Source: a virus (taxonomy: Duplodnaviria; Heunggongvirae; Uroviricota; Caudoviricetes). From it: 64,000 bases of DNA. Under the pieces are notes generated by a model. It did not search any database, was not told the origin of the DNA, and was given only the letters and a program-made list of their open reading frames with translations. Below, piece after piece: positions 1 to 64,000 of this stretch. Position numbers and translations under genes: made by a program. How positions within the stretch are numbered: the first letter of the stretch is position 1; each line of letters starts with the position of its first letter. The DNA lies in IMG/VR virus record IMGVR_UViG_2695420523_000009, positions 12,534-76,533 of that record; one strand, given 5' to 3'.

Positions 1-498
1 GGGTGTAACGAATCTGAAATAGATGAATTAACGTTAATAGGCAAAGATAAAAGTGAACTTGAACAAAATTATAAAGCCCAATTCAAGAAGCTAACACAAA
101 ATGTTGAAGTGTTTATTCTTCAAGATAAAAATAGTCCGACTGAAAAAGAACCGCATACGAATGGCAACCTGATCGACGGAAAAGTCGAAATGTCATTAAC
201 CAGTAATGTTGGTAAGTATACATTCATCCAGATAAGTGAAATGCTGACAAAGGAGTACGGAAAACCCGTTGCTACAAAAGATCGTGTTTTTAACAGAGAA
301 GCAGTATCTGGCATGGACTGTATTGAAACTAAAACTTGTGGAGCTGGTAAATATTATGAAATCTTTCGAGGGAAGGATAGATTGATTATGGTGTCAAACG
401 GTGCCGGTCTTTTACACGAAAAGGAAGGTGTAACACTACTCACCATCACCGATAAACAATTTAAATTTTCTCGTTTAGAAGAAGATAAAATAAAATAA
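1..498 (+). CDS. hypothetical protein, 5'-truncated by window edge
   Basis: Frame 1 is open from base 1 (no stop before the ATG at 109) to the stop at 496-498; AT-rich like the adjacent cargo gene; no recognisable motif. Confidence 0.4.
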   Translation, partial: GCNESEIDELTLIGKDKSELEQNYKAQFKKLTQNVEVFILQDKNSPTEKEPHTNGNLIDGKVEMSLTSNVGKYTFIQISEMLTKEYGKPVATKDRVFNREAVSGMDCIETKTCGAGKYYEIFRGKDRLIMVSNGAGLLHEKEGVTLLTITDKQFKFSRLEEDKIK

Positions 499-502
499 TG
501 AC

Positions 503-530
503 AGGGGCGTATACGCCCCTATCTAAAATT
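503..530. terminator. hairpin between convergent genes (possible bidirectional terminator)
   Basis: GGGGCGTATACGCCCC palindrome flanked by A/T runs, between the convergent ORFs ending at 498 and 750. Confidence 0.45.
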
Positions 531-749
531 TGACATTAAACATATATTGCATCTGGTATCAGCAATTTTTGTGCGCTATGTAAGTCCTTACCTGCAATCA
601 GTCTCATAAATATCGGATTTTACGTAGCGTACCATCGTTACAGCAAGCATCAAATTATTCACTGACATTTATGCGCTGAAAACAGCGTTACTTACCGTAA
701 AATAACAATTTTCAGCGCAAAATTTAAAGAGGCTTCGAATCTGCACAAC

Positions 750-2078
750 CTATTGTGCGTACTCGCCCAATTTTAATGTTTCACGCTTATATTCATCAAC
801 TATCTCACATGATTTAATATAGATATGGCACAATAGGTTATCACTATCATCATTATCGTTTATTGCCATAAGTGCCAACTTTTTCTCATATTCATCGATC
901 GCATCACTCAACTGATCACCTGTAATTACATCTGACTCACTCGAGAAATATAACTGCCCAAGATTTACCGCATTTTTTCCAGTTTTTCTTTGCTCTATGT
1001 AATTTTTAATCATATCCTTCACATCCTTTTCACTACTCAGTATTTCACTTTCGAAATGGACATGCTCTGAAATCGACGCGACTCTGCAACCGATCAAACG
1101 ATGAATATAGTCATCAATAGACGTAACACTATCATTAGCTTTTTTTAGTGCTTCATCAAAAATGCTCTTTACCTCATTTGGCAAATTTTTAAAATAATCA
1201 TCAATTAAACCAGATAATGGTGTTTGGTAGTTCATTAATACCGATGAAGCAACTTGCGGACGACGAGCCACCCAGATTTCTTTGACTTCAACTTGAGAAT
1301 AATATTCCTTAATCACGTTCCAAAAGTATTTTAACATCTTGGTTTTAAATATTTTATCAAATCTATCCTTTATAAATAGCTCTACTTCAGGCATGCTTGA
1401 ATAAGCATCATCAAAGAATATTTCATCTTTGAAAAAATCATATTTATTTAATAAAGCATACAGTTTTTTTGAATCCAGCGGTTCACGAGAATCGATGTCC
1501 AATCCAAAAACTGCAATAACCAACTTCATTTGCGGTGGTATTTTTCCACTCAATTGAATAATATATTCCATTTTTTCATCAAAACAATTTCCATCTATGT
1601 AAAATCGGTTATCTACATAGACTAATATATTGGTAATATGTTTTATGTACTGAATAACCTCATGCTTTCTTACCAATGGATAAAAAAACGAATGCATTTC
1701 ATTTTTATTAAATTGTTTTTTTGTCTGTTCAATGATTGGTATGACATTATTGTACAACTCATCATGCTGATTTAATAAAGTGTCAAACCATTCTTTGAAA
1801 GAATTTTTTCTCATCTCAATCAATGAATCGGTAGTTATCCTAACGGCCTCCAGTGCTGCCTTTGCACTTTTTCTTGCTTCATAGGCGTTCCACGCTGTTG
1901 CACAAAAAGCCGCTGTCGTTATAAAACTACTCAATACAGCAATTTGGTCTGTAACCTTCCAATCTTGAAATGGCTCAAGTAGTAAACCTAAAAACAAAAT
2001 TATTATGGAAAACATTAGAATTGCAACAGAAATAAAAACAGGCATGTATGCTCTCGTACTTACCATTGTTAGTTGCAT
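750..2078 (-). CDS. membrane-anchored hypothetical protein (2 predicted N-terminal TM helices); candidate abortive-infection/defence cargo
   Basis: 442 aa ORF, clearly more AT-rich than the phage backbone; hydrophobic N-terminus (PVFISVAILMFSIIILFLGLLL) then a large soluble Lys/Asp/Glu-rich domain; no catalytic motif recognised. Confidence 0.6.
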   Translation of the reverse strand: MQLTMVSTRAYMPVFISVAILMFSIIILFLGLLLEPFQDWKVTDQIAVLSSFITTAAFCATAWNAYEARKSAKAALEAVRITTDSLIEMRKNSFKEWFDTLLNQHDELYNNVIPIIEQTKKQFNKNEMHSFFYPLVRKHEVIQYIKHITNILVYVDNRFYIDGNCFDEKMEYIIQLSGKIPPQMKLVIAVFGLDIDSREPLDSKKLYALLNKYDFFKDEIFFDDAYSSMPEVELFIKDRFDKIFKTKMLKYFWNVIKEYYSQVEVKEIWVARRPQVASSVLMNYQTPLSGLIDDYFKNLPNEVKSIFDEALKKANDSVTSIDDYIHRLIGCRVASISEHVHFESEILSSEKDVKDMIKNYIEQRKTGKNAVNLGQLYFSSESDVITGDQLSDAIDEYEKKLALMAINDNDDSDNLLCHIYIKSCEIVDEYKRETLKLGEYAQ

Positions 2079-2140
2079 TAAATATTAACTAAATTAAGTT
2101 GTGATTAACAGGCAAGTTTACGATGTATTGCAGACATTAA

Positions 2141-2161
2141 ATAGGTTTTTACTTACCTATC
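2141..2161. promoter_or_regulatory. intergenic palindrome (TAGGTA/TACCTA family) upstream of glutaredoxin gene
   Basis: ATAGGTTTTTACTTACCTATC, arms ATAGGT/ACCTAT; member of a recurrent motif family (see findings). Confidence 0.4.
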
Positions 2162-2217
2162 TTTTATAGTAATATTTATTTTCTGGTTAAGTAACACATA
2201 ATTATTATGAGGTAAAC

Positions 2218-2463
2218 ATGACTATCGTTATCTACGGACGAGATAACTGCTCATATTGCAAACGTGCGGTCGAGCTGGCGAAACAACTAAAGGGACACGG
2301 CTATGGTGATTATGAGTACATCGACATCACCACTGCCGGTATCGATAAGGAAAAACTTAGCGAAATTGTTGGCAAACCGGTAGAGACTATCCCCCAGGTA
2401 CTGATCGATGGCCAACCGATTGGCGGATACACAGAACTGGCTGCATACGTCACCACTCTCTAA
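2218..2463 (+). CDS. glutaredoxin (Grx1/NrdH-like redoxin)
   Basis: 81 aa, CSYC active-site motif, GKPVETIPQVLIDGQPIGGYTEL closely resembles E. coli GrxA; RBS GAGG upstream; hairpin terminator follows. Confidence 0.85.
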   Translation: MTIVIYGRDNCSYCKRAVELAKQLKGHGYGDYEYIDITTAGIDKEKLSEIVGKPVETIPQVLIDGQPIGGYTELAAYVTTL

Positions 2464-2468
2464 TTTTA

Positions 2469-2493
2469 ACGGCTCACAGGAGCCGTTTTTGTT
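2469..2493 (+). terminator. rho-independent terminator
   Basis: ACGGCTCACAGGAGCCGT hairpin followed by TTTTGTT. Confidence 0.7.
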
Positions 2494-2542
2494 CCCACCA
2501 AACTCACGCTTGGTTCCCTTAAAATTCAAAAAACAACGGCTA

Positions 2543-2575
2543 AATGATTCCATACCTACTATGTATGGAATCATT
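2543..2575. repeat. perfect 13-7-13 inverted repeat (AATGATTCCATAC-ctactat-GTATGGAATCATT); candidate recombinase core site
   Basis: Exact 13-bp inverted arms with 7-bp spacer, about 100 bp upstream of the tyrosine recombinase gene; lox/dif-like architecture. Confidence 0.5.
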
Positions 2576-2673
2576 ACTGAAAATGAGTTACTTTTACTCT
2601 TGATCCTATAAGAATCTATGCCTAATATACTGTTTACTTATACAGTGAATCGGCGTAACTCGGTGATTGTCAT

Positions 2674-3777
2674 ATGAAAAATAGCTTTGACAGAGCACGC
2701 GCTGCGGAGAACACCTCAAAAGAGGCGATTGAGTATCTCGAAAGAGCATCTCAAATGCAGGCCGTTATGATCTCGCAGGTTAGCAATGATATGAGATTCT
2801 CGGACGCATTCATGTTATTTACTCGCTTATCTCTGCTGATAACCAGACGTCGGCCAGAGATCGCTGTTCATTGTATTTTGATACATGTTTTGCCGCACAT
2901 TGCCGATGTAAAAGTAAGTGACATTAATAGGTTCATGGTGAACCAACTGGTCAACCCACTAATACTGGATGGCAAAATTGTTATGGGCCGCCGCGTTTTC
3001 TCTCTGATGAAGCAGTTCCTTAGCTGGTGCGCCTTCCAGGGGATGATAGACGTGTCACCGTTAAACGATATGTCACTAAACAAAGTTGCCGGTGGCGCAA
3101 AGCCCACACCTCGCGAGCGGAAGCTGACCGACGCAGAGGTATGGGTGTTCTGGAATATATGGGACTACTTCAATGTGTGCGCTGGTACAAAATGGGCGGC
3201 CAGGCTGTGTCTTGTATCCGCAAGACGACCTGACGAAGTACTGCGGGCTAAAAAAAGTGAGTTCAATCTTAAGCGTGGGGTTTGGAATCAAGGCAAGAGG
3301 AACAAATCTGCCCGTGAGCATTCGCTGCCTTTAAGCACATTAATGCGCACATGTATTGAAGAGTTGTTCGAATACGGTAAAGGCAGCCAGTGGCTCGTGC
3401 CTTCGAATAAAAAAATCGGGAAAGATCTTCCTATGTCTAAAGTGGCAATAGCCCAGGCATTACGTCGTATCCTGGAACGACCAGAACTGATGGAGCTTGA
3501 GCCATTTACACCCCGAGACTTGCGCCGTACTGCGCGTAGTTACTTCCCAGCATTAGGCATAAGCCAGGAGGTATCACGCAAAATCATGAACCACAGTCTT
3601 GAGGGGATAGATCGAGTCTACGACCGGCACGATTATATGGACGAGATGCGAGACGCCTTAGAAAGTTTCTCGACGTACATCGCATCAATCGTAGAGCAAC
3701 CGGATTTAGACGAAATTGACCACAAATTCAAGGGAGATCGTCTATCAACAGAGCTTATTCGTGTAAATTTTTCATAG
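2674..3777 (+). CDS. tyrosine recombinase (phage-integrase family, core-binding + catalytic domains, no arm-binding domain)
   Basis: Catalytic signature ARRPDE ... RDLRRTARS ... NHSLEGIDRVYDRHDY (R-H-R-Y); 367 aa, lacking the N-terminal arm-type DNA-binding domain of P4-like integrases. Confidence 0.85.
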   Translation: MKNSFDRARAAENTSKEAIEYLERASQMQAVMISQVSNDMRFSDAFMLFTRLSLLITRRRPEIAVHCILIHVLPHIADVKVSDINRFMVNQLVNPLILDGKIVMGRRVFSLMKQFLSWCAFQGMIDVSPLNDMSLNKVAGGAKPTPRERKLTDAEVWVFWNIWDYFNVCAGTKWAARLCLVSARRPDEVLRAKKSEFNLKRGVWNQGKRNKSAREHSLPLSTLMRTCIEELFEYGKGSQWLVPSNKKIGKDLPMSKVAIAQALRRILERPELMELEPFTPRDLRRTARSYFPALGISQEVSRKIMNHSLEGIDRVYDRHDYMDEMRDALESFSTYIASIVEQPDLDEIDHKFKGDRLSTELIRVNFS

Positions 3778-4158
3778 AGACTTTATGGCCTCAACAACCT
3801 TTTGTGATGCGCCTTTCTCTTTACCGAATCGCTCGTTATATGCAGCAAGAACCTGTTTTTCGTCCTCGTTAAGAGGAGCGGTGCCTTCTTTGTATAAAAA
3901 TGCTGCGAGTTCAGGTTGGCGTTCTTCCAGCACCATCATCATAAGACGACTTGGCTCAATACCCAGCGCCAGCGCCAACGGACGAACCTTATCGATAGGC
4001 AAAGGAATTTTGCCACTTTTAATTAAAGAAAGGTTGTTGGCATTTTTATAACCAATAAGTCTGGCTATTTGGGCCTGACTCATAGGTGAGGATTCAATCA
4101 GCCCTGCGATAAAAGCAGCATAGCGACTTTCTATAAATTCAATCTTGTTGTCAGACAT
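3772..4158 (-). CDS. XRE-family helix-turn-helix transcriptional regulator
   Basis: SQAQIARLIGYKNANNLSLIKSGK HTH_XRE-like motif; 128 aa; convergent with the recombinase gene. Confidence 0.8.
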   Translation of the reverse strand: MSDNKIEFIESRYAAFIAGLIESSPMSQAQIARLIGYKNANNLSLIKSGKIPLPIDKVRPLALALGIEPSRLMMMVLEERQPELAAFLYKEGTAPLNEDEKQVLAAYNERFGKEKGASQKVVEAIKSL

Positions 4159-4189
4159 TGTTACAACCTTTGCGCGTTCAATTCTCTCT

Positions 4190-4203
4190 GGTAAGTGCTT
4201 ACC
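4190..4203. promoter_or_regulatory. palindrome GGTAAGtgCTTACC in promoter region of the XRE regulator (candidate auto-operator)
   Basis: 6-bp inverted arms with 2-bp spacer, about 35 bp upstream of the regulator start codon; GGTAAG/CTTACC half-sites recur nearby (about 4310 and 4375). Confidence 0.4.
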
Positions 4204-4408
4204 GATATTACATCAAAGGTTAGGGTTGTAAAGCTATTATCATTTTTTCGATAGGCACTTAAAAGACCGGTTAAAGGCCATTGCACGGAGAAAAATTAGC
4301 CCAAAACAGGTAAGAAAATTAACTTGCATATGATATGAATGTATTCAGTATTGATATAAATTTTAGTAGTATTCCTTACCATAGTATAAGTTAGAATGGA
4401 TTGATTGA

Positions 4409-4621
4409 ATGAACACCACTATTTCCAGCCTAATCGCTCTTGAGATCGGACACGTACAGAAATTAGCTGATGAGTGTGTAGCTGACATCCTCACCGATCT
4501 ACCGAATGAGCAGATTCAGGTTGGTGTGAATGACACAACTGGCTTTATATTCGAACTTAACAACAAACGCTTCACGCTTCTCAATATCGGCTCCGGGTCT
4601 TTAGCCGTCAGAATCTGTTAA
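4409..4621 (+). CDS. hypothetical small protein
   Basis: 70 aa ORF divergent from the XRE regulator; weak RBS; no motif. Confidence 0.3.
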   Translation: MNTTISSLIALEIGHVQKLADECVADILTDLPNEQIQVGVNDTTGFIFELNNKRFTLLNIGSGSLAVRIC

Positions 4622-4687
4622 CCCCTCTTCTCCCTGCGCGAATGGCTTAGTTCCCTGTTCGCGCAGTGCTACATTAAACACACTAGT

Positions 4688-4702
4688 AAATAATTTGTTT
4701 TC
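4688..4702. promoter_or_regulatory. AACAA-N-TTGTT-type motif (half-site variant) upstream of CobT-like gene
   Basis: AAATAATTTGTTTTC, 18 bp upstream of the ATG at 4720. Confidence 0.35.
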
Positions 4703-4719
4703 ATAACAAAGGATTAGCC

Positions 4720-6828
4720 ATGTCTAAAAAACGTTCCATCAAAGAGGTTCAGGACTTCCGTGACAGTGTAAAACGAGTAGTCGCTCTCCTTTCAGGTAAA
4801 AACATCCCTGTTGCAGAACGAGGGGACGACGCTTATGTACGCTATAACGATGATGGAGAGCCAATTCTCGTAAACATCCCATCAATCCCGGATAACGCAA
4901 CACCGGCATTGATGAATGCTGTGCGCGGATTTCTCGATCATGAGGTTGCTCACATTTTGTTTACCGATATTCGTGTGTCCAACAAAATGAGAGAAAAAGG
5001 ACGCGTTCCTTCCTGGTCGCTATGGAATGCCTTAGAAGACGTGTTCATCGAGCGAAAAATGGGTCAGGTCTTTAACGGAACAAGACGTAATCTGATGGCA
5101 ACTCAGCGCCTTATAATCGAAAAAGTCTTTAAACCAAAGGCTTCAGAGGCTATTGCTTATTGTGGCAAAGATCAGCGCGCGCTTTTTCTAAACTTCTTTC
5201 TCTGTCCGGTTGTAAGAGCCTGGGATGGCCAAGCACCGTTCGTAGATTTCATGGATGAACATTGGCCTGTCATTGAGAAACCAATTTCATTATTAAAAGA
5301 ACATGGTATCGATGTGGCCGTGCGTAACATGTCTTGCACCGAGGATTGTGTAAAGGTGGCTGCGACCATAGCTAAGATCCTCAAAGACACTGAAAGTGAA
5401 AGCAAAGGTAAGGAGTCAGCTCCGGGAAAAACTTCCGATCCTTCAGACGCTGACCAGACGGATGCCTCTGGAGAAAACAATGAAGACAACGAAGATCATG
5501 AGACTCCCTCAGTGTTAGATAATTACAAATCTATCAAATCAGAATCACATAGTAAGTACAAACATGATAATAACGACAGTGATGATTCAGATAATTCTGA
5601 ATCATCAGAAACAATATTCGATGATACAGAAAATGATAAAGAGGTATCAGATTCTGATGCTTCTGATAACGCGGCGTCAGAATCATTAACCGCTGACCAC
5701 GAAAAAAGAAAAACGACAGAAGACGGCTCTTCAGATATCCCAACTCCGTCAAAAATGAGTCTGGAAGAGGCTTTAGAGGAGTTGGATAGCATGGAAGATG
5801 AAGTCGGAGGCATGACAGAAGATGCGCTATCCGAAACGATTAAAAGCGAGTTAACAGAAAGCTCGAAAAGCGAATACAGGCCATACAATCGCTCATACGA
5901 CTTCATCGGCTCGATTGATCAGGCAGAAGCCCATATCAAACGGCTTATTAAAACATTCTCCGATATTGATTTGGGAGGATATCCAATCAGCCGCTATCGC
6001 ATCGTTCCTGAAGGCAACCAGCTCTTCGACAAATATATTGAAAAGCATCTTTCGTCAGGTGTTTCGTCGACGCTGGCAAAAGACCTGGAGCGAGCAATAG
6101 CAAGCAGAAACAGAGTTCAGTTTATACCGGGCCAGCGTCGGGGGCGCATTCATGGTTCTAGTATCTACAGATTAGCAATGAATGATGCTCGCGTGTTTCG
6201 TAAAAAAGAAGAATCTAAAGCCGTTAACGCCTGTGTTCAACAAGTGATTGATTTATCAGGTTCAATGAGTGGTATAACGATTAAACTGGCTCTTGCAAGT
6301 GCATATACCATCGCCGATGCCCTTGATCGAATAAATGTTCCCAACATTATCACCGGCTTCACTACATTTGGTAGTCATATGGCGGCAGGAGAACTTAAGG
6401 CTGTCAAGTATGAGTTCTCTCGCTTTGAATCTTTAATGCTACCTATCATCAAAAATTGGAATGAAAAGGTAAATTCTCGCGAAGTTCGCTCACGTATGGG
6501 GTGTGTAGGCTACACATTCCCACTTCTTAATAACGTGGATGGTGAAAGCATAGCCAGCCTTGCATCGTTATTTTCCGGTCGCATGGAGGACAGGAAGATC
6601 ATGCTTGTTCTGAGTGATGGCGCGCCGTGGGCTGTTGGGAGAGGTTTTGACGCTCATTTGCGTTCAGTTGCGAAGCAAATTGAAACGCAGACTGATATTG
6701 ATTTGATGGCAATTGGCATCATGACTGACGCACCGGAGAGATTTTACTCAAATCATGCCCTGGTAACGAGCGTTGATAGTCTTGGTTCATCTGTAGTTAC
6801 TGAACTATCTCGTATCATTTTAAAGTGA
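4720..6828 (+). CDS. cobT: CobT-like von Willebrand factor A domain protein
   Basis: 702 aa; long acidic Asp/Glu/Ser linker in the middle; C-terminal vWA with MIDAS motif (VIDLSGSMSG); paired with a downstream CobS-like ATPase. Confidence 0.75.
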   Translation: MSKKRSIKEVQDFRDSVKRVVALLSGKNIPVAERGDDAYVRYNDDGEPILVNIPSIPDNATPALMNAVRGFLDHEVAHILFTDIRVSNKMREKGRVPSWSLWNALEDVFIERKMGQVFNGTRRNLMATQRLIIEKVFKPKASEAIAYCGKDQRALFLNFFLCPVVRAWDGQAPFVDFMDEHWPVIEKPISLLKEHGIDVAVRNMSCTEDCVKVAATIAKILKDTESESKGKESAPGKTSDPSDADQTDASGENNEDNEDHETPSVLDNYKSIKSESHSKYKHDNNDSDDSDNSESSETIFDDTENDKEVSDSDASDNAASESLTADHEKRKTTEDGSSDIPTPSKMSLEEALEELDSMEDEVGGMTEDALSETIKSELTESSKSEYRPYNRSYDFIGSIDQAEAHIKRLIKTFSDIDLGGYPISRYRIVPEGNQLFDKYIEKHLSSGVSSTLAKDLERAIASRNRVQFIPGQRRGRIHGSSIYRLAMNDARVFRKKEESKAVNACVQQVIDLSGSMSGITIKLALASAYTIADALDRINVPNIITGFTTFGSHMAAGELKAVKYEFSRFESLMLPIIKNWNEKVNSREVRSRMGCVGYTFPLLNNVDGESIASLASLFSGRMEDRKIMLVLSDGAPWAVGRGFDAHLRSVAKQIETQTDIDLMAIGIMTDAPERFYSNHALVTSVDSLGSSVVTELSRIILK

Positions 6829-6923
6829 ACAAAACAGCCTTAACGATAAGTAACCACTTACGATATATAATGATATATTTATATAAGAAGTTGAACGCTC
6901 ATTAGAGAACAAAGGAAAAACGC

Positions 6924-8159
6924 ATGACGACTACTGCACTGCAAAATGAAAAAAATCCTTCTGATTACCTTGTTTGCAAGTGGTGCGGCAAATCATTTCA
7001 CTATTTTAAGTCCCATGTAGCCAATGGTAATTGCGAGGGCATTCCTGAGTCAGTAAAAGATGCCGATCCTGACACCGTACTGAAAATGTACACAACGCAG
7101 TTTCCAGATGAACCAACGCTATCGAAAAAGGCACTTGATGCAATTCAAGCTAAACGTGCCGAGCAAAAAAGCGAAATGGCCAAATCTTCTGGCTTGACCA
7201 GTAGCCCTGGCTACACAGGCACAGTTGAGTACAAGACAGATCTGGTCGCAGCTCACGAACTGCTAAACGTAACGGTGGAAGAACTCGGAACAAAACGTGG
7301 GACGCCGCTCATGGTTAGCGTCAACGTCAATACGCCGTATCCAGAGTTCGTTCCCGAAGTGAAGAAAGGCTACGTATATGGCGACTTCGAACTGATCAAA
7401 GATATTTTCATGATGCTTGAACTTGGCATACCTGGCTATTTGTGGGGTCATGCAGGAACAGGCAAATCGTCATTGCCTACACAGCTATGTGCTTTGCTCA
7501 ATCGTCCGTTGATCCGTGCCCAACATACAGCATCAATGGAAGAGGCACATGTTACGGGGCAAATTCTGGCGCGTGATGGCTCTACGTATTTCGAACCTGG
7601 CTTGCTTGCGCTCGCAATGAAGCATGGCTGGGTTTACCTCGCGGATGAATACGACTTTGCGTTTCCACAAATTCTTGGCGTGTATCAGCCAGTGCTGGAA
7701 GGTGAAGCGTTGGTCATCAAAGAGGCAACTCCAGAATGGCGTCGCATTACTCCGCATGAACGGTTTGCTTTCATTGGCACTGGCAACACGAACGGATCTG
7801 GTGATGAAACCGGCTTGTACCAGGGTACAAACATCCAGAACGCCGCGAACTTTTCGCGTTTTGGCATCGTTTCGAATGTGAAATACATGAGCAAAGACGC
7901 AGAGATCAACATGTTGACAAATGCAGGCATCGTGGATGAATACGCTGAAAAGATGGTTAAGTTTGCCGGTATCGTTCGCGATGGATACGAAGAACACCTC
8001 ATTAGTCAGCCAATTGGCCCTCGTGAACTTTTGTTGTCGGCCAAGATTGGAATGATGCGAGGCGACTTTGTGACAGGTATTGAGCGTTCTTTCATTAACA
8101 AACTCCCTTCAGCTTCTGCACAAGCGGCTCGTGAAGTTGTTCAAAAAATATTTGGTTAA
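6924..8159 (+). CDS. cobS: CobS-like AAA+ ATPase (MoxR family)
   Basis: Walker A GHAGTGKSS, Walker B VYLADEYD, N-terminal Cys-rich stretch (CKWCGKSFHYFKSH); RBS AAAGGAAAAACGCATG. Confidence 0.8.
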   Translation: MTTTALQNEKNPSDYLVCKWCGKSFHYFKSHVANGNCEGIPESVKDADPDTVLKMYTTQFPDEPTLSKKALDAIQAKRAEQKSEMAKSSGLTSSPGYTGTVEYKTDLVAAHELLNVTVEELGTKRGTPLMVSVNVNTPYPEFVPEVKKGYVYGDFELIKDIFMMLELGIPGYLWGHAGTGKSSLPTQLCALLNRPLIRAQHTASMEEAHVTGQILARDGSTYFEPGLLALAMKHGWVYLADEYDFAFPQILGVYQPVLEGEALVIKEATPEWRRITPHERFAFIGTGNTNGSGDETGLYQGTNIQNAANFSRFGIVSNVKYMSKDAEINMLTNAGIVDEYAEKMVKFAGIVRDGYEEHLISQPIGPRELLLSAKIGMMRGDFVTGIERSFINKLPSASAQAAREVVQKIFG

Positions 8160-8339
8160 TCGTGCGTAAAGGATGTTTCGGCTCTCTTATCGCTGCTTCT
8201 GAAACTGGTAAGGCTTGTCTGGTGTGTCCAGACAAGCCCGATTGTCACCAATCAGCAAAAGAAGTTGCGATTTCGATGCATGGGAAGTTCGTAGGCTTCC
8301 CCAATGACAAAATCAAAAAAACCAGAAATGTAAAAACAC

Positions 8340-11300
8340 ATGAAGGCACTGATGGTTCGAACTGACTTCTCACTTGGGGAGTCGGCTCTAAAAGCAGAAA
8401 ACGCGGTGAAGATTGCCAGAGAAGCTGGCTACACCGCTGTAATTTCAGCAGATAGCATGAATATTGCGAGCGTTATTCCACTACAACGTGCCGCTGGTGA
8501 CGACATGGCGGTTATTTGTGGTGTGAAACTAAACATTGTTGATGATCCCACATACGAGCACCGGGCTAAACTTGCTAAAGAATCTATGAGATGTATGGAA
8601 TCATTAGAGCGGGGACGTAACTACTCGTTTACCGCTCTAATTAAAAATGAGCAAGGATATCGCGACATCTGCGAACTAATGACGGTGGCCAACACACGAG
8701 AACAGTTCTACTTTGTACCGCGTCTCTCGCTCGAACAGTTGGTTTCTACATATGCCAAAGGCAACATCATCCTGCTCACTTCCGACATCGGTAGCGTGTT
8801 CCAACGCAACGATTTTGCAAAAATCATAAGCTCACTGATTACAGCGGGCGGGAAAGACAACTTCTATAGTGTGGTTTATCCGCACCCTACCCCATTCTAC
8901 GACCAGATTAACGTCCGAGCGATGAAAGTCGCCAGCGCACTGAAAATAGAGCCAGTAGCGTTCTATCCCGCTTATTACGAATCGATCGACGATGCAGACA
9001 TTAAAGACATTGCGCACATGGTTACGAACAACATAAAAATCGACCAGCCGCATCGTCTGCGTATCCCCCACCAGCGAGATAACGCCATCAATGGTCGTCG
9101 CCATCTCCTTGAGGCGCTTAAAGCCTTCTCCGTTCGCATGGATGTGCCGGTAACAGCTGCAATGGCCTCAACAACGCAGGACTCCATTATCGATGCCTGC
9201 ACATGGCGCTGGCATGAATTGCCACCAGCACTGCCCAAGATGGCAGACGACGAACCTGCAACGCTGATGAAACTGGCTGTTGCAGGGCTGCGTAAACGTC
9301 TTACCACAAAAGAGTTTGGATACACACCACCTGCTTCTGAGAACAGGGTTTATGTTGAGCGGCTAAAGTACGAAATGGACACGCTGACTCGCCTGGGATT
9401 CTGTGGTTACTTCCTGATGGTACGCGATCTGATGAATCACAGCCGTGAAACTGGCATTCCTGTCGGGCCTGGTCGTGGTTCCTCTGCCGGTTCTCTGGTG
9501 GCGTGGTGCATAGGCATAACCAACGTCGACCCAATCCGTCACGGTCTTCTGTTTGAGCGTTTCATCAACCCTGAGCGTCTCGACTTGCCGGATGCGGACT
9601 TGGACTTCAGCCAGGCACGTCGCCATGAGGTGATCGAGTATCTGAATGAACGCTACGACGAAGATTACGTTGCAGGCATTCCGAACTTCACCTACCTGGG
9701 CGCAGCCTCTGCACTACGTGACACCGCTCGTATTTATGGTGTGGAGTCCGCAGATATGGCGGTATCAAAAGAACTGAAGAACGTCGAGGATGATAGCCTT
9801 CCATTGGAAGAGCTGCGCGAACAACTGGCAAGTCTCGACAAATACGCAACAAAATATCCTGATGCATTCAATGCAGCCTGCAAGTTACAAAGCCTTATGC
9901 GTGGCTTTGGTAGACATGCGGCAGGGATGATCGTAGCAGGTGTTCCTCTAACAGAACGTACACCGGTTGAGCGCCGTGGTGACGCGCGTTGTATCGCATT
10001 TGACAAGCGTTACTGCGAGGCTATGGGCCTAATTAAGCTGGACGTACTTGGTCTGGCAACTCTCGATTTGCTCGATAGTGCAAAACGCTACATAAAAGAG
10101 AACACAGGTGAAGATATCAATCTTGATGCCATTTCTCTTGAAGATCGCAAGGTGCTGGATGGTTTTGCTGCTGGGTACACTCAAGGTGTTTTCCAGCTTG
10201 AATCAGGCCCAATGCGCAAGCTGCTTAAAGATTTAGGTGGTGGAATTGAGCCAATGAGCTTTAAAACGGTTGTTGCTACGACTGCGCTCTTCCGGCCGGG
10301 GCCAATTCAGTCAGGCATGTTGGATGACTATGTTTCTGTAGCCAAAGGCTTTATGACGCCGGAATCATTACACCCCGTTCTTGATGAACTTACCGCAGAA
10401 ACAAATGGCGTGATTCTCTATCAGGAACAGACGATGAACGCGACTCGATTGCTTGCTGGCTTCACAATGGCTGAAGCTGACGGCGTTCGTAAAGCGATCG
10501 GTAAAAAAGACATGGAAAAAATGAAGAGCATGGGCGAGAAGTTCATCGTTCAGGCTCAAGCTGGCTGGATAGACGTTGAGCTGGAAGATGGCACTACACA
10601 GCGCATTCACCGTGCGGAACATTTTAAATGCGAAGACGGAACTCTGAAAACTGTCGAAGAGGCACTTGAGTACGGCGCAAAACTACCTATAAACGCAGTA
10701 CGCGTTACAGCGTCACATCCAGGGCTATCAGAGATGAAAGCGAAGGAGATCTGGACCGCATTCGAAAAGAATGGTGCCTACCAGTTCAACAAATCACACT
10801 CTGTTGCTTACTCCTTAATCAGTTATCAATCTATGTGGTTGAAAACTCATTATCCCGCGGAGTTCTTCGCTGCTGCTCTCACTATTCTTGGCGAAGATAA
10901 ACACCAGGGGCTGGTTAAAGATGCGCTGACCTATGGTATTCGCGTATTGCCACCAGACGTTAACGTGTCATCTAACCGAATCGAGATCCGCACGCTTGAA
11001 GATGGCAGCCAGGTGCTGTATGCGCCCTTCTCTGCTGTGAAAGGGTGTTCTGAGAATGGCTGCCAAGCCATCATGAGAGCGCGAGAAAAAGTTGGCGGCA
11101 AATTCGAGTCACTGGCGCAATTCGAAGAAGCTGTCGAGAAACGTGCCTGTAATAGTCGAGTGCGCGAATCGCTGCAAAAAGTAGGGGCGTTTGCATCCAT
11201 CGAGCCAGGCAGTCTGCCAGCAACTGATCCAGAGCGCCTACGCGACCAGGCTGAATTGATGGGAAACCTTGTCATAGACGCAGTTAAAGCCTCACGTCCG

Positions 11301-11858
11301 TTTGAGATGAACCCCAAACGTTCGGCTGAAATTAACGTACTCATGACGCGGATGGCGGCTGAAATGGGCTTAGGTGATGAACTAATCCGCCCCAGCATTG
11401 GTATTAAGCCGAAAATCATGATCATTCTGGACAATGCGAACGGCAATGATGCTCGAACCGGTTACTTTATGGAGAACGGATACGACGACTTTAAGGCCAA
11501 GCTATTGACGGCTGGAGATTTACGCATGGGCGATCTCTATGTCACAGGTGTTTGCAAGAAGGTTAAAGACAAAGAAAAAGACTACACCAAAGACGAGATC
11601 GGCCAGTTCACCGACTTTATGCGTGAAGAGATCAATCTGGTGCGTCCGACCTATGTGCTGACGTGTGGCAGCCGGGCAACTTCATTGTTTAACAACAAAA
11701 ACAAGCCATCCGATTTGGTCGGCAGGAAGGAGTATCTTCCAGACCTTGACGTTACTGTCTTTTACGGGTTTAACCCCAACATTCTTTACTTCAGACCTGA
11801 AGAGGGAGAACGACTAGAAGCGATATTAGCCGACGTAGCAGAAACCATTAAGACGTGA
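8340..11858 (+). CDS. dnaE: DNA polymerase III alpha-subunit-like replicative polymerase (DnaE family, PHP + polymerase core)
   Basis: 1172 aa; N-terminal PHP-like region (MVRTDFSLGESALKAENAVKIAREAGYTAVISADSMN) and DnaE-type core; start in conserved context AAAAACACATG. Confidence 0.9.
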   Translation: MKALMVRTDFSLGESALKAENAVKIAREAGYTAVISADSMNIASVIPLQRAAGDDMAVICGVKLNIVDDPTYEHRAKLAKESMRCMESLERGRNYSFTALIKNEQGYRDICELMTVANTREQFYFVPRLSLEQLVSTYAKGNIILLTSDIGSVFQRNDFAKIISSLITAGGKDNFYSVVYPHPTPFYDQINVRAMKVASALKIEPVAFYPAYYESIDDADIKDIAHMVTNNIKIDQPHRLRIPHQRDNAINGRRHLLEALKAFSVRMDVPVTAAMASTTQDSIIDACTWRWHELPPALPKMADDEPATLMKLAVAGLRKRLTTKEFGYTPPASENRVYVERLKYEMDTLTRLGFCGYFLMVRDLMNHSRETGIPVGPGRGSSAGSLVAWCIGITNVDPIRHGLLFERFINPERLDLPDADLDFSQARRHEVIEYLNERYDEDYVAGIPNFTYLGAASALRDTARIYGVESADMAVSKELKNVEDDSLPLEELREQLASLDKYATKYPDAFNAACKLQSLMRGFGRHAAGMIVAGVPLTERTPVERRGDARCIAFDKRYCEAMGLIKLDVLGLATLDLLDSAKRYIKENTGEDINLDAISLEDRKVLDGFAAGYTQGVFQLESGPMRKLLKDLGGGIEPMSFKTVVATTALFRPGPIQSGMLDDYVSVAKGFMTPESLHPVLDELTAETNGVILYQEQTMNATRLLAGFTMAEADGVRKAIGKKDMEKMKSMGEKFIVQAQAGWIDVELEDGTTQRIHRAEHFKCEDGTLKTVEEALEYGAKLPINAVRVTASHPGLSEMKAKEIWTAFEKNGAYQFNKSHSVAYSLISYQSMWLKTHYPAEFFAAALTILGEDKHQGLVKDALTYGIRVLPPDVNVSSNRIEIRTLEDGSQVLYAPFSAVKGCSENGCQAIMRAREKVGGKFESLAQFEEAVEKRACNSRVRESLQKVGAFASIEPGSLPATDPERLRDQAELMGNLVIDAVKASRPFEMNPKRSAEINVLMTRMAAEMGLGDELIRPSIGIKPKIMIILDNANGNDARTGYFMENGYDDFKAKLLTAGDLRMGDLYVTGVCKKVKDKEKDYTKDEIGQFTDFMREEINLVRPTYVLTCGSRATSLFNNKNKPSDLVGRKEYLPDLDVTVFYGFNPNILYFRPEEGERLEAILADVAETIKT

Positions 11859-11865
11859 TCCCATA

Positions 11866-11892
11866 AACATGGCCTCTATGGCCATGTTTTCT
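11866..11892 (+). terminator. rho-independent terminator
   Basis: AACATGGCC-tctat-GGCCATGTT hairpin followed by TT run, just after the dnaE stop. Confidence 0.7.
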
Positions 11893-11983
11893 CTTATCCC
11901 CTCATATCCCCTATCCTCGAACTCCTTGCCTTATCATCACAATGATATAATCAATATAAGATGATAAGTAAAAAGGAAAGCAT

Positions 11984-12415
11984 ATGATCACCGATATTTA
12001 CGAGAAAATAATGTCTGATCTCGAGTTTGACCGAGACAATCTGGAGGAAGTCTGGCGTAGACAACCCCGCCTTTTAATGGAGTATGGCTCAAAACTCGCT
12101 CATGCAGAAAGAAGTGTCGCAGAGGCAAAACTTAACCTTGAAGCTGTTGAAGCAAAGCTATACGACACAGAGCGTAAGAACTTGAGTATGAACGGCATTA
12201 AGTTCAACGAATCTGTACTGGACGCTAAGGTTAAAACAAACCCACAGTATCTGTCTAAACGGCAGAAGTTGGATGAAGCACGGCACATCGCAGACATATA
12301 CAAACATGCTGTCGCCGCCTTTTCGCATCGCCGAGACATGATCGTTCAGGCGTCAAAGATGGCCATCGTTGAATTAGAGCGATTAGGCTCTGAACGCTTT
12401 ATTACTCCCCGTTGA
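11984..12415 (+). CDS. hypothetical protein (coiled-coil)
   Basis: 143 aa ORF with RBS GGAAAG; sits immediately upstream of the gp32-like SSB gene. Confidence 0.55.
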   Translation: MITDIYEKIMSDLEFDRDNLEEVWRRQPRLLMEYGSKLAHAERSVAEAKLNLEAVEAKLYDTERKNLSMNGIKFNESVLDAKVKTNPQYLSKRQKLDEARHIADIYKHAVAAFSHRRDMIVQASKMAIVELERLGSERFITPR

Positions 12416-12532
12416 TTTTTGATAGATAATAAGTAAGTACTGATCTATTATTTAACAGCTCGAAAGAGCCACGAATGAACGAAAGCCCAACGCGCATAGC
12501 GCCATCGGCCAAATCACAACAAGGAGAAACAC

Positions 12533-13561
12533 ATGTCTAAGACATTACTTGATTTGCTTAACAAAACTCGTGAAGACATTGCCGCCAAACGTGGTAACAA
12601 CGTTGATCTGACTCGCTTAAAAGACGGCGTCAACTATATCCGCATCTTCCCGAATAAAGACGACCCAAACGGTAAGTTCTTCCAGACTTTCGGTATGCAC
12701 TACGTTAAGTATCAGAACGAGGAAGGTAAAGAAGCAACCAACGCTTATATTTGTGAGCAACATACTCACGGTCGCGCTTGTCAGCTATGCGAAATGGTGA
12801 TGGAAGGTCGCGCTCGTCACAAGGGTAACAAAGCAATGGAAGAACGCATCGGTCAAATGCGTGCCACTCCTCGCTACCTGGTCAACGGCATTCTTTCTGC
12901 TCGTGAGGATTTCGCAGATGCTGAGAAATGCCAGTTAATCGAGCTGCCGTCTACTGTATTCGATGATATCTGCAAAGCAATCACCGAAGACATCGCTGAT
13001 GATATCGGCAATCCACTGAGCAAAGAGGAAGGCTACGCATTCCTGATTAAACGTACTGGCTCTGGTCGCGATACCAAATATGACGTCTCGCCTAAGCGTA
13101 AAGTCTACAAAGGCGATATCGAAGATAAATTCTGGAATACCCAGCATGATCTGATCGCATACGCAAATCAAGCTGATGAAACTCGTCTTCTGTCGACAGT
13201 TCGCACTATGGGTCGTCTGATTGGCATCGCTGCACCAACTGCCGCAGCATCTGCACCAGCAATTTCCTCAACCGCGAAAACATCGGCTGCGGCACTACCT
13301 GGATTTGGCTCTGTCACTGGTCATACGGAGGGTGCGACTGCTGTAGCTACCGCTCATACCCCAGCTTCTGAACCAACCAGTCTGGTTGATGAAGAAATCC
13401 TCCGTGCCGTTGAAACTGAATTTAAACCAGAAGCAAGTCCCGCTGCCGTTGCAGTATCAGTCAAAGAGTCTGAAGCAGTCGCAGCGACATCTGTAGCAGC
13501 CGCATCTGCGACGGAAGATGAAGGTCTGGATGACCTACTGAGAGAGCTGGACTCTCTGTAA
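12533..13561 (+). CDS. single-stranded DNA-binding protein, T4 gp32-like
   Basis: IRIFPNKDDPNGKFF resembles gp32 IRFLPSKNDE; Zn-site-like C-x2-H-x-H-x3-C-x2-C (CEQHTHGRACQLC); Ala-rich linker and acidic C-terminal tail (EDEGLDDLLRELDSL). Confidence 0.7.
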   Translation: MSKTLLDLLNKTREDIAAKRGNNVDLTRLKDGVNYIRIFPNKDDPNGKFFQTFGMHYVKYQNEEGKEATNAYICEQHTHGRACQLCEMVMEGRARHKGNKAMEERIGQMRATPRYLVNGILSAREDFADAEKCQLIELPSTVFDDICKAITEDIADDIGNPLSKEEGYAFLIKRTGSGRDTKYDVSPKRKVYKGDIEDKFWNTQHDLIAYANQADETRLLSTVRTMGRLIGIAAPTAAASAPAISSTAKTSAAALPGFGSVTGHTEGATAVATAHTPASEPTSLVDEEILRAVETEFKPEASPAAVAVSVKESEAVAATSVAAASATEDEGLDDLLRELDSL

Positions 13562-13578
13562 TCCCATTACGTGACCAG

Positions 13579-13606
13579 TAAGGCGTCTACGGACGCCTTA
13601 CTTTTT
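13579..13606 (+). terminator. rho-independent terminator
   Basis: TAAGGCGTC-tacg-GACGCCTTA hairpin followed by CTTTTT; lies inside the ORF-track version of the next gene, hence the re-assigned start. Confidence 0.65.
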
Positions 13607-13621
13607 GGAAGGAATGTACCG

Positions 13622-14566
13622 GTGAATTATCTCTTCGTAGATGGCAATAGCCTGGGTTATTACCACCAACAATCTGACAAATTGCACAACGGCGAAATGG
13701 AAGTACAGGCTGCTTTCGGCTTTGTTAAGAACGTCCGTCGTTATGCCTCCATCCTCCATGCCCGACCTATGATTCTTTGGGATGGATTTAGTGACAAGCG
13801 TCGCGACTTTTACCCGGACTACAAAGCAAATCGCGACGACGATCCTGATATGAAAAAGATGAAGGAAGGCTTTGCTATCCAGAAGCCATACATCCTCAAA
13901 ATGATGACCGCGCTTGGAGTTACCCAACTCATTGCAAAAGATGCAGAAGCGGATGATCTGGCCGGGCTGCTGGTAGCCAGCATTGCACCGCAGCCAATCG
14001 TTGAACACATCTATCTGTTAACAGGCGATAGCGACTGGCTTCAGTTAGTTCGCGAAAACGTAAGCTGGGTAAGCCTGCGCGAAGACGCCAAAAACAAGCA
14101 GGTTAATTTTGAGCAATTTGCGGAACTGACAGGATTCGCTACTCCTCGCGCATTTTTGGAAGCAAAAGCATTACAAGGCGATAAATCGGACAACATTAGC
14201 GGTGTTGGTGGCATTGGTGCTGGCGGTGCGAAAGAGCTGCTGCATGAATGGGGAAGTGTCGCAACGATGGTACGCGGTATCAACGACGGCTCAATCGTGG
14301 TTGACAAAGGACGCCATAAGACCGCCTTCAACAAACTAGCGAAGAATGCCTTCAACGAGAAAACAGGCTGTCGAATGCTCGAAGCGTTCAAGAGAAACAT
14401 CACGCTAATGAACCTGATTGAGACGAAGTTTCCGCCTACCGAAATCGAAACAATCAAAGGCAATCGTGACGTGAAAGCATTCGAGCAACTGTGCTACGAG
14501 CTGAATTTCCGTTCGTTCCTTGAAGACCTTGAAGTGTTTGTTCTTCCATTCGAAAGGTATTGCTAA
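13622..14566 (+). CDS. 5'-3' exonuclease / flap endonuclease (T4 RNase H / PolA 5'-exo family)
   Basis: FVDGNSLGYYH N-terminal motif, GDSDWLQLV, H3TH-like ALQGDKSDNISGVGGIGAGGAKEL; start set to GTG 13622 (RBS GGAAGGA 6 nt upstream) rather than the ORF-track GTG 13571, which overlaps the terminator. Confidence 0.8.
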   Translation: MNYLFVDGNSLGYYHQQSDKLHNGEMEVQAAFGFVKNVRRYASILHARPMILWDGFSDKRRDFYPDYKANRDDDPDMKKMKEGFAIQKPYILKMMTALGVTQLIAKDAEADDLAGLLVASIAPQPIVEHIYLLTGDSDWLQLVRENVSWVSLREDAKNKQVNFEQFAELTGFATPRAFLEAKALQGDKSDNISGVGGIGAGGAKELLHEWGSVATMVRGINDGSIVVDKGRHKTAFNKLAKNAFNEKTGCRMLEAFKRNITLMNLIETKFPPTEIETIKGNRDVKAFEQLCYELNFRSFLEDLEVFVLPFERYC

Positions 14567-14832
14567 TGCTTAAATCGATTATCAATGGCGCTACAACCAC
14601 CCCTGCCCAACTGGCAAAAGAGATTGTCTTTTATCACGGTGAGTACGCTGTCATCGCACTGCCGTCAATTCTAGGCGCTGCCGGAATGAAAGCGACAGAT
14701 CGCGAGTTTGGATTAGTCAGCGAGCAGGTCGTAAAAATCCTCGCTCGTGTATCCAGACTCCTTAACCACGATGCGATTGTATTCGATGAATCCGCCGCTT
14801 TAAAACGAATCAACGAAACAAAAGGAGCCTGA
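14566..14832 (+). CDS. hypothetical protein
   Basis: 88 aa from ATG 14566 overlapping the upstream stop (TAATG coupling), RBS GAAAGG. Confidence 0.5.
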   Translation: MLKSIINGATTTPAQLAKEIVFYHGEYAVIALPSILGAAGMKATDREFGLVSEQVVKILARVSRLLNHDAIVFDESAALKRINETKGA

Positions 14833-14834
14833 TC

Positions 14835-15908
14835 ATGGCAAAAGGAAAATCCGCACTGGCACTTGCTCTGAAAAAGAAAATCGGTAGCAACGACGAAATT
14901 CAGAAAGTAACTCATTGGATTGATACAGGCTTTCCACCGTTAAACAAAGCTATTTCTGGTCGTTACGATGGCGGCTTCCCATGTGGTCGTATCGTCGAAG
15001 TATTCGGTCCTCCAAGTGCAGGGAAAACGTTCCTTGCAACAGCAGCGATGATCTCCGCTCAAAAACAAGATGGTCTGGCGGTATTCCTCGATCATGAAAA
15101 CAGTTTTGACGTTGGCCTGGCTGTAGCCAATGGCCTGAACGCAGATGAAGATGACGGCCAGTGGGTATACAAGCAGCCAGATACCTTCGAAGACTCTGTG
15201 GAGTTGATCGGCACAATACTTAAATTGGTACGTGATGAAGAGCTTATCCCTGAATCAGCACCTATCTGTATCGTGGCGGACTCACTTGCGTCTATGGTTC
15301 CGAACTCCAAAGCCGAGAAGTTCGAAAAGATGGCTGAAGGCACTGCCAAAGACAAAGATCAGCTAAACATGAATGACAATACGGCGCTGGCTCGTGCGAC
15401 GAGTGCGAACTTCCCCACTCTGGCTTTGTGGGCACGCAAATACAACGCCTGCATCATCTTCTTGAATCAGGTTCGCACAAAAATCGGTGTAATGTTTGGC
15501 GACCCTACGACGTCACCAGGTGGCGATTCGCCGAAGTTTTACGCTTCTGTGCGCATCCGTCTCGGTGCATCGGTGATGAAGGATGGTAAAGAGAAGATCG
15601 GTCAGGACGTAGGCGCAGAGTGCATCAAAAACAAAGTTGCACCACCTTATGGCAAGTGCACCTGGAAATTCTACTTCGATCCTACTCGTGGCCTCGACGT
15701 TATCGAATCGCTCGTCGAGTACATGCTGGATGAAGGATACCTGCCAAAGAACGCAAGCGGTCGAGTAGAAATTGGCGACAAGAAATACACCAAATCACAG
15801 ATCGTCGAGATGTATCGGGAGAAGCCACTAGCTGAAATCATTGCGGCTTTGCAGGCAATCGACGACCGGAGAGCAAAAGACACCCCCACCGAGTCAGTAG
15901 AAGAGTAA
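14835..15908 (+). CDS. RecA/UvsX-family recombinase
   Basis: Walker A GPPSAGKTFLA, RecA-like core (VFLDHENSFD ... IIFLNQVRTKIG); 357 aa. Confidence 0.85.
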   Translation: MAKGKSALALALKKKIGSNDEIQKVTHWIDTGFPPLNKAISGRYDGGFPCGRIVEVFGPPSAGKTFLATAAMISAQKQDGLAVFLDHENSFDVGLAVANGLNADEDDGQWVYKQPDTFEDSVELIGTILKLVRDEELIPESAPICIVADSLASMVPNSKAEKFEKMAEGTAKDKDQLNMNDNTALARATSANFPTLALWARKYNACIIFLNQVRTKIGVMFGDPTTSPGGDSPKFYASVRIRLGASVMKDGKEKIGQDVGAECIKNKVAPPYGKCTWKFYFDPTRGLDVIESLVEYMLDEGYLPKNASGRVEIGDKKYTKSQIVEMYREKPLAEIIAALQAIDDRRAKDTPTESVEE

Positions 15909-15912
15909 ACAC

Positions 15913-15937
15913 AAGGCGTCCACAGGACGCCTTTTTT
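15913..15937 (+). terminator. rho-independent terminator
   Basis: AAGGCGTCC-aca-GGACGCCTT followed by TTTT; stem nearly identical to the terminators at 13579 and 17052. Confidence 0.75.
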
Positions 15938-15952
15938 ATCTCTTGAAAATAT

Positions 15953-15968
15953 ATAAGTACCTACTTAT
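15953..15968. promoter_or_regulatory. palindrome ATAAGTA-cc-TACTTAT
   Basis: Perfect 7-bp inverted arms, 2-bp spacer, about 30 bp upstream of the ATG at 16001. Confidence 0.4.
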
Positions 15969-16000
15969 TATTTTCGCATAACAACCACATAGGAAAACAC

Positions 16001-16201
16001 ATGATCAAAATCTATCTATTGGCAGTAACCACAGGCCTTTCAGTGGCTCTCATCTACGGTTTACTGGTTCCGTCGCTGATTTCTACCAAGAGTGATTTAG
16101 CCGTCATGTTTGGAATTATCGTTGGTTTTGGTGCTCCTGTAATCGGTCTTATTGCTGGTCGTAAATTTATTAACTCATTAATCAAAGCAAAGGGGAAATA
16201 A
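16001..16201 (+). CDS. small membrane protein (2 predicted TM helices)
   Basis: 66 aa, hydrophobic, RBS AGGAAAACACATG; directly upstream of the SPFH lipoprotein gene. Confidence 0.55.
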   Translation: MIKIYLLAVTTGLSVALIYGLLVPSLISTKSDLAVMFGIIVGFGAPVIGLIAGRKFINSLIKAKGK

Positions 16202-16204
16202 GTA

Positions 16205-17035
16205 ATGAAGAAAGGTTTACTTGCAGTTGCTCTGGCGGCTATTTGCACAATGGGTCTTACTGGCTGTGATCGCGTGGAGCCTGGATACGTTGGCATCAAA
16301 GTAAACAAATTAGGTGAAGACAAAGGGGTTGGTGAAGTAGTTGGCGTTGGTCGCCAATGGACAGGTCTTAACACCGAACTTTACGTATTTCCGACCTTCA
16401 AACAAATGAAGACCTACGACGAACCGTTCACATTCCAGATGAGTGACGGTACTGCTATTGGTCACAAAATTGGCGTTGCATATCTGGTTAATCGTGACAA
16501 GGTAACGACGGTGTTCCAGACCTATCGCAAAGGCGTAGACGATATCACCGAATCAGATCTGCGTCAGAAAATTGCCGACTCTCTAAACCGTTTGGCCAGC
16601 CGTATGACCACTGACTCATTTATCGACGGTGGTAAGGCGCAATTGCTGGACAACGCACTGAAAGATATTCAGAAAGAGATGTCTCCGGTTGGTATTGAGG
16701 TACTGAGCCTGTCATGGGTTGGAAAGCCTGATTACCCAAAAACCGTCATTGAATCTATCAACGCCAAAGTAACGGCTAACCAGCGTACTCTGCAACGTCA
16801 GCAGGAAGTTGAACAACGTAAAGCTGAGGCGAATATGCTACGTGAACAGGCTAATGGTGAAGCTGATGCTATCCGTGCTCGTGCGCAAGCAGAAGCAGAC
16901 GCCATTCGTCTGCGCGGTGAAGCTCTGCGTCAAAACCCGAACGTTATGGAACTGGAAGCCATCAATAAATGGAATGGCCAGTTACCGCAGTACATGACTC
17001 AAGGGGCTAACACTCCTTTCATTACAGTGAAATAA
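16205..17035 (+). CDS. SPFH/band-7 (stomatin/prohibitin-like) lipoprotein
   Basis: Lipobox LTGC after signal peptide; band-7-like core followed by Ala/Glu/Arg-rich coiled coil. Confidence 0.7.
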   Translation: MKKGLLAVALAAICTMGLTGCDRVEPGYVGIKVNKLGEDKGVGEVVGVGRQWTGLNTELYVFPTFKQMKTYDEPFTFQMSDGTAIGHKIGVAYLVNRDKVTTVFQTYRKGVDDITESDLRQKIADSLNRLASRMTTDSFIDGGKAQLLDNALKDIQKEMSPVGIEVLSLSWVGKPDYPKTVIESINAKVTANQRTLQRQQEVEQRKAEANMLREQANGEADAIRARAQAEADAIRLRGEALRQNPNVMELEAINKWNGQLPQYMTQGANTPFITVK

Positions 17036-17051
17036 CTCCCCTAAAAAGTTC

Positions 17052-17076
17052 AGGCGTCCAGTTGGACGCCTTTTTT
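17052..17076 (+). terminator. rho-independent terminator
   Basis: AGGCGTCC-agtt-GGACGCCT followed by TTTTTT. Confidence 0.75.
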
Positions 17077-17095
17077 ATCGAAATTATCTTATTAA

Positions 17096-17111
17096 GAAAA
17101 CAATTTGTTTA
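17096..17111. promoter_or_regulatory. GAAAACAA-N-TTGTTT palindromic motif
   Basis: GAAAACAATTTGTTTA, 15 bp upstream of the ATG at 17127. Confidence 0.45.
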
Positions 17112-17126
17112 AAAGGATAAGAAAAC

Positions 17127-17552
17127 ATGACAGTTATTAAGAAACTCTACGATGCCGCAAACGTGGCTCTGGATGTTATTGATGATGAAGTAGCAAAAGG
17201 CTTTCCTGAACCTGATTGGGCGCATCAGCTACGAAACGCTATCGCAGAAATGACCCCACCAGATCCAACCCCCGACGAGACAGACTGGCAGCGATTCATC
17301 CGTATGTACGCTCAGGAAATAGGTCCAACGCCAACGGCAGAGCAGGCAATGCTGCTGAAATACTTCAAAGAGGCGGGAGAGGATTTACCAATTGATGACT
17401 CAGCATATTGGTTCCACTGCGCATGGCGTAAGTATGACGTGATATTCACACAAGGCATGGGAAGCAAAGATATGGTTGTGTGGCATCTACTCCATATAGA
17501 CACAGCCGTTGACAGAGTTATTGAACAGTTTTTCCCTAAACAAGAAGATTGA
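17127..17552 (+). CDS. hypothetical protein
   Basis: 141 aa ORF, RBS AAGGATAAGAAAAC. Confidence 0.55.
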   Translation: MTVIKKLYDAANVALDVIDDEVAKGFPEPDWAHQLRNAIAEMTPPDPTPDETDWQRFIRMYAQEIGPTPTAEQAMLLKYFKEAGEDLPIDDSAYWFHCAWRKYDVIFTQGMGSKDMVVWHLLHIDTAVDRVIEQFFPKQED

Positions 17553-17607
17553 TCGCCTATTCATAACTAACAAAATAAGTAAACACTAACCACAAAAGGA
17601 AAAACAC

Positions 17608-17883
17608 ATGAGAGTTTTAGTTCGAATCGTTACCAGCACTGTCTATGACGTGTTTCCGCTTTTTATGGTCAAAGTCGATGGCCTTAACGATGAAGAAACT
17701 GACGCGCTGATCCAGCGTACTCTTGTTGAATATACAGGTCATGACGCTGATTCAGTGATGGTTGATGATGATGGTGTTTGTTGGCATAACGGCAACTGTT
17801 GGTACGTAGAAGAGACTCAACAAATCAGTAATGAAGATGCTGAACATCTTGAGCGTATTTTAAGCATCAGCACTTTTGAGTGA
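17608..17883 (+). CDS. hypothetical protein
   Basis: 91 aa ORF with conserved initiation context AAAAGGAAAAACACATG. Confidence 0.55.
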   Translation: MRVLVRIVTSTVYDVFPLFMVKVDGLNDEETDALIQRTLVEYTGHDADSVMVDDDGVCWHNGNCWYVEETQQISNEDAEHLERILSISTFE

Positions 17884-17922
17884 GTTTACAGTAAAGTTTA
17901 TATAAGTTAGTATCTACCTATC

Positions 17923-18102
17923 ATGAAGATTTTTATTGAATACTTGTTACTCATCGTTTCAATAGCTTTTGTCATCGACTGCATTTTCACTGGTGTCATT
18001 CGTAAAGTCTTTTCCCCGGTGCACGACGTAGTCATAAACGCTTTGGCTATCGTGCTCGTATTTAATTCAGCATTTGATGTAATCAAAGAGGTGGCAGCAT
18101 GA
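17923..18102 (+). CDS. hypothetical small hydrophobic protein
   Basis: 59 aa ORF (below ORF-track cutoff) whose stop overlaps the next start (ATGA); hydrophobic. Confidence 0.35.
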   Translation: MKIFIEYLLLIVSIAFVIDCIFTGVIRKVFSPVHDVVINALAIVLVFNSAFDVIKEVAA

Positions 18103-18434
18103 AGGCCATCCCATTCGCTCTGTTGTTCCTTTCCTCGATCGTTGTGGCCGACACCACTGTTTATCAGTGTGAAATGTCTGTAGCCGACGTTAAGAATGGC
18201 GCTCTTACCGACGTCATAAAAGCACCATATGGAGCGATGGTCGTAGACAGCGGCGACCAGTTCTATGTTGTGCGTGACGATCGAGTATTGTCATCCCCAT
18301 ATCTCACAAACCGTAATGGCAAATTAACCGGCGTCGGAGAAGACCACTTCGTATACAACAAATACAAGGGCTTCTATGGCGTGCACGCTTCTCAGCAAAG
18401 CTACCTTTTCGATGACTGCAAGGAGGTTGGATAA
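18099..18434 (+). CDS. hypothetical secreted protein (signal peptide)
   Basis: N-terminal MKAIPFALLFLSSIVVA signal-peptide-like segment; RBS AAAGAGG. Confidence 0.55.
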   Translation: MKAIPFALLFLSSIVVADTTVYQCEMSVADVKNGALTDVIKAPYGAMVVDSGDQFYVVRDDRVLSSPYLTNRNGKLTGVGEDHFVYNKYKGFYGVHASQQSYLFDDCKEVG

Positions 18435-18646
18435 TGGCATTAACACTGGCAGGTCTGGAAATCGAGAAAACAAGCGGATACTGGCGTGCTAAGGGTTTCA
18501 AGCAGCCTGGCATTCTTGAGCGTCTGGAACGTGAAGATGGGTATATCGTCCACCAGCGACGTGAATGGCGTATGTACGATCCAGAAACAGGAAAACTGAC
18601 TACAAAAGCCGGAACACTTTGGGGTCTGTTGAAGAAAATACACTAA
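18434..18646 (+). CDS. hypothetical protein
   Basis: 70 aa, start overlaps upstream stop (translational coupling). Confidence 0.45.
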   Translation: MALTLAGLEIEKTSGYWRAKGFKQPGILERLEREDGYIVHQRREWRMYDPETGKLTTKAGTLWGLLKKIH

Positions 18647-18655
18647 TAGCACCAA

Positions 18656-19129
18656 CCACTGCGGTGAGTAGCCAGCTCACCGCATTCGTATCAGCTCATT
18701 ATCCACTGTGGTCTGCAGTCCTCTCTTCCTACATATCTGCTAACCACTGTAGCGAGTAGACAGCCTTTCATTCGCATCAAACAACCACTATGGTGAGTAT
18801 TGGAGTGAGATGTCCAGCGGGTATCCACTATGGTGAGTAAGCCTTTGCTGTTTTCAGTGGATATCCACTCGCCACAGTGGATACGCTCAAAGATGAGGGC
18901 GACAACAACCACTATAGACAGTGAATTTTCCAAGATACCCAGTGACCACTAACCTCGCAGCCCTTGTTTCATCAGTGTTAGTGATCACTAACATTTAATT
19001 CAGTATTTGCATTCTACTGCCTACAGTGGTTATCAACAGATAACGATACTCATTATAGTGGATAGCGAATTACAGATATAAGTAAGGCTCACTACAGTGG
19101 ATAGTGAGCCTTACTACTAACTACAGTGG
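18656..19129. repeat. iteron-like repeat array downstream of repA (incA-like)
   Basis: About 11 copies of CCACT(A/G)T(G/A)G / CTA(C/T)AGTGG cores (e.g. 18703, 18745, 18785, 18825, 18909, 19021, 19053, 19092, 19121) in two orientations at 30-47 bp spacing. Confidence 0.65.
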
Positions 19130-19134
19130 TTGGG

Positions 19135-20190
19135 CTATTTGCGAGTCTTTGCCTTGCGCAACTCTTCGAGAAGCGCCAGTTCTTCTTTACTCAACATGAC
19201 CATTTTGCCTTCTTTTTCGTCAGGCACAACGTCGATAATGTCATCTTGATTCTCATCTGGGAGGCTATATTCCGTCTCATCATTATCGATTTTTGTTGAT
19301 ATTTGTGCCTGGCGTAACTTTGGCCGCCTATAGTGGATGACGAAGTAGACCGAGTTTCCGCGCTTAACTTCCGTGTAATCGAGATATCCTATCTCTCGCA
19401 GCTGTTCCATAGCCTTTCTTACCGTCGCATTCTGAGTAATAGTGCGACTTGTCAGATTAAGTCTGGCGCGTAAACGGGCTAGTGATATTGGTGCCGGATC
19501 AGGCGGCAAACTTTCAATAAAAGTATAAAGCGCCTGAGCGGATTCTTTTCTTGAGAGTTCGTTTATAGCCCGGAGTTGCAGAAGAACCTTTTTGTCGAAC
19601 TGGTAGAGTTCGAAAATCTTGGGATCTGCTTTCAGTTCGACCGTATCGTGCTTGACACTATATTTTGCCGTTTGCACAAGATGCGTTACGTAAAACTCAT
19701 CAGAGCCTTTGCTACGGAACGAGATGGTATTTGTGGCAATACGGCTTAGCGAACTGTCCAGGCGTTTGCGTAACTTCGCTGATGACCTGGCGGTCGGAAT
19801 GCCACACAGTCTTACAAACTCAACGAACGGCAACGTGACAGTATCGCCAACGACCTTGTGTTTGGCAAACGCGTGGATTATTCCCACCCACGTTTTAAAG
19901 TCGTTATCCATATCAAGCCGAAGGCCAGAGATCCTTATGTCTTCGTACCCTTCGGCTTTTGCCAGAGACAGCTGTTTGAGTTCAGCAGAGGCATCCATAG
20001 AGACCATTTGCCCCTTTCTTCCTCTGGATGTCGATTTCAGCGTCGGAACGAAGAGGCCCAGACGCATCAAAGCAACAGGCTGAACAGTGTTATTAGTGTT
20101 AGGAACCAACGTAACAACTTCGCCTGTCTTTTTATCTGTTTCTGAAAATGCTTCAACGATCGCTATGTTTTTATTGCCGTTTTCGCTCAT
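19135..20190 (-). CDS. repA: plasmid-type replication initiator, RepA-like (iteron-binding; RepFIB/P1 RepA family suspected)
   Basis: 351 aa; N-terminal [17 protein letters not shown] motif recalled from RepFIB/P1-type RepA; flanked on both sides by iteron arrays. Confidence 0.75.
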
Positions 20191-20236
20191 TCCAAATGTC
20201 TCTTGTTATTCGACGGCTTTGGTGGCCTTTGCTGAT

Positions 20237-20350
20237 TACAGTGGATAGTAGCACTCATCACAGCGGTTATCCTACCGTCTATAGTGGTTTTTCTCCTCTC
20301 TATAGTGGTTGCTTTGCTCCCTATAGTGGATTATTCGCTCTCTATAGTGG
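20237..20350. repeat. iteron array A (21-bp periodicity)
   Basis: CTATAGTGG cores at 20279, 20300, 20321, 20342 (exactly 21 bp apart) plus two degenerate copies upstream. Confidence 0.75.
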
Positions 20351-20399
20351 ATATCGATCATGTCTGAAGGCAGATGGCACAACGGTTTGAGGTGGGCGG

Positions 20400-20521
20400 G
20401 GATCTTATTGGGTCTTTATGGGTCTCTTTGGTTCTCTTTGTGATCTGAATTACTGGATCGGGCCTGTGGATAAAAATCAGAGGATTTCAAGAACAGGTAA
20501 CTCTACTCTTCTGTGGATATT
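20400..20521. promoter_or_regulatory. origin module A: GATC-containing 13-mer-like repeats plus DnaA boxes
   Basis: GATC at 20401, 20442, 20456; tandem GGTCTTTATG-like 10-mers; DnaA box TGTGGATAA at 20465-20473 and TGTGGATAT at 20512-20520. Confidence 0.65.
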
Positions 20522-20636
20522 TAAGGACATAAGAATCATGACTAAGAGTAGAGTTTAAAATATATCTATGTATATCAGTATGTTAATGAAGAATTAAGTC
20601 ATTAAGTTATCCATAAAAGACAATGTGCTCTACTCT

Positions 20637-20731
20637 CTACAGTGGATATATACAGCTCTCCAGAGTGGTTGTTTTACTCTTCATAGCGGTTATTCAGCTC
20701 TCTACAGAGGTTTCTTTGCTCTCCATAGTGG
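20637..20731. repeat. iteron array B (about 21-bp periodicity)
   Basis: Five copies of CTACAGTGG / CCAGAGTGG / CATAGCGG / CTACAGAGG / CCATAGTGG at 21-23 bp spacing. Confidence 0.7.
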
Positions 20732-20759
20732 ATGGCAACACCCTTTCAGACCAGTAACC

Positions 20760-20846
20760 GCAACGGCTAGAGGCGATCGGGGATCTCTTTGGATCTTCTA
20801 TTTGATCTTACTTGGGATCTCTTATTTGGATCTATCCAGTGGATAA
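20760..20846. promoter_or_regulatory. origin module B: oriC-like 13-mer DNA-unwinding element with 6 GATC sites and a DnaA-box-like site
   Basis: GATC at 20775, 20782, 20792, 20804, 20816, 20829; GATCTCTTATTTG-type repeats match the oriC 13-mer consensus GATCTnTTnTTTT; AGTGGATAA at 20838-20846. Confidence 0.65.
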
Positions 20847-20933
20847 CTGGGATAAGTAAAACAGGCAAATGCAGATTAAGGTATGCCTAATGAGTTATCG
20901 TAGCATCGGCCAATAACTACTGAAAAAACGATT

Positions 20934-21578
20934 ATGGATCTAAAACGCACGCGCTGGGTTCGTCGTCTTGAGGACGGCTCCTACACTATCGAATCAAATT
21001 CCAACCTGAATAAGCAGAAGTTACTTTGTGATATCTGCGGTATAGCGGCGAAGTGCCCGATCTACGAAACCAGAATTAAACTTGATAAGGCTGGTGTGAA
21101 CTTTCATTTGAATAGTTGTATCAGGTACGTTCCATTGCTCGCATTTCGTAAACCGATCATCGGATTGGATGCGCCCTACTTCAACACACTCCGTTCAGGT
21201 GTGACGTGGCGAGATCGTTTATCACCAGACAAGCTGATTTGCCTCGTATCCGCAGACACAGGGAAAATCATCCGTTTTGGGAAAGTAGACAAGGTTTACT
21301 CAGGCCCAGTAGACGAAATGTTGCGGAAACACAGCCGGTTTAATCATCTCTGTATGGGTGGTGAGAAAATCGAGAAGGTAGAAGAAGTGATCCGCAAATC
21401 CTACGGACACTTTCTGACCAAAGATAGCCTGCTCACAGCAATCTACATCAGACATGTAAAACGTGAGTTCGACCTCGAATACCACAGCGAAGAAGAGCTT
21501 AACCTTGTTGACCCACGTCCAAAAGCTGGCGTCATAAGCATAAACGCAGCGCGTAAAAAGCCCACTGACGCGCTGTAA
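20934..21578 (+). CDS. hypothetical protein
   Basis: 214 aa ORF; no motif recognised. Confidence 0.5.
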   Translation: MDLKRTRWVRRLEDGSYTIESNSNLNKQKLLCDICGIAAKCPIYETRIKLDKAGVNFHLNSCIRYVPLLAFRKPIIGLDAPYFNTLRSGVTWRDRLSPDKLICLVSADTGKIIRFGKVDKVYSGPVDEMLRKHSRFNHLCMGGEKIEKVEEVIRKSYGHFLTKDSLLTAIYIRHVKREFDLEYHSEEELNLVDPRPKAGVISINAARKKPTDAL

Positions 21579-21700
21579 CCCTCCAGATCGTATATTGGCG
21601 TAGATAGAATCTACGCCCCCTCAAAATAGCTCTCATAGCGTTCTACAGTGATCCTGTCTTATTTTTAGTCATACAGACAAGCAAAGTTGCGCCACAATAA

Positions 21701-21720
21701 ATAGGTATATACTTACTTAT
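21701..21720. promoter_or_regulatory. intergenic palindrome (TAGGTA/TACTTA family)
   Basis: ATAGGTATATACTTACTTAT. Confidence 0.35.
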
Positions 21721-21832
21721 AAATTTTGTATATTAAGACGCTCGTTTCATTCCTAACATACCGTTATGCATAGTTGTTTACCTTCTCATTGCTCTTAAAA
21801 TTTGTATCAAAATAACCACAAAGGAAAAACAC

Positions 21833-22918
21833 ATGACTTTGCCATACGGCGTCATTTCTGACTGCCACTACCACAAATGGGATGCGTTCTCCACGACGAA
21901 CGCAGAGGGGCTTAACTCCAGACTTGAAATACAGTTGGAAGCAACGAAAGAAGCAGCCATCGCCATGAAGAAGGCCGGTTGTAAGTACATGTTGGTTGCC
22001 GGTGATACATTTCACGTCCGAGGAACTGTGTCCCCTTCTGTTTTGCATTACGTAACTGAAACGTACAAGTGGATTATCAACGAGCTTGATCTGACAGTAG
22101 TAATGCTGGCCGGTAATCACGATCTTGAAACCAACGATTCAGTATATAGCGCCAACGCAGCAGCATCGCTGAGTTCTATCGGCGTGGTAATCGTATGTGG
22201 CAAACGCCCACACTCAATAAAAATTGGTGATGTGACTGTCCACCTGATTAGCTGGCGTAACAATCATGCGGAGCTTATCAGCGATCTGAAAGCATTACGT
22301 AAGAGCGTAGAAGGTGATAATCATGACGTTGTTATCCATACATCCATTAACAAAGCCATTCCAACAATGCCTGACGTCGGTATCGATGCGCAGGAGTTAA
22401 AGGATATCGGCTTTCGTCTCGTGCTTAGTGGGCATTACCACAACCACAAAGAGGTCATTCCTGGAGTTATCAGTGTCGGTGCGCTGACCCATCAAAATTG
22501 GGGAGATGTTGGATCTCTGGCTGGTTACATGATCGTAAACCCGGACGGCAGTTTCAGTCACTACGAAACCAGTGCGCCTAAATTCATTAACCTGGAAGAT
22601 TATGTTGCCGATGACCAAATTCGCGGCAACTACGTGCGTTTCCGCGCCGTAATTGAGAACGATGAAGAAGGCATTAAGTACCAGAACATCCTCAAAACAA
22701 TGGGTGCAAAAGGTGTCGTGTGCAACTTCATCCGTAAGTCATCAATGATGGAAGGGACAGCAAGCACAACGGAAACCAGCAAAATCGATAGCCTGGGAGA
22801 GTCGGTATCTGCTTATTGCAAGATTGTCCACGATACTGACGGCGGATTTGATCTGAGCAAGTTGGATATTTTGTGTCAGGAAATCCTCACCGAAGCGGAG
22901 AGTTCGGAGGCTGTGTGA
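21833..22918 (+). CDS. sbcD: SbcD/Mre11-family nuclease (T4 gp47-like)
   Basis: Calcineurin-like phosphoesterase motifs SDCHYH, GDTFH, GNHD; conserved start context AAAGGAAAAACACATG. Confidence 0.85.
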   Translation: MTLPYGVISDCHYHKWDAFSTTNAEGLNSRLEIQLEATKEAAIAMKKAGCKYMLVAGDTFHVRGTVSPSVLHYVTETYKWIINELDLTVVMLAGNHDLETNDSVYSANAAASLSSIGVVIVCGKRPHSIKIGDVTVHLISWRNNHAELISDLKALRKSVEGDNHDVVIHTSINKAIPTMPDVGIDAQELKDIGFRLVLSGHYHNHKEVIPGVISVGALTHQNWGDVGSLAGYMIVNPDGSFSHYETSAPKFINLEDYVADDQIRGNYVRFRAVIENDEEGIKYQNILKTMGAKGVVCNFIRKSSMMEGTASTTETSKIDSLGESVSAYCKIVHDTDGGFDLSKLDILCQEILTEAESSEAV

Positions 22919-23151
22919 GGCAAAGTCGTTATGGGAGCTTTCGAGACTTTGCCATCACGATGAAAAGACTTGAACGAGGCCAGACGGTGATGTTTCACAA
23001 GCCCTACCCGCCACAAGGAAATCCCGTAGCGTTTTATCTTGGAAGGTTAACCAGAAAAGGCGTATTGAGGCGCAGATCCTTCCCGGCGCATACGGAGTTC
23101 AGATTGAAAGAAGGTCAAAAGCTAACACACGGTATCAAAGGTGTTATATGA
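22873..23151 (+). CDS. possible small basic protein (doubtful)
   Basis: 92 aa ORF spanning the 229-bp gap between sbcD and sbcC; no RBS; may be non-coding. Confidence 0.2.
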   Translation: MSGNPHRSGEFGGCVRQSRYGSFRDFAITMKRLERGQTVMFHKPYPPQGNPVAFYLGRLTRKGVLRRRSFPAHTEFRLKEGQKLTHGIKGVI

Positions 23152-25064
23152 AGTTTTTAAAGCTCCAGGTTGAGAATTTTATGGCTATCGCCAGCGCGGA
23201 GGTCGAGTTAGATCAGCGTGGTTTAGTGCTCATTCAGGGTGTTAATAGTGATGATAGTTCCGCATCAAGTAATGGCTCTGGAAAGTCAACGCTAATGAAT
23301 AGCCTGATGTGGTGTCTTTATGGCGAAACAGCTCATGGTGTGAAGGGTGACGATGTGTTGTCTACCGACCATGAAAAGAACTGTCGTGTTGCAGTAACCA
23401 TCGAGGATGAAGGCAAGAGATATGCGATCATTCGTCACCGTAAACACAAAGAGTTCAAAAATCGGCTTATCGTTCGTGGTGAAGACGGCGATATGACGAA
23501 AGGCAAAGATGCGCTGACGCAAGAGTTCGTCGAGCGTCTGATCGGTGCATCTAAAGAGGTTTTCATGGCTTCCATCTATGCGAGCCAAGAAGCTATGCCA
23601 GATTTACCTGGAATGTCCGACAAAAACCTCAAAACCATCGTAGAAGAAGCCGCTGGCGTTGACAGACTGACACGCGCCTACGCTATTGCTCGTGAGCGAG
23701 CTAATGCAGCTGCCGCACGTATGGATGTGGTTAAAACCAAATTGGAGTCGACAATCTCGACCATTGAGGCAACACAGTCAGAAATTGAGTCAGCGAAAGC
23801 CTCCTCTGAATCATGGGAGCAAGAGCGTTCTAAACGTTATGACGATGCCCTGGCTGGGCTGGCCAGTGCCGAAGTTGAGTTAACGGAAGTTGAACTTGAG
23901 ATCCGCACTCTTCCCGAACAGATCCGTGATGCCGAGAAGGCAATCGAAAGTGAGCGCAAAAAGTTAGCCTCAAAAGAAGAACATGACGCCAAGTTGCTCA
24001 AAGTTCGTGGTGCGATAACTGATATTCGGGCAAGCATCAAAGCTACAGAAAATAGTCAGGCTGATGCAATGAACCGTGCGCGTAATTTTAAGACCAAAGC
24101 AGAAGAGGTTGGTACTAAAGTGGGATCACCATGCCCTACTTGTGGCAAAGCCTACTGCGAAGAAGATCTATCAACGGTGAAGGAGAATTTCATTGAACAA
24201 GCACGTCAGGAAATTGGTCAGGCGAAGACACTTGCAGAGGCAATGGCTAAACACAAAACGAATCTTGAGAAAGCGTTAAGCATTGAGTCTGCCCTTGTTA
24301 AAACGACACCTGATGTAACGGCTATCATTGCCCGGATTGAAGAGCTTACGAAACAACTCTCATCTTTGCGTCATCGTGAGAAGGAGGTTGTTGCTATTGA
24401 GTCTCTTGTGACTCGTGCTCGTACTGAGGTCGATCGTATATCAAAAGAGATTAATCCGTTTATTGCTCTTATCGCCAGACACGAAGATAACCTGGTATCC
24501 AGTAAGTCTACCTTCAAGTCCTTAAAAGATGAGTTGAAGGCTATTCAGGAACAAACGTTGCTATTGGAAAAAGCTCGTCAGGTCTACTCTCCTGCCGGGG
24601 TGCGTTCTCATATTTTGACGTCTGTTACGCCTTTCCTGAATACACGCACTGCCGAGTATCTCAATACGTTGTCTGACGGGAATATTACTGCTGAGTGGTC
24701 GACGATGGATGTCACTAAAAAAGGTGAGTATCGCGACAAATTCAACATTAGTGTGCAGAAGAAAGGTTCAAGTAAGTCGTTCCAGACCCTCTCTGGTGGT
24801 GAGAAGCGGAAGGTTCGCATTGCGTGTTCTTTGGCATTGCAGGATCTGGTTAGTAACCGGGCGAGTAAAAACATCGATTTGTTTATCGGCGACGAAATTG
24901 ACGATGCACTCGATACAGCCGGTCTTGAACGCCTCATGGGTATTCTGGAGTCCAAAGCTCGCGAGCGAGGTACTGTGCTGATTATCTCCCATAAAGAGAT
25001 GAAGTCATGGTTCCGGGAAACTATTACGCTGGAAGTTAAAGAGGGGCGCAGCTATGTCGTTTAA
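23148..25064 (+). CDS. sbcC: SbcC/Rad50-family ATPase (T4 gp46-like)
   Basis: Walker A NGSGKST, long coiled coil with CPTCGKAYCE zinc hook, signature LSGGEKRK and Walker B LFIGDEIDDALD. Confidence 0.85.
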   Translation: MKFLKLQVENFMAIASAEVELDQRGLVLIQGVNSDDSSASSNGSGKSTLMNSLMWCLYGETAHGVKGDDVLSTDHEKNCRVAVTIEDEGKRYAIIRHRKHKEFKNRLIVRGEDGDMTKGKDALTQEFVERLIGASKEVFMASIYASQEAMPDLPGMSDKNLKTIVEEAAGVDRLTRAYAIARERANAAAARMDVVKTKLESTISTIEATQSEIESAKASSESWEQERSKRYDDALAGLASAEVELTEVELEIRTLPEQIRDAEKAIESERKKLASKEEHDAKLLKVRGAITDIRASIKATENSQADAMNRARNFKTKAEEVGTKVGSPCPTCGKAYCEEDLSTVKENFIEQARQEIGQAKTLAEAMAKHKTNLEKALSIESALVKTTPDVTAIIARIEELTKQLSSLRHREKEVVAIESLVTRARTEVDRISKEINPFIALIARHEDNLVSSKSTFKSLKDELKAIQEQTLLLEKARQVYSPAGVRSHILTSVTPFLNTRTAEYLNTLSDGNITAEWSTMDVTKKGEYRDKFNISVQKKGSSKSFQTLSGGEKRKVRIACSLALQDLVSNRASKNIDLFIGDEIDDALDTAGLERLMGILESKARERGTVLIISHKEMKSWFRETITLEVKEGRSYVV

Positions 25065-25797
25065 ATTAAGCCGCTCGCAGTTTTTGCAGGTATTTGCAGT
25101 GATGCAGTCGATAAAACTGATCAATGGGCATACTTCCAATGGTGCGGCTCCACGTATTCTGTGGGGCAGCAACAATATTGACGGAGTACAATTCGCCGCG
25201 TTGCTTGGTCTAATATCCGAGACGCCATTGATGCAAAGTTTGAAATCACTACCACCTGGATGTATTGCGCCGATCCTGATTAATCCTTTTGTTGAGGGGG
25301 GATATCTTCCCAACGTCGGGCCTGGGTTTATTGCATCCCATGAAAATGAAGATCTTAACATTAATAGCGAAGGGTTCTTTGGGGGAATGGGTGCGCATCA
25401 CTGTATGGCTTTCACGAACCTTATTCGACTTGCCAATAAGCGGGTGGATAGTTTGGCATCGCCAGGTGATGCTTTTACTGGTTTCCTTATCCAAAGGAGG
25501 GATAAAAAGTACAGTGTGGACAAACTACAGTTTGTTGGTAAGTATGGAGAAATGGTAGAAATCGAACTTCAGCTCCCTCATGTTTTAGCAAACGATAGTG
25601 CAGACAGTCGGAGGCTGTTGGGCATCATGCGTCATTTCATAGCAAGTGGTGTTAAACATGCCGCAGATAAACGTGTCACGCAGGAAAATGAGTATTCAGA
25701 CTTTGCAAACTCTCCCCAACCAACGTTGCAAACGGCAATAGTAACCAATTCGTTGGAGGCGAGATTATTGGAAAACCCTATATGGGGAACATGGTAA
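25054..25797 (+). CDS. hypothetical protein
   Basis: 247 aa, RBS GAGGGG, start overlaps sbcC stop. Confidence 0.55.
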   Translation: MSFKLSRSQFLQVFAVMQSIKLINGHTSNGAAPRILWGSNNIDGVQFAALLGLISETPLMQSLKSLPPGCIAPILINPFVEGGYLPNVGPGFIASHENEDLNINSEGFFGGMGAHHCMAFTNLIRLANKRVDSLASPGDAFTGFLIQRRDKKYSVDKLQFVGKYGEMVEIELQLPHVLANDSADSRRLLGIMRHFIASGVKHAADKRVTQENEYSDFANSPQPTLQTAIVTNSLEARLLENPIWGTW

Positions 25798-25806
25798 GGA
25801 GACTAT

Positions 25807-26376
25807 ATGAGTAAAAAAATCAGCGTAGTTGGTGTTGATCCCTCTATGAGCAACTTTGGGCTTGCTGTGGGCACTTTAGACCTTGAAACGGACGAACTTG
25901 AGATTCACGGCCTTACTCTTGTTGAGACTAAGGCGGGGAGTAACAAAAAGACCGTTCGTGTGAACAGTGACGATCTGCGTCGTGCCAGTGAAATATGGCG
26001 TGTTGCGAAGCCAATCATTGATAAGGCAAATATGGTTTTTTGTGAGCTACCGGTTGGGAGCCAAAGCTCTCGTTCGCAGACGTCTTACGGTATTTGTATC
26101 GGTGTACTTGCGTGTGTGGATAAGCCATTGATCCAGGTTACTCCAAACGAAATTAAGCATTTTGTCGGCAATAAACTTACTACATCGAAAGAAGAGATTA
26201 TCCAGTGGGCTACGAAAAAACACCCTAAAGCACCGTGGCTGCGTCGTAAGCAATCTGGACAGGATGTTCTCGTGAACAAAAACGAACATTTGGCTGATGC
26301 GGTGGCTGCCATCCATACCGGTATGCAAACAGATCAGTTCCGCCAGGTGCGCGATGTTCTTAAGTCTCTCATTTGA
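25807..26376 (+). CDS. RuvC-like Holliday-junction resolvase
   Basis: N-terminal ISVVGVDPSMSNFGLAV (RuvC IILGIDPG-like) and C-terminal HLADAVAAIHTG (RuvC DAADALAIA-like); RBS AAGGAG. Confidence 0.65.
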   Translation: MSKKISVVGVDPSMSNFGLAVGTLDLETDELEIHGLTLVETKAGSNKKTVRVNSDDLRRASEIWRVAKPIIDKANMVFCELPVGSQSSRSQTSYGICIGVLACVDKPLIQVTPNEIKHFVGNKLTTSKEEIIQWATKKHPKAPWLRRKQSGQDVLVNKNEHLADAVAAIHTGMQTDQFRQVRDVLKSLI

Positions 26377-26383
26377 TTTCATT

Positions 26384-26401
26384 GATAGGTAGGTACTTAT
26401 C
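26384..26401. promoter_or_regulatory. intergenic palindrome GATAGGTA-gg-TACTTATC
   Basis: 8-bp arms with one mismatch, upstream of nrdA. Confidence 0.4.
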
Positions 26402-26410
26402 TATTAACAT

Positions 26411-26441
26411 GGGCCACTATATTTAGTGGCCCTCTTTATTT
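26411..26441 (+). terminator. rho-independent terminator
   Basis: GGGCCACTA-tattt-TAGTGGCCC followed by TCTTTATTT. Confidence 0.6.
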
Positions 26442-26449
26442 GGTGATAC

Positions 26450-28765
26450 ATGATAAGCATCGTAAAACGTAACGGCCAAACAGAGCCGTTATCCGAAGAA
26501 AAATATAACCGCGTCGTAATGTATGGCGTAGAAGGCATTCGTGGTGTAAGCGCATCCGCTGTAGCAATGGGAGCTGCGGCCAGCATTTTTGATGGGATGA
26601 CCACCAGCCAGTTGCATGAGGCTTTGGTTAAATCTGCCGCTGATTTGATCTCACCAGAAGCACCAAATTACTCACAGGTGGCTGCCCGCCTGAACATTTT
26701 TAAAATCCGCAAAGATGCCTTCGGTCGTTACGACTATCCGAACTTCTACCAACACATTGTCAAGAACGTTAACAAGGGCGTTTATGACAAGGATTTGCTG
26801 ACACATTATTCGTTTGAAGAGATCGAAGAACTCGGCAATTACATTAAGCCGAAACGTGACGATCTTTTTGGCTATGCAGCTACGGTGCAGTTGCAAAGCA
26901 AATACCTCGTTCAAAACCGTGTTACTGGTGAGATTCATGAGGGGCCGCAACATATCTATATGCTGGTAGGCATGTGTCTGTTCCAGAATTGGGAAGACGA
27001 CTGCGCTGGCAAAACACGTATGGAGATGGTCAAAGGTTTCTATGACGTTACAAGTACGTTCAAACTGTCTCTGCCCACACCAATCATGGCCGGCGTCCGT
27101 ACTCCAACCCGTCAGTTCTCCAGTTGTGTGCTGATTGAGTCTGGCGATAGTCTGAAAGGGATTAGTGCAGCTTCAGCCGCAATTATCGACTACGTTTCAC
27201 GTCGTGCTGGAATTGGTATTGGTTTTGGCCGTATCCGTGCGCTGGGCAGCGAGATCCGCAATGGTGAAGCCACCCATACCGGAGTTATTCCATTCCTGAA
27301 GCATTTCCAGACGGCTGTTAAATCTTGTTCGCAAGGTGGTGTTCGTGGTGGCGCAGCAACAGCGTTTTACCCGATCTGGCATCTTGAAGTTGAAAGTCTG
27401 CTGGTGGTGAAAAATAACCGTGGTATTGATGAAAACCGCGTTCGCCATCTTGATTACGGCGTCATGAGTAACCGTCTAATGTACCGTCGACTCGTCAGAA
27501 GCGAGAACATCACTCTGTTCAGCCCGCATGATGTGCCTGATATGTACGAAGCCTTCTTCACAGACCAGGAGCTGTTTGAAAAGCTGTACCATAAATACGA
27601 AGCCGATGATTTAATTCGCAAGAAGTCAGTACCTGCCATTGAGCTGTTCTCATCTCTGATGCAGGAACGAGCGTCCACGGGCCGAATTTATATTGCGAAC
27701 GTCGATCATATTAATGAGCATGGCGCTTTCATTCCTGCTCTTGCACCTGTCCGCCAGTCAAACCTGTGTATGGAGATCACCCTACCCACCCGTCCACTGG
27801 CATTTACCGACGACCCGAACGGTGAGATCGCGCTATGCACTTTATCCGCTTTTAACCTCGGAGCCATCCGTTCACTGGAGTCTCTTAAAGAGGTGGCGTT
27901 CTATGCCGTTGCTGCACTGGATTCGTTACTGGATTATCAAGACTATCCGATGGAGGCAGCCGAAGTGCCTGCCAAAGCTCGTCGTAGCTTGGGAATTGGT
28001 GTAACCAACTTTGCTTATTACCTGGCAAAGAATGGCGTTCGTTATTCTGATACCGCTGGCAATAAACTGGTGCATGAAACATTCGAAGCTATCCAGTATT
28101 ACCTTCTTGATGCCAGCTGCCGACTTGCTGAAGCAAAAGGTGAGTGTGACTGGTTTGAGCAGACCAAATACGCAATTGGTCAGTTGCCGATCGACCATTA
28201 CCGTTCTTCATTAGACGAAAGTGGCGAAACCAACTTTGAGTTAAAGATGCCGTGGGAAGAACTGCGTGAACGTATTGCAAAATACGGCCTTCGCAACTCC
28301 ACACTGACGGCACAAATGCCATGCGAGACTTCCAGCCAGATCACTAATTCCACCAACGGCATCGAACCGCCTCGTGGCCCGGTGTCGGTGAAATCTTCTA
28401 AGGACGGCATCGTTAAGATGGTCGTGCCTGAGTTTGAAAAACTGAAGGAACAGTATGAATACCTGTGGGATATGCCGGACAACCGCGGCTATCTGACAAA
28501 GGTGGCGATCATCCAGAAGTTCTTTGACCAGGCTATTTCAGCCAATACCAACTATGACCCTTCTCGCTTTGAAGGCGATAAAGTCCCAATGATGACGCTA
28601 CTGTCAGATTTGCTTCTCGCCTACAAGATGGGAGTTAAAACGCTTTACTACCACAACACCAGAGATGGTGCAGGAAAGCGTGATGACGACGAACCGCAGA
28701 ATCCACTGGCGCAAGCTGTAGCCGTCGAGCCAGAAGATGAGTGCGACGGAGCCTGCAAAATCTGA
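26450..28765 (+). CDS. nrdA: ribonucleoside-diphosphate reductase class Ia, alpha subunit
   Basis: 771 aa, near-collinear with E. coli NrdA including ATP cone, catalytic core (SNLCLEI, PSETSS) and C-terminal CxxC tail. Confidence 0.95.
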   Translation: MISIVKRNGQTEPLSEEKYNRVVMYGVEGIRGVSASAVAMGAAASIFDGMTTSQLHEALVKSAADLISPEAPNYSQVAARLNIFKIRKDAFGRYDYPNFYQHIVKNVNKGVYDKDLLTHYSFEEIEELGNYIKPKRDDLFGYAATVQLQSKYLVQNRVTGEIHEGPQHIYMLVGMCLFQNWEDDCAGKTRMEMVKGFYDVTSTFKLSLPTPIMAGVRTPTRQFSSCVLIESGDSLKGISAASAAIIDYVSRRAGIGIGFGRIRALGSEIRNGEATHTGVIPFLKHFQTAVKSCSQGGVRGGAATAFYPIWHLEVESLLVVKNNRGIDENRVRHLDYGVMSNRLMYRRLVRSENITLFSPHDVPDMYEAFFTDQELFEKLYHKYEADDLIRKKSVPAIELFSSLMQERASTGRIYIANVDHINEHGAFIPALAPVRQSNLCMEITLPTRPLAFTDDPNGEIALCTLSAFNLGAIRSLESLKEVAFYAVAALDSLLDYQDYPMEAAEVPAKARRSLGIGVTNFAYYLAKNGVRYSDTAGNKLVHETFEAIQYYLLDASCRLAEAKGECDWFEQTKYAIGQLPIDHYRSSLDESGETNFELKMPWEELRERIAKYGLRNSTLTAQMPCETSSQITNSTNGIEPPRGPVSVKSSKDGIVKMVVPEFEKLKEQYEYLWDMPDNRGYLTKVAIIQKFFDQAISANTNYDPSRFEGDKVPMMTLLSDLLLAYKMGVKTLYYHNTRDGAGKRDDDEPQNPLAQAVAVEPEDECDGACKI

Positions 28766-28770
28766 CATAT

Positions 28771-28800
28771 GGTGGGGGATATCCCCACCTTCTCTTTGAT
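28771..28800 (+). terminator. rho-independent terminator
   Basis: GGTGGGGGATATCCCCACC perfect hairpin followed by T-rich run. Confidence 0.7.
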
Positions 28801-28826
28801 TTGTAAGCCTTGTTTAAACACATAAG

Positions 28827-28844
28827 ATAACAACTTGTTTAAAC
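28827..28844. promoter_or_regulatory. AACAA-N-TTGTT palindromic motif (two TTGTTTAAAC half-sites in this spacer)
   Basis: ATAACAACTTGTTTAAAC, upstream of nrdB; second TTGTTTAAAC at 28811-28820. Confidence 0.45.
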
Positions 28845-28871
28845 GCACCAAAAAAGAAAAAGGAAAAACAC

Positions 28872-30014
28872 ATGTCATATTCAACGTTCCGTTTGGGTGC
28901 TAATGATGCAACCAAAGAGCCTATGTTCCTCGGACAATCTGTCAACGTGGCACGTTACGATCAGCAAAAATACCGTGATTTTGAAAAGTTGATTGAACGT
29001 CAATTGTCTTTCTTCTGGCGGCCGGAAGAAGTTGATATTTCGAGCGATCGTATCGACTTCAACACGAAGCTGCGGGACCACGAACGTCACATTTTTCTGA
29101 GCAATCTCCGTTATCAAACGTTACTCGATTCAGTTCAGGGACGTAGTCCAAATGCAACGCTGCTGCCGCTTATCTCTATTCCTGAACTGGAAACGTGGGT
29201 TGAAACATGGTCTTTCTCTGAGACTATCCATAGCCGCAGCTACACCCACATTATTCGTGGCATGGTGGACGATCCGAGCATTGTTTTTGACGGTATTGTT
29301 ACGGATGAAGAAATCATCAACCGAGCGATCAGTATCTCTGCTGAATATGACAGGCTTTATGGGATGACCTGCGAGCGCCAGTCGTTAGGTGAGAAGGAAT
29401 TTGAGCGTCTGTACGTAAATGAATATGGCTGGAAGCCATACCCTTTGCATCGTCAGCTTTTCCGCACGTTGGTGTCCATTAATGCGCTTGAGGCGATCCG
29501 TTTCTACGTAAGTTTTGCATGTACGTTTGCCTTTGGTGAACGGAAGTTGCTTGAGGGTAACACCAAAATTATGCGCTTTATTGCCCGTGATGAAGCTCTG
29601 CATTGCGAAGGAACTGAACGCATGATCCGCTTCATGCGTACCGGTCGCGAAGGTTTATTGTGGAAAGAGATTGCTGCTGATGAAGAAAACGTCATTTACG
29701 ACACCATGAAATCAGTCGCCGAACAAGAAATGAACTGGGCAGACTATCTCTTCAAAGACGGTTCGATGATTGGTTTAAACGCGGATATTCTCAAAACCTA
29801 TGTAAAATACCGCACCAATCTGGCTATGAATCGTCTTGGCCTGAAGGCTTTATTTCCAGAAGTTACCACTGATCCGCTGGTCTGGATGAACAAGTGGTTG
29901 TTAACCGACACACTGCAAATTGCACCACAAGAGGCAGAGCAAAGCACATATCTGGTAGGTCAGATCGATTCTACCGTGGATAAGGCTTCTCTAAGCCAGT
30001 TTGCAGACCTGTAA
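28872..30014 (+). CDS. nrdB: ribonucleoside-diphosphate reductase class Ia, beta subunit
   Basis: 380 aa, collinear with E. coli NrdB (di-iron/tyrosyl radical region), conserved start context AAAGGAAAAACACATG. Confidence 0.95.
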
Positions 30015-30091
30015 ACCGATACAAAGCATTATGTGGCCTGGCAACGCTGGGCCACAATGGATCACAAGAATTAAGAAGGAGCAAAACTAGC

Positions 30092-30961
30092 ATGAACTTT
30101 ACCAAACTGACTGACCACCTGAAACTTGCCACCGATCGACTCATTGGATTTAAGCCAGAACCATATGAGTTGCATGAAGGCCATGGTGTAGCCACTGAAA
30201 GTATTTACAAGATGGTCGATCAGTTTCATGAACTCTTCCAGCATCCGAGACGCGTTATGCCGACACCAGAGCTGCTTCGTCTCCGTGCAAGCCTGATTCA
30301 TGAAGAAGCTGTAGTGGAAGGTATTCCAGCCGCAATGAATGGGGATATTGAGCAACTGCTGGATGCAATGGCCGACTTTTTATACGTTGGTGTTGGTACG
30401 ATGGTCGCCATCAAAGGTGGTATTTCTACCGGCATGACTTATTACACGCAGGAACAGAGCATTGATCGCTTTATGCAGACAATTTTTGTGCCTGGTAACA
30501 CTGTTTTCGATGATATGGCAATGCCATTTCAGGAAGCTCGTGAGGCGTCATGTATGCTCGAAGAGCTGGCAGATAAACTTGAGAAGAAGACTGTTAAGGA
30601 TTCTGAGCTGATTCAGGAACTGCGCCGTGTAATGAACAAAATCTATGTGGCGTGCATGATGACTTATCGACTGGCTGATTTTCTCGGTATCAATGTCGTC
30701 GAGCTGGTTGGCGAAATTCATCGGTCCAACATGACAAAATTATGGCCTGCAGATGCCGAAGAGCGTCGCCATGCTGTGGCCAACTGCAAATACGACTCTT
30801 CTGACCTGGGATTTCGCCATGCTGATGGCACCGATAAGATGATCGGTTTTCGAATTTCCGATGGAAAGATTCTGAAGTCTCCAACCTATAGTGATGTCGA
30901 TTTATCCTCCTTTGTTGAGCAAGCTAAAGCCTCAGCAATGTACGGAATGATCAAAAAATAA
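30092..30961 (+). CDS. putative all-alpha NTP pyrophosphohydrolase (MazG-like, tandem domains)
   Basis: Two EExxE...D-type repeats (IHEEAVVEGI ... DAMADFLYV; EEAREASCMLEELADKL ... RLADFLGI); function inferred, not certain. Confidence 0.45.
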   Translation: MNFTKLTDHLKLATDRLIGFKPEPYELHEGHGVATESIYKMVDQFHELFQHPRRVMPTPELLRLRASLIHEEAVVEGIPAAMNGDIEQLLDAMADFLYVGVGTMVAIKGGISTGMTYYTQEQSIDRFMQTIFVPGNTVFDDMAMPFQEAREASCMLEELADKLEKKTVKDSELIQELRRVMNKIYVACMMTYRLADFLGINVVELVGEIHRSNMTKLWPADAEERRHAVANCKYDSSDLGFRHADGTDKMIGFRISDGKILKSPTYSDVDLSSFVEQAKASAMYGMIKK

Positions 30962-31105
30962 TTGTAGGTAGTTATCTATCTGTGTATATTGCGCTGGCGC
31001 GTTAAATTTCTGAAACAACTATTCGTTTTTGGTGGCCTATGGCCACCATTTTTTTATCTGTCTGGTCTTGTTCTCTCAATAAATGTAAACTCACGCAATG
31101 AATAA

Positions 31106-32236
31106 GTGGTTACTTATCTTTGTGAGGTTTTTGTGTCACTCCTTTTGAATCGTGAGCATACGAACGGTCAGGTAACAAACGCATCGTATGCAAAAGTTAT
31201 TGAGACGGTGCTTAAAAGCGGCGTGCAGGCTGATGATCGCACAGGCACTGGTACTTTAAGCACCTGCTACGTTCCCTCTTACTACATGCTTACTGGTGGG
31301 ACTGTGCCGCTTATTTCTGGAAAGGCGGTAAATCTTAAGCCACTGCTTGTCGAACTTGAGTGGTATCTGAAAGGCACGGGCAACATCCAATTTCTCAAGG
31401 ATAACGGCGTTAAGATTTGGGATGCATGGGCCGATGAGAATGGCGATTTGGGGCCGGTTTACGGTAAGCAGTGGCGTCGATGGGAAGATACCCGCATCGT
31501 GAGCCATAGTGAATATCTGAGCAAGATCGCTACTTTCCGTGAACGCGGGTACAAAGTCGAGGGATACCTGGGTATCAGTGAAGATCGCGTAGTGCTGTCC
31601 CGTGAAATCGATCAGCTACAGCGTATTGTCGATACACTGCGCACGAACCCTACCGATCGTCGCATCATGCTTAACGCATGGAACGTAGGCGAGCTTGAGG
31701 ATATGAAACTGCCACCTTGCCACTTTGTCTTCTCTTTGTGGAGTCGTGAACTGGATTTTGAAACCCGTTTAACGATGGCAACTGACATTGGTCTTCAACA
31801 CAGTCGCCTCGGTTACGAGTCTATCTACACCAAGATGCTATACGATCTGGAGATGGACGGCAGTGTTACTGAAGCTGAACTGGATGAACTTGGAATCCCC
31901 AAACGCATCCTCAACTCCTGCCTCGTACAGCGTAGCGTAGACACTTTTGTTGGTATGCCATTCAATATTGCTGGCTATGGCATTCTCACTCATTTTCTCG
32001 CGAAGATTACGGGTCACATGGCCGGTGCATTTGTGCATTTTGGCTTTGACGTGCATTTGTACAACAACCACATGGAAGGTGTGTGTGAGCTAATGCAACG
32101 ACAGGCTCCAGAGCATTCAGATCCGGTCGTTATATTCCCTAATGAATGGTCTGAGCTGGATGATTTCAAATGGGACGAGATTCTTATTCTTGGCTATGCC
32201 CCTCTACCGTGGATCAAGGTTCCAGTGGCGGTGTGA
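31106..32236 (+). CDS. thyA: thymidylate synthase (ThyA family, with insertions; start uncertain)
   Basis: DRTGTGTLS, WADENGDLGPVYGKQWR, catalytic LPPCH, uracil-type PFNIAGY; about 100 extra residues relative to E. coli ThyA; possible starts GTG 31106 or GTG 31133 (GAGG 5 nt upstream). Confidence 0.8.
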   Translation: MVTYLCEVFVSLLLNREHTNGQVTNASYAKVIETVLKSGVQADDRTGTGTLSTCYVPSYYMLTGGTVPLISGKAVNLKPLLVELEWYLKGTGNIQFLKDNGVKIWDAWADENGDLGPVYGKQWRRWEDTRIVSHSEYLSKIATFRERGYKVEGYLGISEDRVVLSREIDQLQRIVDTLRTNPTDRRIMLNAWNVGELEDMKLPPCHFVFSLWSRELDFETRLTMATDIGLQHSRLGYESIYTKMLYDLEMDGSVTEAELDELGIPKRILNSCLVQRSVDTFVGMPFNIAGYGILTHFLAKITGHMAGAFVHFGFDVHLYNNHMEGVCELMQRQAPEHSDPVVIFPNEWSELDDFKWDEILILGYAPLPWIKVPVAV

Positions 32237-32237
32237 T

Positions 32238-32651
32238 ATGGCAAGAGGTATGTATGTCTTATGCGAAATTGAAGGTGTGCTGGCAAATACCAGCCATCGT
32301 AAATCTGTATCTGACTCGGATGCAGGCCAATTCATTGCCGGTGATGAACTCATTTTCCCCACCAGCCGTATGTTGCGTGGTTTTGCTCGCTCAGGGGCTG
32401 AAGTGGTGCTTATCAGTAGCCGCTCTGAAACTCTTGAAGCGCCCACTAAACGATGGCTGAAAGATTTTGGTGTTGATTACGACTGGCTTCACCTCGTACC
32501 GAATAGCACCAGTTATGAGAAGCATATTAAGCGCACATTAGCGGAGCATAAAGGCGATCTGCTTATCGCTGCGCTGGTGCACGATCCTCGACTCCGTGCC
32601 GCTTTAGCTGACTCTCATCATAGACCGGTCATCTATGAGGTGAGCAAATGA
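32238..32651 (+). CDS. hypothetical protein
   Basis: 137 aa from ATG 32238 directly after thyA stop; the upstream part of the ORF-track ORF overlaps thyA. Confidence 0.45.
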   Translation: MARGMYVLCEIEGVLANTSHRKSVSDSDAGQFIAGDELIFPTSRMLRGFARSGAEVVLISSRSETLEAPTKRWLKDFGVDYDWLHLVPNSTSYEKHIKRTLAEHKGDLLIAALVHDPRLRAALADSHHRPVIYEVSK

Positions 32652-33124
32652 AGATGATAGCTGCTGTTGGCCGTAACTATGAGATCGGCATAGCGAACGA
32701 ACTGCCCTGGCGTTGTTCTACCGATCTGAAGCTATTTAAGAGACTCACCAAAAACGCCACTGTCGTTATGGGGCGTAAAACGATGGAAAGTCTCAAACGC
32801 CCTCTTCCAGAGCGTCATAACCTCGTTTTGACGCGCTCTCATGGCTTTGTACCAAATGGATTCTACCCTGCTGGTGTGGATGATGTGTTGCGATTACCAG
32901 AGCCTGTGTGGGTGATTGGCGGGGAACAAATTTACTCGCTATTCATGCCGCATGTTGAAGAGATTTGGCTCTCCCACATCGGCGTTGATGTGCCAAACGC
33001 CGATGCATTCTTCCCGGCAAGCATGATGCGTAATTTAGGCTTTGTGCCTGTTGAAACAGCTTATACCCAACGAGCCAGCGAGGAAGAGCCTGGCTTTTCG
33101 CAGATCGTATACAGAAGGTCGTAA
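32648..33124 (+). CDS. folA: dihydrofolate reductase
   Basis: MIAAVGRNYEIG ... LPW ... VMGRKTMESL ... VIGGEQIY pattern typical of DHFR; 158 aa; start overlaps upstream stop. Confidence 0.85.
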   Translation: MKMIAAVGRNYEIGIANELPWRCSTDLKLFKRLTKNATVVMGRKTMESLKRPLPERHNLVLTRSHGFVPNGFYPAGVDDVLRLPEPVWVIGGEQIYSLFMPHVEEIWLSHIGVDVPNADAFFPASMMRNLGFVPVETAYTQRASEEEPGFSQIVYRRS

Positions 33125-33768
33125 TGGATTACCGGATTGGGATCACTGGTGCTCAGGGCAGTGGGAAAACAACCCTGGCTAAATATATCGACAAACATTA
33201 CGGAATCCCTTACGTGGATGCTGGTGTCGGAAGTTTGATGAGCCGCCTCGGTGTTCGAGTAGGTGATTCTATGCCTCTATATGAGCGGCTTCAGATTCAA
33301 ATGGAAATAGCAAAGCATATAGAGCTACTTACGCGTGGTGCTGAAGGCTTTGTTATCGATCGCACACCTGCTGATGTTATGGCCTACACGTTGGATTTGG
33401 TCGGCCATACAAATGAAGATCGGTGTATTGAGTTAGCCCTCGATATCGAAAAGTTTTGCCACAAAACTGCTATTTCAAACTTTAACGCCATTGCTGGCCT
33501 ACGCCCGGGGGTCGCTCTCTCAGAGCGAGATTACTTGCGGTCACAACGAGCATCATTAGACCGTCTGTATGTCGCTCGTATTGATGCGTTGATGTGCGGG
33601 GAACTGACAAAAATTCACCTGCATCCGCAAAGGGGAGATCTGCAAACCTTCGTCGTTTCCAACCGGTATCGCACAGTTGAAGCAAGAGCCAGATCAGTGA
33701 TGAGAATGCTAGATAACGCTGTAGAAAAGATAGAAAACCGGTTCTGTGGCCGAGTGACCGTTCATTAG
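33124..33768 (+). CDS. P-loop nucleotide kinase (putative dNMP/thymidylate-kinase-like)
   Basis: Walker A GAQGSGKTT and DR-type motif FVIDRTPADVMAYT. Confidence 0.55.
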   Translation: MDYRIGITGAQGSGKTTLAKYIDKHYGIPYVDAGVGSLMSRLGVRVGDSMPLYERLQIQMEIAKHIELLTRGAEGFVIDRTPADVMAYTLDLVGHTNEDRCIELALDIEKFCHKTAISNFNAIAGLRPGVALSERDYLRSQRASLDRLYVARIDALMCGELTKIHLHPQRGDLQTFVVSNRYRTVEARARSVMRMLDNAVEKIENRFCGRVTVH

Positions 33769-33829
33769 AAATTGTTCGCCTCTTCGACATTGCGACAATA
33801 AAACTCTCAAAATGGGTTAAGGATAAAAA

Positions 33830-34249
33830 ATGTTTAGTGAAATGTTGCTTGAAGATGAACTGGATCGGAAAACAACAGAGGCTTTGATTCGTGTAGCGGA
33901 CGAACATTCCCGGTCGCTTATGAGCGATCGAGAGGCTCGTCTGGCTATTCGTGCCATATTCGAAACTGCGCAGGGGCTTGTTGGTACACAAGTGGGTGAA
34001 GCCATTAACATCGCCATGTCTCAGTTCAGTGAAGGCAGTAAAAAGCCTCTGTTTCCTATGCATTTGATGCTGGCTGGTGGCACGGTGCTTTATATCTCTG
34101 TTTGTCTGGATAGCAACCAAATCAATATTCTCAACACTGTGTCAGGTAAGTGGAAAGATCCGATTGTCTGTGAAACCAGTGAAGAAACTTTGAAAAAAGC
34201 GGCTCAATTTGTACGTAGCGCACTACTTAAGGGCGCTAAGAAGTTGTAA
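33830..34249 (+). CDS. hypothetical protein
   Basis: 139 aa, RBS AAGGA. Confidence 0.5.
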   Translation: MFSEMLLEDELDRKTTEALIRVADEHSRSLMSDREARLAIRAIFETAQGLVGTQVGEAINIAMSQFSEGSKKPLFPMHLMLAGGTVLYISVCLDSNQINILNTVSGKWKDPIVCETSEETLKKAAQFVRSALLKGAKKL

Positions 34250-34258
34250 GGAGTTCTG

Positions 34259-34816
34259 ATGACAACGATTGTTGCAGGCATCGATATCGAGTCTACGGGA
34301 CTGGATTTCCTTGCTGGTCATAAAATTATTGAAATCGCAATTACCCGCTATGAACTGGAGACACAGAGACATATTGATAGTCTGGAGATGCGTTTTAACC
34401 CTCGCAGAAACATAGATCCGAAAGCTCAAGCCGTTCATGGCATTTCATTGGAACAGCTCGCAGCTGAACCTTTGTTGTCAAATCATGCCAGCGAAATTGG
34501 CGCTTATATGGGGGCATGTAGTGTGTGGGTTGCTCATAACGGCGAAGCATTTGATATACCATTTATTCGACACGAGTTTTCAGGGTATGGAGTAAGACTG
34601 CCAGAAGTTCCTGTTATAGATACTATGTTATCGGGATTGTGGGCCACAGAAGACGGTAAACGTCCCCGCCTTGAAGAGTTGGCCTTCTCTCTTGGCTTTA
34701 TATACGATCATGCCAAAGCACATAGTGCCTTATATGACACAAACTTAATGATGCAATGCTTCTTTAAGGCACGTAATAAGTACGGATTTTTTAAATTACC
34801 CTCTGAAATTGTGTAA
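34259..34816 (+). CDS. DnaQ-like DEDDh 3'-5' exonuclease (candidate proofreading subunit)
   Basis: Exo I GIDIESTGL, Exo II HNGEAFDIPFI, Exo III HSALYDT. Confidence 0.8.
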   Translation: MTTIVAGIDIESTGLDFLAGHKIIEIAITRYELETQRHIDSLEMRFNPRRNIDPKAQAVHGISLEQLAAEPLLSNHASEIGAYMGACSVWVAHNGEAFDIPFIRHEFSGYGVRLPEVPVIDTMLSGLWATEDGKRPRLEELAFSLGFIYDHAKAHSALYDTNLMMQCFFKARNKYGFFKLPSEIV

Positions 34817-34822
34817 AACAAA

Positions 34823-34858
34823 AGCCTACTTTAAAAAGTTTAAAGTAGGCTTTCTTTT
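34823..34858 (+). terminator. rho-independent terminator
   Basis: AGCCTACTTTA ... TAAAGTAGGCT hairpin followed by TTTCTTTT. Confidence 0.65.
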
Positions 34859-34974
34859 AAAGAACAGTCGCCTTTCAATCATTTCCTGCCTGTATTTAAT
34901 ACTTTTCCGCCTGATAGGTTTAGTCAAAATGCAGCCATCGAAACGCAAATGTAACCAAACAGAAGGAGACTTAC

Positions 34975-35784
34975 ATGAGTTCGGTTGAAAATGTAATGAC
35001 AAATGATGATCTGGACGAGCTGACAGCCATGTTGCAATCACTTGATGAACCAGTAAAAAAAGCTGCACAGGTTGAAAATACTGATGATATTGACGATCTG
35101 CTGCTCGGCCTAGATGCTGGCGTAGCCATGAGTTCTGATGATGTTGCCGAAGAGCTGTTCAATGAAGAAAAAGCAGGTGATTTCAGCTCTGCTTTAAATG
35201 AGTTGGAGTTAGCGCATGAGCCTATAAACGTAATTAACGCTGAAAGTGTTGAAGCTGCCGAAAACGAGCCAGAACAATTGGGATTTATTGAGGTTGAAGA
35301 GTGTGTTGAGGTTAATGATGAATTAAAAGTTCAACAGTCAAATGATAGCAATACAAATAAAAAAGCTCGTACTGCAAGAGGTCCTCGTTTTACTTTAAGT
35401 GATAAAGATGATTCGTTTTTCAATAAAGCGGGCTTAGAAAAAGATATTTTCTTAGACGCTTACGATAACGCGCCTGTCAAAGCAAAGGATAAGATATTAA
35501 ACCTTCTTAATTGGTTTAGCGGAGGTCCAGATATTAGTGTTTACACGGTAATTTCCATGAGACACCTTCTCACAGAAAAGAAGGCTACAAGTAATAGTAT
35601 TAAGATTGCTTTAATGAGCAATCCAGAAAAACCGTATCCGCTTAACACTGCGTCAACTCAGGCTGGGCAAATGATGGCTGTATTTCCAGCGACAGGAATT
35701 GCCGTTAGAGACGGTGGAAATCTAACATTGAACGAAGAATCACCGATCGTTAAGAAGTTTGTCGCGGAGTACACTATTGGATGA
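34975..35784 (+). CDS. hypothetical acidic protein
   Basis: 269 aa; N-terminal half strongly Asp/Glu-rich; RBS GGAGA. Confidence 0.55.
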   Translation: MSSVENVMTNDDLDELTAMLQSLDEPVKKAAQVENTDDIDDLLLGLDAGVAMSSDDVAEELFNEEKAGDFSSALNELELAHEPINVINAESVEAAENEPEQLGFIEVEECVEVNDELKVQQSNDSNTNKKARTARGPRFTLSDKDDSFFNKAGLEKDIFLDAYDNAPVKAKDKILNLLNWFSGGPDISVYTVISMRHLLTEKKATSNSIKIALMSNPEKPYPLNTASTQAGQMMAVFPATGIAVRDGGNLTLNEESPIVKKFVAEYTIG

Positions 35785-35863
35785 CGTTCCCCTACTTAAA
35801 ATAAAGCCCATAGAGAGCTTTATAGTACTGGGTAAGCCAATCACATACCCAGCACCACAAAAA

Positions 35864-35906
35864 CGCGCCAGAGAGCTTCTCGTTTGCATTTCTGGCGCGT
35901 TTTATT
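35864..35906 (+). terminator. rho-independent terminator (long loop)
   Basis: CGCGCCAGA ... TCTGGCGCG stem followed by TTTTATTT. Confidence 0.55.
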
Positions 35907-35937
35907 TGATTGCCAGACATAAAATCAAATGCAAAAA

Positions 35938-35957
35938 TAGGTATATACTTACCTATC
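35938..35957. promoter_or_regulatory. palindrome ATAGGTA-tatact-TACCTAT
   Basis: Perfect 7-bp inverted arms around a TATACT (-10-like) hexamer, 10 bp upstream of the ATG at 35968. Confidence 0.45.
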
Positions 35958-35967
35958 GAGAAAGAAG

Positions 35968-36561
35968 ATGATTGCAGCCGAAAAAATCAAACAGCGAAAG
36001 CGCGACAACTCTCTTCGTGACCTCTGGAGAACACCTGACTGGCTGTTTTCTGCCATTCAACGTTATCTTGGAGTGACATTTGATGTTGACGTTGCCTGCA
36101 ACAAGGACAATGCAAAGCTGCCTAATTTCATAGGCGTTGAGCGTGATGCTTTGAAATCTGAATGGGGACAGCCAGGTACAATTGCCTTCCTCAATCCACC
36201 CTACTCCAAAATCTACCCATGGATTGATGCGGCTATACGTGAGCAGGCTCGCGGAGTTACAACAGTGATGCTAATTCCTCAATCCCTAGATACAAAGTGG
36301 TATGAGCGTGCAACAGAGTGTGCGAATGAGACGATTATTCTGTCTGGTGGCCGCGTAGCGTTTGTCGAGCCTGACGTAAATCTGGGTCAGGTAGAAGTAA
36401 ACATCAACCCAGGTGGCAGTATGCTCGTTGTTTTTCGAGGATTCTGTAAGGACGCTGGGCACTCTATAAGCAAGATCCCTTTGGACGTCATGAAAAGTCT
36501 GGGAGGGTATGATCCTGCGAATGTGATCAGGAAAAAAAGACCATCAAAGAAGGCTGCTTAG
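35968..36561 (+). CDS. DNA N6-adenine methyltransferase (phage Dam-like, orphan)
   Basis: FLNPPYS catalytic motif (NPPY); about 197 aa, typical size of phage orphan Dam-family MTases. Confidence 0.75.
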   Translation: MIAAEKIKQRKRDNSLRDLWRTPDWLFSAIQRYLGVTFDVDVACNKDNAKLPNFIGVERDALKSEWGQPGTIAFLNPPYSKIYPWIDAAIREQARGVTTVMLIPQSLDTKWYERATECANETIILSGGRVAFVEPDVNLGQVEVNINPGGSMLVVFRGFCKDAGHSISKIPLDVMKSLGGYDPANVIRKKRPSKKAA

Positions 36562-36746
36562 TTTGTTCTGGCGTCTGTAATTAGCCTGCTTCTGTATATA
36601 TAAATAACTACATATTAATTATTAATATACGGAAGCAGGCTGTTTTGTATCAGAGACTCCAGACCTGAACATCACTACAGAATCCACTAGAACCCCTTCC
36701 CAGACGCTTTAAAATCGATTTTATGAACCACTTTAAGGAAACCAAC

Positions 36747-36977
36747 ATGTCATACCCGACTAATGTCGTTGCGCTCGTAGAGAGCGATTTTCTGGCCCAG
36801 GCTCGTGAAATGATGAAAGATCGTGAGCAGGCTTTCAACTTGTACGAATGGGCAATTAAGTGCTTGCATCTTGGCGAGCATCGCGAACTTGTTGAACAGC
36901 TTTTAGGTGAGTTGATCAATGAGGTGTTTGCCTTGAATGTTCAACTACATGGTAGAGAAAATAATCAATCACAATGA
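36747..36977 (+). CDS. hypothetical protein
   Basis: 76 aa from ATG 36747 with RBS AAGGAAACC. Confidence 0.45.
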   Translation: MSYPTNVVALVESDFLAQAREMMKDREQAFNLYEWAIKCLHLGEHRELVEQLLGELINEVFALNVQLHGRENNQSQ

Positions 36978-36989
36978 TAGATAAGTACA

Positions 36990-37480
36990 AACTATTCATA
37001 AAGTGAATTGTAAGTGCTAAGATCTGATAGTTTCCAGTCGTAGACTGGAGACTCGACCTGATGGGTGGGGGTAAGCGTCACTGGCGTCAGGTTTAAAAAA
37101 GCTCACTACCAGCGTAGAACTGGTGCCGTTTAGGTGTCGGGGAAGGGGGAACCAAAGTGAGCAGAGACAAGGGTCACTTTATGATTGTCGAGTCTGGGGG
37201 TGTTTCGAGAGGTTGAATCCAGTACTCCCCTTCATAAAGTGTGGGAAGATCTCGGTTCTGGGGTGCTGTCATCCATAACTTCCCAAGTCTAAGCTGGCAG
37301 TAGACTTAGACCATAACTTTTCAGGTTATGAAACGACCAGGTTGGTGAGAGATTTTTATACTCACCTCCCTGGGAGAGTATTACCTGAAAAGACAACCTC
37401 TCACTTCGTTCGAGGTGAACTTCACTCACTTCGTTCGTTCAGTTCAGGTTTATAAAAACCTGTTCTGGGAAGTAATTTGT
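36990..37480. other. ORF-free region, candidate structured non-coding RNA or origin element
   Basis: About 490 bp without ORFs of 60 aa or more on either strand; G-rich blocks (GGGTGGGGGTAAG, CGGGGAAGGGGGAAC), short direct repeats (CACTTCGTTCG x2). Confidence 0.3.
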
Positions 37481-37499
37481 TTATTTTAATAATTATTAA

Positions 37500-37523
37500 C
37501 ACGCACGCGTGTGCGCACGCGCG
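37500..37523. repeat. alternating purine-pyrimidine GC tract (adjacent 8-bp palindromes CACGCGTG and GTGCGCAC)
   Basis: CACGCACGCGTGTGCGCACGCGCG in the rnhA leader; Z-DNA/cruciform-prone. Confidence 0.45.
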
Positions 37524-37560
37524 AGGAAAAATCGGCGCGGCGCTTGATTCAGGAGTTTAT

Positions 37561-38151
37561 ATGACGACGAAGACACCAGCCCGATCGCAAGCAAAAACTC
37601 GCAAAAAAGACAAAAACAAAAATTCTCCCCGCACCAATCCCACAACGCCTGTCGTAGAGTTCAATCCCCAGCTTAAAACCGTGAAAATCTTTAGTGATGG
37701 CTCTTGCCTTAAAAATCCGGGCGGCCCGGGCGGTTACGGTATCGTTCTCCAGTATCGTGGTGAGGAACGCGAGTTCTCAGATGGTTTTCATAGCACCACC
37801 AATAACCGCATGGAGATGATGGGGGCACTTATCGGGCTGGAGCGTTTGAAATATCCATGCAACGTTATTTTGCACTCTGATAGCCAGTATCTGAAAAACG
37901 GCATGACACAGTGGATGAAATGGTGGAAACGCAATGGATGGATGACTTCTGACAAAAAACCGGTAAAGAATGTTGATCTGTGGAAGCGTCTGGATGAGGC
38001 CGCAAGTCGACATAATGTTCGCTGGAAGTGGGTTAAAGGTCACGCCGGGCATCGTGAAAATGAAATATGTGATCGACTCGCGAAGATCGCAGCTTTTTCA
38101 GCAGCAGATATGCCTCACAAGAAAGATATTGGTTTTGTTTATAACAAATAG
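37561..38151 (+). CDS. rnhA: ribonuclease HI
   Basis: [20 protein letters not shown] ... [11 protein letters not shown] ... HSDSQY ... [18 protein letters not shown] near-collinear with E. coli RnhA; basic 40-aa N-terminal extension; start at ATG 37561 (RBS AGGAG). Confidence 0.9.
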
Positions 38152-38252
38152 TAAGTAAGTGTTTACCTATCATTTTAAATCATGTATCTTATCGGCGTCA
38201 GGATGACAATGTGTCGGTAAGACACAGTTCCAGGATGGAACGAGAAAGGCGG

Positions 38253-38290
38253 NNNNNNNNNNNNNNNNNNNNNNNNNNNNNNNNNNNNNN
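38253..38290. other. assembly gap (run of 38 N)
   Basis: Literal N characters in the sequence. Confidence 1.
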
Positions 38291-38325
38291 CCCGCAACTC
38301 TTTCTGACACTGGATGGAGTCCACA

Positions 38326-38819
38326 TGGCACGTCAAACCTATTTCACTTCTGTAACTAAACGTCCTCGTTCTTTACGTCAAATTTTGGCCGAATTATTTA
38401 GCGGTCGTGTTATGTCACGTCTTGATGAACTAGAGACTACCGTTCGGTTGCTGAATGAACGTTTAGATAATCAAGCGTCAGTTGTTGCGAACGTGGGGGC
38501 GATTGTTGCCTCTGGTTCTTCACGCGAAGCGAAAAGTACACGGCCTTTAGTGAAGGAGAAAAACAACAAGGACAGTTCGAATGGAAAATTTTCAAAGAAA
38601 GAGGCTGAAACCAATGGCCTACGTTCTCATTATAGTTTCACTGGCGACGGTAGCCGTTCCAGCCGGCCAGAGCCTTTTGATGCCGGGTTCATCCATCACC
38701 ACACCTCCGTCGACGACAATTACCACCACTCCAGTAGAGCGTCCTGTCACTCTGGATGGGATGACGGTGGATGCGATACCTCAAGTTCATCCGGTTACTC
38801 AGGATCATGCTGTGACTAA
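38326..38819 (+). CDS. hypothetical protein (frame conflict with 38581..38832; uncertain)
   Basis: ORF continuing from the gap-spanning frame; N-terminal part looks coiled-coil-like, C-terminal part is low complexity (Ser/His/Gly/Cys). Confidence 0.3.
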
Positions 38820-38832
38820 GGCGGTTGTATGA
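38581..38832 (+). CDS. hypothetical membrane protein (alternative frame; uncertain)
   Basis: 83 aa with one TM segment; RBS AAGGA; stop overlaps next start (ATGA). Confidence 0.3.
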   Translation: MENFQRKRLKPMAYVLIIVSLATVAVPAGQSLLMPGSSITTPPSTTITTTPVERPVTLDGMTVDAIPQVHPVTQDHAVTKAVV

Positions 38833-39017
38833 ACTGGTTTTCAAATCACTTTGGAAAAATTTGGCTGGCAATTCTTGCCTTCATGGCCGCCGGTTGGGTA
38901 TCGAACATTATAAAACTTGTTTGCTCTGGCGATCTCCAGTTTCAGGCTGGCATGACCTTGGCTCGTGTAGTTGGGATTTTTGTTTTTCCAGTCGGTTCGG
39001 TACTTGGTTATTTCTGA
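38829..39017 (+). CDS. hypothetical small membrane protein
   Basis: 62 aa, two hydrophobic segments, translationally coupled to the upstream ORF. Confidence 0.4.
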   Translation: MNWFSNHFGKIWLAILAFMAAGWVSNIIKLVCSGDLQFQAGMTLARVVGIFVFPVGSVLGYF

Positions 39018-39073
39018 CGGCTGTTAGTGCATATGCATTGACCATCTTTGCGTAAGCAATTTATGAAACTATA

Positions 39074-39089
39074 AAACAACTTGTTTTGA
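39074..39089. promoter_or_regulatory. AAAACAA-N-TTGTTTT palindromic motif
   Basis: AAAACAACTTGTTTTG, 22 bp upstream of the ATG at 39111. Confidence 0.5.
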
Positions 39090-39110
39090 CAAATAACAAA
39101 AGGAAAACAC

Positions 39111-39536
39111 ATGTTAGGTTTCTTCAAAAAGAAAACTCGTAAAGCAGTTATCGAAGTCAAAAAAATGGAGAACCGTGATGCGGTTGAGGCCACCGTGTGG
39201 GGCGCGTACATGATCTCCTATGCCGACGGCACATGTGACGCAAAAGAAATTGCCATTCTTGAGAAGACAATTGCAGCTCTGCCTGCGTTTTCTCCGTTTG
39301 CTGGTGAAATTGCCCAAATGAGCGCCAATATCCGTGCTCGTTACGAAGCGTCCCCTCGTTCTGCGAATGCGCAGGCTATGCGTGAGCTGGCTGATATTGC
39401 GGGCACTCCAGAGGCGGTCGATGTTCTGTGTCTGTGCCTTGATATTGCCGACCAAGACGGTATTGGAGAACAAGAAGAGCAGGCACTGAAAAAGATAGCC
39501 CAGGCGCTTCAGTTGTCACTGGATGCTTATCTCTAA
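39111..39536 (+). CDS. TerB-like domain protein
   Basis: Helical ADG-containing repeats (AYMISYADGTCDAKEIAILEK ... LCLCLDIADQDGIGEQEEQAL) resembling the TerB fold. Confidence 0.55.
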   Translation: MLGFFKKKTRKAVIEVKKMENRDAVEATVWGAYMISYADGTCDAKEIAILEKTIAALPAFSPFAGEIAQMSANIRARYEASPRSANAQAMRELADIAGTPEAVDVLCLCLDIADQDGIGEQEEQALKKIAQALQLSLDAYL

Positions 39537-39694
39537 TGCTTGAGAGATTCCGGCTTGTGATCGTCATTGCTCTTCTGGTGATGGCGGTGTTGGTGGATTT
39601 TACGGGAAAGATGATGTCTGTCATTTCTGATGGCGTCCTCATTGGTTTGGCGATCTACTTCGCTTATCCGTTAGTTCGTAAAGCAAAGTGTTAA
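39536..39694 (+). CDS. hypothetical small membrane protein
   Basis: 52 aa ORF (below ORF-track cutoff), start overlaps TerB-like stop (TAATG); two hydrophobic segments; terminator follows. Confidence 0.4.
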   Translation: MLERFRLVIVIALLVMAVLVDFTGKMMSVISDGVLIGLAIYFAYPLVRKAKC

Positions 39695-39698
39695 TGAC

Positions 39699-39724
39699 AA
39701 GGGCCATTTGGCCCTTGTGTTTCG
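39699..39724 (+). terminator. rho-independent terminator
   Basis: AAGGGCCATTTGGCCCTT hairpin followed by GTGTTT. Confidence 0.6.
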
Positions 39725-39800
39725 TTGACCGAAATAGAGAGTTTGCACCTTTACGTTTAGCTTGCTCCCCTTATATGCCACATCACAATAAAGCCAATAA

Positions 39801-39818
39801 GAAAACAACTTGTTTAAG
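39801..39818. promoter_or_regulatory. GAAAACAA-N-TTGTTT palindromic motif
   Basis: GAAAACAACTTGTTTAAG, 16 bp upstream of the ATG at 39834. Confidence 0.5.
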
Positions 39819-39833
39819 CATTAAGGAAAACAC

Positions 39834-40400
39834 ATGTGCGAGAAATGCAAAGCAATAGCTGATGAACAAAACGCCCTATTCGAAGAAATGGATGCTAATG
39901 AACTTGTCAAAATGTTAGCCATTCTTCGAGGAATAGAAGACGTTTCCATATTTGAGAGACTGTTTACAATACTTAATTTTAATTCCACCTTTGAAGAGCC
40001 AACTCAGATTGTAGCTTTGGCACACCATTTCGGTGTTCATTACCTTGCTGAAAAAGAGAGAGCTGATAAGTTGCAAGCGACTTTGGATATGGTGAGCGAG
40101 ACTCAAGGAACTGATGACGGCAACAAAAGTGAGACGATTATTGCCAGCAAACATCGTGAAATTGCCGGGCTTAAATCCTCTCTAACGATGTTGATGTCTG
40201 CAATCAACCTTATGTCTTCTAAAGCAGGTTATAAAATGCCATCACTAAACAGCGACGATCCGATGGCCGTTCGCCAGCTTTTAGGTGCAATGGCCGACCA
40301 GCTCGACGACACAAAGAGTCGCCTTGAAGACATGATGCGGGAGCTCACGCATCGCCATGACTTGAATAAGCAGCCGCACAAAACGCAATACGCACTCTAA
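39834..40400 (+). CDS. hypothetical protein
   Basis: 188 aa, conserved start context AAGGAAAACACATG. Confidence 0.55.
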   Translation: MCEKCKAIADEQNALFEEMDANELVKMLAILRGIEDVSIFERLFTILNFNSTFEEPTQIVALAHHFGVHYLAEKERADKLQATLDMVSETQGTDDGNKSETIIASKHREIAGLKSSLTMLMSAINLMSSKAGYKMPSLNSDDPMAVRQLLGAMADQLDDTKSRLEDMMRELTHRHDLNKQPHKTQYAL

Positions 40401-40417
40401 TACAGCACCAGTCGACA

Positions 40418-40439
40418 GGGGGCGACAGCCCCCATTTTT
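40418..40439 (+). terminator. rho-independent terminator
   Basis: GGGGGCGACAGCCCCC hairpin followed by ATTTTT. Confidence 0.7.
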
Positions 40440-40541
40440 ACGCCTTAAATCTGCTGTAACGCCTATGAATGCAGCTTTTATGCCTTTTCAAGTTTGCGAT
40501 AATTACACCAATCAGAAAACAAATTATTTAATGGTGTAATT

Positions 40542-42227
40542 ATGAATACAGCCCTTTCCATCATCGACGATGCCAGCTCAAACACGGCTATCGACTATCG
40601 TCAGGAAATGAATGTCATCCACGAAATCGTGGCCGAGTGCGAGAAAGAGATCGCCTTCATGTATCAGGTACACGACTTCGTTTATGGCGACGAACGCCAC
40701 AACATGATTAATCGCCTGCTGAGACTAAACCATCGACCAGATGAAGATCGCTCGCGTTTAAATCGAGGTTGGTTGGATAAAGTCGATCTGGAATGGGTGA
40801 AACAGAATATTTGGGCCGAGTACTGGAGGAAGGTCACGGACATGACTAACGTTTTGCTGATCATGCCAGCTTCCCGTCGAGATGAGTGGCGCGAGCAGTT
40901 TATAGAGGGCAAACAGGAAGTCATCAAAACTGACAGAACCGGCTACCAGATGAAGGTTAAAGAGTTCGTTGGTGTACCGGAGTTCAAAGCAGAAACGGTC
41001 ATACCCACGATGCTTAATTTACTGAATGACAGGCACAAATATCTCTCTGAGCGCGTGTATGGCTTGTTTAAGGCGCTGAGTCCTGCGCACAAGACAAATA
41101 AGACAAACGGTTTCAGCGAGCGGCTGATAATCGCTGACTGCATTTCTGATTTCTGGCGGGACAGCGTTAGCGTGAACTATCGCAAAGAGGACTACATCGA
41201 CGATCTACGTGTCTTGCTTCATTTCTTCGCGCACAAAGAATTTATTACCATCAACCGCACTGCTGAGGTGCTATCAGCTGCGTATAGGGCAAACGACTGC
41301 CAGACCGGTGACTGGATGAACGTCGATGGAAATCTGATGCGCGTGAAGATGTTCAAGAACGGCAACGTTCACTTTGAAATACATCCTGACGTGGCCTGGA
41401 AGTTGAATGAGGTGCTGGCTTACAGTATGCCTGCTGCAATCCCCGCGCCATGCCGAACTGCGCCAAAAACACGGGCACCAAAGCAGTTCGGGTTAATCCA
41501 GAAGACGATCTCCGTGCCGGTTCGCACTGCGCTTCGTGACGGGCGATTGAGCAAAGACAAAGGCGTATGGTACTTCTCTGATTCAGCTCTCCAGAAGTCG
41601 CAGGTGGAAGAGCTTGAGCGCACACTGAGCTTCATTGGCGGCGTGCAGGAGAAAAAGCACTGGCAGTTCCCGTATAACATCGGCCATACGCTAAATACGA
41701 TTGTGGCTACCGGTTTAATACCGGATACAAAATCACACCAGTTCTACCCTACCCCACGCTTGATTGCTGAGTACGTTGCAAGAGCCACTGAATTGAAGCC
41801 TGGTGAGAAGCTGTTGGAGCCTCAAGCCGGACGTGGGGATCTTCTGGCCTATATAAACGCCGATCTGGAAGATGTTACCTGCATAGAAATCGCACCTCTC
41901 TTCGCTGATATCCTGCGTGGAAAAGGGTATACGAACACGATTTGCTGCGACTTCATAAAGTGGTCTGAGGACAACGCAGGTTATCAGTTCGACAAAATCG
42001 TTATGAACCCGCCGTACTCGCTTGGTCGTCATAGAGAGCACACGCTGGCTGCGCTGGGGCATCTGAAAGTCGGCGGGCGTCTTGTAGCAGTATTGCCAGG
42101 CACTGCGCCAATACTGGACTGGATGACGATGGATAATTACGTTTATGCCAGAGGGAAGTCGTTTACCAACGAGTTTGAAGACACAGGGATCACAGTCAGC
42201 GTATACGTTTTCAAACGCGTTAAATGA
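40542..42227 (+). CDS. DNA methyltransferase (N6-adenine type) with about 380-aa N-terminal domain of unknown function
   Basis: C-terminal FYPTP, LEPQAGRGD (SAM-binding motif I-like) and IVMNPPYS (motif IV). Confidence 0.7.
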   Translation: MNTALSIIDDASSNTAIDYRQEMNVIHEIVAECEKEIAFMYQVHDFVYGDERHNMINRLLRLNHRPDEDRSRLNRGWLDKVDLEWVKQNIWAEYWRKVTDMTNVLLIMPASRRDEWREQFIEGKQEVIKTDRTGYQMKVKEFVGVPEFKAETVIPTMLNLLNDRHKYLSERVYGLFKALSPAHKTNKTNGFSERLIIADCISDFWRDSVSVNYRKEDYIDDLRVLLHFFAHKEFITINRTAEVLSAAYRANDCQTGDWMNVDGNLMRVKMFKNGNVHFEIHPDVAWKLNEVLAYSMPAAIPAPCRTAPKTRAPKQFGLIQKTISVPVRTALRDGRLSKDKGVWYFSDSALQKSQVEELERTLSFIGGVQEKKHWQFPYNIGHTLNTIVATGLIPDTKSHQFYPTPRLIAEYVARATELKPGEKLLEPQAGRGDLLAYINADLEDVTCIEIAPLFADILRGKGYTNTICCDFIKWSEDNAGYQFDKIVMNPPYSLGRHREHTLAALGHLKVGGRLVAVLPGTAPILDWMTMDNYVYARGKSFTNEFEDTGITVSVYVFKRVK

Positions 42228-42247
42228 TAGGTAAATACTTACTTAAT
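42227..42247. promoter_or_regulatory. intergenic palindrome (TAGGTA/TACTTA family)
   Basis: GATAGGTAAATACTTACTTAA. Confidence 0.35.
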
Positions 42248-42288
42248 TTGTGTAAGAATTTAGTGACTAAACGATAAGAGAAAAACAC

Positions 42289-42993
42289 ATGAACAACCTC
42301 CAGTTAGAGCATTTTAACGTCACAGGCCATTCTGATTTTCCTTTCAAGTTTACATTGAAAGGTTATGCAGAGGATGCGGTAGGCCAGATCATTATTGATA
42401 AAGGCATCGTTAAGTTTGAGGGGAATTTTGATGAATCCGCGAAAACATTCATAGACTTCGTTGCCAAACGTTGGAGCGAGCAATGGAAAGACATGGAAAA
42501 GCGCGCTAGTGAGTTTGATCGGTTCATGGATGCAATGGATACAGCAAAAGAGGCTCTTGCTGCCGGGACTCCGTTAGATCTTGAGTCACTTTTCAACGGC
42601 GAAGTGGCCTCTGCGATGTTCGCCACCATGTTCGCGGGTGAGTTCGTCCGCAGCGGTGCCAAAAACTACCTTGAGCTGGATTACAACGTCCCTGCAATTG
42701 GCGATTTCGTCGTTACCATCCAACGCAAAGAAGGTAAGACGCCAGGTGAATGCGTCGCAGAGCTTGAGGCCGTTGTGGATCAGCGTAACGGAGAGTGTGA
42801 CCGTTTGATCAACGAGCTTCATGCACTTCGGGAAGAAAGAATATGTGCGGGTAGCAATACACGTAATGCAGCGGATATCTACTTCCAGTTAGTTGAGGAA
42901 TGCCAGATTCCACCAGGTGGCTCTCTTGTCGATTACGTCAGACATTTAATGGCGGAAGTTAACTCCAGCCATAAAGATGGTGAGGTGCGCTGA
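42289..42993 (+). CDS. hypothetical protein
   Basis: 234 aa, start context AGAGAAAAACACATG. Confidence 0.55.
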   Translation: MNNLQLEHFNVTGHSDFPFKFTLKGYAEDAVGQIIIDKGIVKFEGNFDESAKTFIDFVAKRWSEQWKDMEKRASEFDRFMDAMDTAKEALAAGTPLDLESLFNGEVASAMFATMFAGEFVRSGAKNYLELDYNVPAIGDFVVTIQRKEGKTPGECVAELEAVVDQRNGECDRLINELHALREERICAGSNTRNAADIYFQLVEECQIPPGGSLVDYVRHLMAEVNSSHKDGEVR

Positions 42994-43373
42994 TGTTTGG
43001 CATTGACGCACAGCGTATAGCTGCTTTTGCAAAAAGCCCTCTTGATAATCCCTTGTCTCGTAGTGAGCAAATGGAGCTGGCAAGGCTTTTTATTCACATT
43101 CAAAAACAGGCAGACGTTTTCAATAACATGCCTAATCAACCTATTCTGGATGGTCACATCCAGATGGTCATTAACAGTCATGAGAAAGGCTGGGCTGCAA
43201 TCGTCCCCTGCACAATTACATACAGGTTGGCGAAAGAGGTTCAAGAGTTTCGAAAAGCCAGTGTCGAATCGGAGTCTACCAAAGCCGCAATAAACACTCT
43301 TATTCGCATGGGGTTCACATGGACCGGTGGAGCCTACTGGCAAGCACCTCACCCCATTTTATCCGGCAATTAG
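42993..43373 (+). CDS. hypothetical protein
   Basis: 126 aa, start overlaps upstream stop (TGATG). Confidence 0.5.
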   Translation: MFGIDAQRIAAFAKSPLDNPLSRSEQMELARLFIHIQKQADVFNNMPNQPILDGHIQMVINSHEKGWAAIVPCTITYRLAKEVQEFRKASVESESTKAAINTLIRMGFTWTGGAYWQAPHPILSGN

Positions 43374-43511
43374 ACGCTACAAATCCTTCGGCATGAATAA
43401 ATAAAGGCCATAAGTTGTGGCCTTAAATAAATTGTTTTCTACCTTTTCTTATTTGTGAAAATAAACCAGCACTTGGTAGTGCTTATGTAACAGCAAAGAA
43501 GAGAAAAACAC

Positions 43512-44012
43512 ATGAGTAACAAAATCGAAAACCCCGTAGTTCTCATTCACAAGCGTGAGAACCACGACTCCTATGCGGTGGCGATCACCAATGGGAGTCA
43601 CGATTATTACGATGGTCTGCTAATGGCCTCAGTGTCGCCTGATGAGGCAGACAACTCTTTTGCCGTCTTCGCTATGGTTGGTTACTACATGGCTGCCGAA
43701 ATTGAGAAGTTGCGGGCGCAGAGAGACGCATTAGCGGCGGAGAATGCAGCCCTGAAAGAATCTGAGCGAGCATTCGATGAGATGTGTGCCGACGAACACG
43801 GAGATAATTGGGTTAGCGAATTAACGGAGACTCCAGCCACCGATGCTTTTCTGGCTGAAGTACGTGCGCAAGGCGTGGATATGGCTCGTAACGCGATGAT
43901 TGATTTTGTTGATGGTGAAGTTGGGCCAAACAAGAACGTTCCGGGGCTGATTAGAGGCGCAGAGATATGCGTAAGTATTGCTGAACAGCTTCGTAAAGGA
44001 GTCGAAGAGTGA
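43512..44012 (+). CDS. hypothetical protein
   Basis: 166 aa, start context AGAGAAAAACACATG. Confidence 0.55.
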   Translation: MSNKIENPVVLIHKRENHDSYAVAITNGSHDYYDGLLMASVSPDEADNSFAVFAMVGYYMAAEIEKLRAQRDALAAENAALKESERAFDEMCADEHGDNWVSELTETPATDAFLAEVRAQGVDMARNAMIDFVDGEVGPNKNVPGLIRGAEICVSIAEQLRKGVEE

Positions 44013-44230
44013 ATAAAGCAGAGTTATTTCAGAAAATATCGGCTCTCGCGACTGAATGCCACGCTATAGCATCTGAGTTTGATGTTGGCGATGAACGAAC
44101 CGAGATGTTCGAAATATACAGTGTGCTGCGCAATCTCTGTCGGCGTGGCTACGCCACTCAAGTAGGGCGAATGACTAACCCACTACTCTCATCCTGTGAT
44201 GAGGATGACTCGGATGAGGATGACGAATGA
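44009..44230 (+). CDS. hypothetical protein (acidic C-terminus)
   Basis: 73 aa, GTG start overlapping upstream stop. Confidence 0.4.
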   Translation: MNKAELFQKISALATECHAIASEFDVGDERTEMFEIYSVLRNLCRRGYATQVGRMTNPLLSSCDEDDSDEDDE

Positions 44231-44898
44231 TGCATAAATCAGTAGCCGGTGAGTTTCAGAAGGAAGTCGATAATACCACTGATCTATTGGACGATATTTT
44301 AAGCATTCTCGCGCTGCTTGAGGCTGGCGATTGGTCAGAACATTGCACTAAAACAGAGCTAGGCGGTCGGCTTGAAAGAGAGATTACACGACTTATTGGT
44401 GATGCGCAGGAAGCTACAGTCACTAGTTATGAGTTAATCGCTGAAGCCTGGCGTTTGATGGATGGACAAGATCCTAAAACCAGCGATTGGCATAGCAAGG
44501 CTTCGAAGTATTTAAATTCCGATAGGGTAGAAAAAGTTGATGATGTGAAACCGAAGCCAGTAGACCACGGTTTCCGCGATAACTGCGAATGCTCTAGTTG
44601 CCAGACCACGGCCCGTATTTGTTCCGAATTGACAGATAAGTCCAGCCTAATCTACGAAGTTAATGTAGGCGGTAATACATGGGTCGAATGCACAAGAGCT
44701 GCATACGTAAGAGCAAAAGACAAGGGTGAATTAACCAGAGTTGTTGCCCATCACCCAAATAATGAGCTTAAAGATCACCAGATTAGAGAACTGGTGAATG
44801 AGTTGCGGGATATTGCGGTTCAGTACCACGGAACGCAGCAATTGCGGGAGAAAATTGCCAGAGCAGTGAACAACTCAATTAGATCAGAAAGTATGTAG
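44227..44898 (+). CDS. hypothetical protein
   Basis: 223 aa, overlapping start/stop with upstream gene. Confidence 0.5.
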   Translation: MMHKSVAGEFQKEVDNTTDLLDDILSILALLEAGDWSEHCTKTELGGRLEREITRLIGDAQEATVTSYELIAEAWRLMDGQDPKTSDWHSKASKYLNSDRVEKVDDVKPKPVDHGFRDNCECSSCQTTARICSELTDKSSLIYEVNVGGNTWVECTRAAYVRAKDKGELTRVVAHHPNNELKDHQIRELVNELRDIAVQYHGTQQLREKIARAVNNSIRSESM

Positions 44899-45334
44899 TC
44901 AATACAATAAAATGGCCCCATTTGGATGGGGCCGGTAACAACTAGCATTATGGGCGCTGGTTGACGTACTCAATGATCGCTTCGATGATTGCGAACATAG
45001 GCGGCACGATTTTGAAAAGTAAGTTAAGCACTATAGGCCTCACTTAGTTTTATCGCACCTAGCTGCAAATACCTTTGAGCTTGCCTTTGCAGTTGCAATA
45101 TCTGTAGTCGCCAGATACTTACGGCACGATTTCGAGTTAAGGTAAGGTTTTAGAGTCACCAAAAACCTGGACTTAAATCTTCTTTGAGAACAACGATGTT
45201 TGGTAAATGGTCATTATTACCTAGCATGACGGCTCAACGTTTCTTGATGAATCCAGTACATTCGGTTAATCTTAGCTCAGTCGCCAGATACTTATGGCTC
45301 AGGAACAGAGGCGCAAACTCTGTTTCCTTTTAAA

Positions 45335-45363
45335 AAGCCCAGCCTAGTCAACTGGGCTTTTTT
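45335..45363. terminator. bidirectional rho-independent terminator
   Basis: AGCCCAG ... CTGGGCT stem flanked by AAAAA on the left and TTTTTT on the right. Confidence 0.6.
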
Positions 45364-45658
45364 AATGTCCGTTTTTAACCAAATGTACCCACAATACCGC
45401 AACATCAGTGTCTTGCGAATTAAGATAGGATTTATAGAGACTATGTGCAAGTGCATAACTTTGTGGATAACTCGTAAAGGAAAAAGTGGTTTCCGCGGAC
45501 ATTAGTTCAGACAAGGAGTCTGGGAAAGTCAATGGGAAGTAAAAATTTGTTAAAAATAACGTTTGTTGGAATTGTATATATTTATGCCTTTCAATAGTTA
45601 GCATCTTATTAACATCTTTTTTAAGAGATAGAGTTCAAAAATATATAGCTTCAACATA

Positions 45659-45678
45659 TACTGTATGCATATACAGTA
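45659..45678 (+). promoter_or_regulatory. LexA (SOS) box
   Basis: TACTGTATGCATATACAGTA matches the CTGT-N8-ACAG consensus; 17 bp upstream of the UmuD'-like start. Confidence 0.8.
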
Positions 45679-45694
45679 TTAAGAGGCGAGTATT

Positions 45695-46084
45695 ATGGGC
45701 TTCCCTTCTCCTGCGGCGGATTATGCTGAGAGCCGTATTTCTCTTGATCAGCAGATAATTAGACATCCTTCAGCGACCTACTTCATGAGGGCGGCTGATA
45801 GTCATCATCGTGAGGGAATATTGCAGGGTGCATTGCTGGTGGTCGATTCCTCACTGACTCCTGTTGATGGATCTCTTCTTGTATGTGCTCTGGATGGGGA
45901 ATATCGCGTAAAAAGATACCGGAAGTATCCACGTCAGCATCTGGAGGATTTAAGAACTGGTAAGAAGGAAGCATTGCCAAAGGATGATGATGGATGCACG
46001 GGCAGCAATGCCGTGTTTGGTGTGATCACTCACATTATCAACGACGCAAGAAGTGGCGAGTTTGATGATTGTCCTGTGATGTAG
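45695..46084 (+). CDS. UmuD'-like protein (S24 peptidase family; pre-processed UmuD analogue, HumD-like)
   Basis: Starts MGFPSPAADY, equivalent to UmuD just after its Cys24/Gly25 cleavage site; HPSATYF, DS (Ser) and VK (Lys) catalytic positions retained; RBS AAGAGG; SOS box upstream. Confidence 0.75.
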   Translation: MGFPSPAADYAESRISLDQQIIRHPSATYFMRAADSHHREGILQGALLVVDSSLTPVDGSLLVCALDGEYRVKRYRKYPRQHLEDLRTGKKEALPKDDDGCTGSNAVFGVITHIINDARSGEFDDCPVM

Positions 46085-46096
46085 GAGAACTGTTTA

Positions 46097-46121
46097 GGTG
46101 GTGCATTGCACCACCTTTTTA
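46097..46121 (+). terminator. rho-independent terminator
   Basis: GGTGGTGCATTGCACCACC hairpin followed by TTTTTA, abutting the mrp stop codon. Confidence 0.65.
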
Positions 46122-47222
46122 TCACACTGCGCGGAATGCGATTTCGCCAGGTATTACTTCACCTTGCCAATACATTTGGGCAGCAACGCGATCTGCGAGG
46201 TCACGATAAATAGCCGTAAATTCGCTATCTGGACGACTAATAACGGTTGGTGTTCCGTTATCCAGATCTTCACGAAGAGAGATATGAAGTGGCATTTGGC
46301 CTAACAACTGCGTGTTGTATTTCTCGGCCAGTTTCTGTGCGCCACCGGTGCCAAAAATTGGCTCGTGATGACCGCAGTTACTGCAAATATGCACACTCAT
46401 GTTTTCGACGATACCTAGTACCGGCACTTCGACTTTTTCGAACATCACAATGCCTTTCTTCGCATCGATCAGCGCGATGTCTTGCGGCGTAGTTACCACA
46501 ACCGCACCAGTTACAGGAATGTTCTGCGCCAGCGTCAACTGAATATCACCAGTGCCCGGCGGCATATCGAGAACGAGATAGTCCAGATCAGGCCATAGAG
46601 TTTCCTGCAACATCTGCATCAGCGCCTTGCTGGCCATCGGTCCACGCCACACCATTGCATTGTCGTCGGTGACCAGATAACCAATAGAGTTGGTTGCCAG
46701 GCCATGAGACATGATAGGTGCCATGTGAGTACCGTCAGGTGAGGTTGGACGTTGGTTTTCCGCGCCCAGCATGGTTGGAATTGATGGACCATAGATATCG
46801 GCATCCAAAATACCAACTTTCGCACCTTCAGCAGCCAAAGCCAGTGCCAAGTTTACTGCTGTGGACGATTTGCCTACACCGCCCTTGCCTGAGCTTACGG
46901 CGATAATATTCTTAACACCATTAATGCCTGGTTGGTTTTTGACGCGCTTAAGCGTGGCAATGTTGTACGACAGCTTCCAGTCAATAGCCTTTGCGCCAGT
47001 GATACGGAGCAGATCACCACTACATTGCTCTTTCAGGTCTTCAAAAGGCTTATTCCACACGAAAGGCATGATTAGTTCGACATGCAGTGTGTCATCCATC
47101 AACGCAACATGGTGTAACGCTTTAAGCGTAGTCAGGTTGTGTTTCAGGGTTGGGTGCTGAAAATTAGCCAGCGTACCGGCTACCATTGCTCTCAGGGCAT
47201 CCGGCGATTTGGACTCGCTCAT
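46122..47222 (-). CDS. mrp: Fe-S cluster carrier ATPase Mrp/ApbC
   Basis: Protein essentially identical to E. coli Mrp as recalled (GKGGVGKSSTAVNLALALA, CSNCGHHEPIFG); RBS AAGGAG. Confidence 0.95.
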   Translation of the reverse strand: MSESKSPDALRAMVAGTLANFQHPTLKHNLTTLKALHHVALMDDTLHVELIMPFVWNKPFEDLKEQCSGDLLRITGAKAIDWKLSYNIATLKRVKNQPGINGVKNIIAVSSGKGGVGKSSTAVNLALALAAEGAKVGILDADIYGPSIPTMLGAENQRPTSPDGTHMAPIMSHGLATNSIGYLVTDDNAMVWRGPMASKALMQMLQETLWPDLDYLVLDMPPGTGDIQLTLAQNIPVTGAVVVTTPQDIALIDAKKGIVMFEKVEVPVLGIVENMSVHICSNCGHHEPIFGTGGAQKLAEKYNTQLLGQMPLHISLREDLDNGTPTVISRPDSEFTAIYRDLADRVAAQMYWQGEVIPGEIAFRAV

Positions 47223-47379
47223 CCCGTCTCCTTTATTTTAATTTGCGCAATTGTCGCCTTGTAGTGTACTCCAGCTGCGACATTTAATCATTTATGAGAA
47301 ATGCTGTTATCACATGGCAGACATAAGGCCATTTTGTTACTATCAAGCCCCTTTTCACTACAAAGAAGTAATGCCTACT

Positions 47380-49413
47380 ATGACCCAAGTCGCGAAGAAA
47401 ATTCTGGTGACGTGCGCGCTGCCGTACGCTAACGGCTCAATCCACCTCGGCCATATGCTGGAGCACATCCAGGCTGATGTCTGGGTTCGTTACCAGCGAA
47501 TGCGCGGCCACGAGGTTAATTTCATCTGTGCCGACGATGCCCACGGTACGCCGATCATGCTGAAAGCACAGCAACTTGGTATCACACCGGAGCAGATGAT
47601 TGGCGAAATGAGTCAGGAACACCAGACTGATTTCGCAGGCTTTAACATCAGCTATGACAACTATCACTCGACGCACAGCGAAGAGAACCGTCAGTTGTCT
47701 GAGCTTATCTATACTCGCCTGAAAGAGAACGGTTTTATTAAAAATCGCACTATCTCTCAGTTGTACGACCCGGAAAAAGGCATGTTCCTGCCGGATCGTT
47801 TTGTGAAAGGCACCTGCCCGAAATGTAAAGCGCCAGATCAATACGGCGATAACTGTGAAGTTTGCGGCGCGACCTACAGCCCGACTGAACTGATCGAGCC
47901 GAAATCGGTGGTTTCTGGTGCTACCCCGGTAATGCGTGATTCTGAACACTTCTTCTTTGATCTGCCCTCTTTCAGCGAAATGTTGCAGGCATGGACCCGC
48001 AGCGGTGCGTTGCAGGAGCAGGTGGCAAACAAAATGCAGGAGTGGTTTGAATCTGGTCTGCAACAGTGGGATATCTCCCGCGACGCACCTTACTTCGGTT
48101 TTGAAATTCCGAACGCGCCGGGCAAATATTTCTACGTCTGGCTGGACGCACCGATTGGCTACATGGGTTCCTTCAAGAATCTGTGCGACAAACGCGGCGA
48201 CACTACCAGCTTCGACGAATACTGGAAGAAAGACTCCACCGCCGAGCTGTACCACTTCATCGGTAAAGATATCGTTTACTTCCACAGCCTGTTCTGGCCT
48301 GCCATGCTGGAAGGCAGCAACTTCCGCAAGCCGACCAACCTGTTTGTTCATGGCTATGTGACGGTGAACGGCGCGAAGATGTCTAAGTCTCGCGGTACCT
48401 TTATTAAAGCCAGCACCTGGCTGAATCATTTTGACGCTGACAGCCTGCGTTACTACTACACTGCGAAACTCTCTTCGCGCATTGATGATATCGATCTCAA
48501 CCTGGAGGATTTCGTTCAGCGCGTGAATGCCGATATCGTGAACAAAGTGGTGAATCTGGCGTCCCGTAACGCGGGCTTTATCAATAAGCGTTTTGACGGT
48601 GTGCTGGCAGGCGAACTGGCTGACCCGCAACTGTACAAAACCTTTACTGATGCCGCTGAAGTGATTGGTGAAGCATGGGAAAGCCGCGAATTTGGTAAAG
48701 CGATTCGTGAAATCATGGCGCTGGCTGATCTGGCTAACCGCTATGTCGATGAACAGGCTCCGTGGGTGGTGGCGAAGCAGGAAGGACGCGATGCCGATCT
48801 GCAGGCGATTTGCTCTATGGGCATTAACCTGTTCCGCGTGCTGATGACGTACCTGAAACCGGTACTGCCGAAACTGACTGAACGTGCAGAAGCATTCCTG
48901 AATACAGAACTGACCTGGGATGGTATCCAGCAACCGCTGCTGGGCCATAAAGTGAATCCGTTCAAGGCACTGTATAACCGTATCGATATGAAACAGGTGG
49001 AAGCACTGGTGGAAGCATCCAAAGAAGAAGTGAAAGCCACAGCTGCACCGGTAACTGGCCCACTGGCTGACGACCCGATTCAGGAAACCATCACCTTTGA
49101 CGACTTCGCCAAAGTTGACCTGCGTGTGGCGCTGATTGAAAACGCGGAGTTTGTCGAAGGTTCTGACAAACTGCTGCGCCTGACGCTGGATCTCGGTGGT
49201 GAAAAGCGTAATGTCTTCTCAGGCATCCGTTCCGCTTATCCAGATCCACAGGCACTGATTGGTCGTCACACCATTATGGTGGCTAACCTGGCTCCGCGTA
49301 AAATGCGCTTCGGTATCTCTGAAGGCATGGTGATGGCTGCTGGCCCCGGCGGGAAAGATATCTTCCTGTTAAGCCCGGATGCCGGTGCTAAACCAGGCCA
49401 TCAGGTTAAGTAA
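47380..49413 (+). CDS. metG: methionyl-tRNA synthetase
   Basis: From [26 protein letters not shown] (HIGH motif) through KMSKS and the C-terminal tRNA-binding domain, collinear and near-identical to E. coli MetG (677 aa); start set to the internal ATG 47380. Confidence 0.97.
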
Positions 49414-49432
49414 TTAAACAACCTCTCTTCGC

Positions 49433-49461
49433 AATGCCCGGCAACACGCTGGGCATTTTCA
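49433..49461 (+). terminator. rho-independent terminator (metG)
   Basis: AATGCCC ... GGGCATT stem followed by TTTC. Confidence 0.6.
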
Positions 49462-49496
49462 TATAGACACAATCCCTCCTGATTTACACAAGCCCT

Positions 49497-49512
49497 AAAA
49501 CAATTTGTTTTC
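49497..49512. promoter_or_regulatory. AAAACAA-N-TTGTTTTC palindromic motif (copy 1)
   Basis: AAAACAATTTGTTTTC, near-perfect palindrome. Confidence 0.5.
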
Positions 49513-49546
49513 TACCTTTTGTTGATTGAGATAATAAGCCACATAA

Positions 49547-49563
49547 GAAAACAAATTGTTTTG
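49547..49563. promoter_or_regulatory. GAAAACAA-N-TTGTTTT palindromic motif (copy 2)
   Basis: GAAAACAAATTGTTTTG, 12 bp upstream of the ATG at 49575. Confidence 0.5.
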
Positions 49564-49574
49564 GAGTGGTTGAA

Positions 49575-49874
49575 ATGTTGAACATTACCCAAGCCTACCA
49601 GGTGGCATTGATCAGTTCATCTCATACATCAGAGGAAGATGCTCGCCGATTCATGATCGCAAGCAATGAGCTGGATTGGGTTTCACAAATTGACGGCGGT
49701 TGTATTGTCCACGCCGGGTTACAGGATGATGTCTGGAAAGAGGACTTGCGTCGATATGGTATATCCGAAGGCGCGATTGCTAACATTCAGAAAGTACTTG
49801 ATGTAGGCTTTGACTCTGTACATTTTGATTGTGGTGCACCGGTCGTTGAAGGGCTAGAGTGCTGGCAATGGTAA
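49575..49874 (+). CDS. hypothetical protein
   Basis: 99 aa from ATG 49575 (RBS GGAGTGG); ORF-track start 49566 is a GTG inside the RBS. Confidence 0.5.
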   Translation: MLNITQAYQVALISSSHTSEEDARRFMIASNELDWVSQIDGGCIVHAGLQDDVWKEDLRRYGISEGAIANIQKVLDVGFDSVHFDCGAPVVEGLECWQW

Positions 49875-49910
49875 TCCGGCAATCGCTTCATACTAGACAA
49901 CGGAGAATTT

Positions 49911-50096
49911 ATGCTTAAAGAAGACTCATATCTACTAAAGGCGCTTGAAATGCGTGGCGTTGAACCTACAGTGAAAAACGCTCACGATATCTACCTTCAG
50001 TTTTCACCGGAGCTGAAACGGTTCATAAATCAATACGGGGTTAATGACTCAAGTGTTAAAGCAATGATAGATGATGAATTAGACCATCTCATCTAA
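49911..50096 (+). CDS. hypothetical protein
   Basis: 61 aa, RBS GGAG. Confidence 0.4.
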   Translation: MLKEDSYLLKALEMRGVEPTVKNAHDIYLQFSPELKRFINQYGVNDSSVKAMIDDELDHLI

Positions 50097-50248
50097 TCGT
50101 TTCCTATGATAATGGTTTTCACTTTGAGATTGTTATTTTTCATAGCTAAAGCTGATGTTTGTGGAAGGTGAATTGATAAACGGATGCGTATTTAGGTTAT
50201 ACAAGTGAGAAAATTGATAATATATAAACGCGATTTTTATGTGATGGA

Positions 50249-50818
50249 ATGGATGTGATGGAAACCCAGAACCAACAAACAAAACCTCTGAATAACATTT
50301 ATGCGTGGATTCTAGCGTTCATGCCTTTCTTCTTTGGAGTATCGCCGGAAGAGTATACCAATTACGCTATTATAATTGGGGGTGTAACTACCATCGGTTT
50401 GTTAGTAGCTGACAGAATGGCTCTATCGGAGTCTGGCTGTGAACCACCTTCAATTCTATGGGGGGTATTCCTCCTGCCTGTCTATCTCTGGAAGCGCGCG
50501 ACTATTACAAAAGGCAGCAGAGTGCCATTTATCATAATCGTTGCGTCGCTGGCTTGGATTATCTTCATCGGCATCCCACACAAGGACGAGGTTGCTCTTG
50601 AAGAAGCAGCCTGCCCTCTCGTGACAACTATTCTGAAAGAGAATAACGGTTCGACTGCACCAAAATGTATGAAGGTGACAATAGAGGACAAGGTGACGGA
50701 TAAGTTCTATAGAGCAACGGCTACACTAGACAATGGTAATGACATTAACATTACTCTGGAACTTACCGGCGACAGGAACTTCTACGTCCGTGTTCCAAAT
50801 GTTTATCTGAACAACTAA
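50249..50818 (+). CDS. hypothetical membrane protein
   Basis: 189 aa with 3-4 hydrophobic segments; preceded by an AT-rich spacer. Confidence 0.5.
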   Translation: MDVMETQNQQTKPLNNIYAWILAFMPFFFGVSPEEYTNYAIIIGGVTTIGLLVADRMALSESGCEPPSILWGVFLLPVYLWKRATITKGSRVPFIIIVASLAWIIFIGIPHKDEVALEEAACPLVTTILKENNGSTAPKCMKVTIEDKVTDKFYRATATLDNGNDINITLELTGDRNFYVRVPNVYLNN

Positions 50819-50939
50819 CGGTTGCAACTCATTGATAATGGCGGTCACAATTTGATTCTTTTCTATAAGAATCCGTTGATCGCCACTACTCCCTTTCCAT
50901 ACCCGCAATCACATCCTTAAATATCAATAAGTTATAGTT

Positions 50940-51700
50940 TTTATACAATCAAGAAAACAACTGAATAACAGATCAACGAAACATCAACGCTTTCACCCGA
51001 TTTGGTCTAAAAAATTGACGTTTTCACACATCACTTCTTATACCCGTAATTCTACGCAGCAGACAGCGCCACAGCGTCCAATTTTCACCACAGACGACCC
51101 AACACACTACCAACAAAAACACACGCTCAAAATCGCTCCCGTTGCGTTACACAACCATATAAACAACTTATTTTCAGGCATAACAAAACAACTAAATAAC
51201 ACACATGCCATTCCCAAAAACAACCAACCTCTTTATGGCAGGCTACCGAAAAGACCCACCTCTTCTCCCCAGGCTACCGGACAGCCAACCTAACTTTCAC
51301 AGGCAATCCGAAAACATTCATACGCGCAATACCCACGACACGCCATTACCCAAACAGCGAAGAAACACCAGAATCACTGAAACCCCAACGAAGCCTGTAA
51401 CCACAAGGATTCTCTCAATCCCAAAAGACACGAAACATAACAATCACGGGAAACGCCATTACCCAATACACGAATAACTACAAAAGCCCTTCACGCACTC
51501 CAGACAAACAACTCAAACACAACAACGAAAGGAATCGCCCACCTGCCATTACTCCATACATGGAGAAGAACAATCACCAAAACGACGAGAACACCCCATA
51601 GAAGAACCACCGCAAAACGAACGAAACCACATACACCGACAGAGAAACAACACACCCAATTCACCAACAGAAATAGTCGCCGTATAGAACATTCTGGAAG
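50940..51700 (+). other. A+C-rich, G/T-poor non-coding tract (strand-asymmetric)
   Basis: Top strand dominated by A and C with few G (e.g. CAACACACTACCAACAAAAACACACGC); the ORFs called here are composition artefacts with no RBS. Confidence 0.6.
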
Positions 51701-51875
51701 GAGTGAGCATTAACGCCTATAGAGAGGTTGAGACAGAAAAACACAACATGTATAGCGAAGAAGCCAGGTATGTATAAGTGGGGAGGGAAGGAGGGGTGTC
51801 GCCTCCTTTTTCGTATTTATTCAACTCCTGATTTTATCCCCCCGTAACACCCCTACGGTCAGTCTTCGGTCCATA

Positions 51876-52009
51876 CAGGGAAAAGGTTGCATCCCGCTAC
51901 AGAAACGGCTGGGTTGCCTTCGGGGAACGGCTGGGGATTTTCAGGGAAACGGTCGAGTTGCCTGTGTGGATTTCGGGAAAAGGCTCGATGCCGGTTCAGG
52001 AACGGCGGC
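51876..52009. repeat. direct-repeat array, GGGAAACGG family, about 22-bp periodicity (array 1)
   Basis: Six copies (CAGGGAAAAGG, CAGAAACGGCTGG, CGGGGAACGGCTGG, CAGGGAAACGG, TCGGGAAAAGG, CAGGAACGG) at 21-22 bp spacing (one 31 bp); TGTGGAT DnaA-box-like core at about 51965. Confidence 0.6.
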
Positions 52010-52343
52010 GTACCGGTATAGCGAGAGGGAGAGTTGCGGCTACCCACCTGTAATGTGCGGGAAGAAGAGAGGCGCTCACGTGCAGGCGAACTTACTTACC
52101 GCTGGATTCCCTCTGAATGCCCAACTACAGCGTAATTGTGCCAGACAGCCAGCGGGTCACAATCGATTTCAGTAGGTTTTCGGGGAGAGGATTATTCTGC
52201 CTACCAGCCACTTTCGGCCACTAAATCAGAATAATGTAAAAAGTGTACTCGGTACTGAACCTGAAAACTCACTGCCAAAACCACATTCACCGGAATAAAA
52301 TCCTTTTCCGCCTTTGTCTTATTGCGATAATAACACCAACAAG

Positions 52344-52359
52344 TAAACAACATGTTTAG
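52344..52359. promoter_or_regulatory. AAACAA-N-TGTTTA palindromic motif
   Basis: TAAACAACATGTTTAG, upstream of the ATG at 52390. Confidence 0.45.
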
Positions 52360-52389
52360 ACGTTATATAAACGAAGTGAGGATGAAGAG

Positions 52390-52608
52390 ATGATTAAGAT
52401 GCCTGTGACGGTTGAGGTGTGGGGCGTGGATTCCCTGGCTGAGTGTCTGGATGCAGTGGGGCCGGAGTTGTACCGCAAGTTGTGGTCGTTCGTCCCGGCA
52501 GAAGGGGAATCGCCCAAAGGGAAGGATATCTGGCACCTGCTGAGTGAAGATGAAAAGCGAGAGCTGGTGGACGCGGTACACAGCGAGTTCCCGGGCGACG
52601 AAGATTAA
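52390..52608 (+). CDS. hypothetical protein
   Basis: 72 aa, RBS GAGGATGAAGAG. Confidence 0.5.
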   Translation: MIKMPVTVEVWGVDSLAECLDAVGPELYRKLWSFVPAEGESPKGKDIWHLLSEDEKRELVDAVHSEFPGDED

Positions 52609-52617
52609 GAGTGAGGC

Positions 52618-52640
52618 CACCAGCACGGTGGCTTTTGTCG
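52618..52640 (+). terminator. rho-independent terminator
   Basis: GCCACCAGCACGGTGGC hairpin followed by TTTTGT. Confidence 0.7.
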
Positions 52641-52682
52641 CTATTAACCTCCGGGCAGCGCAGCACCGTAACGATATACTTT

Positions 52683-52740
52683 GTGGCCGTTTTCTTACTG
52701 GTATTATTTACGCAATTCAGAAAACAACATGTTTAAGGAT
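52683..52740. repeat. about 57-bp promoter-region cassette, copy 1 of 2
   Basis: GTGGCCGTTTTCTTACTGGTATTATTTACGCAATTCAGAAAACAACATGTTTAAGGA; near-identical copy at 53167..53222. Confidence 0.7.
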
Positions 52741-52746
52741 TGCGTT

Positions 52747-53076
52747 ATGTTTGCAAATATCGACATCAACCAAATCAAGAAAATGACTCAAAAAGAGTTT
52801 GACCAGTTTTATGAGTTAGAAGGTTGGTCTTCCACGCTGATCAATTCGCGCTGGGTGCTTGAGCTGATGACTCGTGATGATGCTCCTGCTTTGATTATTT
52901 GCGACCTGGGTGAAGATGCTGACTTTATGGATATGAGCGAATTTTGTGTGGACACATACAACCGCAGCCAGAAGTACTACTTCACATGCGATAGCGAGAA
53001 TGACGTTATTTCTAAGGTCTATCTTCACCTCGTCCAGCATTGGGACGTTCAGGAGTTTCTTGAAGTATTCGAGTAA
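52747..53076 (+). CDS. hypothetical protein
   Basis: 109 aa from ATG 52747 (RBS AAGGA 8 nt upstream). Confidence 0.5.
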   Translation: MFANIDINQIKKMTQKEFDQFYELEGWSSTLINSRWVLELMTRDDAPALIICDLGEDADFMDMSEFCVDTYNRSQKYYFTCDSENDVISKVYLHLVQHWDVQEFLEVFE

Positions 53077-53086
53077 CCCCAACCAA

Positions 53087-53110
53087 AGCCAGCAATGCTG
53101 GCTTAATTTC
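53087..53110 (+). terminator. rho-independent terminator
   Basis: AGCCAGCAATGCTGGCT palindrome followed by TAATTT. Confidence 0.6.
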
Positions 53111-53166
53111 TCTATAGCCGCAGGGAAGAACCTGCATATCGCTCATGCACCTGATCAATATGCTTT

Positions 53167-53222
53167 GTAGCCGTTTTCTTACTGGTATTATTTACGCCAT
53201 TGAGAAAACAAGTTGTTTACGG
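53167..53222. repeat. about 57-bp promoter-region cassette, copy 2 of 2
   Basis: GTAGCCGTTTTCTTACTGGTATTATTTACGCCATTGAGAAAACAAGTTGTTTACGGA. Confidence 0.7.
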
Positions 53223-53229
53223 AGTTGTA

Positions 53230-53541
53230 ATGAAAAAATCATTGGTTCTTGGTCTGGACAAAGACCAGAAGAGAAAAGAGAAGCCTGCGCTGGTTGCTCA
53301 ATTAACTTTGCTGGACATCGTTGCCAATGGGACCTCTATTCGTCTGTTCCGTGAAACAGCGGTGTCTTTCGATAAAAACACCTTTACTCGTTATGTAATG
53401 AATGTTCGTCGCCAGCGTGGAAAAGGCTGGGTGGCATTTCAAAGAATGTGGCCGGAACATCAGCTCGAACTGGCTTTGATGGAAGTTAACCGCGTGGCCC
53501 AGCAAGAGATTCAGAGAGCATCAGTGATGGCAATAGCCTGA
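53230..53541 (+). CDS. hypothetical protein
   Basis: 103 aa from ATG 53230 (RBS ACGGAG). Confidence 0.5.
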   Translation: MKKSLVLGLDKDQKRKEKPALVAQLTLLDIVANGTSIRLFRETAVSFDKNTFTRYVMNVRRQRGKGWVAFQRMWPEHQLELALMEVNRVAQQEIQRASVMAIA

Positions 53542-53575
53542 TAATGTGCAAGTGGCAATTAGTCGACAGTACGAC

Positions 53576-53604
53576 AGCCCCGCCATCCTTACGGGGCTTT
53601 TTTG
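53576..53604 (+). terminator. rho-independent terminator
   Basis: AGCCCCG ... CGGGGCT stem followed by TTTTTTG. Confidence 0.75.
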
Positions 53605-53608
53605 TATT

Positions 53609-53624
53609 GTAAGTACATACTTAC
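53609..53624. promoter_or_regulatory. palindrome GTAAGTA-ca-TACTTAC
   Basis: Perfect 7-bp inverted arms, 2-bp spacer; same architecture as 15953..15968. Confidence 0.45.
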
Positions 53625-53667
53625 GATCATAGAATATAAAAATAATCAAAACACTACGGAGAGTGAA

Positions 53668-54063
53668 ATGACCGTTAAACGCGAAAAACTGACAGTTGAT
53701 GTTTACTATGCCTCTGAAACCGCCGAAGGTAAGAATGTGGCAAAAATTACCGTTGTTACGTACAACACCGAAACTGGTGCCGAAGTCCAGGCCAGTACGA
53801 TCGTGCGTAAAGGTGATGCCTCCGGCGGCGAGTACGCGACTCAATACCAGTCCATTCTCGATGCAACTGACCCGCTGCTGCTGAAAATCGAGAACTACTT
53901 CCGCCAGGTTGATGAAGAGGTGTTTGAAACCATGATGAATATGGTTAACACCGTATTCGCCTCCAGCCTGAATACCAACACTACCTGGATTGGTCAGTAC
54001 GGCCTGCGCATTACCTCTGGCATTCCTGCCGACACCTTAATCCCTGAAAGCGTATTCGCTTAA
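53668..54063 (+). CDS. hypothetical protein
   Basis: 131 aa from ATG 53668 (RBS GGAGAG). Confidence 0.5.
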   Translation: MTVKREKLTVDVYYASETAEGKNVAKITVVTYNTETGAEVQASTIVRKGDASGGEYATQYQSILDATDPLLLKIENYFRQVDEEVFETMMNMVNTVFASSLNTNTTWIGQYGLRITSGIPADTLIPESVFA

Positions 54064-54072
54064 TCCTCTTTA

Positions 54073-54100
54073 AATGGCGCGTAAACCGCGCCATTTTATT
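54073..54100 (+). terminator. rho-independent terminator
   Basis: AATGGCGCG-taaac-CGCGCCATT followed by TTATT. Confidence 0.7.
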
Positions 54101-54107
54101 AAGCCCG

Positions 54108-54123
54108 ATAACAATTTGTTTTC
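54108..54123. promoter_or_regulatory. AACAA-N-TTGTTTTC palindromic motif
   Basis: ATAACAATTTGTTTTC. Confidence 0.5.
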
Positions 54124-54180
54124 TGCCTTATCTGATTTGTGAAAATGATTTCACTGAAGCAACTTAATAAGGAAACCATC

Positions 54181-54555
54181 ATGGGACTTGATATCTATAT
54201 CGAGACACAGCCTAAAAACGATCTGAATAACGAGGCATCCAGAAAGCAGGTTGCTTACTTCCGTAAGTTCAATGCGCTCGTTGGGTGGATGGAGCGCAAC
54301 GTAGGTGAAGTCGAAAATTGTGAGCTTTTAGAATTAACGATGAATGACATTTGTTTTCTGAAGGCTCATTTGATGCACATAAACGAAAGTAATTGCGAAG
54401 AGTACTTGCCTACCCGGGAAGGTTTTTTCTTCGGCAGTCAGGAGTACGATGAAGGTTACTGGCATGATGTGGGGCAGTTGAAAGAGCTTGTGGAAGACCT
54501 GATTAAGAACCACGACTTTCACAATAACAGACTGACCTTCTGCGCCTGGTGGTAA
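54181..54555 (+). CDS. hypothetical protein
   Basis: 124 aa from ATG 54181 (RBS AAGGAAACC). Confidence 0.5.
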   Translation: MGLDIYIETQPKNDLNNEASRKQVAYFRKFNALVGWMERNVGEVENCELLELTMNDICFLKAHLMHINESNCEEYLPTREGFFFGSQEYDEGYWHDVGQLKELVEDLIKNHDFHNNRLTFCAWW

Positions 54556-54557
54556 AT

Positions 54558-54701
54558 ATGGGCGATTTCAAGAAACGCCTGAAGGAAAGAGCCGAGATGG
54601 TCAGAAAGCAAAACGCCTCTTCTGTCATCAGATACGCAAGGCAGTTTAGTCGCAACAACAAATCAGTTGAGGAAAAGATCCTTAGCGTAATCGTGCGATA
54701 A
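54558..54701 (+). CDS. hypothetical small basic protein
   Basis: 47 aa ORF (below ORF-track cutoff) starting 2 nt after the upstream stop. Confidence 0.3.
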   Translation: MGDFKKRLKERAEMVRKQNASSVIRYARQFSRNNKSVEEKILSVIVR

Positions 54702-54870
54702 TTATTAAGGCCATCAGCATTGGTGGCCTTAAATGACCATCTTGTTTCCCGCAGGCTAAAAACACCAACCTCTTACCTCCAGGCAACCGACAAACCCACC
54801 TGTTCCCGTCCGGCTACCGCAACTTTCCACTTTGACGCCTTATTCGTACAACGATAATTAACGCCAACAA

Positions 54871-54886
54871 GAAAACAATTTGTTAT
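54871..54886. promoter_or_regulatory. GAAAACAA-N-TTGTT palindromic motif
   Basis: GAAAACAATTTGTTAT, 19 bp upstream of the ATG at 54906. Confidence 0.5.
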
Positions 54887-54905
54887 TTACGATAAGGAAT
54901 TAATC

Positions 54906-55388
54906 ATGAATTTTATCGCTACTGTAAACGCACCCGCACATGGCAATATCGCTGTAACGTTCTCTGACATTGAAAAACGAGTACTTGGTGCATGGCGCGA
55001 CAATGAGACGGTAGAACTGTCAGCACAAGAAAAATGCATTATTGCACGCGACATCATTGGCAATCGTCGTTACTCGCGGGTATTTGAGAAAGCGTATGTG
55101 GTAAATTCTGGATTCGGAACGTTCGTCTTTCCGGTGCGCTCCGGGCGATTCTGCCAGTCCAAGCTGATTGAGTTCGCTACGCAGATTTCTGTCTGGATTA
55201 AAACTCAATCGTCGTTCAAATTTTCCGACGATGAAGCAGTATCGCAGGGGATGCGGATCGCCAACAATGCGATTAAATGCAAAAACATTACGTATACCGC
55301 TGGCGTTGATACATGGAAACTGTTTTGCGCTAACTTTATGCTGAATGTATACGCAAGCAACCGCATCCACATCCTTGATGGCGTGTAA
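54906..55388 (+). CDS. hypothetical protein
   Basis: 160 aa, RBS AAGGAA. Confidence 0.55.
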   Translation: MNFIATVNAPAHGNIAVTFSDIEKRVLGAWRDNETVELSAQEKCIIARDIIGNRRYSRVFEKAYVVNSGFGTFVFPVRSGRFCQSKLIEFATQISVWIKTQSSFKFSDDEAVSQGMRIANNAIKCKNITYTAGVDTWKLFCANFMLNVYASNRIHILDGV

Positions 55389-55392
55389 CTGA

Positions 55393-55420
55393 GAAGAGGG
55401 CCAGAAACGGCCCTTTCTCT
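55393..55420 (+). terminator. rho-independent terminator
   Basis: GAGGGCC-agaaac-GGCCCTT followed by TCTCT. Confidence 0.6.
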
Positions 55421-55438
55421 ATAGCCACCAGCTGCCGC

Positions 55439-55550
55439 AGGGAAATTTTCAGAAGCGGCGAGGAACGTATTCATGAGCCGACGGGGAACGGCCAGGATTT
55501 TTTCGGGAAACGGCTGCATTTGCCTTTGTGTAGAAAAAACATCGGGAAGC
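55439..55550. repeat. direct-repeat array, GGGAAACGG family, about 22-bp periodicity (array 2)
   Basis: CAGGGAAAT, GAGGAACG, GGGGAACGGCC, CGGGAAACGGCTG, CGGGAAGCTGG; same family as array 1 at 51876..52009. Confidence 0.55.
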
Positions 55551-55963
55551 TGGTGGAATCCAACCAGCGGTTGTCGGACAGGTGAGCGGGGAAAATTATG
55601 ATGACTTTCGTCACCTGAGACATCCAGATTTCTTTCGTAGCATAATCACATACGTGATTAAGTGGTGTGATTATGTGAAAAATCACGCGCACATAATACG
55701 CGAGCGGATACGGAACAAAACAAAATGCCGATCCGCGCCGACAAATAAACGCGGATCATAAAGCAAGACTAAAAGCCAATGATTAACTATGCGCTATAAC
55801 GCGTTTTAAGCGCGTTAATGTGTTAAGTAATGGGTATGTACTGGCAAGGATATAAAAGCGCGTCTATGGCGTTATTTTGGCGCTTATTTTTATGTTGTTG
55901 GAGTGAGTTAAAGACAATAAAAAACGCGCCATCAATGGCGCGTTATTGTGGAAGTATTGGAAA

Positions 55964-56000
55964 CGAAAAAAGCGCCCATAGTGGGCGCTCGATTTTATTT
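55964..56000. terminator. bidirectional terminator; GCGC-rich hairpin family member
   Basis: AAAAAAGCGCCCATAGTGGGCGCTCGATTTTATTT; serves the minus-strand operon ending at 55995. Confidence 0.7.
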
Positions 56001-56225
56001 ATGTAAACTGATTTCAAATCCCATTTCTACAAACGCTTTTAACATTAAAAATAGATCAGCGTCGTTCACGTCTGCTTTTTTTCGCTCCTGGTCGCTCAAT
56101 AAGTCAATTTTGCGCGTCGTTTCATCTATAAGCTCGACTGCGCGCCCAGCGTAACCAGCGATCCCAGCGATGCGATTAACATAATATTCATTATGGACGT
56201 TAACGCCAGCGATAAGAACAAACAT
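55995..56225 (-). CDS. hypothetical protein
   Basis: 76 aa, last gene of a 3-gene minus-strand operon in an AT-rich islet. Confidence 0.45.
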   Translation of the reverse strand: MFVLIAGVNVHNEYYVNRIAGIAGYAGRAVELIDETTRKIDLLSDQERKKADVNDADLFLMLKAFVEMGFEISLHK

Positions 56226-56246
56226 GATTAAGCTCCTTAAAAAAAA

Positions 56247-56495
56247 TTAAATAGAATTTTGAAGTTTTCCGATTAATGCGCTTAAGCGTAAGTATTCACG
56301 TTTGCGCTTGCAATCTCGCTTGCTGTTAAGCAAATCAGAAAACGTAAAATTTAATTGGTCGCGTTGCGCGATCAAATCGTCGATTAATTCCAGTTTATAA
56401 GCGCGATAATTTGCGCGATATTCTGCGCGGATCTTGTCATAGCTGACCATCTTTAAAGCTCCTTTAAAGCGCCCATTGTGGGCGCTTGATTCCAT
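56247..56495 (-). CDS. hypothetical protein (start possibly internal, at about 56450)
   Basis: 82 aa ORF; a GCGC hairpin at 56467..56487 lies in its 5' end. Confidence 0.4.
   Translation of the reverse strand: MESSAHNGRFKGALKMVSYDKIRAEYRANYRAYKLELIDDLIAQRDQLNFTFSDLLNSKRDCKRKREYLRLSALIGKLQNSI
56467..56487. repeat. GCGC-rich palindromic hairpin AAGCGCCCATTGTGGGCGCTT
   Basis: Near-identical to the 55971..55989 palindrome; related palindromes at 55924..55945 and 55797..55815. Confidence 0.6.
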
Positions 56496-56498
56496 TAA

Positions 56499-57149
56499 TT
56501 ACGCTTTAAAAGCATCAGCTAAATAATTGTAGAAATCATTCTTGATAAAGCGATATTGCTGTGTACCAGCTTTGGCGCTCCCAGCTCCTTTGACTTTTTC
56601 AACAAGTCCGAGACGTTCGCAAAGATTGATCAACTGGTTGGCTTGAGTATAGCCAGCGTCCAATTTAATTTCACACGCTTTTTTAGCTTCATTCATTAAA
56701 TCGAAAACAGCGCCATTGGTGAACGTGTCGATCTCGTCGTTAATCATATCGATTAAAGCGAATACACGAGATCCAGACATATCAGCGATGGAATAAATGC
56801 ATTTACCAGATTTAATTGATTTAACCAGATAAACCAGTTTTTCCAGAGAATAACTATTAGTCATTGCATCACGAAAAAATACTTCTGGCGCTTGTTTGCT
56901 TGCTTTAATCGCATAGTAGAAAACAGAGCACAATTTTTCGTCTTCTACAGCGTTTACAACGTTGTTGATGAAGTAAGCTAGTTTAGTGGTCGCAGCTTGC
57001 ATATTTGCTTTGTCTGCTTTAGTGTGCGTACCATTTTTATAATGTTCGTTGTATGTTTGAGTTGCCAGATCTGCTTTTTCGCGCAGTTCATCGGATACAA
57101 TGGAAGCAGCTTCAACGATGGATTTTTTAGAAATGATAATGTTAGCCAT
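56499..57149 (-). CDS. hypothetical protein (C-terminal winged-helix-like segment)
   Basis: 216 aa; C-terminal QLINLCERLGLVEKVKG resembles a wHTH recognition region; preceded by a 280-bp AT-rich promoter region. Confidence 0.55.
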   Translation of the reverse strand: MANIIISKKSIVEAASIVSDELREKADLATQTYNEHYKNGTHTKADKANMQAATTKLAYFINNVVNAVEDEKLCSVFYYAIKASKQAPEVFFRDAMTNSYSLEKLVYLVKSIKSGKCIYSIADMSGSRVFALIDMINDEIDTFTNGAVFDLMNEAKKACEIKLDAGYTQANQLINLCERLGLVEKVKGAGSAKAGTQQYRFIKNDFYNYLADAFKA

Positions 57150-57433
57150 GATGATTTTTCCTTATGTAAATTTAAAATTTATTGTCGTTAGCGTCTTCGC
57201 TTTCGACGAGTTCAATCATCGATATACGAAAAAAGATTGCAAGTGTTTTTTTTAAAATTTTTTGCAGGGATGAAAGTCCTAGAAATAAAAGCGAGATCGT
57301 CGAAGGTGTTCCCTAAATAAATAATCGATTCCGGCTTTAGACCTTATATATATTTAGGTTATTTGATTTATAGATATAAAGAAGTGATGTGAAAAATAAT
57401 AACCGGACTTAGCCGGTTATTAACCTTATAGAT

Positions 57434-57742
57434 TTATTGAACAGACTCTACAGCCTTACGATTGGTGTCAAATAGCGCATCAACGAACTGTGCCGATGAC
57501 TCGCTAGATTCGCAATCCAACATTGCCCGTTCTTCATTTGCCACTTTCTTACACAGTTCCACATTCTCGCCTATCGCTTTTCCTGCTTTTACGGCTGCCG
57601 AAAATTGATACATGCAAACTGATACATTCTGAGACGTTGAGCACACGTCATTCATCAGCGACTGAATGACAGGCTTATAGTCCATTGCATTTGCTGCAAC
57701 TGAGCAAAGTAAAAATAATGGTGGTAACAATATCGATTTCAT
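57434..57742 (-). CDS. hypothetical secreted Cys-containing protein
   Basis: Signal-peptide-like MKSILLPPLFLLCSVAANA; 102 aa; 3 nt after the upstream gene. Confidence 0.5.
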   Translation of the reverse strand: MKSILLPPLFLLCSVAANAMDYKPVIQSLMNDVCSTSQNVSVCMYQFSAAVKAGKAIGENVELCKKVANEERAMLDCESSESSAQFVDALFDTNRKAVESVQ

Positions 57743-57745
57743 AAC

Positions 57746-58270
57746 TCAAAAAGGCAAAATTCGTTCAACCCAATCGAACAAAACAACTATTTTTCTACCG
57801 TTCTCGACACGTAGTGTAACCTGACAAGCATCTGCACCTGCTGACACCCCCTCAATTTCACGGCCATCCGCCATGTACACCCTTATAGATTTGTTTGCTT
57901 TGTAGGCTTGGTTGCAAATTGCAAAAAAATCGCGGCGTGATGGCCGATTATCGACATAATCAGGGTGAACTGTTAGTCGACCTTTGAAATCGTGAGCGAT
58001 ACTGTCAACCACACCTGATTCAATTGTACTAATGCGTTCAAGTGGGAGCCTTATACGATTTTCTTTGTCAAAAGGGGCTGGGCAAAGGTCAACTTTGTTA
58101 CGAGATGGCATGAGGCCATAAACGTACATGCAAAACGCCTGGCCATCTTCGAGAGTGACCCTTACAGGAATTTGTTCTCTGCGCCAGAACATCAGTAGTT
58201 TTTCAACGTTAGTGTAATCTCGCGGCCAGAGTTCAGCTTGGATACCGTAGGTAATATCTTTGGTTGTCAT
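57746..58270 (-). CDS. hypothetical protein
   Basis: 175 aa from the internal ATG at 58270; the ORF-track start 58348 would overlap the upstream lipoprotein gene by 74 nt. Confidence 0.45.
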   Translation of the reverse strand: MTTKDITYGIQAELWPRDYTNVEKLLMFWRREQIPVRVTLEDGQAFCMYVYGLMPSRNKVDLCPAPFDKENRIRLPLERISTIESGVVDSIAHDFKGRLTVHPDYVDNRPSRRDFFAICNQAYKANKSIRVYMADGREIEGVSAGADACQVTLRVENGRKIVVLFDWVERILPF

Positions 58271-58274
58271 GTCA

Positions 58275-58739
58275 TCACAGAGTTGTTGGCAGAATGTCGA
58301 TGTCACCAGAATTGCTGGTGAACACCCTGAACGCTTTTGTGTCTCCATTCTTCAGAGTCGTTTCTCGCTCTTGACGAGCGGGGTTTAGAGCACATAAACC
58401 TGCACCTTCAAGAGATGCACCCACAATTAATTCTCCGGCATTTAAATGGAAAGTCGCTTTTTCGCCTGTAGCCAGTTTTGCGACAGTTTCGCCGTTGATG
58501 AAAATGGAAGCATCACATCCAGCTCCTACAAAACCTGTGTCTCTCATTACCACCAACGTAGCTGGCGCTGCGCTTTGATACTTGAACACTTTGGCCTGCG
58601 GTGCTGGTTTGGCGTCATGGATTGATATTGGGCGTGATTGGCACGCGGTAAGCATCAACACTGGTAACGTTAGTAGAGGGAGAAGCGAGTATTTCATGAT
58701 AGTTTTAGAACAGAAAGTGAACAGTATGGGAGACTTCAT
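58275..58739 (-). CDS. putative lipoprotein
   Basis: Lipobox LTAC; the internal Met (58697) gives a canonical 19-aa lipoprotein signal peptide (MKYSLLPLLTLPVLMLTAC); RBS AGGGAG before the 58739 start. Confidence 0.6.
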   Translation of the reverse strand: MKSPILFTFCSKTIMKYSLLPLLTLPVLMLTACQSRPISIHDAKPAPQAKVFKYQSAAPATLVVMRDTGFVGAGCDASIFINGETVAKLATGEKATFHLNAGELIVGASLEGAGLCALNPARQERETTLKNGDTKAFRVFTSNSGDIDILPTTL

Positions 58740-58765
58740 CTTTGTCTCCCTAATTGATAGCGTGA

Positions 58766-59044
58766 TTATTTTAATCTGCTTAATAGCGTTTCGAGATCTT
58801 CCTTTGTCATATTAGAGTTCTCATAGATACGCATGATTTTCTCACGAGTCTTAGCGGAAGCCCCGACAGAAGATATAACCTTGTCAAAGTCGGCCATTGT
58901 CAATTGTTCCAGAATGGTATTTATGACTTCAGCCTTAGACATTTTGATATTTTTTTCTTTTAGTTTCACTTGAAACTTTCCAAGTTTGTCATTGGCCTTA
59001 TCAGACAATGCTACCTGACAGTAAGTTGTTTTCTTTTCACTCAT
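58766..59044 (-). CDS. hypothetical protein
   Basis: 92 aa, starts 2 nt after the helicase stop (coupled). Confidence 0.5.
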   Translation of the reverse strand: MSEKKTTYCQVALSDKANDKLGKFQVKLKEKNIKMSKAEVINTILEQLTMADFDKVISSVGASAKTREKIMRIYENSNMTKEDLETLLSRLK

Positions 59045-59046
59045 AA

Positions 59047-60606
59047 CTAATCTCGTTTCAGAACTCCAAAATCGAATGCTCCATCAATAGGCAATACACC
59101 TTCTGCAAAGCCAGGTGTGGTGTCGATGATGTGTTTTCGCTCATAAGAGTGAGACAACAGGTATTTGTTGCTAATGTCAATGAAATCAGTGATAAAACAC
59201 ACGTTTGCCTGATTTTTTTTGGCTCGTAAGCCACGACCGACACGCTGTCTCATTTCAACTTCTGCTTTCCCACCACCAGCAAGAATGACCGCACCAACGC
59301 TTGGCACATCAACACCAACATCCAGAATAGTCGAGCCTATTAAAACATCTATTTCACCAGACGCTAAACTATTCAGCTTTGCTTGCCTTGTCGTCTGGTT
59401 AGATTCCCCATAGATGAAATCAACTTTAAGACCTGACTCCTTCATCATCTCCATCAGGATTTGCCCGTGGCGTTTAAGACGAACCAGAGTCATGCAGTTG
59501 AGTGAATGTTGCTTATAAAGCAATGCCTCGCGCACTATGGCCTCGTTACGTCCCAAATTATACACGATCCCCAACTGATAAGCCTTTTGGTAGGCGGTGC
59601 TCATACCAACTCTAAAATTGAGGTGTTTGTTGGCAAGTTCGGCCTTGATTCTGGCCTCGTCTGGCTTGTAGGCAACTTTATGATAAAGGAAGTACGGCTT
59701 TGCCAGAATGCCTCGATCAATCAGGTACTTTTCTGTGACTTTAATTTCAATTCGCCCGGCCACCGCCATCAGGCGCATGTTGGCTTCCGTCGAATCCTTC
59801 ATGAACGGCGTGGCTGTAAGCGCCAGACGATAGTCTGCGTTCACACATAATCTGGCAATGTCATAGAAATTAGAGCCTGAAGACTCATGCGCTTCTTCCA
59901 GAATAAGCAGAGACACACTTGAAAGGAAGCGTTTCACCAACTCCCGACGTTTGAGATGGTAGCTCTTTTTATCTGGTGTTGCATCGCGTGGTGGTTCTTC
60001 AAGGAAACTTGCCAGAGTTTGAACTGTAGCGACGTTGATATGTCGTGATACCTGGAACTCACCCGAGCCAATGACTCCAACCTTTTGGCCCTTTAACCAC
60101 GGTTCGCCATTTTCGGCGCGGTAGTCGATGGATCTCTGGAAGTTTTCGGCCATTTGAAACATCAGAACAGAGCGGGTTGTTAAAAATAATGTCATTCGAC
60201 CGATACGTGCAGCTGCTTTGCAGGCAACGTTAGATTTCCCGCCACCAGTAGCGATCTGCGCAATCATCATTCCCTCTCGAACCAGTGTTTCCACAGTCTG
60301 ATCCTGATACGCATAATCAGGATTGTATGGGAATGGGTTAACCGCCGGATTTGGTTTACCAAGCGCCGGGGCTTTGTCTTTGCGGATATGAACACATTTG
60401 ATGCCCGCCTTGTTCAAGTTCGCCGCTACAGGCTTGGCAAAGCCAGCAGGGAACGAGTTTTTACTCCAGTTGAACATCGTGCTTGTGCCCTTCCAGTCGC
60501 CAGTCTCGACTTCGTAGCTCAACATTTGCTGCACCAGTTGCTTTACCTTGTCATCTGCGCCAGAAATAAGCGCATTTACTGCGTTAGATACAATCCGAAC
60601 AGTCAT
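59047..60606 (-). CDS. superfamily-2 DNA/RNA helicase (DEAD/DEAH-like, ResIII-type)
   Basis: Walker A IATGGGKS, DEAH-like LILEEAHE, motif III LTATP, motif VI QRVGRGLR. Confidence 0.85.
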   Translation of the reverse strand: MTVRIVSNAVNALISGADDKVKQLVQQMLSYEVETGDWKGTSTMFNWSKNSFPAGFAKPVAANLNKAGIKCVHIRKDKAPALGKPNPAVNPFPYNPDYAYQDQTVETLVREGMMIAQIATGGGKSNVACKAAARIGRMTLFLTTRSVLMFQMAENFQRSIDYRAENGEPWLKGQKVGVIGSGEFQVSRHINVATVQTLASFLEEPPRDATPDKKSYHLKRRELVKRFLSSVSLLILEEAHESSGSNFYDIARLCVNADYRLALTATPFMKDSTEANMRLMAVAGRIEIKVTEKYLIDRGILAKPYFLYHKVAYKPDEARIKAELANKHLNFRVGMSTAYQKAYQLGIVYNLGRNEAIVREALLYKQHSLNCMTLVRLKRHGQILMEMMKESGLKVDFIYGESNQTTRQAKLNSLASGEIDVLIGSTILDVGVDVPSVGAVILAGGGKAEVEMRQRVGRGLRAKKNQANVCFITDFIDISNKYLLSHSYERKHIIDTTPGFAEGVLPIDGAFDFGVLKRD

Positions 60607-60652
60607 AAACCTCTTTCCTTAGTGCCTTTTGTATGTTATTTGGCTATTATAA

Positions 60653-60668
60653 TAAGTAAGTGATTACT
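60653..60668. promoter_or_regulatory. palindrome AAGTAA-gtga-TTACTT in divergent promoter region
   Basis: Between the helicase (minus) and ParB-like (plus) genes. Confidence 0.4.
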
Positions 60669-60670
60669 TA

Positions 60671-61369
60671 GTGGATTGTAGCAATAAAATGGATGTAAAA
60701 ATCACGATTTTGCAGGTTGATGTTGCCAACCTTCGCCCGAATACCTGGAACACCAATTCGGTTGGTGCGCAGAATTTTGAAAAACTGAAAGGTTCTATCG
60801 AAAAATTGGGCTTTTTTAAGCCAATTTTGGCTCGTGAACTTGAAGATGGATTTTTTGAAATCCTCGGCGGTGAACATCGCTGGCGTGCTGCTATTGAGCA
60901 AGGAATTTCAACGGTTCCGGTGCTTTCTGTGGGCAAAATTAGCGATGTCGTAGCTAAACAGATGTCACTGGTGGACAACGAGCGATACGGTGAAGACGAC
61001 CAAATCGCATTGCAACGCTTCATTGAAGAAATTCAGTCAGAACTTGACTATCAACTGTCTGAAATCGCCCCGTATGACGACGAAATCTCGATGGTTTTAG
61101 CAAAAGAGGCGGCAATCGACCTTGAAGCACTGGAGGCGTTGTCTCGTGGTAGTGATGAGCCTGTCGATACCGACAAACGAGAGAAAACCGAACGTGTGGG
61201 TGCGGAACATCAGACCATGCGCTTCAAAGTAACTTTCGATGCGTCAGATCGTGTTGCAGAAACCATAAAAAACATCATCAAAGAGCAGGCTATTAACACC
61301 GGTAATGAAATGGAGAACGCTGGTGAGGCTCTGGTGTGGCTGGTTGACTACTACAAGGAGCGTATGTAA
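60671..61369 (+). CDS. ParB-like N-terminal (ParB/Srx) domain protein 1
   Basis: ParB/Srx core ILGGEHRWRAAIEQG; start uncertain (GTG 60671 or ATG 60689); stop overlaps next start. Confidence 0.7.
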   Translation: MDCSNKMDVKITILQVDVANLRPNTWNTNSVGAQNFEKLKGSIEKLGFFKPILARELEDGFFEILGGEHRWRAAIEQGISTVPVLSVGKISDVVAKQMSLVDNERYGEDDQIALQRFIEEIQSELDYQLSEIAPYDDEISMVLAKEAAIDLEALEALSRGSDEPVDTDKREKTERVGAEHQTMRFKVTFDASDRVAETIKNIIKEQAINTGNEMENAGEALVWLVDYYKERM

Positions 61370-62037
61370 TGACCAAAAAGTTTGAAATCGTATATCGCGA
61401 CCCGGCAGATCTTATTCCCTATGAGATGAATGCCAAAAAGCATGATGAACAGCAGATCCGAGATCTAGCCGCAGCCATTAAAAAGCGCGGATTTGACCAG
61501 CCAATTACGGTCGATAAGAACGACGTAATTATTACTGGCCACGGCCGCCGTGAGGCTGCAATTTTTGCTGGACTTGAGCGCGTACCGGTTATTGTTCGCG
61601 ATGATCTCAGTGATGACGAGGTTCGTGCGAAGCGCCTTGAAGATAACCGACTTGCCAGCATTGATTACGATGCAATTAAGCTACAGAAAGAGCTTGAGTC
61701 GCTTGTTCTGGACGATATCGAGGTTTTCGGCTTTGAAGAGCGTGAGTTGAATGTTCTCGTTGGCAGTATGACAGAAGAAATGGACACCGACTCGCTAGTT
61801 ATCGATCTTGGCGAAGAAACTAAACGACAGAAGGATGAACACACCGAGATCAGTCGTGAAGTTGCAGCGGAGGAAGTACGTGTTGTCGACGTATTGGGCT
61901 TTAAAACGCTCCCTGCTGGCTCTGCCATTGTTGTTGGTGATTTGCTTGCCCACATGGAAGAAATGACGGGAGAAAGCGGGGTAGACGCATTTGTGGCATA
62001 TGCGGAGAAGATCTCTTCCGGGGAGATGGCTGCATGA
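61369..62037 (+). CDS. ParB-like N-terminal (ParB/Srx) domain protein 2
   Basis: IITGHGRREAAIFAG ParB-box-like motif; acidic C-terminal half; 4-nt overlap with next gene. Confidence 0.7.
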   Translation: MTKKFEIVYRDPADLIPYEMNAKKHDEQQIRDLAAAIKKRGFDQPITVDKNDVIITGHGRREAAIFAGLERVPVIVRDDLSDDEVRAKRLEDNRLASIDYDAIKLQKELESLVLDDIEVFGFEERELNVLVGSMTEEMDTDSLVIDLGEETKRQKDEHTEISREVAAEEVRVVDVLGFKTLPAGSAIVVGDLLAHMEEMTGESGVDAFVAYAEKISSGEMAA

Positions 62038-62699
62038 GCAAATACATCATCAACGTATCGTTTCAGACACGCGTAAATAAAACCACGCGCACGTTGGAAA
62101 TCGCTGAGTCGTTCGGGCTTGGCCTGGACGAAAAAGAGTGGACGCTTTACGACAATCTGGAGCTGGAAGTGAAGCAGGGCGATGTGGTGTACATTACCGG
62201 CCAATCCGGTTCCGGCAAATCCGTTGTGCTGCGCGAGCTGCAACACCAGATGAAGGATGAAGGGCTATCTGTGGCCTCCATCGATGATTTTACCTTCGAT
62301 AATGAGGTTAACGTCATTGACCAACTGGGCAAAACTACCAGTGATGCGCTTGGGTTGTTATCTATGGCTGGTCTGAACGATGCATATCTGTTTGTTCGCA
62401 AGCCTTCTGAAATGTCAGACGGTCAGAAATATCGTCTCAAGATTGCCAAACTGATTGAGTCAGGCGCTAAAGTGTGGGCTGCTGACGAGTTCGGCGCTGT
62501 TCTCGACCGTGTAACCGCTCAGGTTGTGGCGTCTAACCTCCAGCGTGCCGCTCGAAAGGTTGGTGCGACGGTAATGGTGGCGACGACTCACGAAGACCTG
62601 AAGAACGCGCTGCGCCCGGATATGCAGATCACCAAGCACTACAAAGAACGCGTGAAGGTGGAATATCACAATGGTAGTCATGATGAGGTCCATTCATGA
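62034..62699 (+). CDS. ABC-type ATPase (stand-alone nucleotide-binding domain)
   Basis: Walker A GQSGSGKS, ABC signature-like MSDGQKYRL, Walker B/D-loop VWAADEFGAVLD, H-loop ATTHED. Confidence 0.75.
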   Translation: MSKYIINVSFQTRVNKTTRTLEIAESFGLGLDEKEWTLYDNLELEVKQGDVVYITGQSGSGKSVVLRELQHQMKDEGLSVASIDDFTFDNEVNVIDQLGKTTSDALGLLSMAGLNDAYLFVRKPSEMSDGQKYRLKIAKLIESGAKVWAADEFGAVLDRVTAQVVASNLQRAARKVGATVMVATTHEDLKNALRPDMQITKHYKERVKVEYHNGSHDEVHS

Positions 62700-63586
62700 C
62701 GGACATCATCATTAAACGCTACCGCCCTGAAGAGTTTCCGCGTCATCTGGACTTTCTGGAGCGAATGACTGTTACAAAGGGAACTGTAGAGGACTGGCAC
62801 GCTCTTAAGTCGCTTCACTACAAAACAGACGGCAAACCTTTCGCGCCAACTTACTATCGCTGCGAACTTGATGACCGTCTGGTGGGCGTCGTGGTTATGG
62901 CTTACCCGAAACTACTGTTGGCACCTCGCCACCGCATGTTTCCTAAGTTGAAACCAACCACTAATACCACCGTGGCTAACCAGTACTGGGGTCGGTACGT
63001 GAATAACAACTTTGCGGTGATCAGTCGCTCAGTTGTGGATACTCAGTATCGTGGCGTAGGCGTCTCTTATCGAATGATTAACCTGGTTAGCAGGATGCAT
63101 GACCGGCCAATCATTGAGATCCAGTCCTCGATGAGCAAATACAATCCCTTCGCCATGAAAGCAGGGTTTAAGTTCATCCGCCCTGAGCGACCGAAGAGCT
63201 ATGAAAGTGCACTGCGTGTATTCCAGCGCCATTTCCGTTCCGACCCGGGTGATAACGAGGCGATCGTCAAAGAGTTGTTCGCAATGAGCGAGTCTCGTCG
63301 TCGCCGTGCACTGCGTGATCTGGTGGCGGACTACCACAAGAACAGTTCCCTGGCAAAAGCTGGGCGGAATCGTGGCACGACGATTCAGGACATTGCCGAC
63401 AGTCTGGTGGACGAGGCCAGCATTGTGAAGCTGCTCAAGGACATTCACAACCTGAGCTTTACGTCTCCGTTGTATGGTGTGTACCGAAACCCTGACTTTG
63501 GTCGTCGACTGCCTGACACGCTGCCACTGCTGGCATTCGACAAACAATCTTTGGATAAACCGTTAGAAATTGCTTTACCGGCATAA
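62696..63586 (+). CDS. GNAT-family acyl/acetyltransferase domain protein with C-terminal extension
   Basis: Motif A-like VVDTQYRGVGVSYRMINLV and motif B-like NPFAMKAGFKFI; 4-nt overlap with upstream ATPase gene. Confidence 0.6.
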   Translation: MTDIIIKRYRPEEFPRHLDFLERMTVTKGTVEDWHALKSLHYKTDGKPFAPTYYRCELDDRLVGVVVMAYPKLLLAPRHRMFPKLKPTTNTTVANQYWGRYVNNNFAVISRSVVDTQYRGVGVSYRMINLVSRMHDRPIIEIQSSMSKYNPFAMKAGFKFIRPERPKSYESALRVFQRHFRSDPGDNEAIVKELFAMSESRRRRALRDLVADYHKNSSLAKAGRNRGTTIQDIADSLVDEASIVKLLKDIHNLSFTSPLYGVYRNPDFGRRLPDTLPLLAFDKQSLDKPLEIALPA

Positions 63587-63595
63587 GGATTTGCC

Positions 63596-63862
63596 ATGAC
63601 GTTAACCGATAAACAAAAGGACATCATCAAAACGCTCAATCTCGGTTATGAGCGAGGTCATCTACTTGACCTGGACGAATTGCTTGAAGTTTTGCCGTAC
63701 AAGACAACCAAGCAAAGTATCCAGTTCTCAATTCGCGCTCTGATAAAAAAAGGGCTGGTGGAGAAAGGGCATACGCGCCAACGCAGTGACAATCGCTATC
63801 ACCGCCGAACTCTTGGGTTAACTACTTTAGGTCGAGCCAAAGCGAAGTTACTGGTGATGTAA
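63596..63862 (+). CDS. putative winged-helix DNA-binding protein
   Basis: 88 aa; IRALIKKGLVEKGHTRQRSDNRYHRRTL resembles a wHTH recognition helix and wing. Confidence 0.45.
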   Translation: MTLTDKQKDIIKTLNLGYERGHLLDLDELLEVLPYKTTKQSIQFSIRALIKKGLVEKGHTRQRSDNRYHRRTLGLTTLGRAKAKLLVM

Positions 63863-64000
63863 TCGGTCTGGGAGCTTATTTAAAGACCTGCTTCTGGGTG
63901 ATGCTGCCAACTTACTGATTTAGTGTATGATGGTGTTTTTGAGGTGCTCCAGTGGCTTCTGTTTCTATCAGCTGTCCCTCCTGTTCAGCTACTGACGGGG

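Follow-up and report, generated by a model that had tools for sequence, protein, structure and literature searches.

A stand-alone humD gene behind a predicted LexA box on an SSU5-like phage-plasmid of Escherichia coli

The humD gene and its regulatory signals

Within the window (the whole stretch of DNA analysed here, 64,000 nucleotides in length) an open reading frame on the plus strand at 45695..46084 encodes a product of 129 amino acids, followed by a stop codon, whose N-terminus reads MGFPSPAADY. The product is an arm-less UmuD'-like protein of the HumD family, and the gene is accordingly referred to as humD. Immediately 5' of it lies a LexA (SOS) box, TACTGTATGCATATACAGTA, at 45659-45678; the box is assigned to neither strand, and its inverted arms, TACTGTAT and ATACAGTA, are perfect over 8 bp. 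An initial annotation, made from the letters of the sequence, had described a near-consensus LexA box 17 bp upstream of a 129-codon frame. That description holds: the box agrees with the consensus TACTG(TA)5CAGTA at 18 of 20 positions, both mismatches being central, and 16 nt lie between box and ATG (17 when counted from the end of the box to the A of the ATG). It is also the sole match in the 64-kb window when up to three mismatches are allowed; none of 100 shuffled sequences gave any.

The box was judged both by its match to the consensus and by comparison with annotated sites. It is of the CTGT-N8-ACAG type and sits over a predicted promoter, as would be expected of a site belonging to the SOS regulon. 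The promoter-like site is of sigma-70 type (45634..45662, plus strand), with a putative -35 element TTCAAA, a 17-nt spacer and a putative -10 element TATACT, the latter overlapping the start of the LexA box by 4 nt. A scan of positions 45000-46300 found this one sigma-70-like site, against 2.5 expected by chance, and hence only the position of the site relative to the LexA box is informative. A Shine-Dalgarno-like AAGAGG (45681..45686, plus strand), read from the sequence, lies 8 nt 5' of the ATG. Downstream, a predicted intrinsic terminator (46096..46121, plus strand) begins 12 nt past the humD stop codon and comprises a 9-bp GC-rich stem, AGGTGGTGC/GCACCACCT, a 3-nt loop and the run TTTTT. 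A search for structured RNA around the locus, using Rfam at its gathering thresholds, returned nothing in the window.

The arrangement of box and gene is shared widely. Wherever the start of the humD homologue could be located in related viral loci, which was the case in 78, a LexA box precedes the ATG by 16-19 nt. Positions of the box arms that fall outside the constraint (1, 2, 6-8, 15 and 19) are almost invariant across these loci and the centre is variable; counting seven distant phages too, there are 20 distinct box sequences. A LexA box is present also in P1, N15, phiKO2, HK639, HK140, Aeromonas phage pAEv1818 and Hafnia phage yong1. In phiKO2 the identical 20-mer is contained in a 21-nt LexA binding site annotated upstream of gp23, the P1 record carries a 'LexA binding site in the regulatory region of lxr and humD' at the homologous position, and the box of HK140 precedes a two-gene operon. 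A passage of PMC9603915 states that P1 humD is a LexA-regulated SOS gene. As judged from these sequences, SOS control is a trait of the HumD family.

The possibility of a divergent partner sharing the operator, comparable to lxr in P1 or dinI in phiKO2, was also considered. The one candidate, an 80-codon open reading frame on the minus strand (45362-45604), was rejected as a gene: it matches phrog_28987, yet is left uncalled by PGAP, and in close relatives it is broken by stop codons and shows heavy amino-acid change.

Family membership and the role of the Ser/Lys pair

The NCBIfam equivalog model NF051876, 'HumD family translesion DNA polymerase', is matched by the protein over its whole length: the score is 219.8 bits (cut-off 120), and residues 1-129 align to positions 1-129 of a 129-position profile. 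Pfam Peptidase_S24 (PF00717) is matched by residues 1-80 with 37.9 bits (gathering threshold 23.3). Scores for the model of UmuD, the autoproteolytic subunit of Pol V (NF007621 / PRK10276; 87 bits), and for the LexA profile (27.2 bits) fall under the respective cut-offs of 110 and 110.95. Among solved structures, a sequence search returned UmuD' and UmuD as best matches (PDB 1umu, E = 6.7e-23). Confidence in an AlphaFold2 model of the protein is low (mean pLDDT 60.5, with the tail and the N-terminal arm below 50); Foldseek placed UmuD and UmuD' on top and LexA C-terminal domains next, which, given the quality of the model, supports a UmuD'-like core only.

Comparison with phage genomes by tblastn gave 100% identity to Escherichia phage Cyrano, approximately 92% to P1 HumD and 68-71% to N15 gp26 and phiKO2 gp23, with weaker matches in lambdoid, Aeromonas and Hafnia phages. 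Aligned directly, P1 humD is 84% identical at the DNA level and shares 118 of 129 residues (91.5%) at the protein level. RefSeq plasmids that are 100% identical over a 901-bp query name the same stretch 'HumD family translesion DNA polymerase'. On these sequence comparisons the gene is an orthologue of humD and not a mere look-alike; where the initial annotation had drawn an analogy to P1 HumD, the match is close enough to call the gene humD itself. Knowledge of the gene family, of its SOS control and of its UmuD'-like role dates back to 1999, the P1 protein being termed a functional UmuD' homologue in the title of McLenigan et al. 1999 (PMID 10559166), and in public genomes the gene already takes its name from a curated model.

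The beginning of the protein is precisely placed. On alignment, M1 falls on UmuD Cys24 and G2 on Gly25, which is the point at which UmuD cleaves itself to give UmuD', and the earlier statement that MGFPSPAADY starts at the cleavage site is thus borne out. Met occupies the Cys24-equivalent column in 113 of 116 HumD family clusters. Several longer database entries have a Met right before GFPSPA; this suggests that they are over-extended gene calls. Set against the umuDC operon of MG1655, the gene differs from umuD in two respects: its product has no residues before the Gly25 equivalent, and a umuC gene is missing.

Retention of the Ser/Lys dyad region had been noted as well. Both residues are indeed present, S36 aligning with UmuD Ser60 and K73 with Lys97, but their presence does not by itself point to a working protease. 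If the pair were catalytic, then the protein would be an active self-cleaving S24 peptidase or a regulator of the LexA/CI kind; the Peptidase_S24 match and the alignment to the catalytic Ser60 and Lys97 are in keeping with this, and some database records call relatives 'LexA family transcriptional regulator'. However, the protein has no N-terminal DNA-binding domain, it scores below the cut-offs of both the LexA and the UmuD models, and it is without a cleavage site because its start falls where UmuD is cut. Moreover, the GDSM motif is degraded, reading ADSH with a one-residue deletion, and, of the 116 clusters, 71 have Ser at position 36, 43 have Thr and 2 have Ala (K73 is kept in 114 and E69 in 115). 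Distant homologues depart further: HK639 has Met at 73, pAEv1818 has Ala at 36 and Arg at 73, and yong1 has Arg. Since the motif is degraded, Thr stands at position 36 in so many clusters and distant members have lost Ser, Lys or both, retention of the pair would appear to be no evidence of a working protease in HumD; with no N-terminal arm to cut, catalysis would be unnecessary. We consider a catalytic role of the pair very improbable.

A different function for these residues is offered by an AlphaFold model of the Pol V mutasome, in which UmuD' S36, T71 and K73 hold the carboxylate of K422, the last residue of UmuC, and E69 holds the side chain of K422 (PMC11791011); in UmuD numbering the four residues are S60, T95, K97 and E93. 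At the aligned positions HumD has S36 (Ser or Thr in the family), R71, K73 (nearly invariant) and E69. That the hydroxyl at position 36 may be that of Ser or of Thr suits hydrogen bonding better than nucleophilic attack. Most likely, if the mutasome model is a guide, Ser/Thr36, Glu69 and Lys73 are retained in order to hold the UmuC C-terminus rather than to catalyse cleavage. In the same model one N-terminal arm of UmuD' lies at the active site of UmuC (PMC11791011), which fits the near-invariance of GFPSPA-D in HumD, where the N-terminal arm is the most conserved part of the protein.

The phage-plasmid and the host UmuC

Circular E. coli plasmids of about 108-112 kb match the 901 bp that surround humD with 100% identity. 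One of these, NZ_JBVDMJ010000004.1 (108 kb, circular, 126 annotated features), encodes portal, terminase, capsid, tape-measure and tail proteins together with the plasmid functions RepB and ParB; it carries also a DnaB-like helicase, a primase, DnaE, a ligase and a RecA-like protein and, further, NrdAB, thymidylate synthase, DfrA51 and four tRNAs. Positions 38000-52000 of the window align to phage Cyrano with 96.8% identity over 91% of their length, and part of them matches Salmonella phage SSU5 at 87.3%. Cyrano, which strain LF82 carries, is pLF82; this SSU5-like phage-plasmid forms virions, and ciprofloxacin induces it (PMC9928086). The window represents an SSU5-like phage-plasmid of E. coli of approximately 108 kb, of the Cyrano/pLF82 type, and not the chromosome. 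The RecA that the element encodes alongside its DnaE is divergent.

On its upstream side humD is bordered by a non-coding stretch and on its downstream side by apbC (46122-47222, minus strand), which adjoins it and forms a block with metG (47380-49413). It had been proposed that junction analysis should decide whether humD belongs to the element or to a block of host genes. That the apbC-metG block is host chromosome is ruled out: it is part of the circular plasmids of about 108-112 kb that match with 100% identity, it shares only about 90% identity with the locus on the chromosome, and 222 places on plasmids carry it. The block is clearly cargo within the phage-plasmid, and humD clearly belongs to the mobile element.

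Pairwise alignment with P1 reveals similarity that runs from the LexA box to the humD stop codon, between flanks that are unrelated. By this measure box and gene behave as a portable cassette of approximately 430 bp. Of 5426 complete E. coli genomes, 765 (~14%) carry the cassette, and 691 of its 804 places are on plasmids; the carriers are mostly P1-like and SSU5-like phage-plasmids.

The cassette has no polymerase of its own. Searching the window with E. coli UmuC by tblastn returned no homologue (best E = 5.2), which agrees with the initial annotation, and the annotation of the matching plasmid, with its 126 features, lists no Y-family polymerase. With no cognate umuC and a terminator directly behind it, humD is a stand-alone gene. 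Chromosomal umuC is present in 5423 of the 5426 complete E. coli genomes, and it is reasonable to regard the UmuC of the host as the required partner.

The missing umuC, and the missing first 23 codons of umuD, might equally mark a remnant of a umuDC operon, that is, a umuD truncated at its 5' end after loss of umuC, functionless and decaying. Some plasmids do carry a truncated copy; that of H111, for instance, covers only part of the gene. Such a history is difficult to reconcile with the divergence from P1 humD, for which dN/dS is 0.043 with dS near 1 (synonymous divergence is near-saturated); these sequences indicate that humD is under strong purifying selection. Neither would decay be expected to leave the gene with its own Shine-Dalgarno sequence, LexA box and terminator, to preserve the same precise start across 113 of the 116 clusters, or to yield the same stand-alone layout in P1, N15, phiKO2, HK140, HK639 and the Aeromonas and Hafnia phages; the frequency of the cassette among complete E. 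coli genomes likewise argues against it. We attach almost no probability to a decaying remnant.

Taken as a whole, the analysis makes it very probable that a stand-alone, LexA-repressed humD cassette supplies a ready UmuD'-like subunit to the UmuC of the host. In undamaged cells, host LexA bound at 45659-45678 would block transcription of humD because the box overlaps the -10 element. Upon DNA damage, RecA* would trigger the self-cleavage of LexA and the 129-residue protein would be made. Methionine aminopeptidase has an established specificity, and removal of the initiator Met is expected because Gly follows it; the mature N-terminus would then be GFPSPAADY, exactly as in UmuD'. In this way HumD would skip the slow, RecA*-dependent processing of UmuD to UmuD'. 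A HumD dimer, together with the SOS-induced UmuC of the host, RecA and ATP, would form a translesion polymerase of the Pol V type, by extension from the P1 protein. McLenigan and co-workers reportedly found that, in strains that cannot make UmuD', P1 HumD brings back mutagenesis and survival after UV, and the P1 protein is said to dimerise and to bind both UmuC and RecA filaments.

The benefit of such a shortcut may be one of timing. Pol V assembly is put at approximately 45 min after SOS induction in a passage of PMC6375631. RecA*-dependent cleavage of UmuD would help to delay assembly, and this is the step that HumD would bypass. The likely gain for the element is earlier bypass of lesions, on its own DNA and on that of the host, while genotoxic stress is inducing the phage.

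What is provided here is the correct annotation of a known gene rather than a discovery, and its value, which is modest, comes from context. Resistance genes also ride on P1-like and SSU5-like phage-plasmids, an example being dfrA51 in the window. On such elements, a damage-inducible shortcut to error-prone synthesis is relevant to how SOS-triggering antibiotics might increase the mutation rates of carriers.

The acidic C-terminal tail and related systems

Beyond the point at which UmuD ends, HumD carries an extension, S-G-E-F-D-D-C-P-V-M (residues 120-129; codons at 46054..46081, plus strand), which forms the acidic tail ARSGEFDDCPVM. Over the 116 family clusters this tail of about 10 residues, S/N-G/A-E-F-D-D-C-P-V-M, is almost invariant: E122 and D124 are invariant, and F123, D125, C126, P127 and V128 nearly so. 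It is kept in the proteins of the Aeromonas (EWDDLPVI) and Hafnia (EFDDNPCM) phages, which are without the Ser/Lys pair. Representatives at 50% identity were drawn from a search covering 1.8 billion proteins: of the 14 arm-less ones that are complete, 5 have an acidic tail of this kind, as against none of 50 UmuD-type proteins with N-terminal residues (Fisher p = 2.6e-4), whose tails are short and basic. Passages on HumD in the papers examined do not address the tail, and the conserved acidic tail of arm-less members may have gone undescribed so far. Since UmuD' lacks the tail, HumD may have a role that goes beyond that of UmuD'.

The tail loosely resembles, in sequence, the C-terminal tip of SSB (DFDDDIPF). 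E. coli SSB ends in PPMDFDDDIPF and some HumD-family tails end in EFDDTPF or FHDNLPF; between the tail and the SSB tip, 3 of 8 residues are identical and 2 similar. The SSB tip recruits many repair proteins, Pol IV included (PMC9565051; PMC3401449). One tentative and rather doubtful proposal, suggested by sequence likeness, is that the motif E-F-D-D-x-P-x-M/L/I/F, which stands at the very C-terminus and finishes with hydrophobic residues, acts as a docking peptide, giving the phage-supplied HumD2-UmuC polymerase privileged access to stalled forks or to the partners of SSB, or as a competitor of SSB for these partners, with the old protease site serving solely as the socket for the UmuC C-terminus.

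The tail could be taken further, as a sign that HumD works mainly through partners other than UmuC (proteins that bind the SSB tip, the replisome or RecA filaments) and modulates replication or SOS signalling, complementation of UmuD' being a side activity. The near-invariance of the tail and its absence from UmuD' are consistent with this, as are its survival in homologues that have lost the Ser/Lys pair, its restriction to arm-less proteins in the comparison above and its likeness to the end of SSB. So, too, are the low pLDDT of the tail, the presence of dinI, which encodes a RecA-filament binder, as divergent neighbor of the homologue in phiKO2 and HK140, and the RecA-like protein and DnaE of the element itself. 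Against it, the likeness to SSB extends to just those five residues of eight; the AlphaFold2 model is of low confidence throughout, and hence a low pLDDT in the tail says little; and the most conserved part of HumD is the N-terminal arm, which the Pol V model puts at UmuC. The reported complementation of UmuD' by P1 HumD, and the binding to UmuC and RecA filaments ascribed to it, point the same way. We regard a function mainly through other partners as quite unlikely; in part it overlaps with the preferred reading, in which HumD serves the UmuC of the host.

Among known systems, the closest is P1 HumD (AAQ14181.1). Like the protein described here it has 129 residues, starts with MGFPSPAADY and has the tail EFDDCPV, and its gene lies just 3' of a LexA box and has no umuC partner. 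The surroundings differ: in P1, lxr lies upstream and phd-doc downstream of humD, whereas neither is found here and apbC occupies the downstream side; and the element is an SSU5-like siphovirus phage-plasmid, unlike P1. The box also differs at its centre (GCATAT here, AAATGA in P1) and in its distance to the ATG (16 nt here, 19 nt in P1).

The UmuD-like proteins N15 gp26, phiKO2 gp23 and those of HK140 and HK639 are likewise arm-less, have an acidic tail and are 64-71% identical to the HumD described here. They differ from it in having Thr at position 36 and, in HK639, Met at 73, where it has S36 and K73. Their genes resemble humD in standing alone behind a LexA box with a terminator after them (terminators are annotated directly after the homologues in N15 and phiKO2), but occupy a different position: in N15, phiKO2, HK140, HK639 and the Aeromonas phage, the homologue lies just 3' of tail or tail-fibre genes, with partition or integrase genes on the opposite side. 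A divergent dinI stands beside it in phiKO2 and HK140. In Hafnia phage yong1 the homologue follows tail-fibre assembly genes and lies at the end of the record.

E. coli UmuD' (UmuD residues 25-139; PDB 1umu, 1ay9 and 1i4v) shares with HumD its fold, the GFPSPAADY arm, control by LexA, and the Ser, Glu and Lys residues on which the C-terminus of UmuC rests in the Pol V model. It is produced, however, by RecA*-dependent cleavage of a 139-residue precursor encoded in an operon with umuC, whereas HumD is translated directly in the short form from a stand-alone gene. HumD differs further in its degraded GDSM motif, in approximately 10 extra C-terminal residues and in scoring below the cut-off of the UmuD model.

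Proteins of the MucA, RumA and ImpA types are described, in passages of PMC11541004 and PMC8460599, as UmuD-like accessory subunits of plasmids and ICEs, and to this extent they resemble HumD as components of mobile elements. Unlike HumD, they are made as precursors that bear an N-terminal arm, and their genes share an operon with a cognate umuC homologue; the acidic tail that marks HumD is seen in none of the 50 UmuD-type representatives that possess N-terminal residues.

DNA upstream of the humD cassette

Part of the non-coding DNA lying 5' of the LexA box (window positions 45447-45633) is also found, with 72-87% identity, at humD loci that are otherwise flanked by different DNA. This identity suggests that, in some lineages, the cassette formed by the LexA box and humD may begin slightly before the box. 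An 80-aa ORF on the minus strand (45362-45604), although a full-length match to phrog_28987 (E = 1.5e-39), was rejected as a gene: stop codons break the copies in close relatives and it is without PGAP annotation. The family phrog_28987 is probably itself the product of a spurious gene call.

Metabolic cargo

Downstream of humD the phage-plasmid carries a divergent pair of genes, apbC and metG (46122-49413). The first, apbC (mrp; 46122-47222, minus strand), scores 759 bits with the ApbC equivalog model of NCBIfam, while metG (47380-49413) is recognized by Pfam methionyl-tRNA synthetase domains. Compared with the E. coli chromosomal locus the pair is only ~90% identical, and 222 plasmid places with the pair were found. 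A methionyl-tRNA synthetase and Fe-S carrier of its own is uncommon cargo for a phage-plasmid.

A nucleotide-metabolism block, nrdA-nrdB-thyA-dfr, includes the gene for DfrA51, a trimethoprim-resistance dihydrofolate reductase (32648-33124), which scores 338.2 bits with NF047324, above the model's threshold of 322. Its presence in the window agrees with a published account (PMC12217456), in which dfrA50 and dfrA51 are reported from phage-plasmids.

Replication, recombination and a second LexA-like box

The element encodes both a divergent RecA-like protein (14835-15908) and a DnaE-type Pol III alpha subunit (8340-11858). The RecA-like protein scores 145.8 bits with PF00154; with the bacterial RecA equivalog it reaches only 153 bits, set against a cut-off of 325 bits. 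On the matching plasmid NZ_JBVDMJ010000004.1, rnhA (RNase HI; 9761-10421 of that locus, L001) is annotated as a frameshifted pseudogene, of which two ORFs in the window (37477..38151 and 38211..38819) might be the counterparts.

A second LexA-like box, TACTGTTTACTTATACAGTG (2628-2647), lies 26 nt upstream of an ORF of the tyrosine-recombinase/integrase family (2674..3777; PF00589), and could tie the element's recombinase to the SOS response. The motif CTGT-N8-ACAG occurs three times in the window, compared to an expectation of 0.86, and at least three occurrences were obtained in 7 of 100 shuffles, which makes for weak statistics.

Association of dinI with humD homologues

A recurrent arrangement is apparent in two known phages: both in phiKO2 (1181-1423 of its locus, L087) and in HK140 (910-1176 of its locus, L088) a divergently transcribed dinI, the product of which is a RecA-filament binding protein, adjoins the humD homologue. 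In phiKO2 a LexA site is situated between the two genes. In HK140 the humD homologue is the second gene of a two-gene operon, following gp27, and a LexA-like box is found 282 nt before its start, between dinI and the operon. Phages have thus repeatedly placed side by side two genes whose products modulate RecA* and Pol V.

Follow-up and report, generated by a model that had tools for sequence, protein, structure and literature searches.

A conserved non-coding module ahead of the early genes

Positions 50861-52343 of the window (the whole 64,000-nt stretch that was analysed) were found to hold a non-coding module which is conserved across the family of SSU5/pHCM2-like phage-plasmids of gut bacteria. 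It was identified in 839 plasmids and 12 phage records, as well as in 239 of 5426 complete E. coli genomes, where it was plasmid-borne every time. The module is kept in over 800 related elements at 61-97% identity, with some blocks above 90%, compared to only 34-67% at the four-fold degenerate sites of neighbouring genes. Synteny with the module was absent at the Serratia locus L097, and the module fragments seen in large Klebsiella plasmids, being remnants truncated by IS elements, were uninformative. The features of the locus are as follows:

50861-50884, + strand: left boundary block TTCTATAAGAATCCGTTGATCGCC, invariant or nearly so in 36 representatives
50951-50970, + strand: operator-like box AAGAAAACAACTGAATAACA, column conservation 0.99
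51015-51043, + strand: promoter-like site P1 with conserved hexamers (TTGACG, 17 nt, TTATAC; alternatively TATACC with an 18-nt spacer)
51048-51690, + strand: A/C-rich, U-poor, structure-free segment of a putative transcript, by composition and minimum free energy (MFE)
51161-51173, + strand: internal operator AAACAACTTATTT, a perfect palindrome in other lineages
51217-51283, + strand: motif B, 2-3 tandem units of ~31 nt, (A)CC(C/A)ACCTCTT-N5-CAGGCTACCGA, by repeat comparison
51342-51552, + strand: motif A, core GCCATTAC at 51342, 51455 and 51545, by exact matches and aligned copies
51691-51784, + strand: purine-rich, C-poor segment with G runs and repeats of the CCGTATAGA / CTATAGAG type, by composition and lineage comparison
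51785-51812, + strand: conserved hairpin, by terminator scan and RNAalifold
51806-51846, no strand assigned: modest AT-rich block CGTATTTATTCAA...TTTTATCCCCCCGTAAC, conservation 0.81-0.91
51877-52010, + strand: array 1, six units TTC(A/G)GGGAAACGGC at ~22 bp phasing, by core matches versus shuffles
52323-52357, + strand: right module boundary, formed by the extended -10 promoter (TGcGATAAT) of the first small early gene together with its operator AAACAACATGTTT
54731-54823, + strand: three further motif B units (the second set), with a terminator on one side and the promoter of a 160-aa gene on the other
55425-55556, + strand: array 2, GGGAAACGG-type units at 55441-55545, by core matches

The left boundary block is the 3' half of a hairpin (50840-50884) downstream of a cargo gene; the cargo gene changes between lineages while the block does not. 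All of the features described previously were found in their reported places and above chance, including the lack of any credible ORF: the longest is 92 aa, ORFs vary with lineage and none is annotated by PGAP. No ORF conserved across the lineages of the module was found, and 7-10 of 10-13 indels relative to more distant lineages are not multiples of 3. Screening of the tract against Rfam gave zero matches at the gathering threshold and at E <= 5, and a literature search for non-coding RNAs of SSU5, pHCM2 or phage-plasmids found no published description; on the basis of that search, the module is previously undescribed. The locus is best explained as a conserved, cis-acting, non-coding module which heads the early-gene block of SSU5/pHCM2-type phage-plasmids.

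Composition and predicted folding of the A/C-rich tract

The base content of 51048-51690 was A 40.6%, C 33.3%, G 12.4% and T 13.7%. Per 600 nt, the A+C fraction of the tract (0.74) is the extreme of the window (mean 0.50, sd 0.034); the earlier description of the top strand as almost entirely A and C thus had the right region but, at 74%, was overstated. The turn to purine-rich sequence after the tract is as described, 51691-51784 containing 38% A, 30% G and 13% C. A+C amounts to 67-81% in the tract of all lineages, and the bias persists in every lineage despite saturation of the variable positions. Positions 50831-51702 (~870 nt, median C/G 2.7) form the longest run with C/G > 1.5 in the 64-kb window, and start codons are scarce in the 643 nt of the tract (3 ATG, 0 GTG and 1 TTG).

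RNA of the + strand was predicted to fold with an MFE of -25 to -37 kcal/mol per 300 nt, compared to -79 +/- 13 for the window. The resulting z of about +3.3 to +4.2 applies to the + strand only, RNA of the - strand not being structure-free. The proposal that the region is the gene for a long unstructured RNA holds as a statement of physical property, given the fold energy, a conserved promoter-like site which faces inward and a closing hairpin.

Promoter, operators and expression

P1, with a predicted start at ~51050, faces into the tract and was present in 32 of 36 sequences, where it is the sole conserved promoter-like site of the 1.5-kb region; no such site was found on the - strand of that region in the 36 sequences. 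Its hexamers are invariant in L094, L098 and L099, in which the spacer differs in sequence and is fixed in length. P1 was not picked up by a strict scan because its second hexamer is imperfect.

The operator-like box AAGAAAACAACTGAATAACA belongs to a dispersed AAACA-N3-TGTTT family; only half of the site is present here, whereas L094, the most divergent relative, has the complete palindrome AACAACTTGTT. A second half-site (51183-51192) follows the internal operator AAACAACTTATTT. The palindromic operator flanks P1 and recurs at ~15 early promoters of the element, module included, every early gene having its own promoter and operator. This distribution suggests a lytic function held silent by the prophage repressor, and the module looks like a repressor-controlled unit that yields an unusually structure-free RNA.

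In RNA-seq data of LF82 lysogens no transcript was seen from the tract, which is silent there, at the detection floor (PMC9928086, S1 table). The cargo gene upstream of the module is strongly expressed in the same lysogens (PMC9928086, S1 table). Silence of the tract in lysogens is as expected for a repressed lytic function.

Motifs A and B

Five exact matches to motif A occur in the 64 kb, 3 of them within one 210-nt stretch (51342-51552), and a degenerate copy, GCCATTCC, lies at 51207. Other lineages carry 4-6 copies. Across the 36 representatives, motif A was found 113 times on the + strand and never on the - strand, and it is conserved while its flanks vary. Motif B is present in 2-5 copies in other lineages, with 81 copies on the + strand and 1 on the - strand in the same representatives.

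The second set of motif B sits in an apparently untranscribed spacer. The two sets (51217-51283 and 54731-54823) account for the 80-bp homologous segment noticed previously, in which 59 of 92 aligned columns are identical and which is made of the ~31-nt repeats. It had been stated that both this segment pair and the two arrays bracket the block of small genes; the arrays do, while the segment pair does not bracket the whole block because its second copy lies upstream of the last small gene.

Hairpin, AT-rich block and repeat arrays

The hairpin at 51785-51812 has 9 pairs by RNAalifold, several of which occur with two or three pair types. Only in the E. coli and Klebsiella types, where it comes with a T run, does it resemble an intrinsic terminator; the Salmonella/Enterobacter type lacks that run. 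The 41-nt block at 51806-51846 (63% AT, conserved) precedes array 1.

The six direct repeats of the GGGAAACGG type were recovered with cores at 51879, 51901, 51923, 51944, 51976 and 51998, that is, at spacings of 22, 22, 21, 32 and 22 bp. Array 1 gave 7 core matches within 140 nt, compared to a maximum of 4 and a mean of 2.3 in 200 shuffles. It is retained in the most divergent relatives and differs by unit-sized 22-nt indels in PhiR41_1 and Cronobacter. The second array of the same repeat family was also confirmed (55435-55556, cores at 55441-55545), 3.5 kb downstream of the first, with a Chi octamer on either side in inverted orientation (CCACCAGC at 55425, GCTGGTGG at 55549) and, like the second set of motif B, located in a spacer between terminator and promoter. 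Core clusters occur in these two places only, both in the 64-kb window and in each related locus checked. The units contain TTC-N2-3-GAA half-palindromes, one per two helical turns, and the predicted fold leaves most GGA motifs of the arrays paired and does not place them consistently in loops. As reported initially, the repeats are unlike the RepA iterons (18650-19130), which have a different sequence; the DnaA-box-like TGTGGAT does occur, at 51964-51970, but other lineages do not conserve it.

Candidate identities that were rejected

A number of specific identities were tried and set aside. For a sponge of GcvB (AgvB-like), the 13-nt match to the R1 seed at 51514-51526 is absent from other lineages, and for a sponge built on operator half-sites there was no enrichment over a composition-matched model (P 0.05-0.3). 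A link to a FljA-family protein through likeness to the fliC leader was unconvincing, with P < 0.05 in 3 of 10 operators and 1 of 3 motif A copies. A CsrB/RsmZ-type (CsrA) reading of the arrays was rejected on the mostly paired GGA motifs and the lack of an Rfam match, and a lambda cosB-like heptamer on the absence of a matching terminase. A type III toxin-antitoxin system with motif B as the ToxI-like element was rejected as the 160-aa protein which follows does not have a ToxN fold; neither Pfam nor a PDB fold comparison gave a match to this protein. In reverse complement, motif B agrees with the ops/RfaH leader (GGCGGTAGCGTG) at 9 of 10 positions, on the strand opposite to the only conserved promoter. 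A leftward, G/U-rich R-loop was set aside for lack of a conserved - strand promoter and for its unfavourable hybrid energy.

A proposed transcription-activated lytic origin or early control region

The likeliest role of the module is in the lytic cycle, as its start site or as a control region. Our tentative preference is for a lytic origin of the R-loop type or an early control region, activated by transcription and furnished with iteron-like protein sites. The second (lytic) origin raised in the initial annotation is plausible, the argument being drawn from architecture, composition-derived thermodynamics and gene context.

Under the proposed mechanism, the repressor would leave upon induction and P1 would fire. 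The untranslated, structure-free RNA would hybridise to its template from just past P1 to the end of array 1 and, as the calculated stability of the hybrid exceeds that of the DNA duplex, might therefore persist as an R-loop. RNase HI or the 5'-3' exonuclease of the element could trim the RNA into a leading-strand primer, and the displaced A/C-only strand, unable to fold, could act as a loading pad for the gp32-like single-strand binding protein and a helicase. The arrays would bind some putative DNA-binding protein encoded by the element, array 2 perhaps forming a second, auxiliary set, like crr in P4.

Nearest-neighbour hybrid-minus-duplex energies were ranked over both strands of the 64 kb, and the + strand 1-kb windows with starts at 51150-51700 were the most hybrid-favourable (z -2.5 to -2.9), in a calculation which restates composition. 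Six lineages give the same profile, lowest at array 1. A conserved promoter-like site which would send untranslated RNA into the candidate origin, as in transcript-primed origins, is present (P1 in 32 of 36 sequences, no conserved ORF), and array 1 consists of tandem, helix-phased direct repeats in the 17-22 bp range of iterons. Among the genes of the element is also a replication and recombination set resembling that of T4 (gp32-like, RecA/UvsX-like and Mre11/Rad50-like proteins, a 5'-3' exonuclease and RNase HI), and its helicase is annotated as UvsW in the Cyrano record. T4 origins work through R-loops, which are unwound by UvsW, and oriE has evenly spaced direct repeats (PMC3016281).

Several known systems resemble the module in part. 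Like T4 oriF/oriG, ColE1 RNA II and mitochondrial LSP/CSB, it has a promoter that faces the candidate origin and a predicted untranslated RNA; as at R-loop origins, the computed stability of the hybrid is at least that of the duplex, G runs lie near the end of the RNA, and RNase H, a 5'-3' exonuclease and a helicase annotated UvsW are encoded by the element. ColE1 RNA II, however, is highly folded, whereas the module RNA is structure-free, and T4 origins differ in consisting of a promoter and a ~50-bp unwinding element. We know of no R-loop origin with a 640-nt, A/C-only, structure-free leader. With iteron origins that have a distant second repeat set (P4 ori/crr, P1 incC/incA, T4 oriE repeats), the module shares direct repeats at about two helical turns, indels of unit size and another array, 3.5 kb from the first. 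Unlike iteron origins, the arrays have no adjoining Rep-family or alpha-type initiator, and no conserved DnaA boxes were seen. The scattering of a palindromic operator over ~15 early promoters recalls the P1 C1 operators and the repressor-controlled P1 lytic replicon, P53-repL-oriL, although the operator sequence is not that of P1 and the element has no repL-like gene.

A search for an adjacent initiator found none that was recognisable, the small flanking proteins being without Pfam matches. The 216-aa protein encoded beside array 2 is helical with a winged helix, and its ORC/Cdc6-like matches are weak (E about 0.02, TM 0.3). The Rep_3 gene lies 32 kb from the arrays and its origin has other iterons. 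GC skew and gene orientation gave no origin signal. Further points count against an R-loop origin: C-rich, G-poor untranslated RNA is an ideal substrate for Rho, which removes R-loops; transcription in the E. coli type may end at the hairpin and T run ahead of array 1; the AT-rich block is short, at 63% AT; and motifs A and B are left unexplained.

Alternative explanations

In a possible, though doubtful, alternative, the product is a trans-acting decoy or sponge RNA of ~0.76 kb (about 51050-51812), which in early lytic growth would titrate away an RNA, or an RNA-binding factor, of host or element origin, and the arrays are a separate DNA feature. Such an RNA, permanently single-stranded and U-poor, would present 3-6 copies of GCCAUUAC, 2-5 of motif B and repeats of the CCGUAUAGA type; it should be poor in RNase E sites. 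The highly specific motif A, strictly on one strand and conserved amid varying flanks, argues for this, as do the structure-free state of the + strand alone, the scarcity of start codons (3 ATG, 0 GTG and 1 TTG in 643 nt) and the discrete unit delimited by the conserved promoter and 3' hairpin. Several short conserved motifs in accessible RNA with a closing 3' hairpin are also shared with the CsrB/RsmZ and AgvB sponges, but the module RNA is twice as long and matches no Rfam family. The partner candidates all failed (the GcvB match is unconserved, operator half-sites are unenriched and the fliC-leader likeness is insignificant), motif B also occurs in an apparently untranscribed spacer, and no transcript was seen in lysogens. 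A bolder version, which we regard as quite unlikely, is that a ~0.7-kb structure-free, U-poor "linear" RNA made at lytic onset represents a new class of phage regulatory RNA, a high-capacity decoy in trans that would, for example, soak up Rho or another single-strand RNA-binding factor, or act by its GCCAUUAC sites.

It is also conceivable, if somewhat unlikely, that the tract is a Rho-loading leader or insulator, a very long rut-like zone that would abort transcription from the upstream cargo gene or a leaky promoter before it reached the array and early genes, with read-through only once Rho was countered. C-rich, G-poor, unstructured and untranslated RNA of at least 80 nt, as in a rut site, extends here over 870 nt (MFE z +3.3 to +4.2), with a median C/G of 2.7 in the longest C/G > 1.5 run of the 64 kb, and in these properties (C above G, unstructured, untranslated) the tract is like the rho, mgtA and corA leaders and lambda tR1 rut. 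Strong expression of the upstream gene in lysogens with the tract at the detection floor fits, and since the T run is missing after the hairpin in several lineages, another terminating mechanism would be needed there. However, the upstream gene is already followed by a hairpin, the early genes each have their own promoter and operator, and 640 nt with conserved internal motifs is far beyond the need of a terminator; known rut sites are about ten times shorter, and the tract differs from them in its conserved internal motifs and in having no obvious coupling to a downstream ORF. The arrays and the purine-rich end would also be unexplained.

An improbable reading dispenses with the RNA altogether: operators, motifs A and B and arrays would be double-stranded sites for element proteins, such as the 216-aa winged-helix protein, which would loop or silence the early block between the arrays. 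The occurrence of motif B and array 2 in terminator-promoter spacers, the TTC-N2-3-GAA half-palindromes at two-helical-turn phase and the winged-helix protein gene adjoining array 2 are consistent with this, but why an extreme strand asymmetry should be conserved over variable spacers, and why the motifs should all lie on one strand, is left unexplained by double-stranded sites.

A packaging (pac/cos) site or partition centromere, both suggested initially, is very improbable: phased repeats do look like small-terminase or ParB-type site clusters, the heptamer GGAAACG of the array core also occurs in the lambda cosB R sites, and ParB_N proteins are encoded 8 kb from the arrays (in the terminase-proximal operon, the nearest such genes), but TerL is T4-type (Terminase_6N) and ~12 kb away, no Nu1-like small terminase was found, phage records start elsewhere, the heptamer match is within chance, no ParA/ParB operon adjoins, and in place of ParB-box palindromes there are direct, phased repeats.

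Significance

Clinical E. coli, Klebsiella, Enterobacter and Salmonella commonly harbour phage-plasmids of the SSU5/pHCM2 type, which can bring resistance genes with them. To our knowledge, neither the lytic origin of these elements nor their switch from plasmid to phage has been mapped. The module is their largest conserved non-coding region, and the tract within it is a rare visible case in which selection keeps a physical property of a single strand (no structure, few U) and not its sequence. An RNA of the module that acted in trans would count as a phage RNA of a new kind, and a linear decoy, if true, would reprogramme host transcription termination or RNA metabolism. For the family as a whole, the module provides a concrete, testable candidate for the plasmid-to-phage switch or the lytic origin.

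Host element and distribution of the tract

The window derives from an SSU5/pHCM2-type phage-plasmid of E. coli, and the region under study matched Escherichia phages Cyrano, PhiR41_1 and CMS-2020a, as well as approximately 190 E. coli plasmids (~110 kb), at 92-98% identity. A more sensitive search recovered the tract from 839 plasmids, which come from Klebsiella, Escherichia, Enterobacter, Salmonella (pHCM2), Citrobacter, Cronobacter and Buttiauxella; 12 phage records, SSU5 among them, also have it. Of 5426 complete E. coli genomes, 239 carry the tract, in every case on a plasmid. Large Klebsiella plasmids carry IS-truncated tract remnants. RefSeq holds no gene annotation over the tract, and the ORFs that the Cyrano and PhiR41_1 records call on it are not conserved. 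At 38253-38290 the sequence is masked or unresolved (38 N).

A T4-like replication/recombination gene set (8340-32236 and 59047-60606) is found beside a Rep_3 plasmid replicon (19135-20190), which has its own iterons (18650-19130). Products of the element include DNA polymerase III alpha, a gp32-like SSB, a 5'-3' exonuclease, a RecA/UvsX-like protein, Mre11/Rad50-like proteins, RNase HI, ribonucleotide reductase, thymidylate synthase, a T4-type large terminase and a DEAD/DEAH helicase that the Cyrano record annotates as UvsW.

Composition and conservation of the module

All of the elements named in the initial annotation were recovered at their coordinates; the features of the non-coding module (~50861-52343) and related sites are as follows.

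Features of the module and related sites (window coordinates)
51015-51020 and 51038-51043, + strand: promoter-like site (TTGACG, 17 nt, TTATAC), in 32 of 36 sequences
50951, 51161, 51183: operator-like boxes, full palindromes in other lineages
Within the tract, + strand: motif A, GCCATTAC, here in 3 copies, in other lineages in 4-6
Within the tract, + strand: motif B, (A)CC(C/A)ACCTCTT-N5-CAGGCTACCGA, here in 2-3 tandem copies, in other lineages in up to 5
51691-51784: purine-rich, C-poor end, with repeats of the CCGTATAGA / CTATAGAG type
51785-51812: conserved hairpin, several pair types
51877-52010, + strand: array 1, six ~22-bp-phased direct repeats with cores at 51879, 51901, 51923, 51944, 51976 and 51998
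~55435-55556, + strand: array 2, same repeat family, cores at 55441-55545
4688, 17098, 28828, 39074, 39803, 40517, 43425, 49498, 49549, 51161, 52345, 52722, 53206, 54109, 54873: AAACA-N3-TGTTT sites

In an alignment of 36 non-redundant representatives (59-97% identity to the window), the module began on the left with an invariant block (50861-50884) and ended at the promoter and operator (52323-52357) that serve the first small early gene; the gene to its left varied between lineages. The cargo on this side is different in each genus; methionyl-tRNA synthetase (47251-49413) and ApbC/MinD-like ATPase (46122-47222) genes lie just upstream in the E. coli lineage only. A 243-nt - strand ORF separates array 1 from the first early gene in the Salmonella, Enterobacter and Cronobacter lineages (loci with this insertion or a tract remnant: L006, L007 and L008, ~6270-6540; L026, ~4900-5615).

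The A/C-rich stretch at 51048-51690 is composed of 40.6% A, 33.3% C, 12.4% G and 13.7% T, so that its earlier description as almost entirely A and C was overstated, although the A+C content of 0.74 per 600 nt is indeed the extreme of the window, seven standard deviations above the mean. The view that no credible ORF exists was borne out: the longest is 92 aa, ORFs vary by lineage, and relative to more distant lineages most indels have lengths not divisible by three. Overall identity of the tract was 61%, with blocks above 90%, whereas four-fold degenerate sites of two neighbouring conserved genes were only 34-67% identical between the same lineages, which indicates that the tract sequence is constrained. 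A+C remained at 67-81% in every lineage, including the most divergent loci (L094, L098 and L099, located via protein anchors), while the substitution spectrum of distant pairs was near expectation for saturated sites of that composition; composition is thus itself maintained.

Motifs, arrays and strand asymmetry

Across the 36 representatives, all 113 occurrences of motif A were on the + strand; the + to - counts were 81 to 1 for motif B and 143 to 17 for array cores. These counts are not independent because the sequences are related. Three of the five exact motif A matches in 64 kb fall inside 210 nt. Core density reached 7 per 140 nt, above every shuffle. Arrays 1 and 2 were the only core clusters in the window, and the same was true of each related locus that was checked; the clusters were always on the early-gene strand. 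The repeats differ from the RepA iterons, as first proposed; the TGTGGAT site, suggested to be DnaA-box-like, is restricted to this lineage. The 80-bp homology noted previously (59 of 92 columns identical) is built of ~31-nt repeats, namely motif B. A second motif B set is located in the spacer that separates a terminator from the promoter of a conserved 160-aa gene, and array 2 lies 3' of that gene's terminator; these copies, at least, are probably not transcribed.

The octamer CTATAGAG occurs six times in the window (0.9 expected), at 20298, 20340, 50707, 51717, 53110 and 55417; two copies are upstream of repA and two directly 3' of early-gene terminators, adjoining CCGCAGGGAA. The Chi octamer GCTGGTGG occurs 14 times (1.3 expected), with an inverted pair flanking array 2 (55425-55432 and 55549-55556) and other sites at 52563/52617 and at 10 more positions. 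This flanking is repeated in other lineages, where the surrounding sequence differs and Chi is also present in terminator hairpins; the pair could serve a Chi function or form a stem closing the array. GC-rich hairpins cluster in the convergent spacer at 55600-56010, which also has an inverted repeat of 9 bp without mismatch (ATAATCACA / TGTGATTAT); Rfam gave only matches below threshold in this spacer (Hrs1, E 0.077).

The + strand RNA of 50851-51750, where the + strand windows with least structure in all 64 kb are found, folded at -25 to -38 kcal/mol (300-nt folding windows) versus -79 +/- 13 for the window, while the complementary G/U-rich RNA was ordinary (-69 to -80 kcal/mol). No other C > G zone of the window is as long as the tract (median C/G 2.7 over 870 nt), and its RNA would on this basis be ideal for Rho loading.

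The stability of the RNA-DNA hybrid minus that of the DNA duplex was estimated by nearest-neighbour calculation (parameters of Sugimoto 1995 and SantaLucia 1998), a quantity which derives from composition and is not independent of it. On neither strand of the whole window were any 1-kb windows more hybrid-favourable than those starting at 51150-51700 for + strand RNA (z -2.5 to -2.9); the - strand hybrid was unfavourable. The profile became negative just past the promoter, reached its minimum at array 1 and returned to zero before the next promoter, and was the same in six lineages. The calculation unifies the A/C-rich, purine-rich and G-rich array segments.

Promoter, operators and candidate proteins

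The TTGACG-TTATAC site is the only family-conserved promoter-like site in the 1.5-kb module, none being conserved on the - strand in the 36 sequences. In divergent loci the hexamers and 17-nt spacing are retained and the spacer sequence is changed. Imperfection of the second hexamer means that this promoter-like site could be weak or need an activator. For the palindrome AAACA-N3-TGTTT, 19 occurrences were counted in the window (4.4 expected). It is placed between +5 and +20, or across the -35, in ~15 small + strand gene promoters, a layout that makes it a putative dispersed operator network comparable to the C1 operators of phage P1. The promoters bearing it are of the extended -10 type. A T run accompanies the 51785-51812 hairpin in the E. 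coli and Klebsiella types only. In published LF82 lysogen transcriptomes, an ORF on the 5' part of the tract was at the detection floor and the cargo gene upstream was highly expressed (PMC9928086). The predicted transcript, of ~760 nt, would be produced only on derepression of the element.

A 216-aa protein encoded next to array 2 (56499-57149, - strand) is a candidate repeat binder, consisting of a long helical hairpin and a C-terminal winged helix; Foldseek gave only weak ORC/Cdc6-like matches (E ~0.02). The most conserved small early gene (54906-55388) encodes the 160-aa protein (phrog_1641), whose AlphaFold model is confident (pLDDT 88) and which had no match in Pfam or, by Foldseek, in PDB. 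A 200-aa FljA-family protein (57746-58348, - strand; PF03614, E 2e-84) has a weak Sm/Hfq-like match at residues 145-187. Its retention in elements from non-flagellate Klebsiella as well makes a target inside the element probable; similarity between the operators and the fliC leader was not significant.

Possible roles of the module

The preferred reading, held tentatively and at less than even confidence, is that the module would act as a repressor-controlled, transcription-activated lytic origin or early control region. In phage T4, oriF and oriG are R-loop origins at which RNA primes leading-strand synthesis, UvsW unwinds these R-loops, and oriE contains evenly spaced direct repeats (PMC3016281). 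Confidence in an origin is limited because no initiator was recognised among the proteins examined, the module has no conserved DnaA boxes and only a weak AT-rich block, a GC-skew search gave no signal, and Rho should oppose R-loops on such an RNA.

A trans-acting decoy RNA, possible if somewhat unlikely, would account for the one-stranded motifs and the absence of structure, but no partner was found. A Rho-loading leader or insulator is unlikely. DNA-only regulatory sites are quite improbable and would leave the strand asymmetry unexplained, and packaging or partition roles are very improbable indeed.

The module has resemblances to transcript-primed origins, to iteron origins whose second repeat set lies at a distance (P4 ori/crr), to sponge RNAs and to Rho-dependent leaders, but does not match the full definition of any of them. 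No description of it was found in Rfam or the searchable literature, and it represents a well-defined target for experiment.

Follow-up and report, generated by a model that had tools for sequence, protein, structure and literature searches.

An FljA-family protein, optional envelope-protein genes and hairpins of near-invariant stem in a conserved locus of SSU5/pHCM2-like phage-plasmids

Layout and expression of the locus

How is the block of small minus-strand genes beside an SF2 helicase organized, and what might its proteins and repeated palindromes do? The 64-kb stretch of DNA analyzed here (the window) derives from an E. coli phage-plasmid of the SSU5/pHCM2-like type. All seven minus-strand genes proposed in the initial annotation (p92, a lipoprotein, a 174/175-aa protein, p102, p216, an 82-aa ORF and p76) are real and present in the ORF list (Table 1). 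Their synteny is common to 10 plasmids and phages from E. coli, Salmonella, Yersinia, Klebsiella and Cronobacter, and is retained even in a Xenorhabdus phage-plasmid. We consider it probable that the locus comprises two transcription units under different regulation, a division proposed earlier, with the AT-rich spacer between them (57150-57433; 284 bp, GC 0.31).

The first unit would consist of the helicase (annotated as DEAD/DEAH or UvsW in relatives), p92, the lipoprotein, the FljA-like protein and p102, with p92 and the FljA-family protein as its conserved members. p92 starts 2 nt past the helicase stop and follows the helicase in 10 of 10 relatives; it has no match in Pfam or PDB. The 2-4-nt gaps described for this operon hold at the other junctions (2, 4 and 3 nt), but p92 and the lipoprotein lie 68 nt apart, or 26 nt when the first ATG is used: the start of the lipoprotein is most probably ATG 58697 (140 aa, MKYSLLPLLTLPVLMLTAC), the one that almost all homologues share, and not the alternative upstream ATG 58739 of its long form (58275-58739). 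The unit would stop at the terminator at 57397-57422, whose predicted fold (-12.6 kcal/mol, z -4.6) is conserved in the main clade and shows compensatory substitutions in the divergent relative L007.

The second unit, p216 with the optional p67 and p76, would start at a conserved sigma-70-type promoter in the spacer, flanked by operator-like repeats. The spacer contains two direct repeats, TTTATTTAGGGAAC (57321-57308) and TTTATTTCTAGGAC (57289-57276), the hexamers TTGCAA (57242-57237) and GATGAT (57220-57215) 16 nt apart, an A-tract and a ~60-nt leader, and these blocks are kept even in L007; from them we infer promoter activity. The DNA at 55995-57149 does have a distinct composition (GC 0.39, and 13 GCGC per kb versus 3.8 per kb in the whole window), but it is not the foreign islet it was taken for: the operon belongs to the conserved core, and its promoter region is conserved as well. 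The p216 gene is present in 815 plasmids, and its product has no match in Pfam, PDB or PADLOC. All three ORFs of this operon (216, 82 and 76 aa) exist, but the 82-aa frame (56247-56495) most likely encodes 67 aa from ATG 56450: AAGGAG lies 8 nt upstream, annotators and phrog_6145 agree on this start, and the phrog_6145 alignment begins at residue 16 of the longer frame. The SSU5 label for p67, 'MIT family metal ion transporter', does not seem credible for a 67-aa soluble protein.

Transcription of this block can be followed in the related phage-plasmid Cyrano by published RNA-seq (PMC9928086, Table 1 and S1 Table). In its lysogens the helicase, p92, lipoprotein and FljA-like genes are transcribed, whereas homologues of the p216 operon are almost silent. 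In lysogens that are growing or inside macrophages, CYRAN_118 (helicase), CYRAN_117 (p92, the block's top-transcribed gene), CYRAN_115 and CYRAN_114 reach log2(fpkm+5) values of 7-9.9; CYRAN_113 (p216) and CYRAN_112 stay at 2.3-3.9, with a maximal rise to 5.7 (PMC9928086). Because these downstream homologues are near zero in lysogens, the spacer promoter seems to be repressed while the element is a plasmid. The first unit would be on during plasmid carriage of the element, and the second would be off in lysogens. For the window itself, we infer co-transcription of the four genes behind the helicase from the 2-4-nt spacings only, because the Cyrano lipoprotein gene is of a different family and lies on the opposite strand.

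Table 1. Features of the locus in window coordinates
Feature	Position	Strand	Basis and remarks
SF2 (UvsW/DEAD-box type) helicase	59047-60606	-	ORF; first gene of the proposed lysogeny-expressed unit
p92, small conserved core protein	58766-59044	-	phrog_1466, E 5e-46
Lipoprotein, outer-membrane type, 140 aa, lipobox LTAC	58275-58697	-	phrog_890 'lipoprotein', E 1e-51
FljA-family protein, 174 aa, core gene	57746-58270	-	PF03614
p102, small secreted protein, optional gene	57434-57742	-	phrog_9536
Intrinsic terminator closing the helicase-to-p102 unit	57397-57422	-	TAATAACCGG-N6-CCGGTTATTA then TTTTT; terminator scan
Conserved regulatory spacer of the p216 operon	57150-57396	-	alignment of 10 relatives; GC 0.30
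p216, conserved core protein	56499-57149	-	phrog_1513, E 1.5e-138; first gene of the proposed lysogeny-silent operon
Invariant hairpin, intercistronic copy	56468-56486	-	AGCGCCCA-CAA-TGGGCGCT on the transcribed strand
p67, optional small gene	56247-56450	-	phrog_6145; 204 nt in relatives' annotation
p76, optional small gene	55995-56225	-	phrog_1585, E 2e-38
Invariant hairpin, terminator copy and tail	55958-55989	-	AGCGCCCACTATGGGCGCT then TTTTTTCGTTTCC; terminator scan
Second, tandem intrinsic terminator	55920-55947	-	AACGCGCCAT-TG-ATGGCGCGTT then TTTTTTATT
Noncoding gap, tandem terminators to convergent p160 gene	55389-55919	.	length-conserved, ~540-630 nt in all relatives; Rfam search gave sub-threshold matches only
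Terminator-like hairpins in gap	55729-55758, 55686-55702	-	further hairpins
Palindrome in gap	55797-55817	.	related hairpin
Operator-like inverted repeats in gap	55643-55687	.	
GGGRAACGGY boxes in gap	55441-55530	.	22-nt spacing
p160 terminator in gap	55394-55420	.	

The FljA-family protein and its candidate targets

The 174-aa protein, the 175-aa ORF first regarded as a nondescript accessory gene, is a previously unstudied relative of the Salmonella flagellin repressor FljA and is core to this phage-plasmid family. It matches PF03614 over its full length (Pfam; E 1.5e-84, 282 bits), is 36% identical to Salmonella FljA (E 1e-37, full length), and is modelled as a tandem pair of Hfq/Sm-like domains. 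We predict that it is an RNA-binding post-transcriptional repressor of the FljA family. The gene is found in 835 plasmids, including those of Klebsiella and Y. pestis pMT1, with intact copies in 345 plasmids of Klebsiella and 62 of Yersinia. It evolves under purifying selection (dN/dS 0.08-0.2) in all lineages, among them three divergent Klebsiella clades and pMT1.

Homologues of FljA repress fliC translation, and FljA without a working partner flagellin leaves cells non-motile (PMC2652032). By analogy, the phage-plasmid protein, as a tandem Sm/Hfq-fold RNA binder, would block translation of one or a few mRNAs by binding their leaders, the prime candidate being host flagellin mRNA where the host is flagellated. 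Its RNA specificity may differ, because it shares no more than 36% identity with the characterized FljA. LF82 has functional flagella, though the Cyrano copy of the gene is transcribed there. Because the gene is equally kept in Klebsiella and Y. pestis, and lysogens such as LF82 stay flagellated, any flagellin repression must be partial or conditional; both observations argue against a simple flagellin shut-off. We judge it about equally likely that the protein has an additional target, which the element itself may encode.

An alternative that we regard as possible, if not favored, is that the protein has no flagellin role and serves as the family's own post-transcriptional regulator, for instance of lysis-lysogeny or replication genes, with Salmonella FljA recruited later from a phage-plasmid. 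Its core status and purifying selection in every lineage fit this proposal, as do its retention in the same synteny in the Xenorhabdus phage-plasmid, the flagellated state of LF82, and the lack of a flagellin gene beside it in the window and the relatives compared. A neighbor-joining tree places Salmonella FljA among the phage-plasmid clades, but this tree is unrooted and carries no support values. Against this proposal, every characterized PF03614 member represses flagellin translation, the hosts of these elements are mostly motile Enterobacterales, and nothing resembling the E. coli fliC leader was detected in the window, so that the window offers no element-borne candidate target.

Hairpins at the borders of optional genes

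The near-identical GCGC palindromes proposed initially are present at 55971-55989 and 56468-56486, with related hairpins at 55920-55947 and 55797-55817. A search of the 64 kb matched the first two and nothing else (0.03 expected), and a near-identical plasmid has no copy in its other 47 kb. The exact 24-mer, too, occurs in no other synteny, either in IMG/VR (67 contigs) or among species-representative genomes (six stretches). Suggested at first to be regulator sites or RNA-processing hairpins, the palindromes have terminator or intercistronic positions and are unique to the locus; they are nonetheless not ordinary, in that their stem is invariant and they mark optional-gene junctions.

The 55971 copy, with its U-tract (55958-55989; -15.5 kcal/mol, z -4.0), would be the intrinsic terminator of the p216 unit, and the tandem terminator behind it (-16.8 kcal/mol, z -4.7), conserved in the main clade and altered in L007, would act as backup. 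The 56468 copy (-15.1 kcal/mol, z -3.2) lies 12 nt past the p216 stop and directly before the p67 Shine-Dalgarno sequence, and 70 of the 73 distinct relatives have it in that place. It lacks a full U-tract, since its tail is TTTAAAGGAG, and is probably a leaky terminator or an mRNA-stability element. Copies bracket p67 and p76, which are present or absent independently among relatives (p216-HP-p67-p76-HP, p216-HP-p67-HP, p216-HP-p76-HP or p216-HP, where HP is the hairpin). These genes would be gained and lost at the repeated hairpins, most simply via recombination between copies. The loops CTA and TAG, which are reverse complements, alternate between near-identical elements, suggesting that the loop inverts at the DNA level.

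The stem GCGCCCA/TGGGCGC is unchanged in 72 of the 73 distinct relatives, and terminator-copy stems are 100% identical among 53 distinct anchored sequences whose flanks share 44-48% identity. An ordinary terminator needs no fixed stem sequence, and the terminator explanation leaves this invariance unaccounted for. The palindrome might instead be primarily a sequence-specific DNA or RNA recognition site, for an element-encoded binding protein or for recombination machinery that swaps the small genes, with termination secondary. We think this rather unlikely. It would suit stems that stay identical beside proteins diverged to 30-50% identity, whereas the ordinary terminator that follows the FljA-like gene has shifted through compensatory changes in the divergent clades; it would also suit copies placed exactly at the p67 and p76 borders, a motif exclusive to one locus and one family, and a central 3 nt that is free and flips orientation, as for a dimer-bound palindrome. 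However, a post-stop position with a U-tract is textbook terminator anatomy, no recombinase is adjacent (the element's integrase lies tens of kilobases away), and attC-like asymmetry is absent. Moreover, AnCo3 carries one compensatory stem change (GGCGCCCA...TGGGCGCC), the Xenorhabdus relative has a different hairpin, and gene conversion between copies together with inter-element recombination could help preserve the sequence.

Envelope proteins and comparison with known systems

The lipoprotein reported earlier is genuine in its lipobox and its profile match. Its mature part has two conserved Cys, 9 of 12 homologues give a sub-threshold match to DUF2846, and its AF2 model is poor (pLDDT 55). 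p102 also proves to be what was claimed, a Sec-type, Cys-rich protein: the signal peptide (MKSILLPPLFLLCSVAANA) precedes a mature part with four Cys and is retained in the divergent L007 homologue (5549-5851) and in Klebsiella copies, which align from residue 1. In some PGAP records the p102 start is set at M20, and AnCo3 holds a truncated p102 remnant.

Both genes are optional, occurring in 421 (lipoprotein, versus 835 for the adjoining FljA-like gene) and 259 (p102) of ~830 plasmids. Other lipoproteins or secreted proteins occupy the slots of both genes in relatives, with unrelated ones in the lipoprotein slot, and in Cyrano the non-homologous lipoprotein of that slot is strongly transcribed in lysogens. 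Exchangeable slots with transcription in lysogens would be typical of lysogenic-conversion or superinfection-exclusion genes, and we propose the two as putative lysogenic-conversion genes in exchangeable envelope-protein slots. The narrower suggestion, that they are Cor/Llp-like superinfection-exclusion or receptor-masking factors and the functional point of the operon, we consider improbable: genuine export signals, optional presence, slot turnover fitting fast-evolving exclusion genes and lysogenic transcription speak for it, but searches of sequences, profiles, structures and defence libraries gave no match to any exclusion protein, the lipoprotein model is too poor for comparison, and the LPS core, to which SSU5 adsorbs, is not obviously maskable by a small lipoprotein.

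Among known systems, the nearest to the 174-aa protein is FljA (the Salmonella enterica phase-1 flagellin repressor; also FljA-z66 of pBSSB1 and the FlkB/FljA-like proteins of E. coli flk/flm islets; PF03614). The two share full-length homology, equal length, a two-domain layout and, we expect, mRNA-leader binding that blocks translation. Unlike fljA, the phage-plasmid gene has no co-transcribed alternative flagellin and no invertase switch, sits in a fixed helicase-to-p216 synteny, is conserved in elements of non-flagellate hosts, and is transcribed in lysogens that stay flagellated. Compared to Hfq and bacterial Sm-like proteins, its chain fuses two Sm-like domains, with ~20% identity to Hfq.

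The envelope proteins resemble phage morons and exclusion lipoproteins (Cor of phi80/N15/HK022, Llp of T5) in being small, envelope-targeted and individually optional, and in occupying a variable slot that a temperate element expresses in lysogeny. They differ in having no sequence or profile relationship to these; the lipoprotein is weakly DUF2846-like, and its mature form is roughly double Cor or Llp in size. The hairpins are GC-rich stem-loops that follow stop codons and have a U-tract where the operon ends, as in intrinsic terminators and intercistronic stabilizer hairpins, and their repeated copies stand at points of gene exchange between relatives, as do the module-border 'linker' sequences of lambdoid phages. 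They are set apart from both by a stem whose sequence, not just its structure, is invariant across such protein divergence, by two to three identical copies per element, and by a loop that inverts between near-identical elements.

Gene layout, relatives and expression

Positions 55400-59100 of the window, which take in the p216 operon (unit 2: p216, p67 and p76; small proteins are named by length) and the genes that follow the helicase in the helicase unit (unit 1: helicase, p92, lipoprotein, a 174-aa FljA-like protein and p102), share 99% identity with phage-plasmids of E. coli ('Escherichia phage CMS-2020a', plasmid p4_0.2). The same stretch matches 770 PLSDB plasmids from Klebsiella, Escherichia, Enterobacter, Yersinia (pMT1), Salmonella, Citrobacter and Cronobacter, 742 of which are non-mobilizable, those listed being ~95-125 kb; phage SSU5 and Cyrano, a phage-plasmid of strain LF82, match likewise. 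On the strength of these matches we assign the window element to the SSU5/pHCM2-type phage-plasmids. All relatives share one gene order: ParB-like genes come first, followed by the helicase and p92, a variable slot, the FljA-like gene, an optional gene for a small secreted protein, and then a terminator and spacer ahead of p216. A 104-kb Xenorhabdus bovienii contig (JAILTY010000012.1) has ParB-ParB/helicase/small gene/.../FljA-like/224-aa in the order of the window, and it carries the block, and probably SSU5-like phage-plasmids as well, into Xenorhabdus. Phage-plasmids of the SSU5/pHCM2/pMT1 type are frequent in clinical E. coli, Klebsiella, Salmonella Typhi and Y. pestis, and the block is found on more than 800 PLSDB plasmids.

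Every ORF claimed by the initial annotation is found in the window. The 2-4-nt gaps that it described hold for helicase/p92 (2 nt), lipoprotein/174-aa protein (4 nt) and 174-aa protein/p102 (3 nt), but p92 and the lipoprotein are 26-68 nt apart, depending on the start; the start favoured by homologues yields a lipoprotein of 140 aa with the lipobox LTAC. The '82-aa' ORF is likewise present but is probably the 67-aa p67, beginning at an ATG behind AAGGAG. The AT-rich spacer, put at ~280 bp, measures 284 bp (31% GC), and the composition of the p216-p76 stretch is indeed distinct, at 39% GC yet 13 GCGC/kb against 3.8/kb window-wide. The reading of this stretch as a foreign AT-rich islet is rejected, since p216, the hairpins and the p216 promoter region all belong to the core of the phage-plasmid family. 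Overall, the observation is confirmed and its interpretation is supported in part; the main omission is the FljA identity of the 174-aa protein. Across 55389-57149, GCGC is about nine-fold over-represented for base composition (13-16.5/kb at 39-46% GC), an excess that comes in part from repeated Arg-Ala (CGC-GCA) codon pairs in p67 and, in the noncoding gap, from hairpins.

In an alignment of ten relatives, four features of the spacer are conserved even in the most divergent Klebsiella element (see table), and we take the spacer to be a regulatory region of the core operon, not the border of foreign DNA. Published RNA-seq values for the Cyrano lysogen LF82 are on a log2(fpkm+5) scale with a floor of 2.32 and cover five conditions (PMC9928086). 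The Cyrano helicase, p92, slot lipoprotein and FljA-like genes stand at 7-9.9 in growing and intramacrophage bacteria and at 4.2-7.2 in overnight LB, and the p216 and p76 homologues at 2.3-3.9, with a maximum of 5.7 late in macrophages (PMC9928086). These levels make unit 1 a unit of the plasmid state and show repression of the p216 operon in lysogens of Cyrano, whose slot content differs from that of the window. The RNA-seq that the initial annotation asked for is thereby supplied by a relative, with unit 1 on and unit 2 off. This pattern fits the predicted terminator at 57397, in terms of RNA-seq levels rather than mapped 3' ends.

Profile, PDB and PADLOC searches found no recognisable family for p92, p216, p67 or p76. 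PADLOC detected only a generic resemblance of the helicase to helicase domains and had no match for the remaining eight proteins; in PDB sequence/profile searches, neither the FljA-like protein nor p216, p92 or the lipoprotein had a usable match. A guess from sequence pattern that p92 is a ribbon-helix-helix protein received no support from Pfam on eight homologues. The p67 homologue is labelled 'MIT family metal ion transporter / CorA' both in SSU5 (SSU5_119 in L002) and in phrog_6145, which is implausible for a soluble protein of 67 aa and likely a propagated misannotation.

Features of the block and its surroundings, in window coordinates
Feature	Position	Strand	Remark
ORF-poor tract	50900-51700		>0.8 kb; GC skew -0.47, AT skew +0.36
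GGGRAACGGY cluster	51916-51990		~22-nt spacing
77-nt promoter/leader-like repeat	52663-52739, 53147-53223, 54814-54890		61-86% identical
p160 gene	54906-55388	plus	convergent
Noncoding gap	55389-55919		~600 nt
GGGRAACGGY cluster	55441-55535		~22-nt spacing
Best fliC-leader match	55474-55485		12-mer TGAGCCGACGGG; E 0.3
Operator-like inverted repeats	55643-55687		TAATCAC-N4-GTGATTA and GTGATT-N8-AATCAC
Terminator-like hairpin	55686-55702	minus	U-rich tail; -9.6 kcal/mol, z -1.75
Terminator-like hairpin	55729-55758	minus	U-rich tail; -18.6 kcal/mol, z -3.6
Second terminator	55920-55947	minus	stem-loop and U-tract
Invariant hairpin, operon end	55971-55989	minus	stem-loop; tail TTTTTT
p76 gene	55995-56225	minus	
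p67 gene	56247-56450	minus	probable start ATG 56450
Invariant hairpin, p216/p67 gap	56468-56486		tail only TTTAAAGG
p216 gene	56499-57149	minus	
Conserved leader	spacer	minus	ten-relative alignment
A-tract, then putative promoter TTGCAA-16-GATGAT	spacer	minus	ten-relative alignment
Two direct repeats, TTTATTTAGGGAAC and TTTATTTCTAGGAC	spacer	minus	ten-relative alignment
Unit-1 terminator	57397-57422	minus	conserved spacer feature; stem-loop and U-tract
p102 gene	57434-57742	minus	
FljA-like gene	57746-58270	minus	
Lipoprotein gene	58275-58697	minus	favoured start ATG 58697

Envelope proteins and the variable slot

The lipoprotein has a signal peptide and a lipobox (MKYSLLPLLTLPVLMLTAC) whose Cys is invariant in 12 homologues. 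Its only matches are phrog_890 ('lipoprotein', category 'other') and, below threshold, DUF2846, the latter in 9 of 12 homologues; it contains two conserved Cys, and its AF2 model is poor (pLDDT 55). The lipoprotein gene is carried by 421 plasmids and the p102 gene by 259. In relatives, the slots of both genes are filled by a range of proteins: different lipoproteins, in part encoded on the opposite strand, further proteins with signal peptides, or cytoplasmic ones. Such turnover is typical of exchangeable lysogenic-conversion genes and is compatible with superinfection exclusion. As for the earlier suggestion of Cor/Llp-like exclusion factors, the lipobox and signal peptide are real, but profile, PADLOC and PDB searches turned up nothing akin to Cor, Llp or a defence family.

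Several PGAP records and phrog_9536 begin p102 at M20, and the signal peptide is thereby lost; in other plasmids the gene is unannotated, and tblastn there aligns residues 1-102. Because a distant homologue and unannotated Klebsiella copies retain the signal peptide, the M20 start in the databases is probably wrong.

The invariant hairpin and the noncoding gap

The window matches the palindrome at just the two 19-nt sites reported for the p216 operon (0.03 expected), and the proposed search for further copies in the element came back empty in the 47 kb that remain to be covered on a near-identical plasmid; this hairpin (HP) is unique to the locus. The copy at the operon end has the anatomy of an intrinsic terminator, a stem-loop and U-tract after a stop codon, as do the second terminator and the unit-1 terminator. 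On the transcribed strand it is followed by TTTTTTCGTTTCC and then by the second terminator. The other copy, lying between the p216 stop and the p67 ribosome-binding site, has the stem and lacks a full U-tract.

HP is found at both positions in ten relatives sampled by FljA homology. Of 73 distinct sequences sampled by p216 homology, 72 carry it, with stems 100% identical and flanks 44-48%. An exact search with the 24-mer hit 67 IMG/VR contigs and 6 stretches among 185,579 species-representative genomes, each time in window-like synteny, and some of the elements that carry it encode p216, p160 and FljA-like proteins just 30-50% identical to those of the window. The terminator that follows the FljA-like gene, on the other hand, has acquired compensatory substitutions in the divergent clades. 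The remote Xenorhabdus element has a different hairpin. Variation in HP is confined to three loop bases, which frequently alternate between CTA and its reverse complement TAG in near-identical elements, and this alternation indicates inversion of the loop at the DNA level, repeatedly and recently. Among the relatives L080-L159, the loop pairs CTA/TAG, TTA/TAA, TCA/TGA and CAA/TTG alternate among elements with 98-99% identical p216.

The optional genes p67 and p76 are delimited by HP copies: the layout is p216-HP-p67-p76-HP in the window, p216-HP-p67-HP in SSU5, p216-HP-p76-HP in pMT1 and Cyrano, and p216-HP in Cronobacter. We read the copies as a terminator and an intercistronic hairpin at places where genes come and go, a reading that leaves the constraint on the stem sequence outside its reach. 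A bolder proposal, which we consider very improbable, is that HP (GCGCCCA-NNN-TGGGCGC, with a U-rich tail at the operon end) would be more than a terminator: a dedicated recognition element of the family, read by an element-encoded factor as a private post-transcriptional switch of the lysogeny-silent p216 operon, with the tandem-Sm FljA-like protein as a candidate and Salmonella FljA later borrowed from it. Hfq-type proteins bind modules of a terminator hairpin and a U-tail, which makes the FljA-like protein the most interesting candidate reader. An integron-type attC cassette site was rejected: HP is a perfect, symmetrical palindrome (7-9 bp) around a 3-nt loop, and attC sites are imperfect, with conserved R/L boxes, extrahelical bases and an adjacent IntI-type recombinase. 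No recombinase lies within 10 kb in any relative, and the element's integrase is distant. HP offers a clean, testable case of a 'terminator' constrained at the level of sequence rather than structure, at points of small-gene exchange.

The noncoding gap next to the operon is conserved in length and holds further hairpins, operator-like inverted repeats (kept in part by relatives, as GTGATTATGTG) and, at 22-nt spacing, GGGRAACGGY boxes, of which a second set lies at 51.9 kb. Five of the seven GGGRAACGGY matches in the window (2.85 expected) fall inside the two clusters, which share a 37-nt core at 78% identity; the cluster at 55.5 kb is the best-conserved part of the gap and has an extra 22-nt unit in the relative L009. 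Protein binding of the iteron, partition or packaging type is a possible role for these clusters. The two terminator-like hairpins of the gap suggest at least one short minus-strand transcript. An Rfam scan of 54500-59500 at E<=1 returned sub-threshold matches only (Hrs1, suhB, bxd_5 and a snoRNA; 22-26 bits against cut-offs of 41-56), which we treated as chance. Farther away, the ORF-poor tract is C/A-rich, has an extreme asymmetry between strands and contains many short degenerate direct repeats, and the 77-nt repeat stands ahead of three plus-strand small genes, including that of p160.

The FljA-like protein and its family

The 174-aa protein matches Pfam PF03614 (Flag1_repress, 'Repressor of phase-1 flagellin') with 282.4 bits (E 1.5e-84; curated cut-off 24 bits), its residues 5-171 aligning to positions 1-170 of the 170-position profile. 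It also matches phrog_1444 (E 1.9e-100) and is 36% identical over 171 aa (E 1e-37) to a cluster that NCBI names 'phase 1 flagellin gene repressor FljA [Salmonella enterica]'. The C-terminal half has a weak Hfq match in Pfam, and the predicted structure, in which a strongly bent antiparallel sheet of five strands comes after an N-terminal alpha-helix, is that of an Sm/Hfq-like fold. Among 1.84 billion representatives, 29 clusters make up this very small family. In GenBank, the SSU5 and pHCM2 records already call the gene a putative flagellin repressor; our literature search found no paper linking FljA with SSU5, pHCM2 or phage-plasmids, and two phage-plasmid papers make no mention of flagella.

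The gene is carried by 835 plasmids (345 from Klebsiella, 229 Escherichia, 92 Enterobacter, 62 Yersinia and 60 Salmonella), about as many as the core gene p216 (815), and its dN/dS of 0.08-0.2 indicates purifying selection. The Xenorhabdus family member is 24% identical to the window protein. In a simple neighbour-joining tree, Salmonella FljA branches among the phage-plasmid clades, which hints, at most, that flagellar FljA was recruited from an SSU5-type phage-plasmid. A 5.2-Mb E. coli contig encodes a chromosomal FljA-like protein of phage-plasmid type (P0074; 52% identity, several scrambled segments), which may be a decaying integrated copy.

The flagella of LF82 are functional although the FljA-like gene of Cyrano is transcribed, and its transcription therefore does not abolish flagellation in this strain; the gene is also intact on Klebsiella and Y. 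pestis plasmids. These observations argue against strong constitutive repression of fliC by the FljA-like protein, so that flagellin repression would be partial or conditional at most, or not the conserved function. The best fliC-leader mimic in the window is not kept in relatives, and a search for the motif GGG-N6-CCCAATA gave hits below the chance level. If the protein lowers flagellin synthesis even conditionally, carriage would change motility, H-antigen expression, TLR5/NLRC4 recognition and sensitivity to flagellotropic phages in important pathogens. If instead it has another target, the one function known for the FljA family would be derived, and phage-plasmids would have a new class of RNA regulator, with a fused double Sm domain, to be described.

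According to secondary citations, the characterised members of the family (FljA, FljA-z66 and FlkB) repress fliC translation, and a second flagellin gene is always the partner. Unlike flagellar FljA, the gene described here is in no operon with an alternative flagellin (fljB, flkA, flmA) or an invertase/excision switch, and flagellin-like sequence was found neither in the window nor in the rest of the 99%-identical plasmid. Its neighbours in all relatives are the helicase, p92, lipoprotein, p102 and p216 genes. The block joins a new phage-plasmid variant of the FljA family, one without a flagellin partner, to exchangeable genes for envelope proteins and to a terminator hairpin under unusual constraint.
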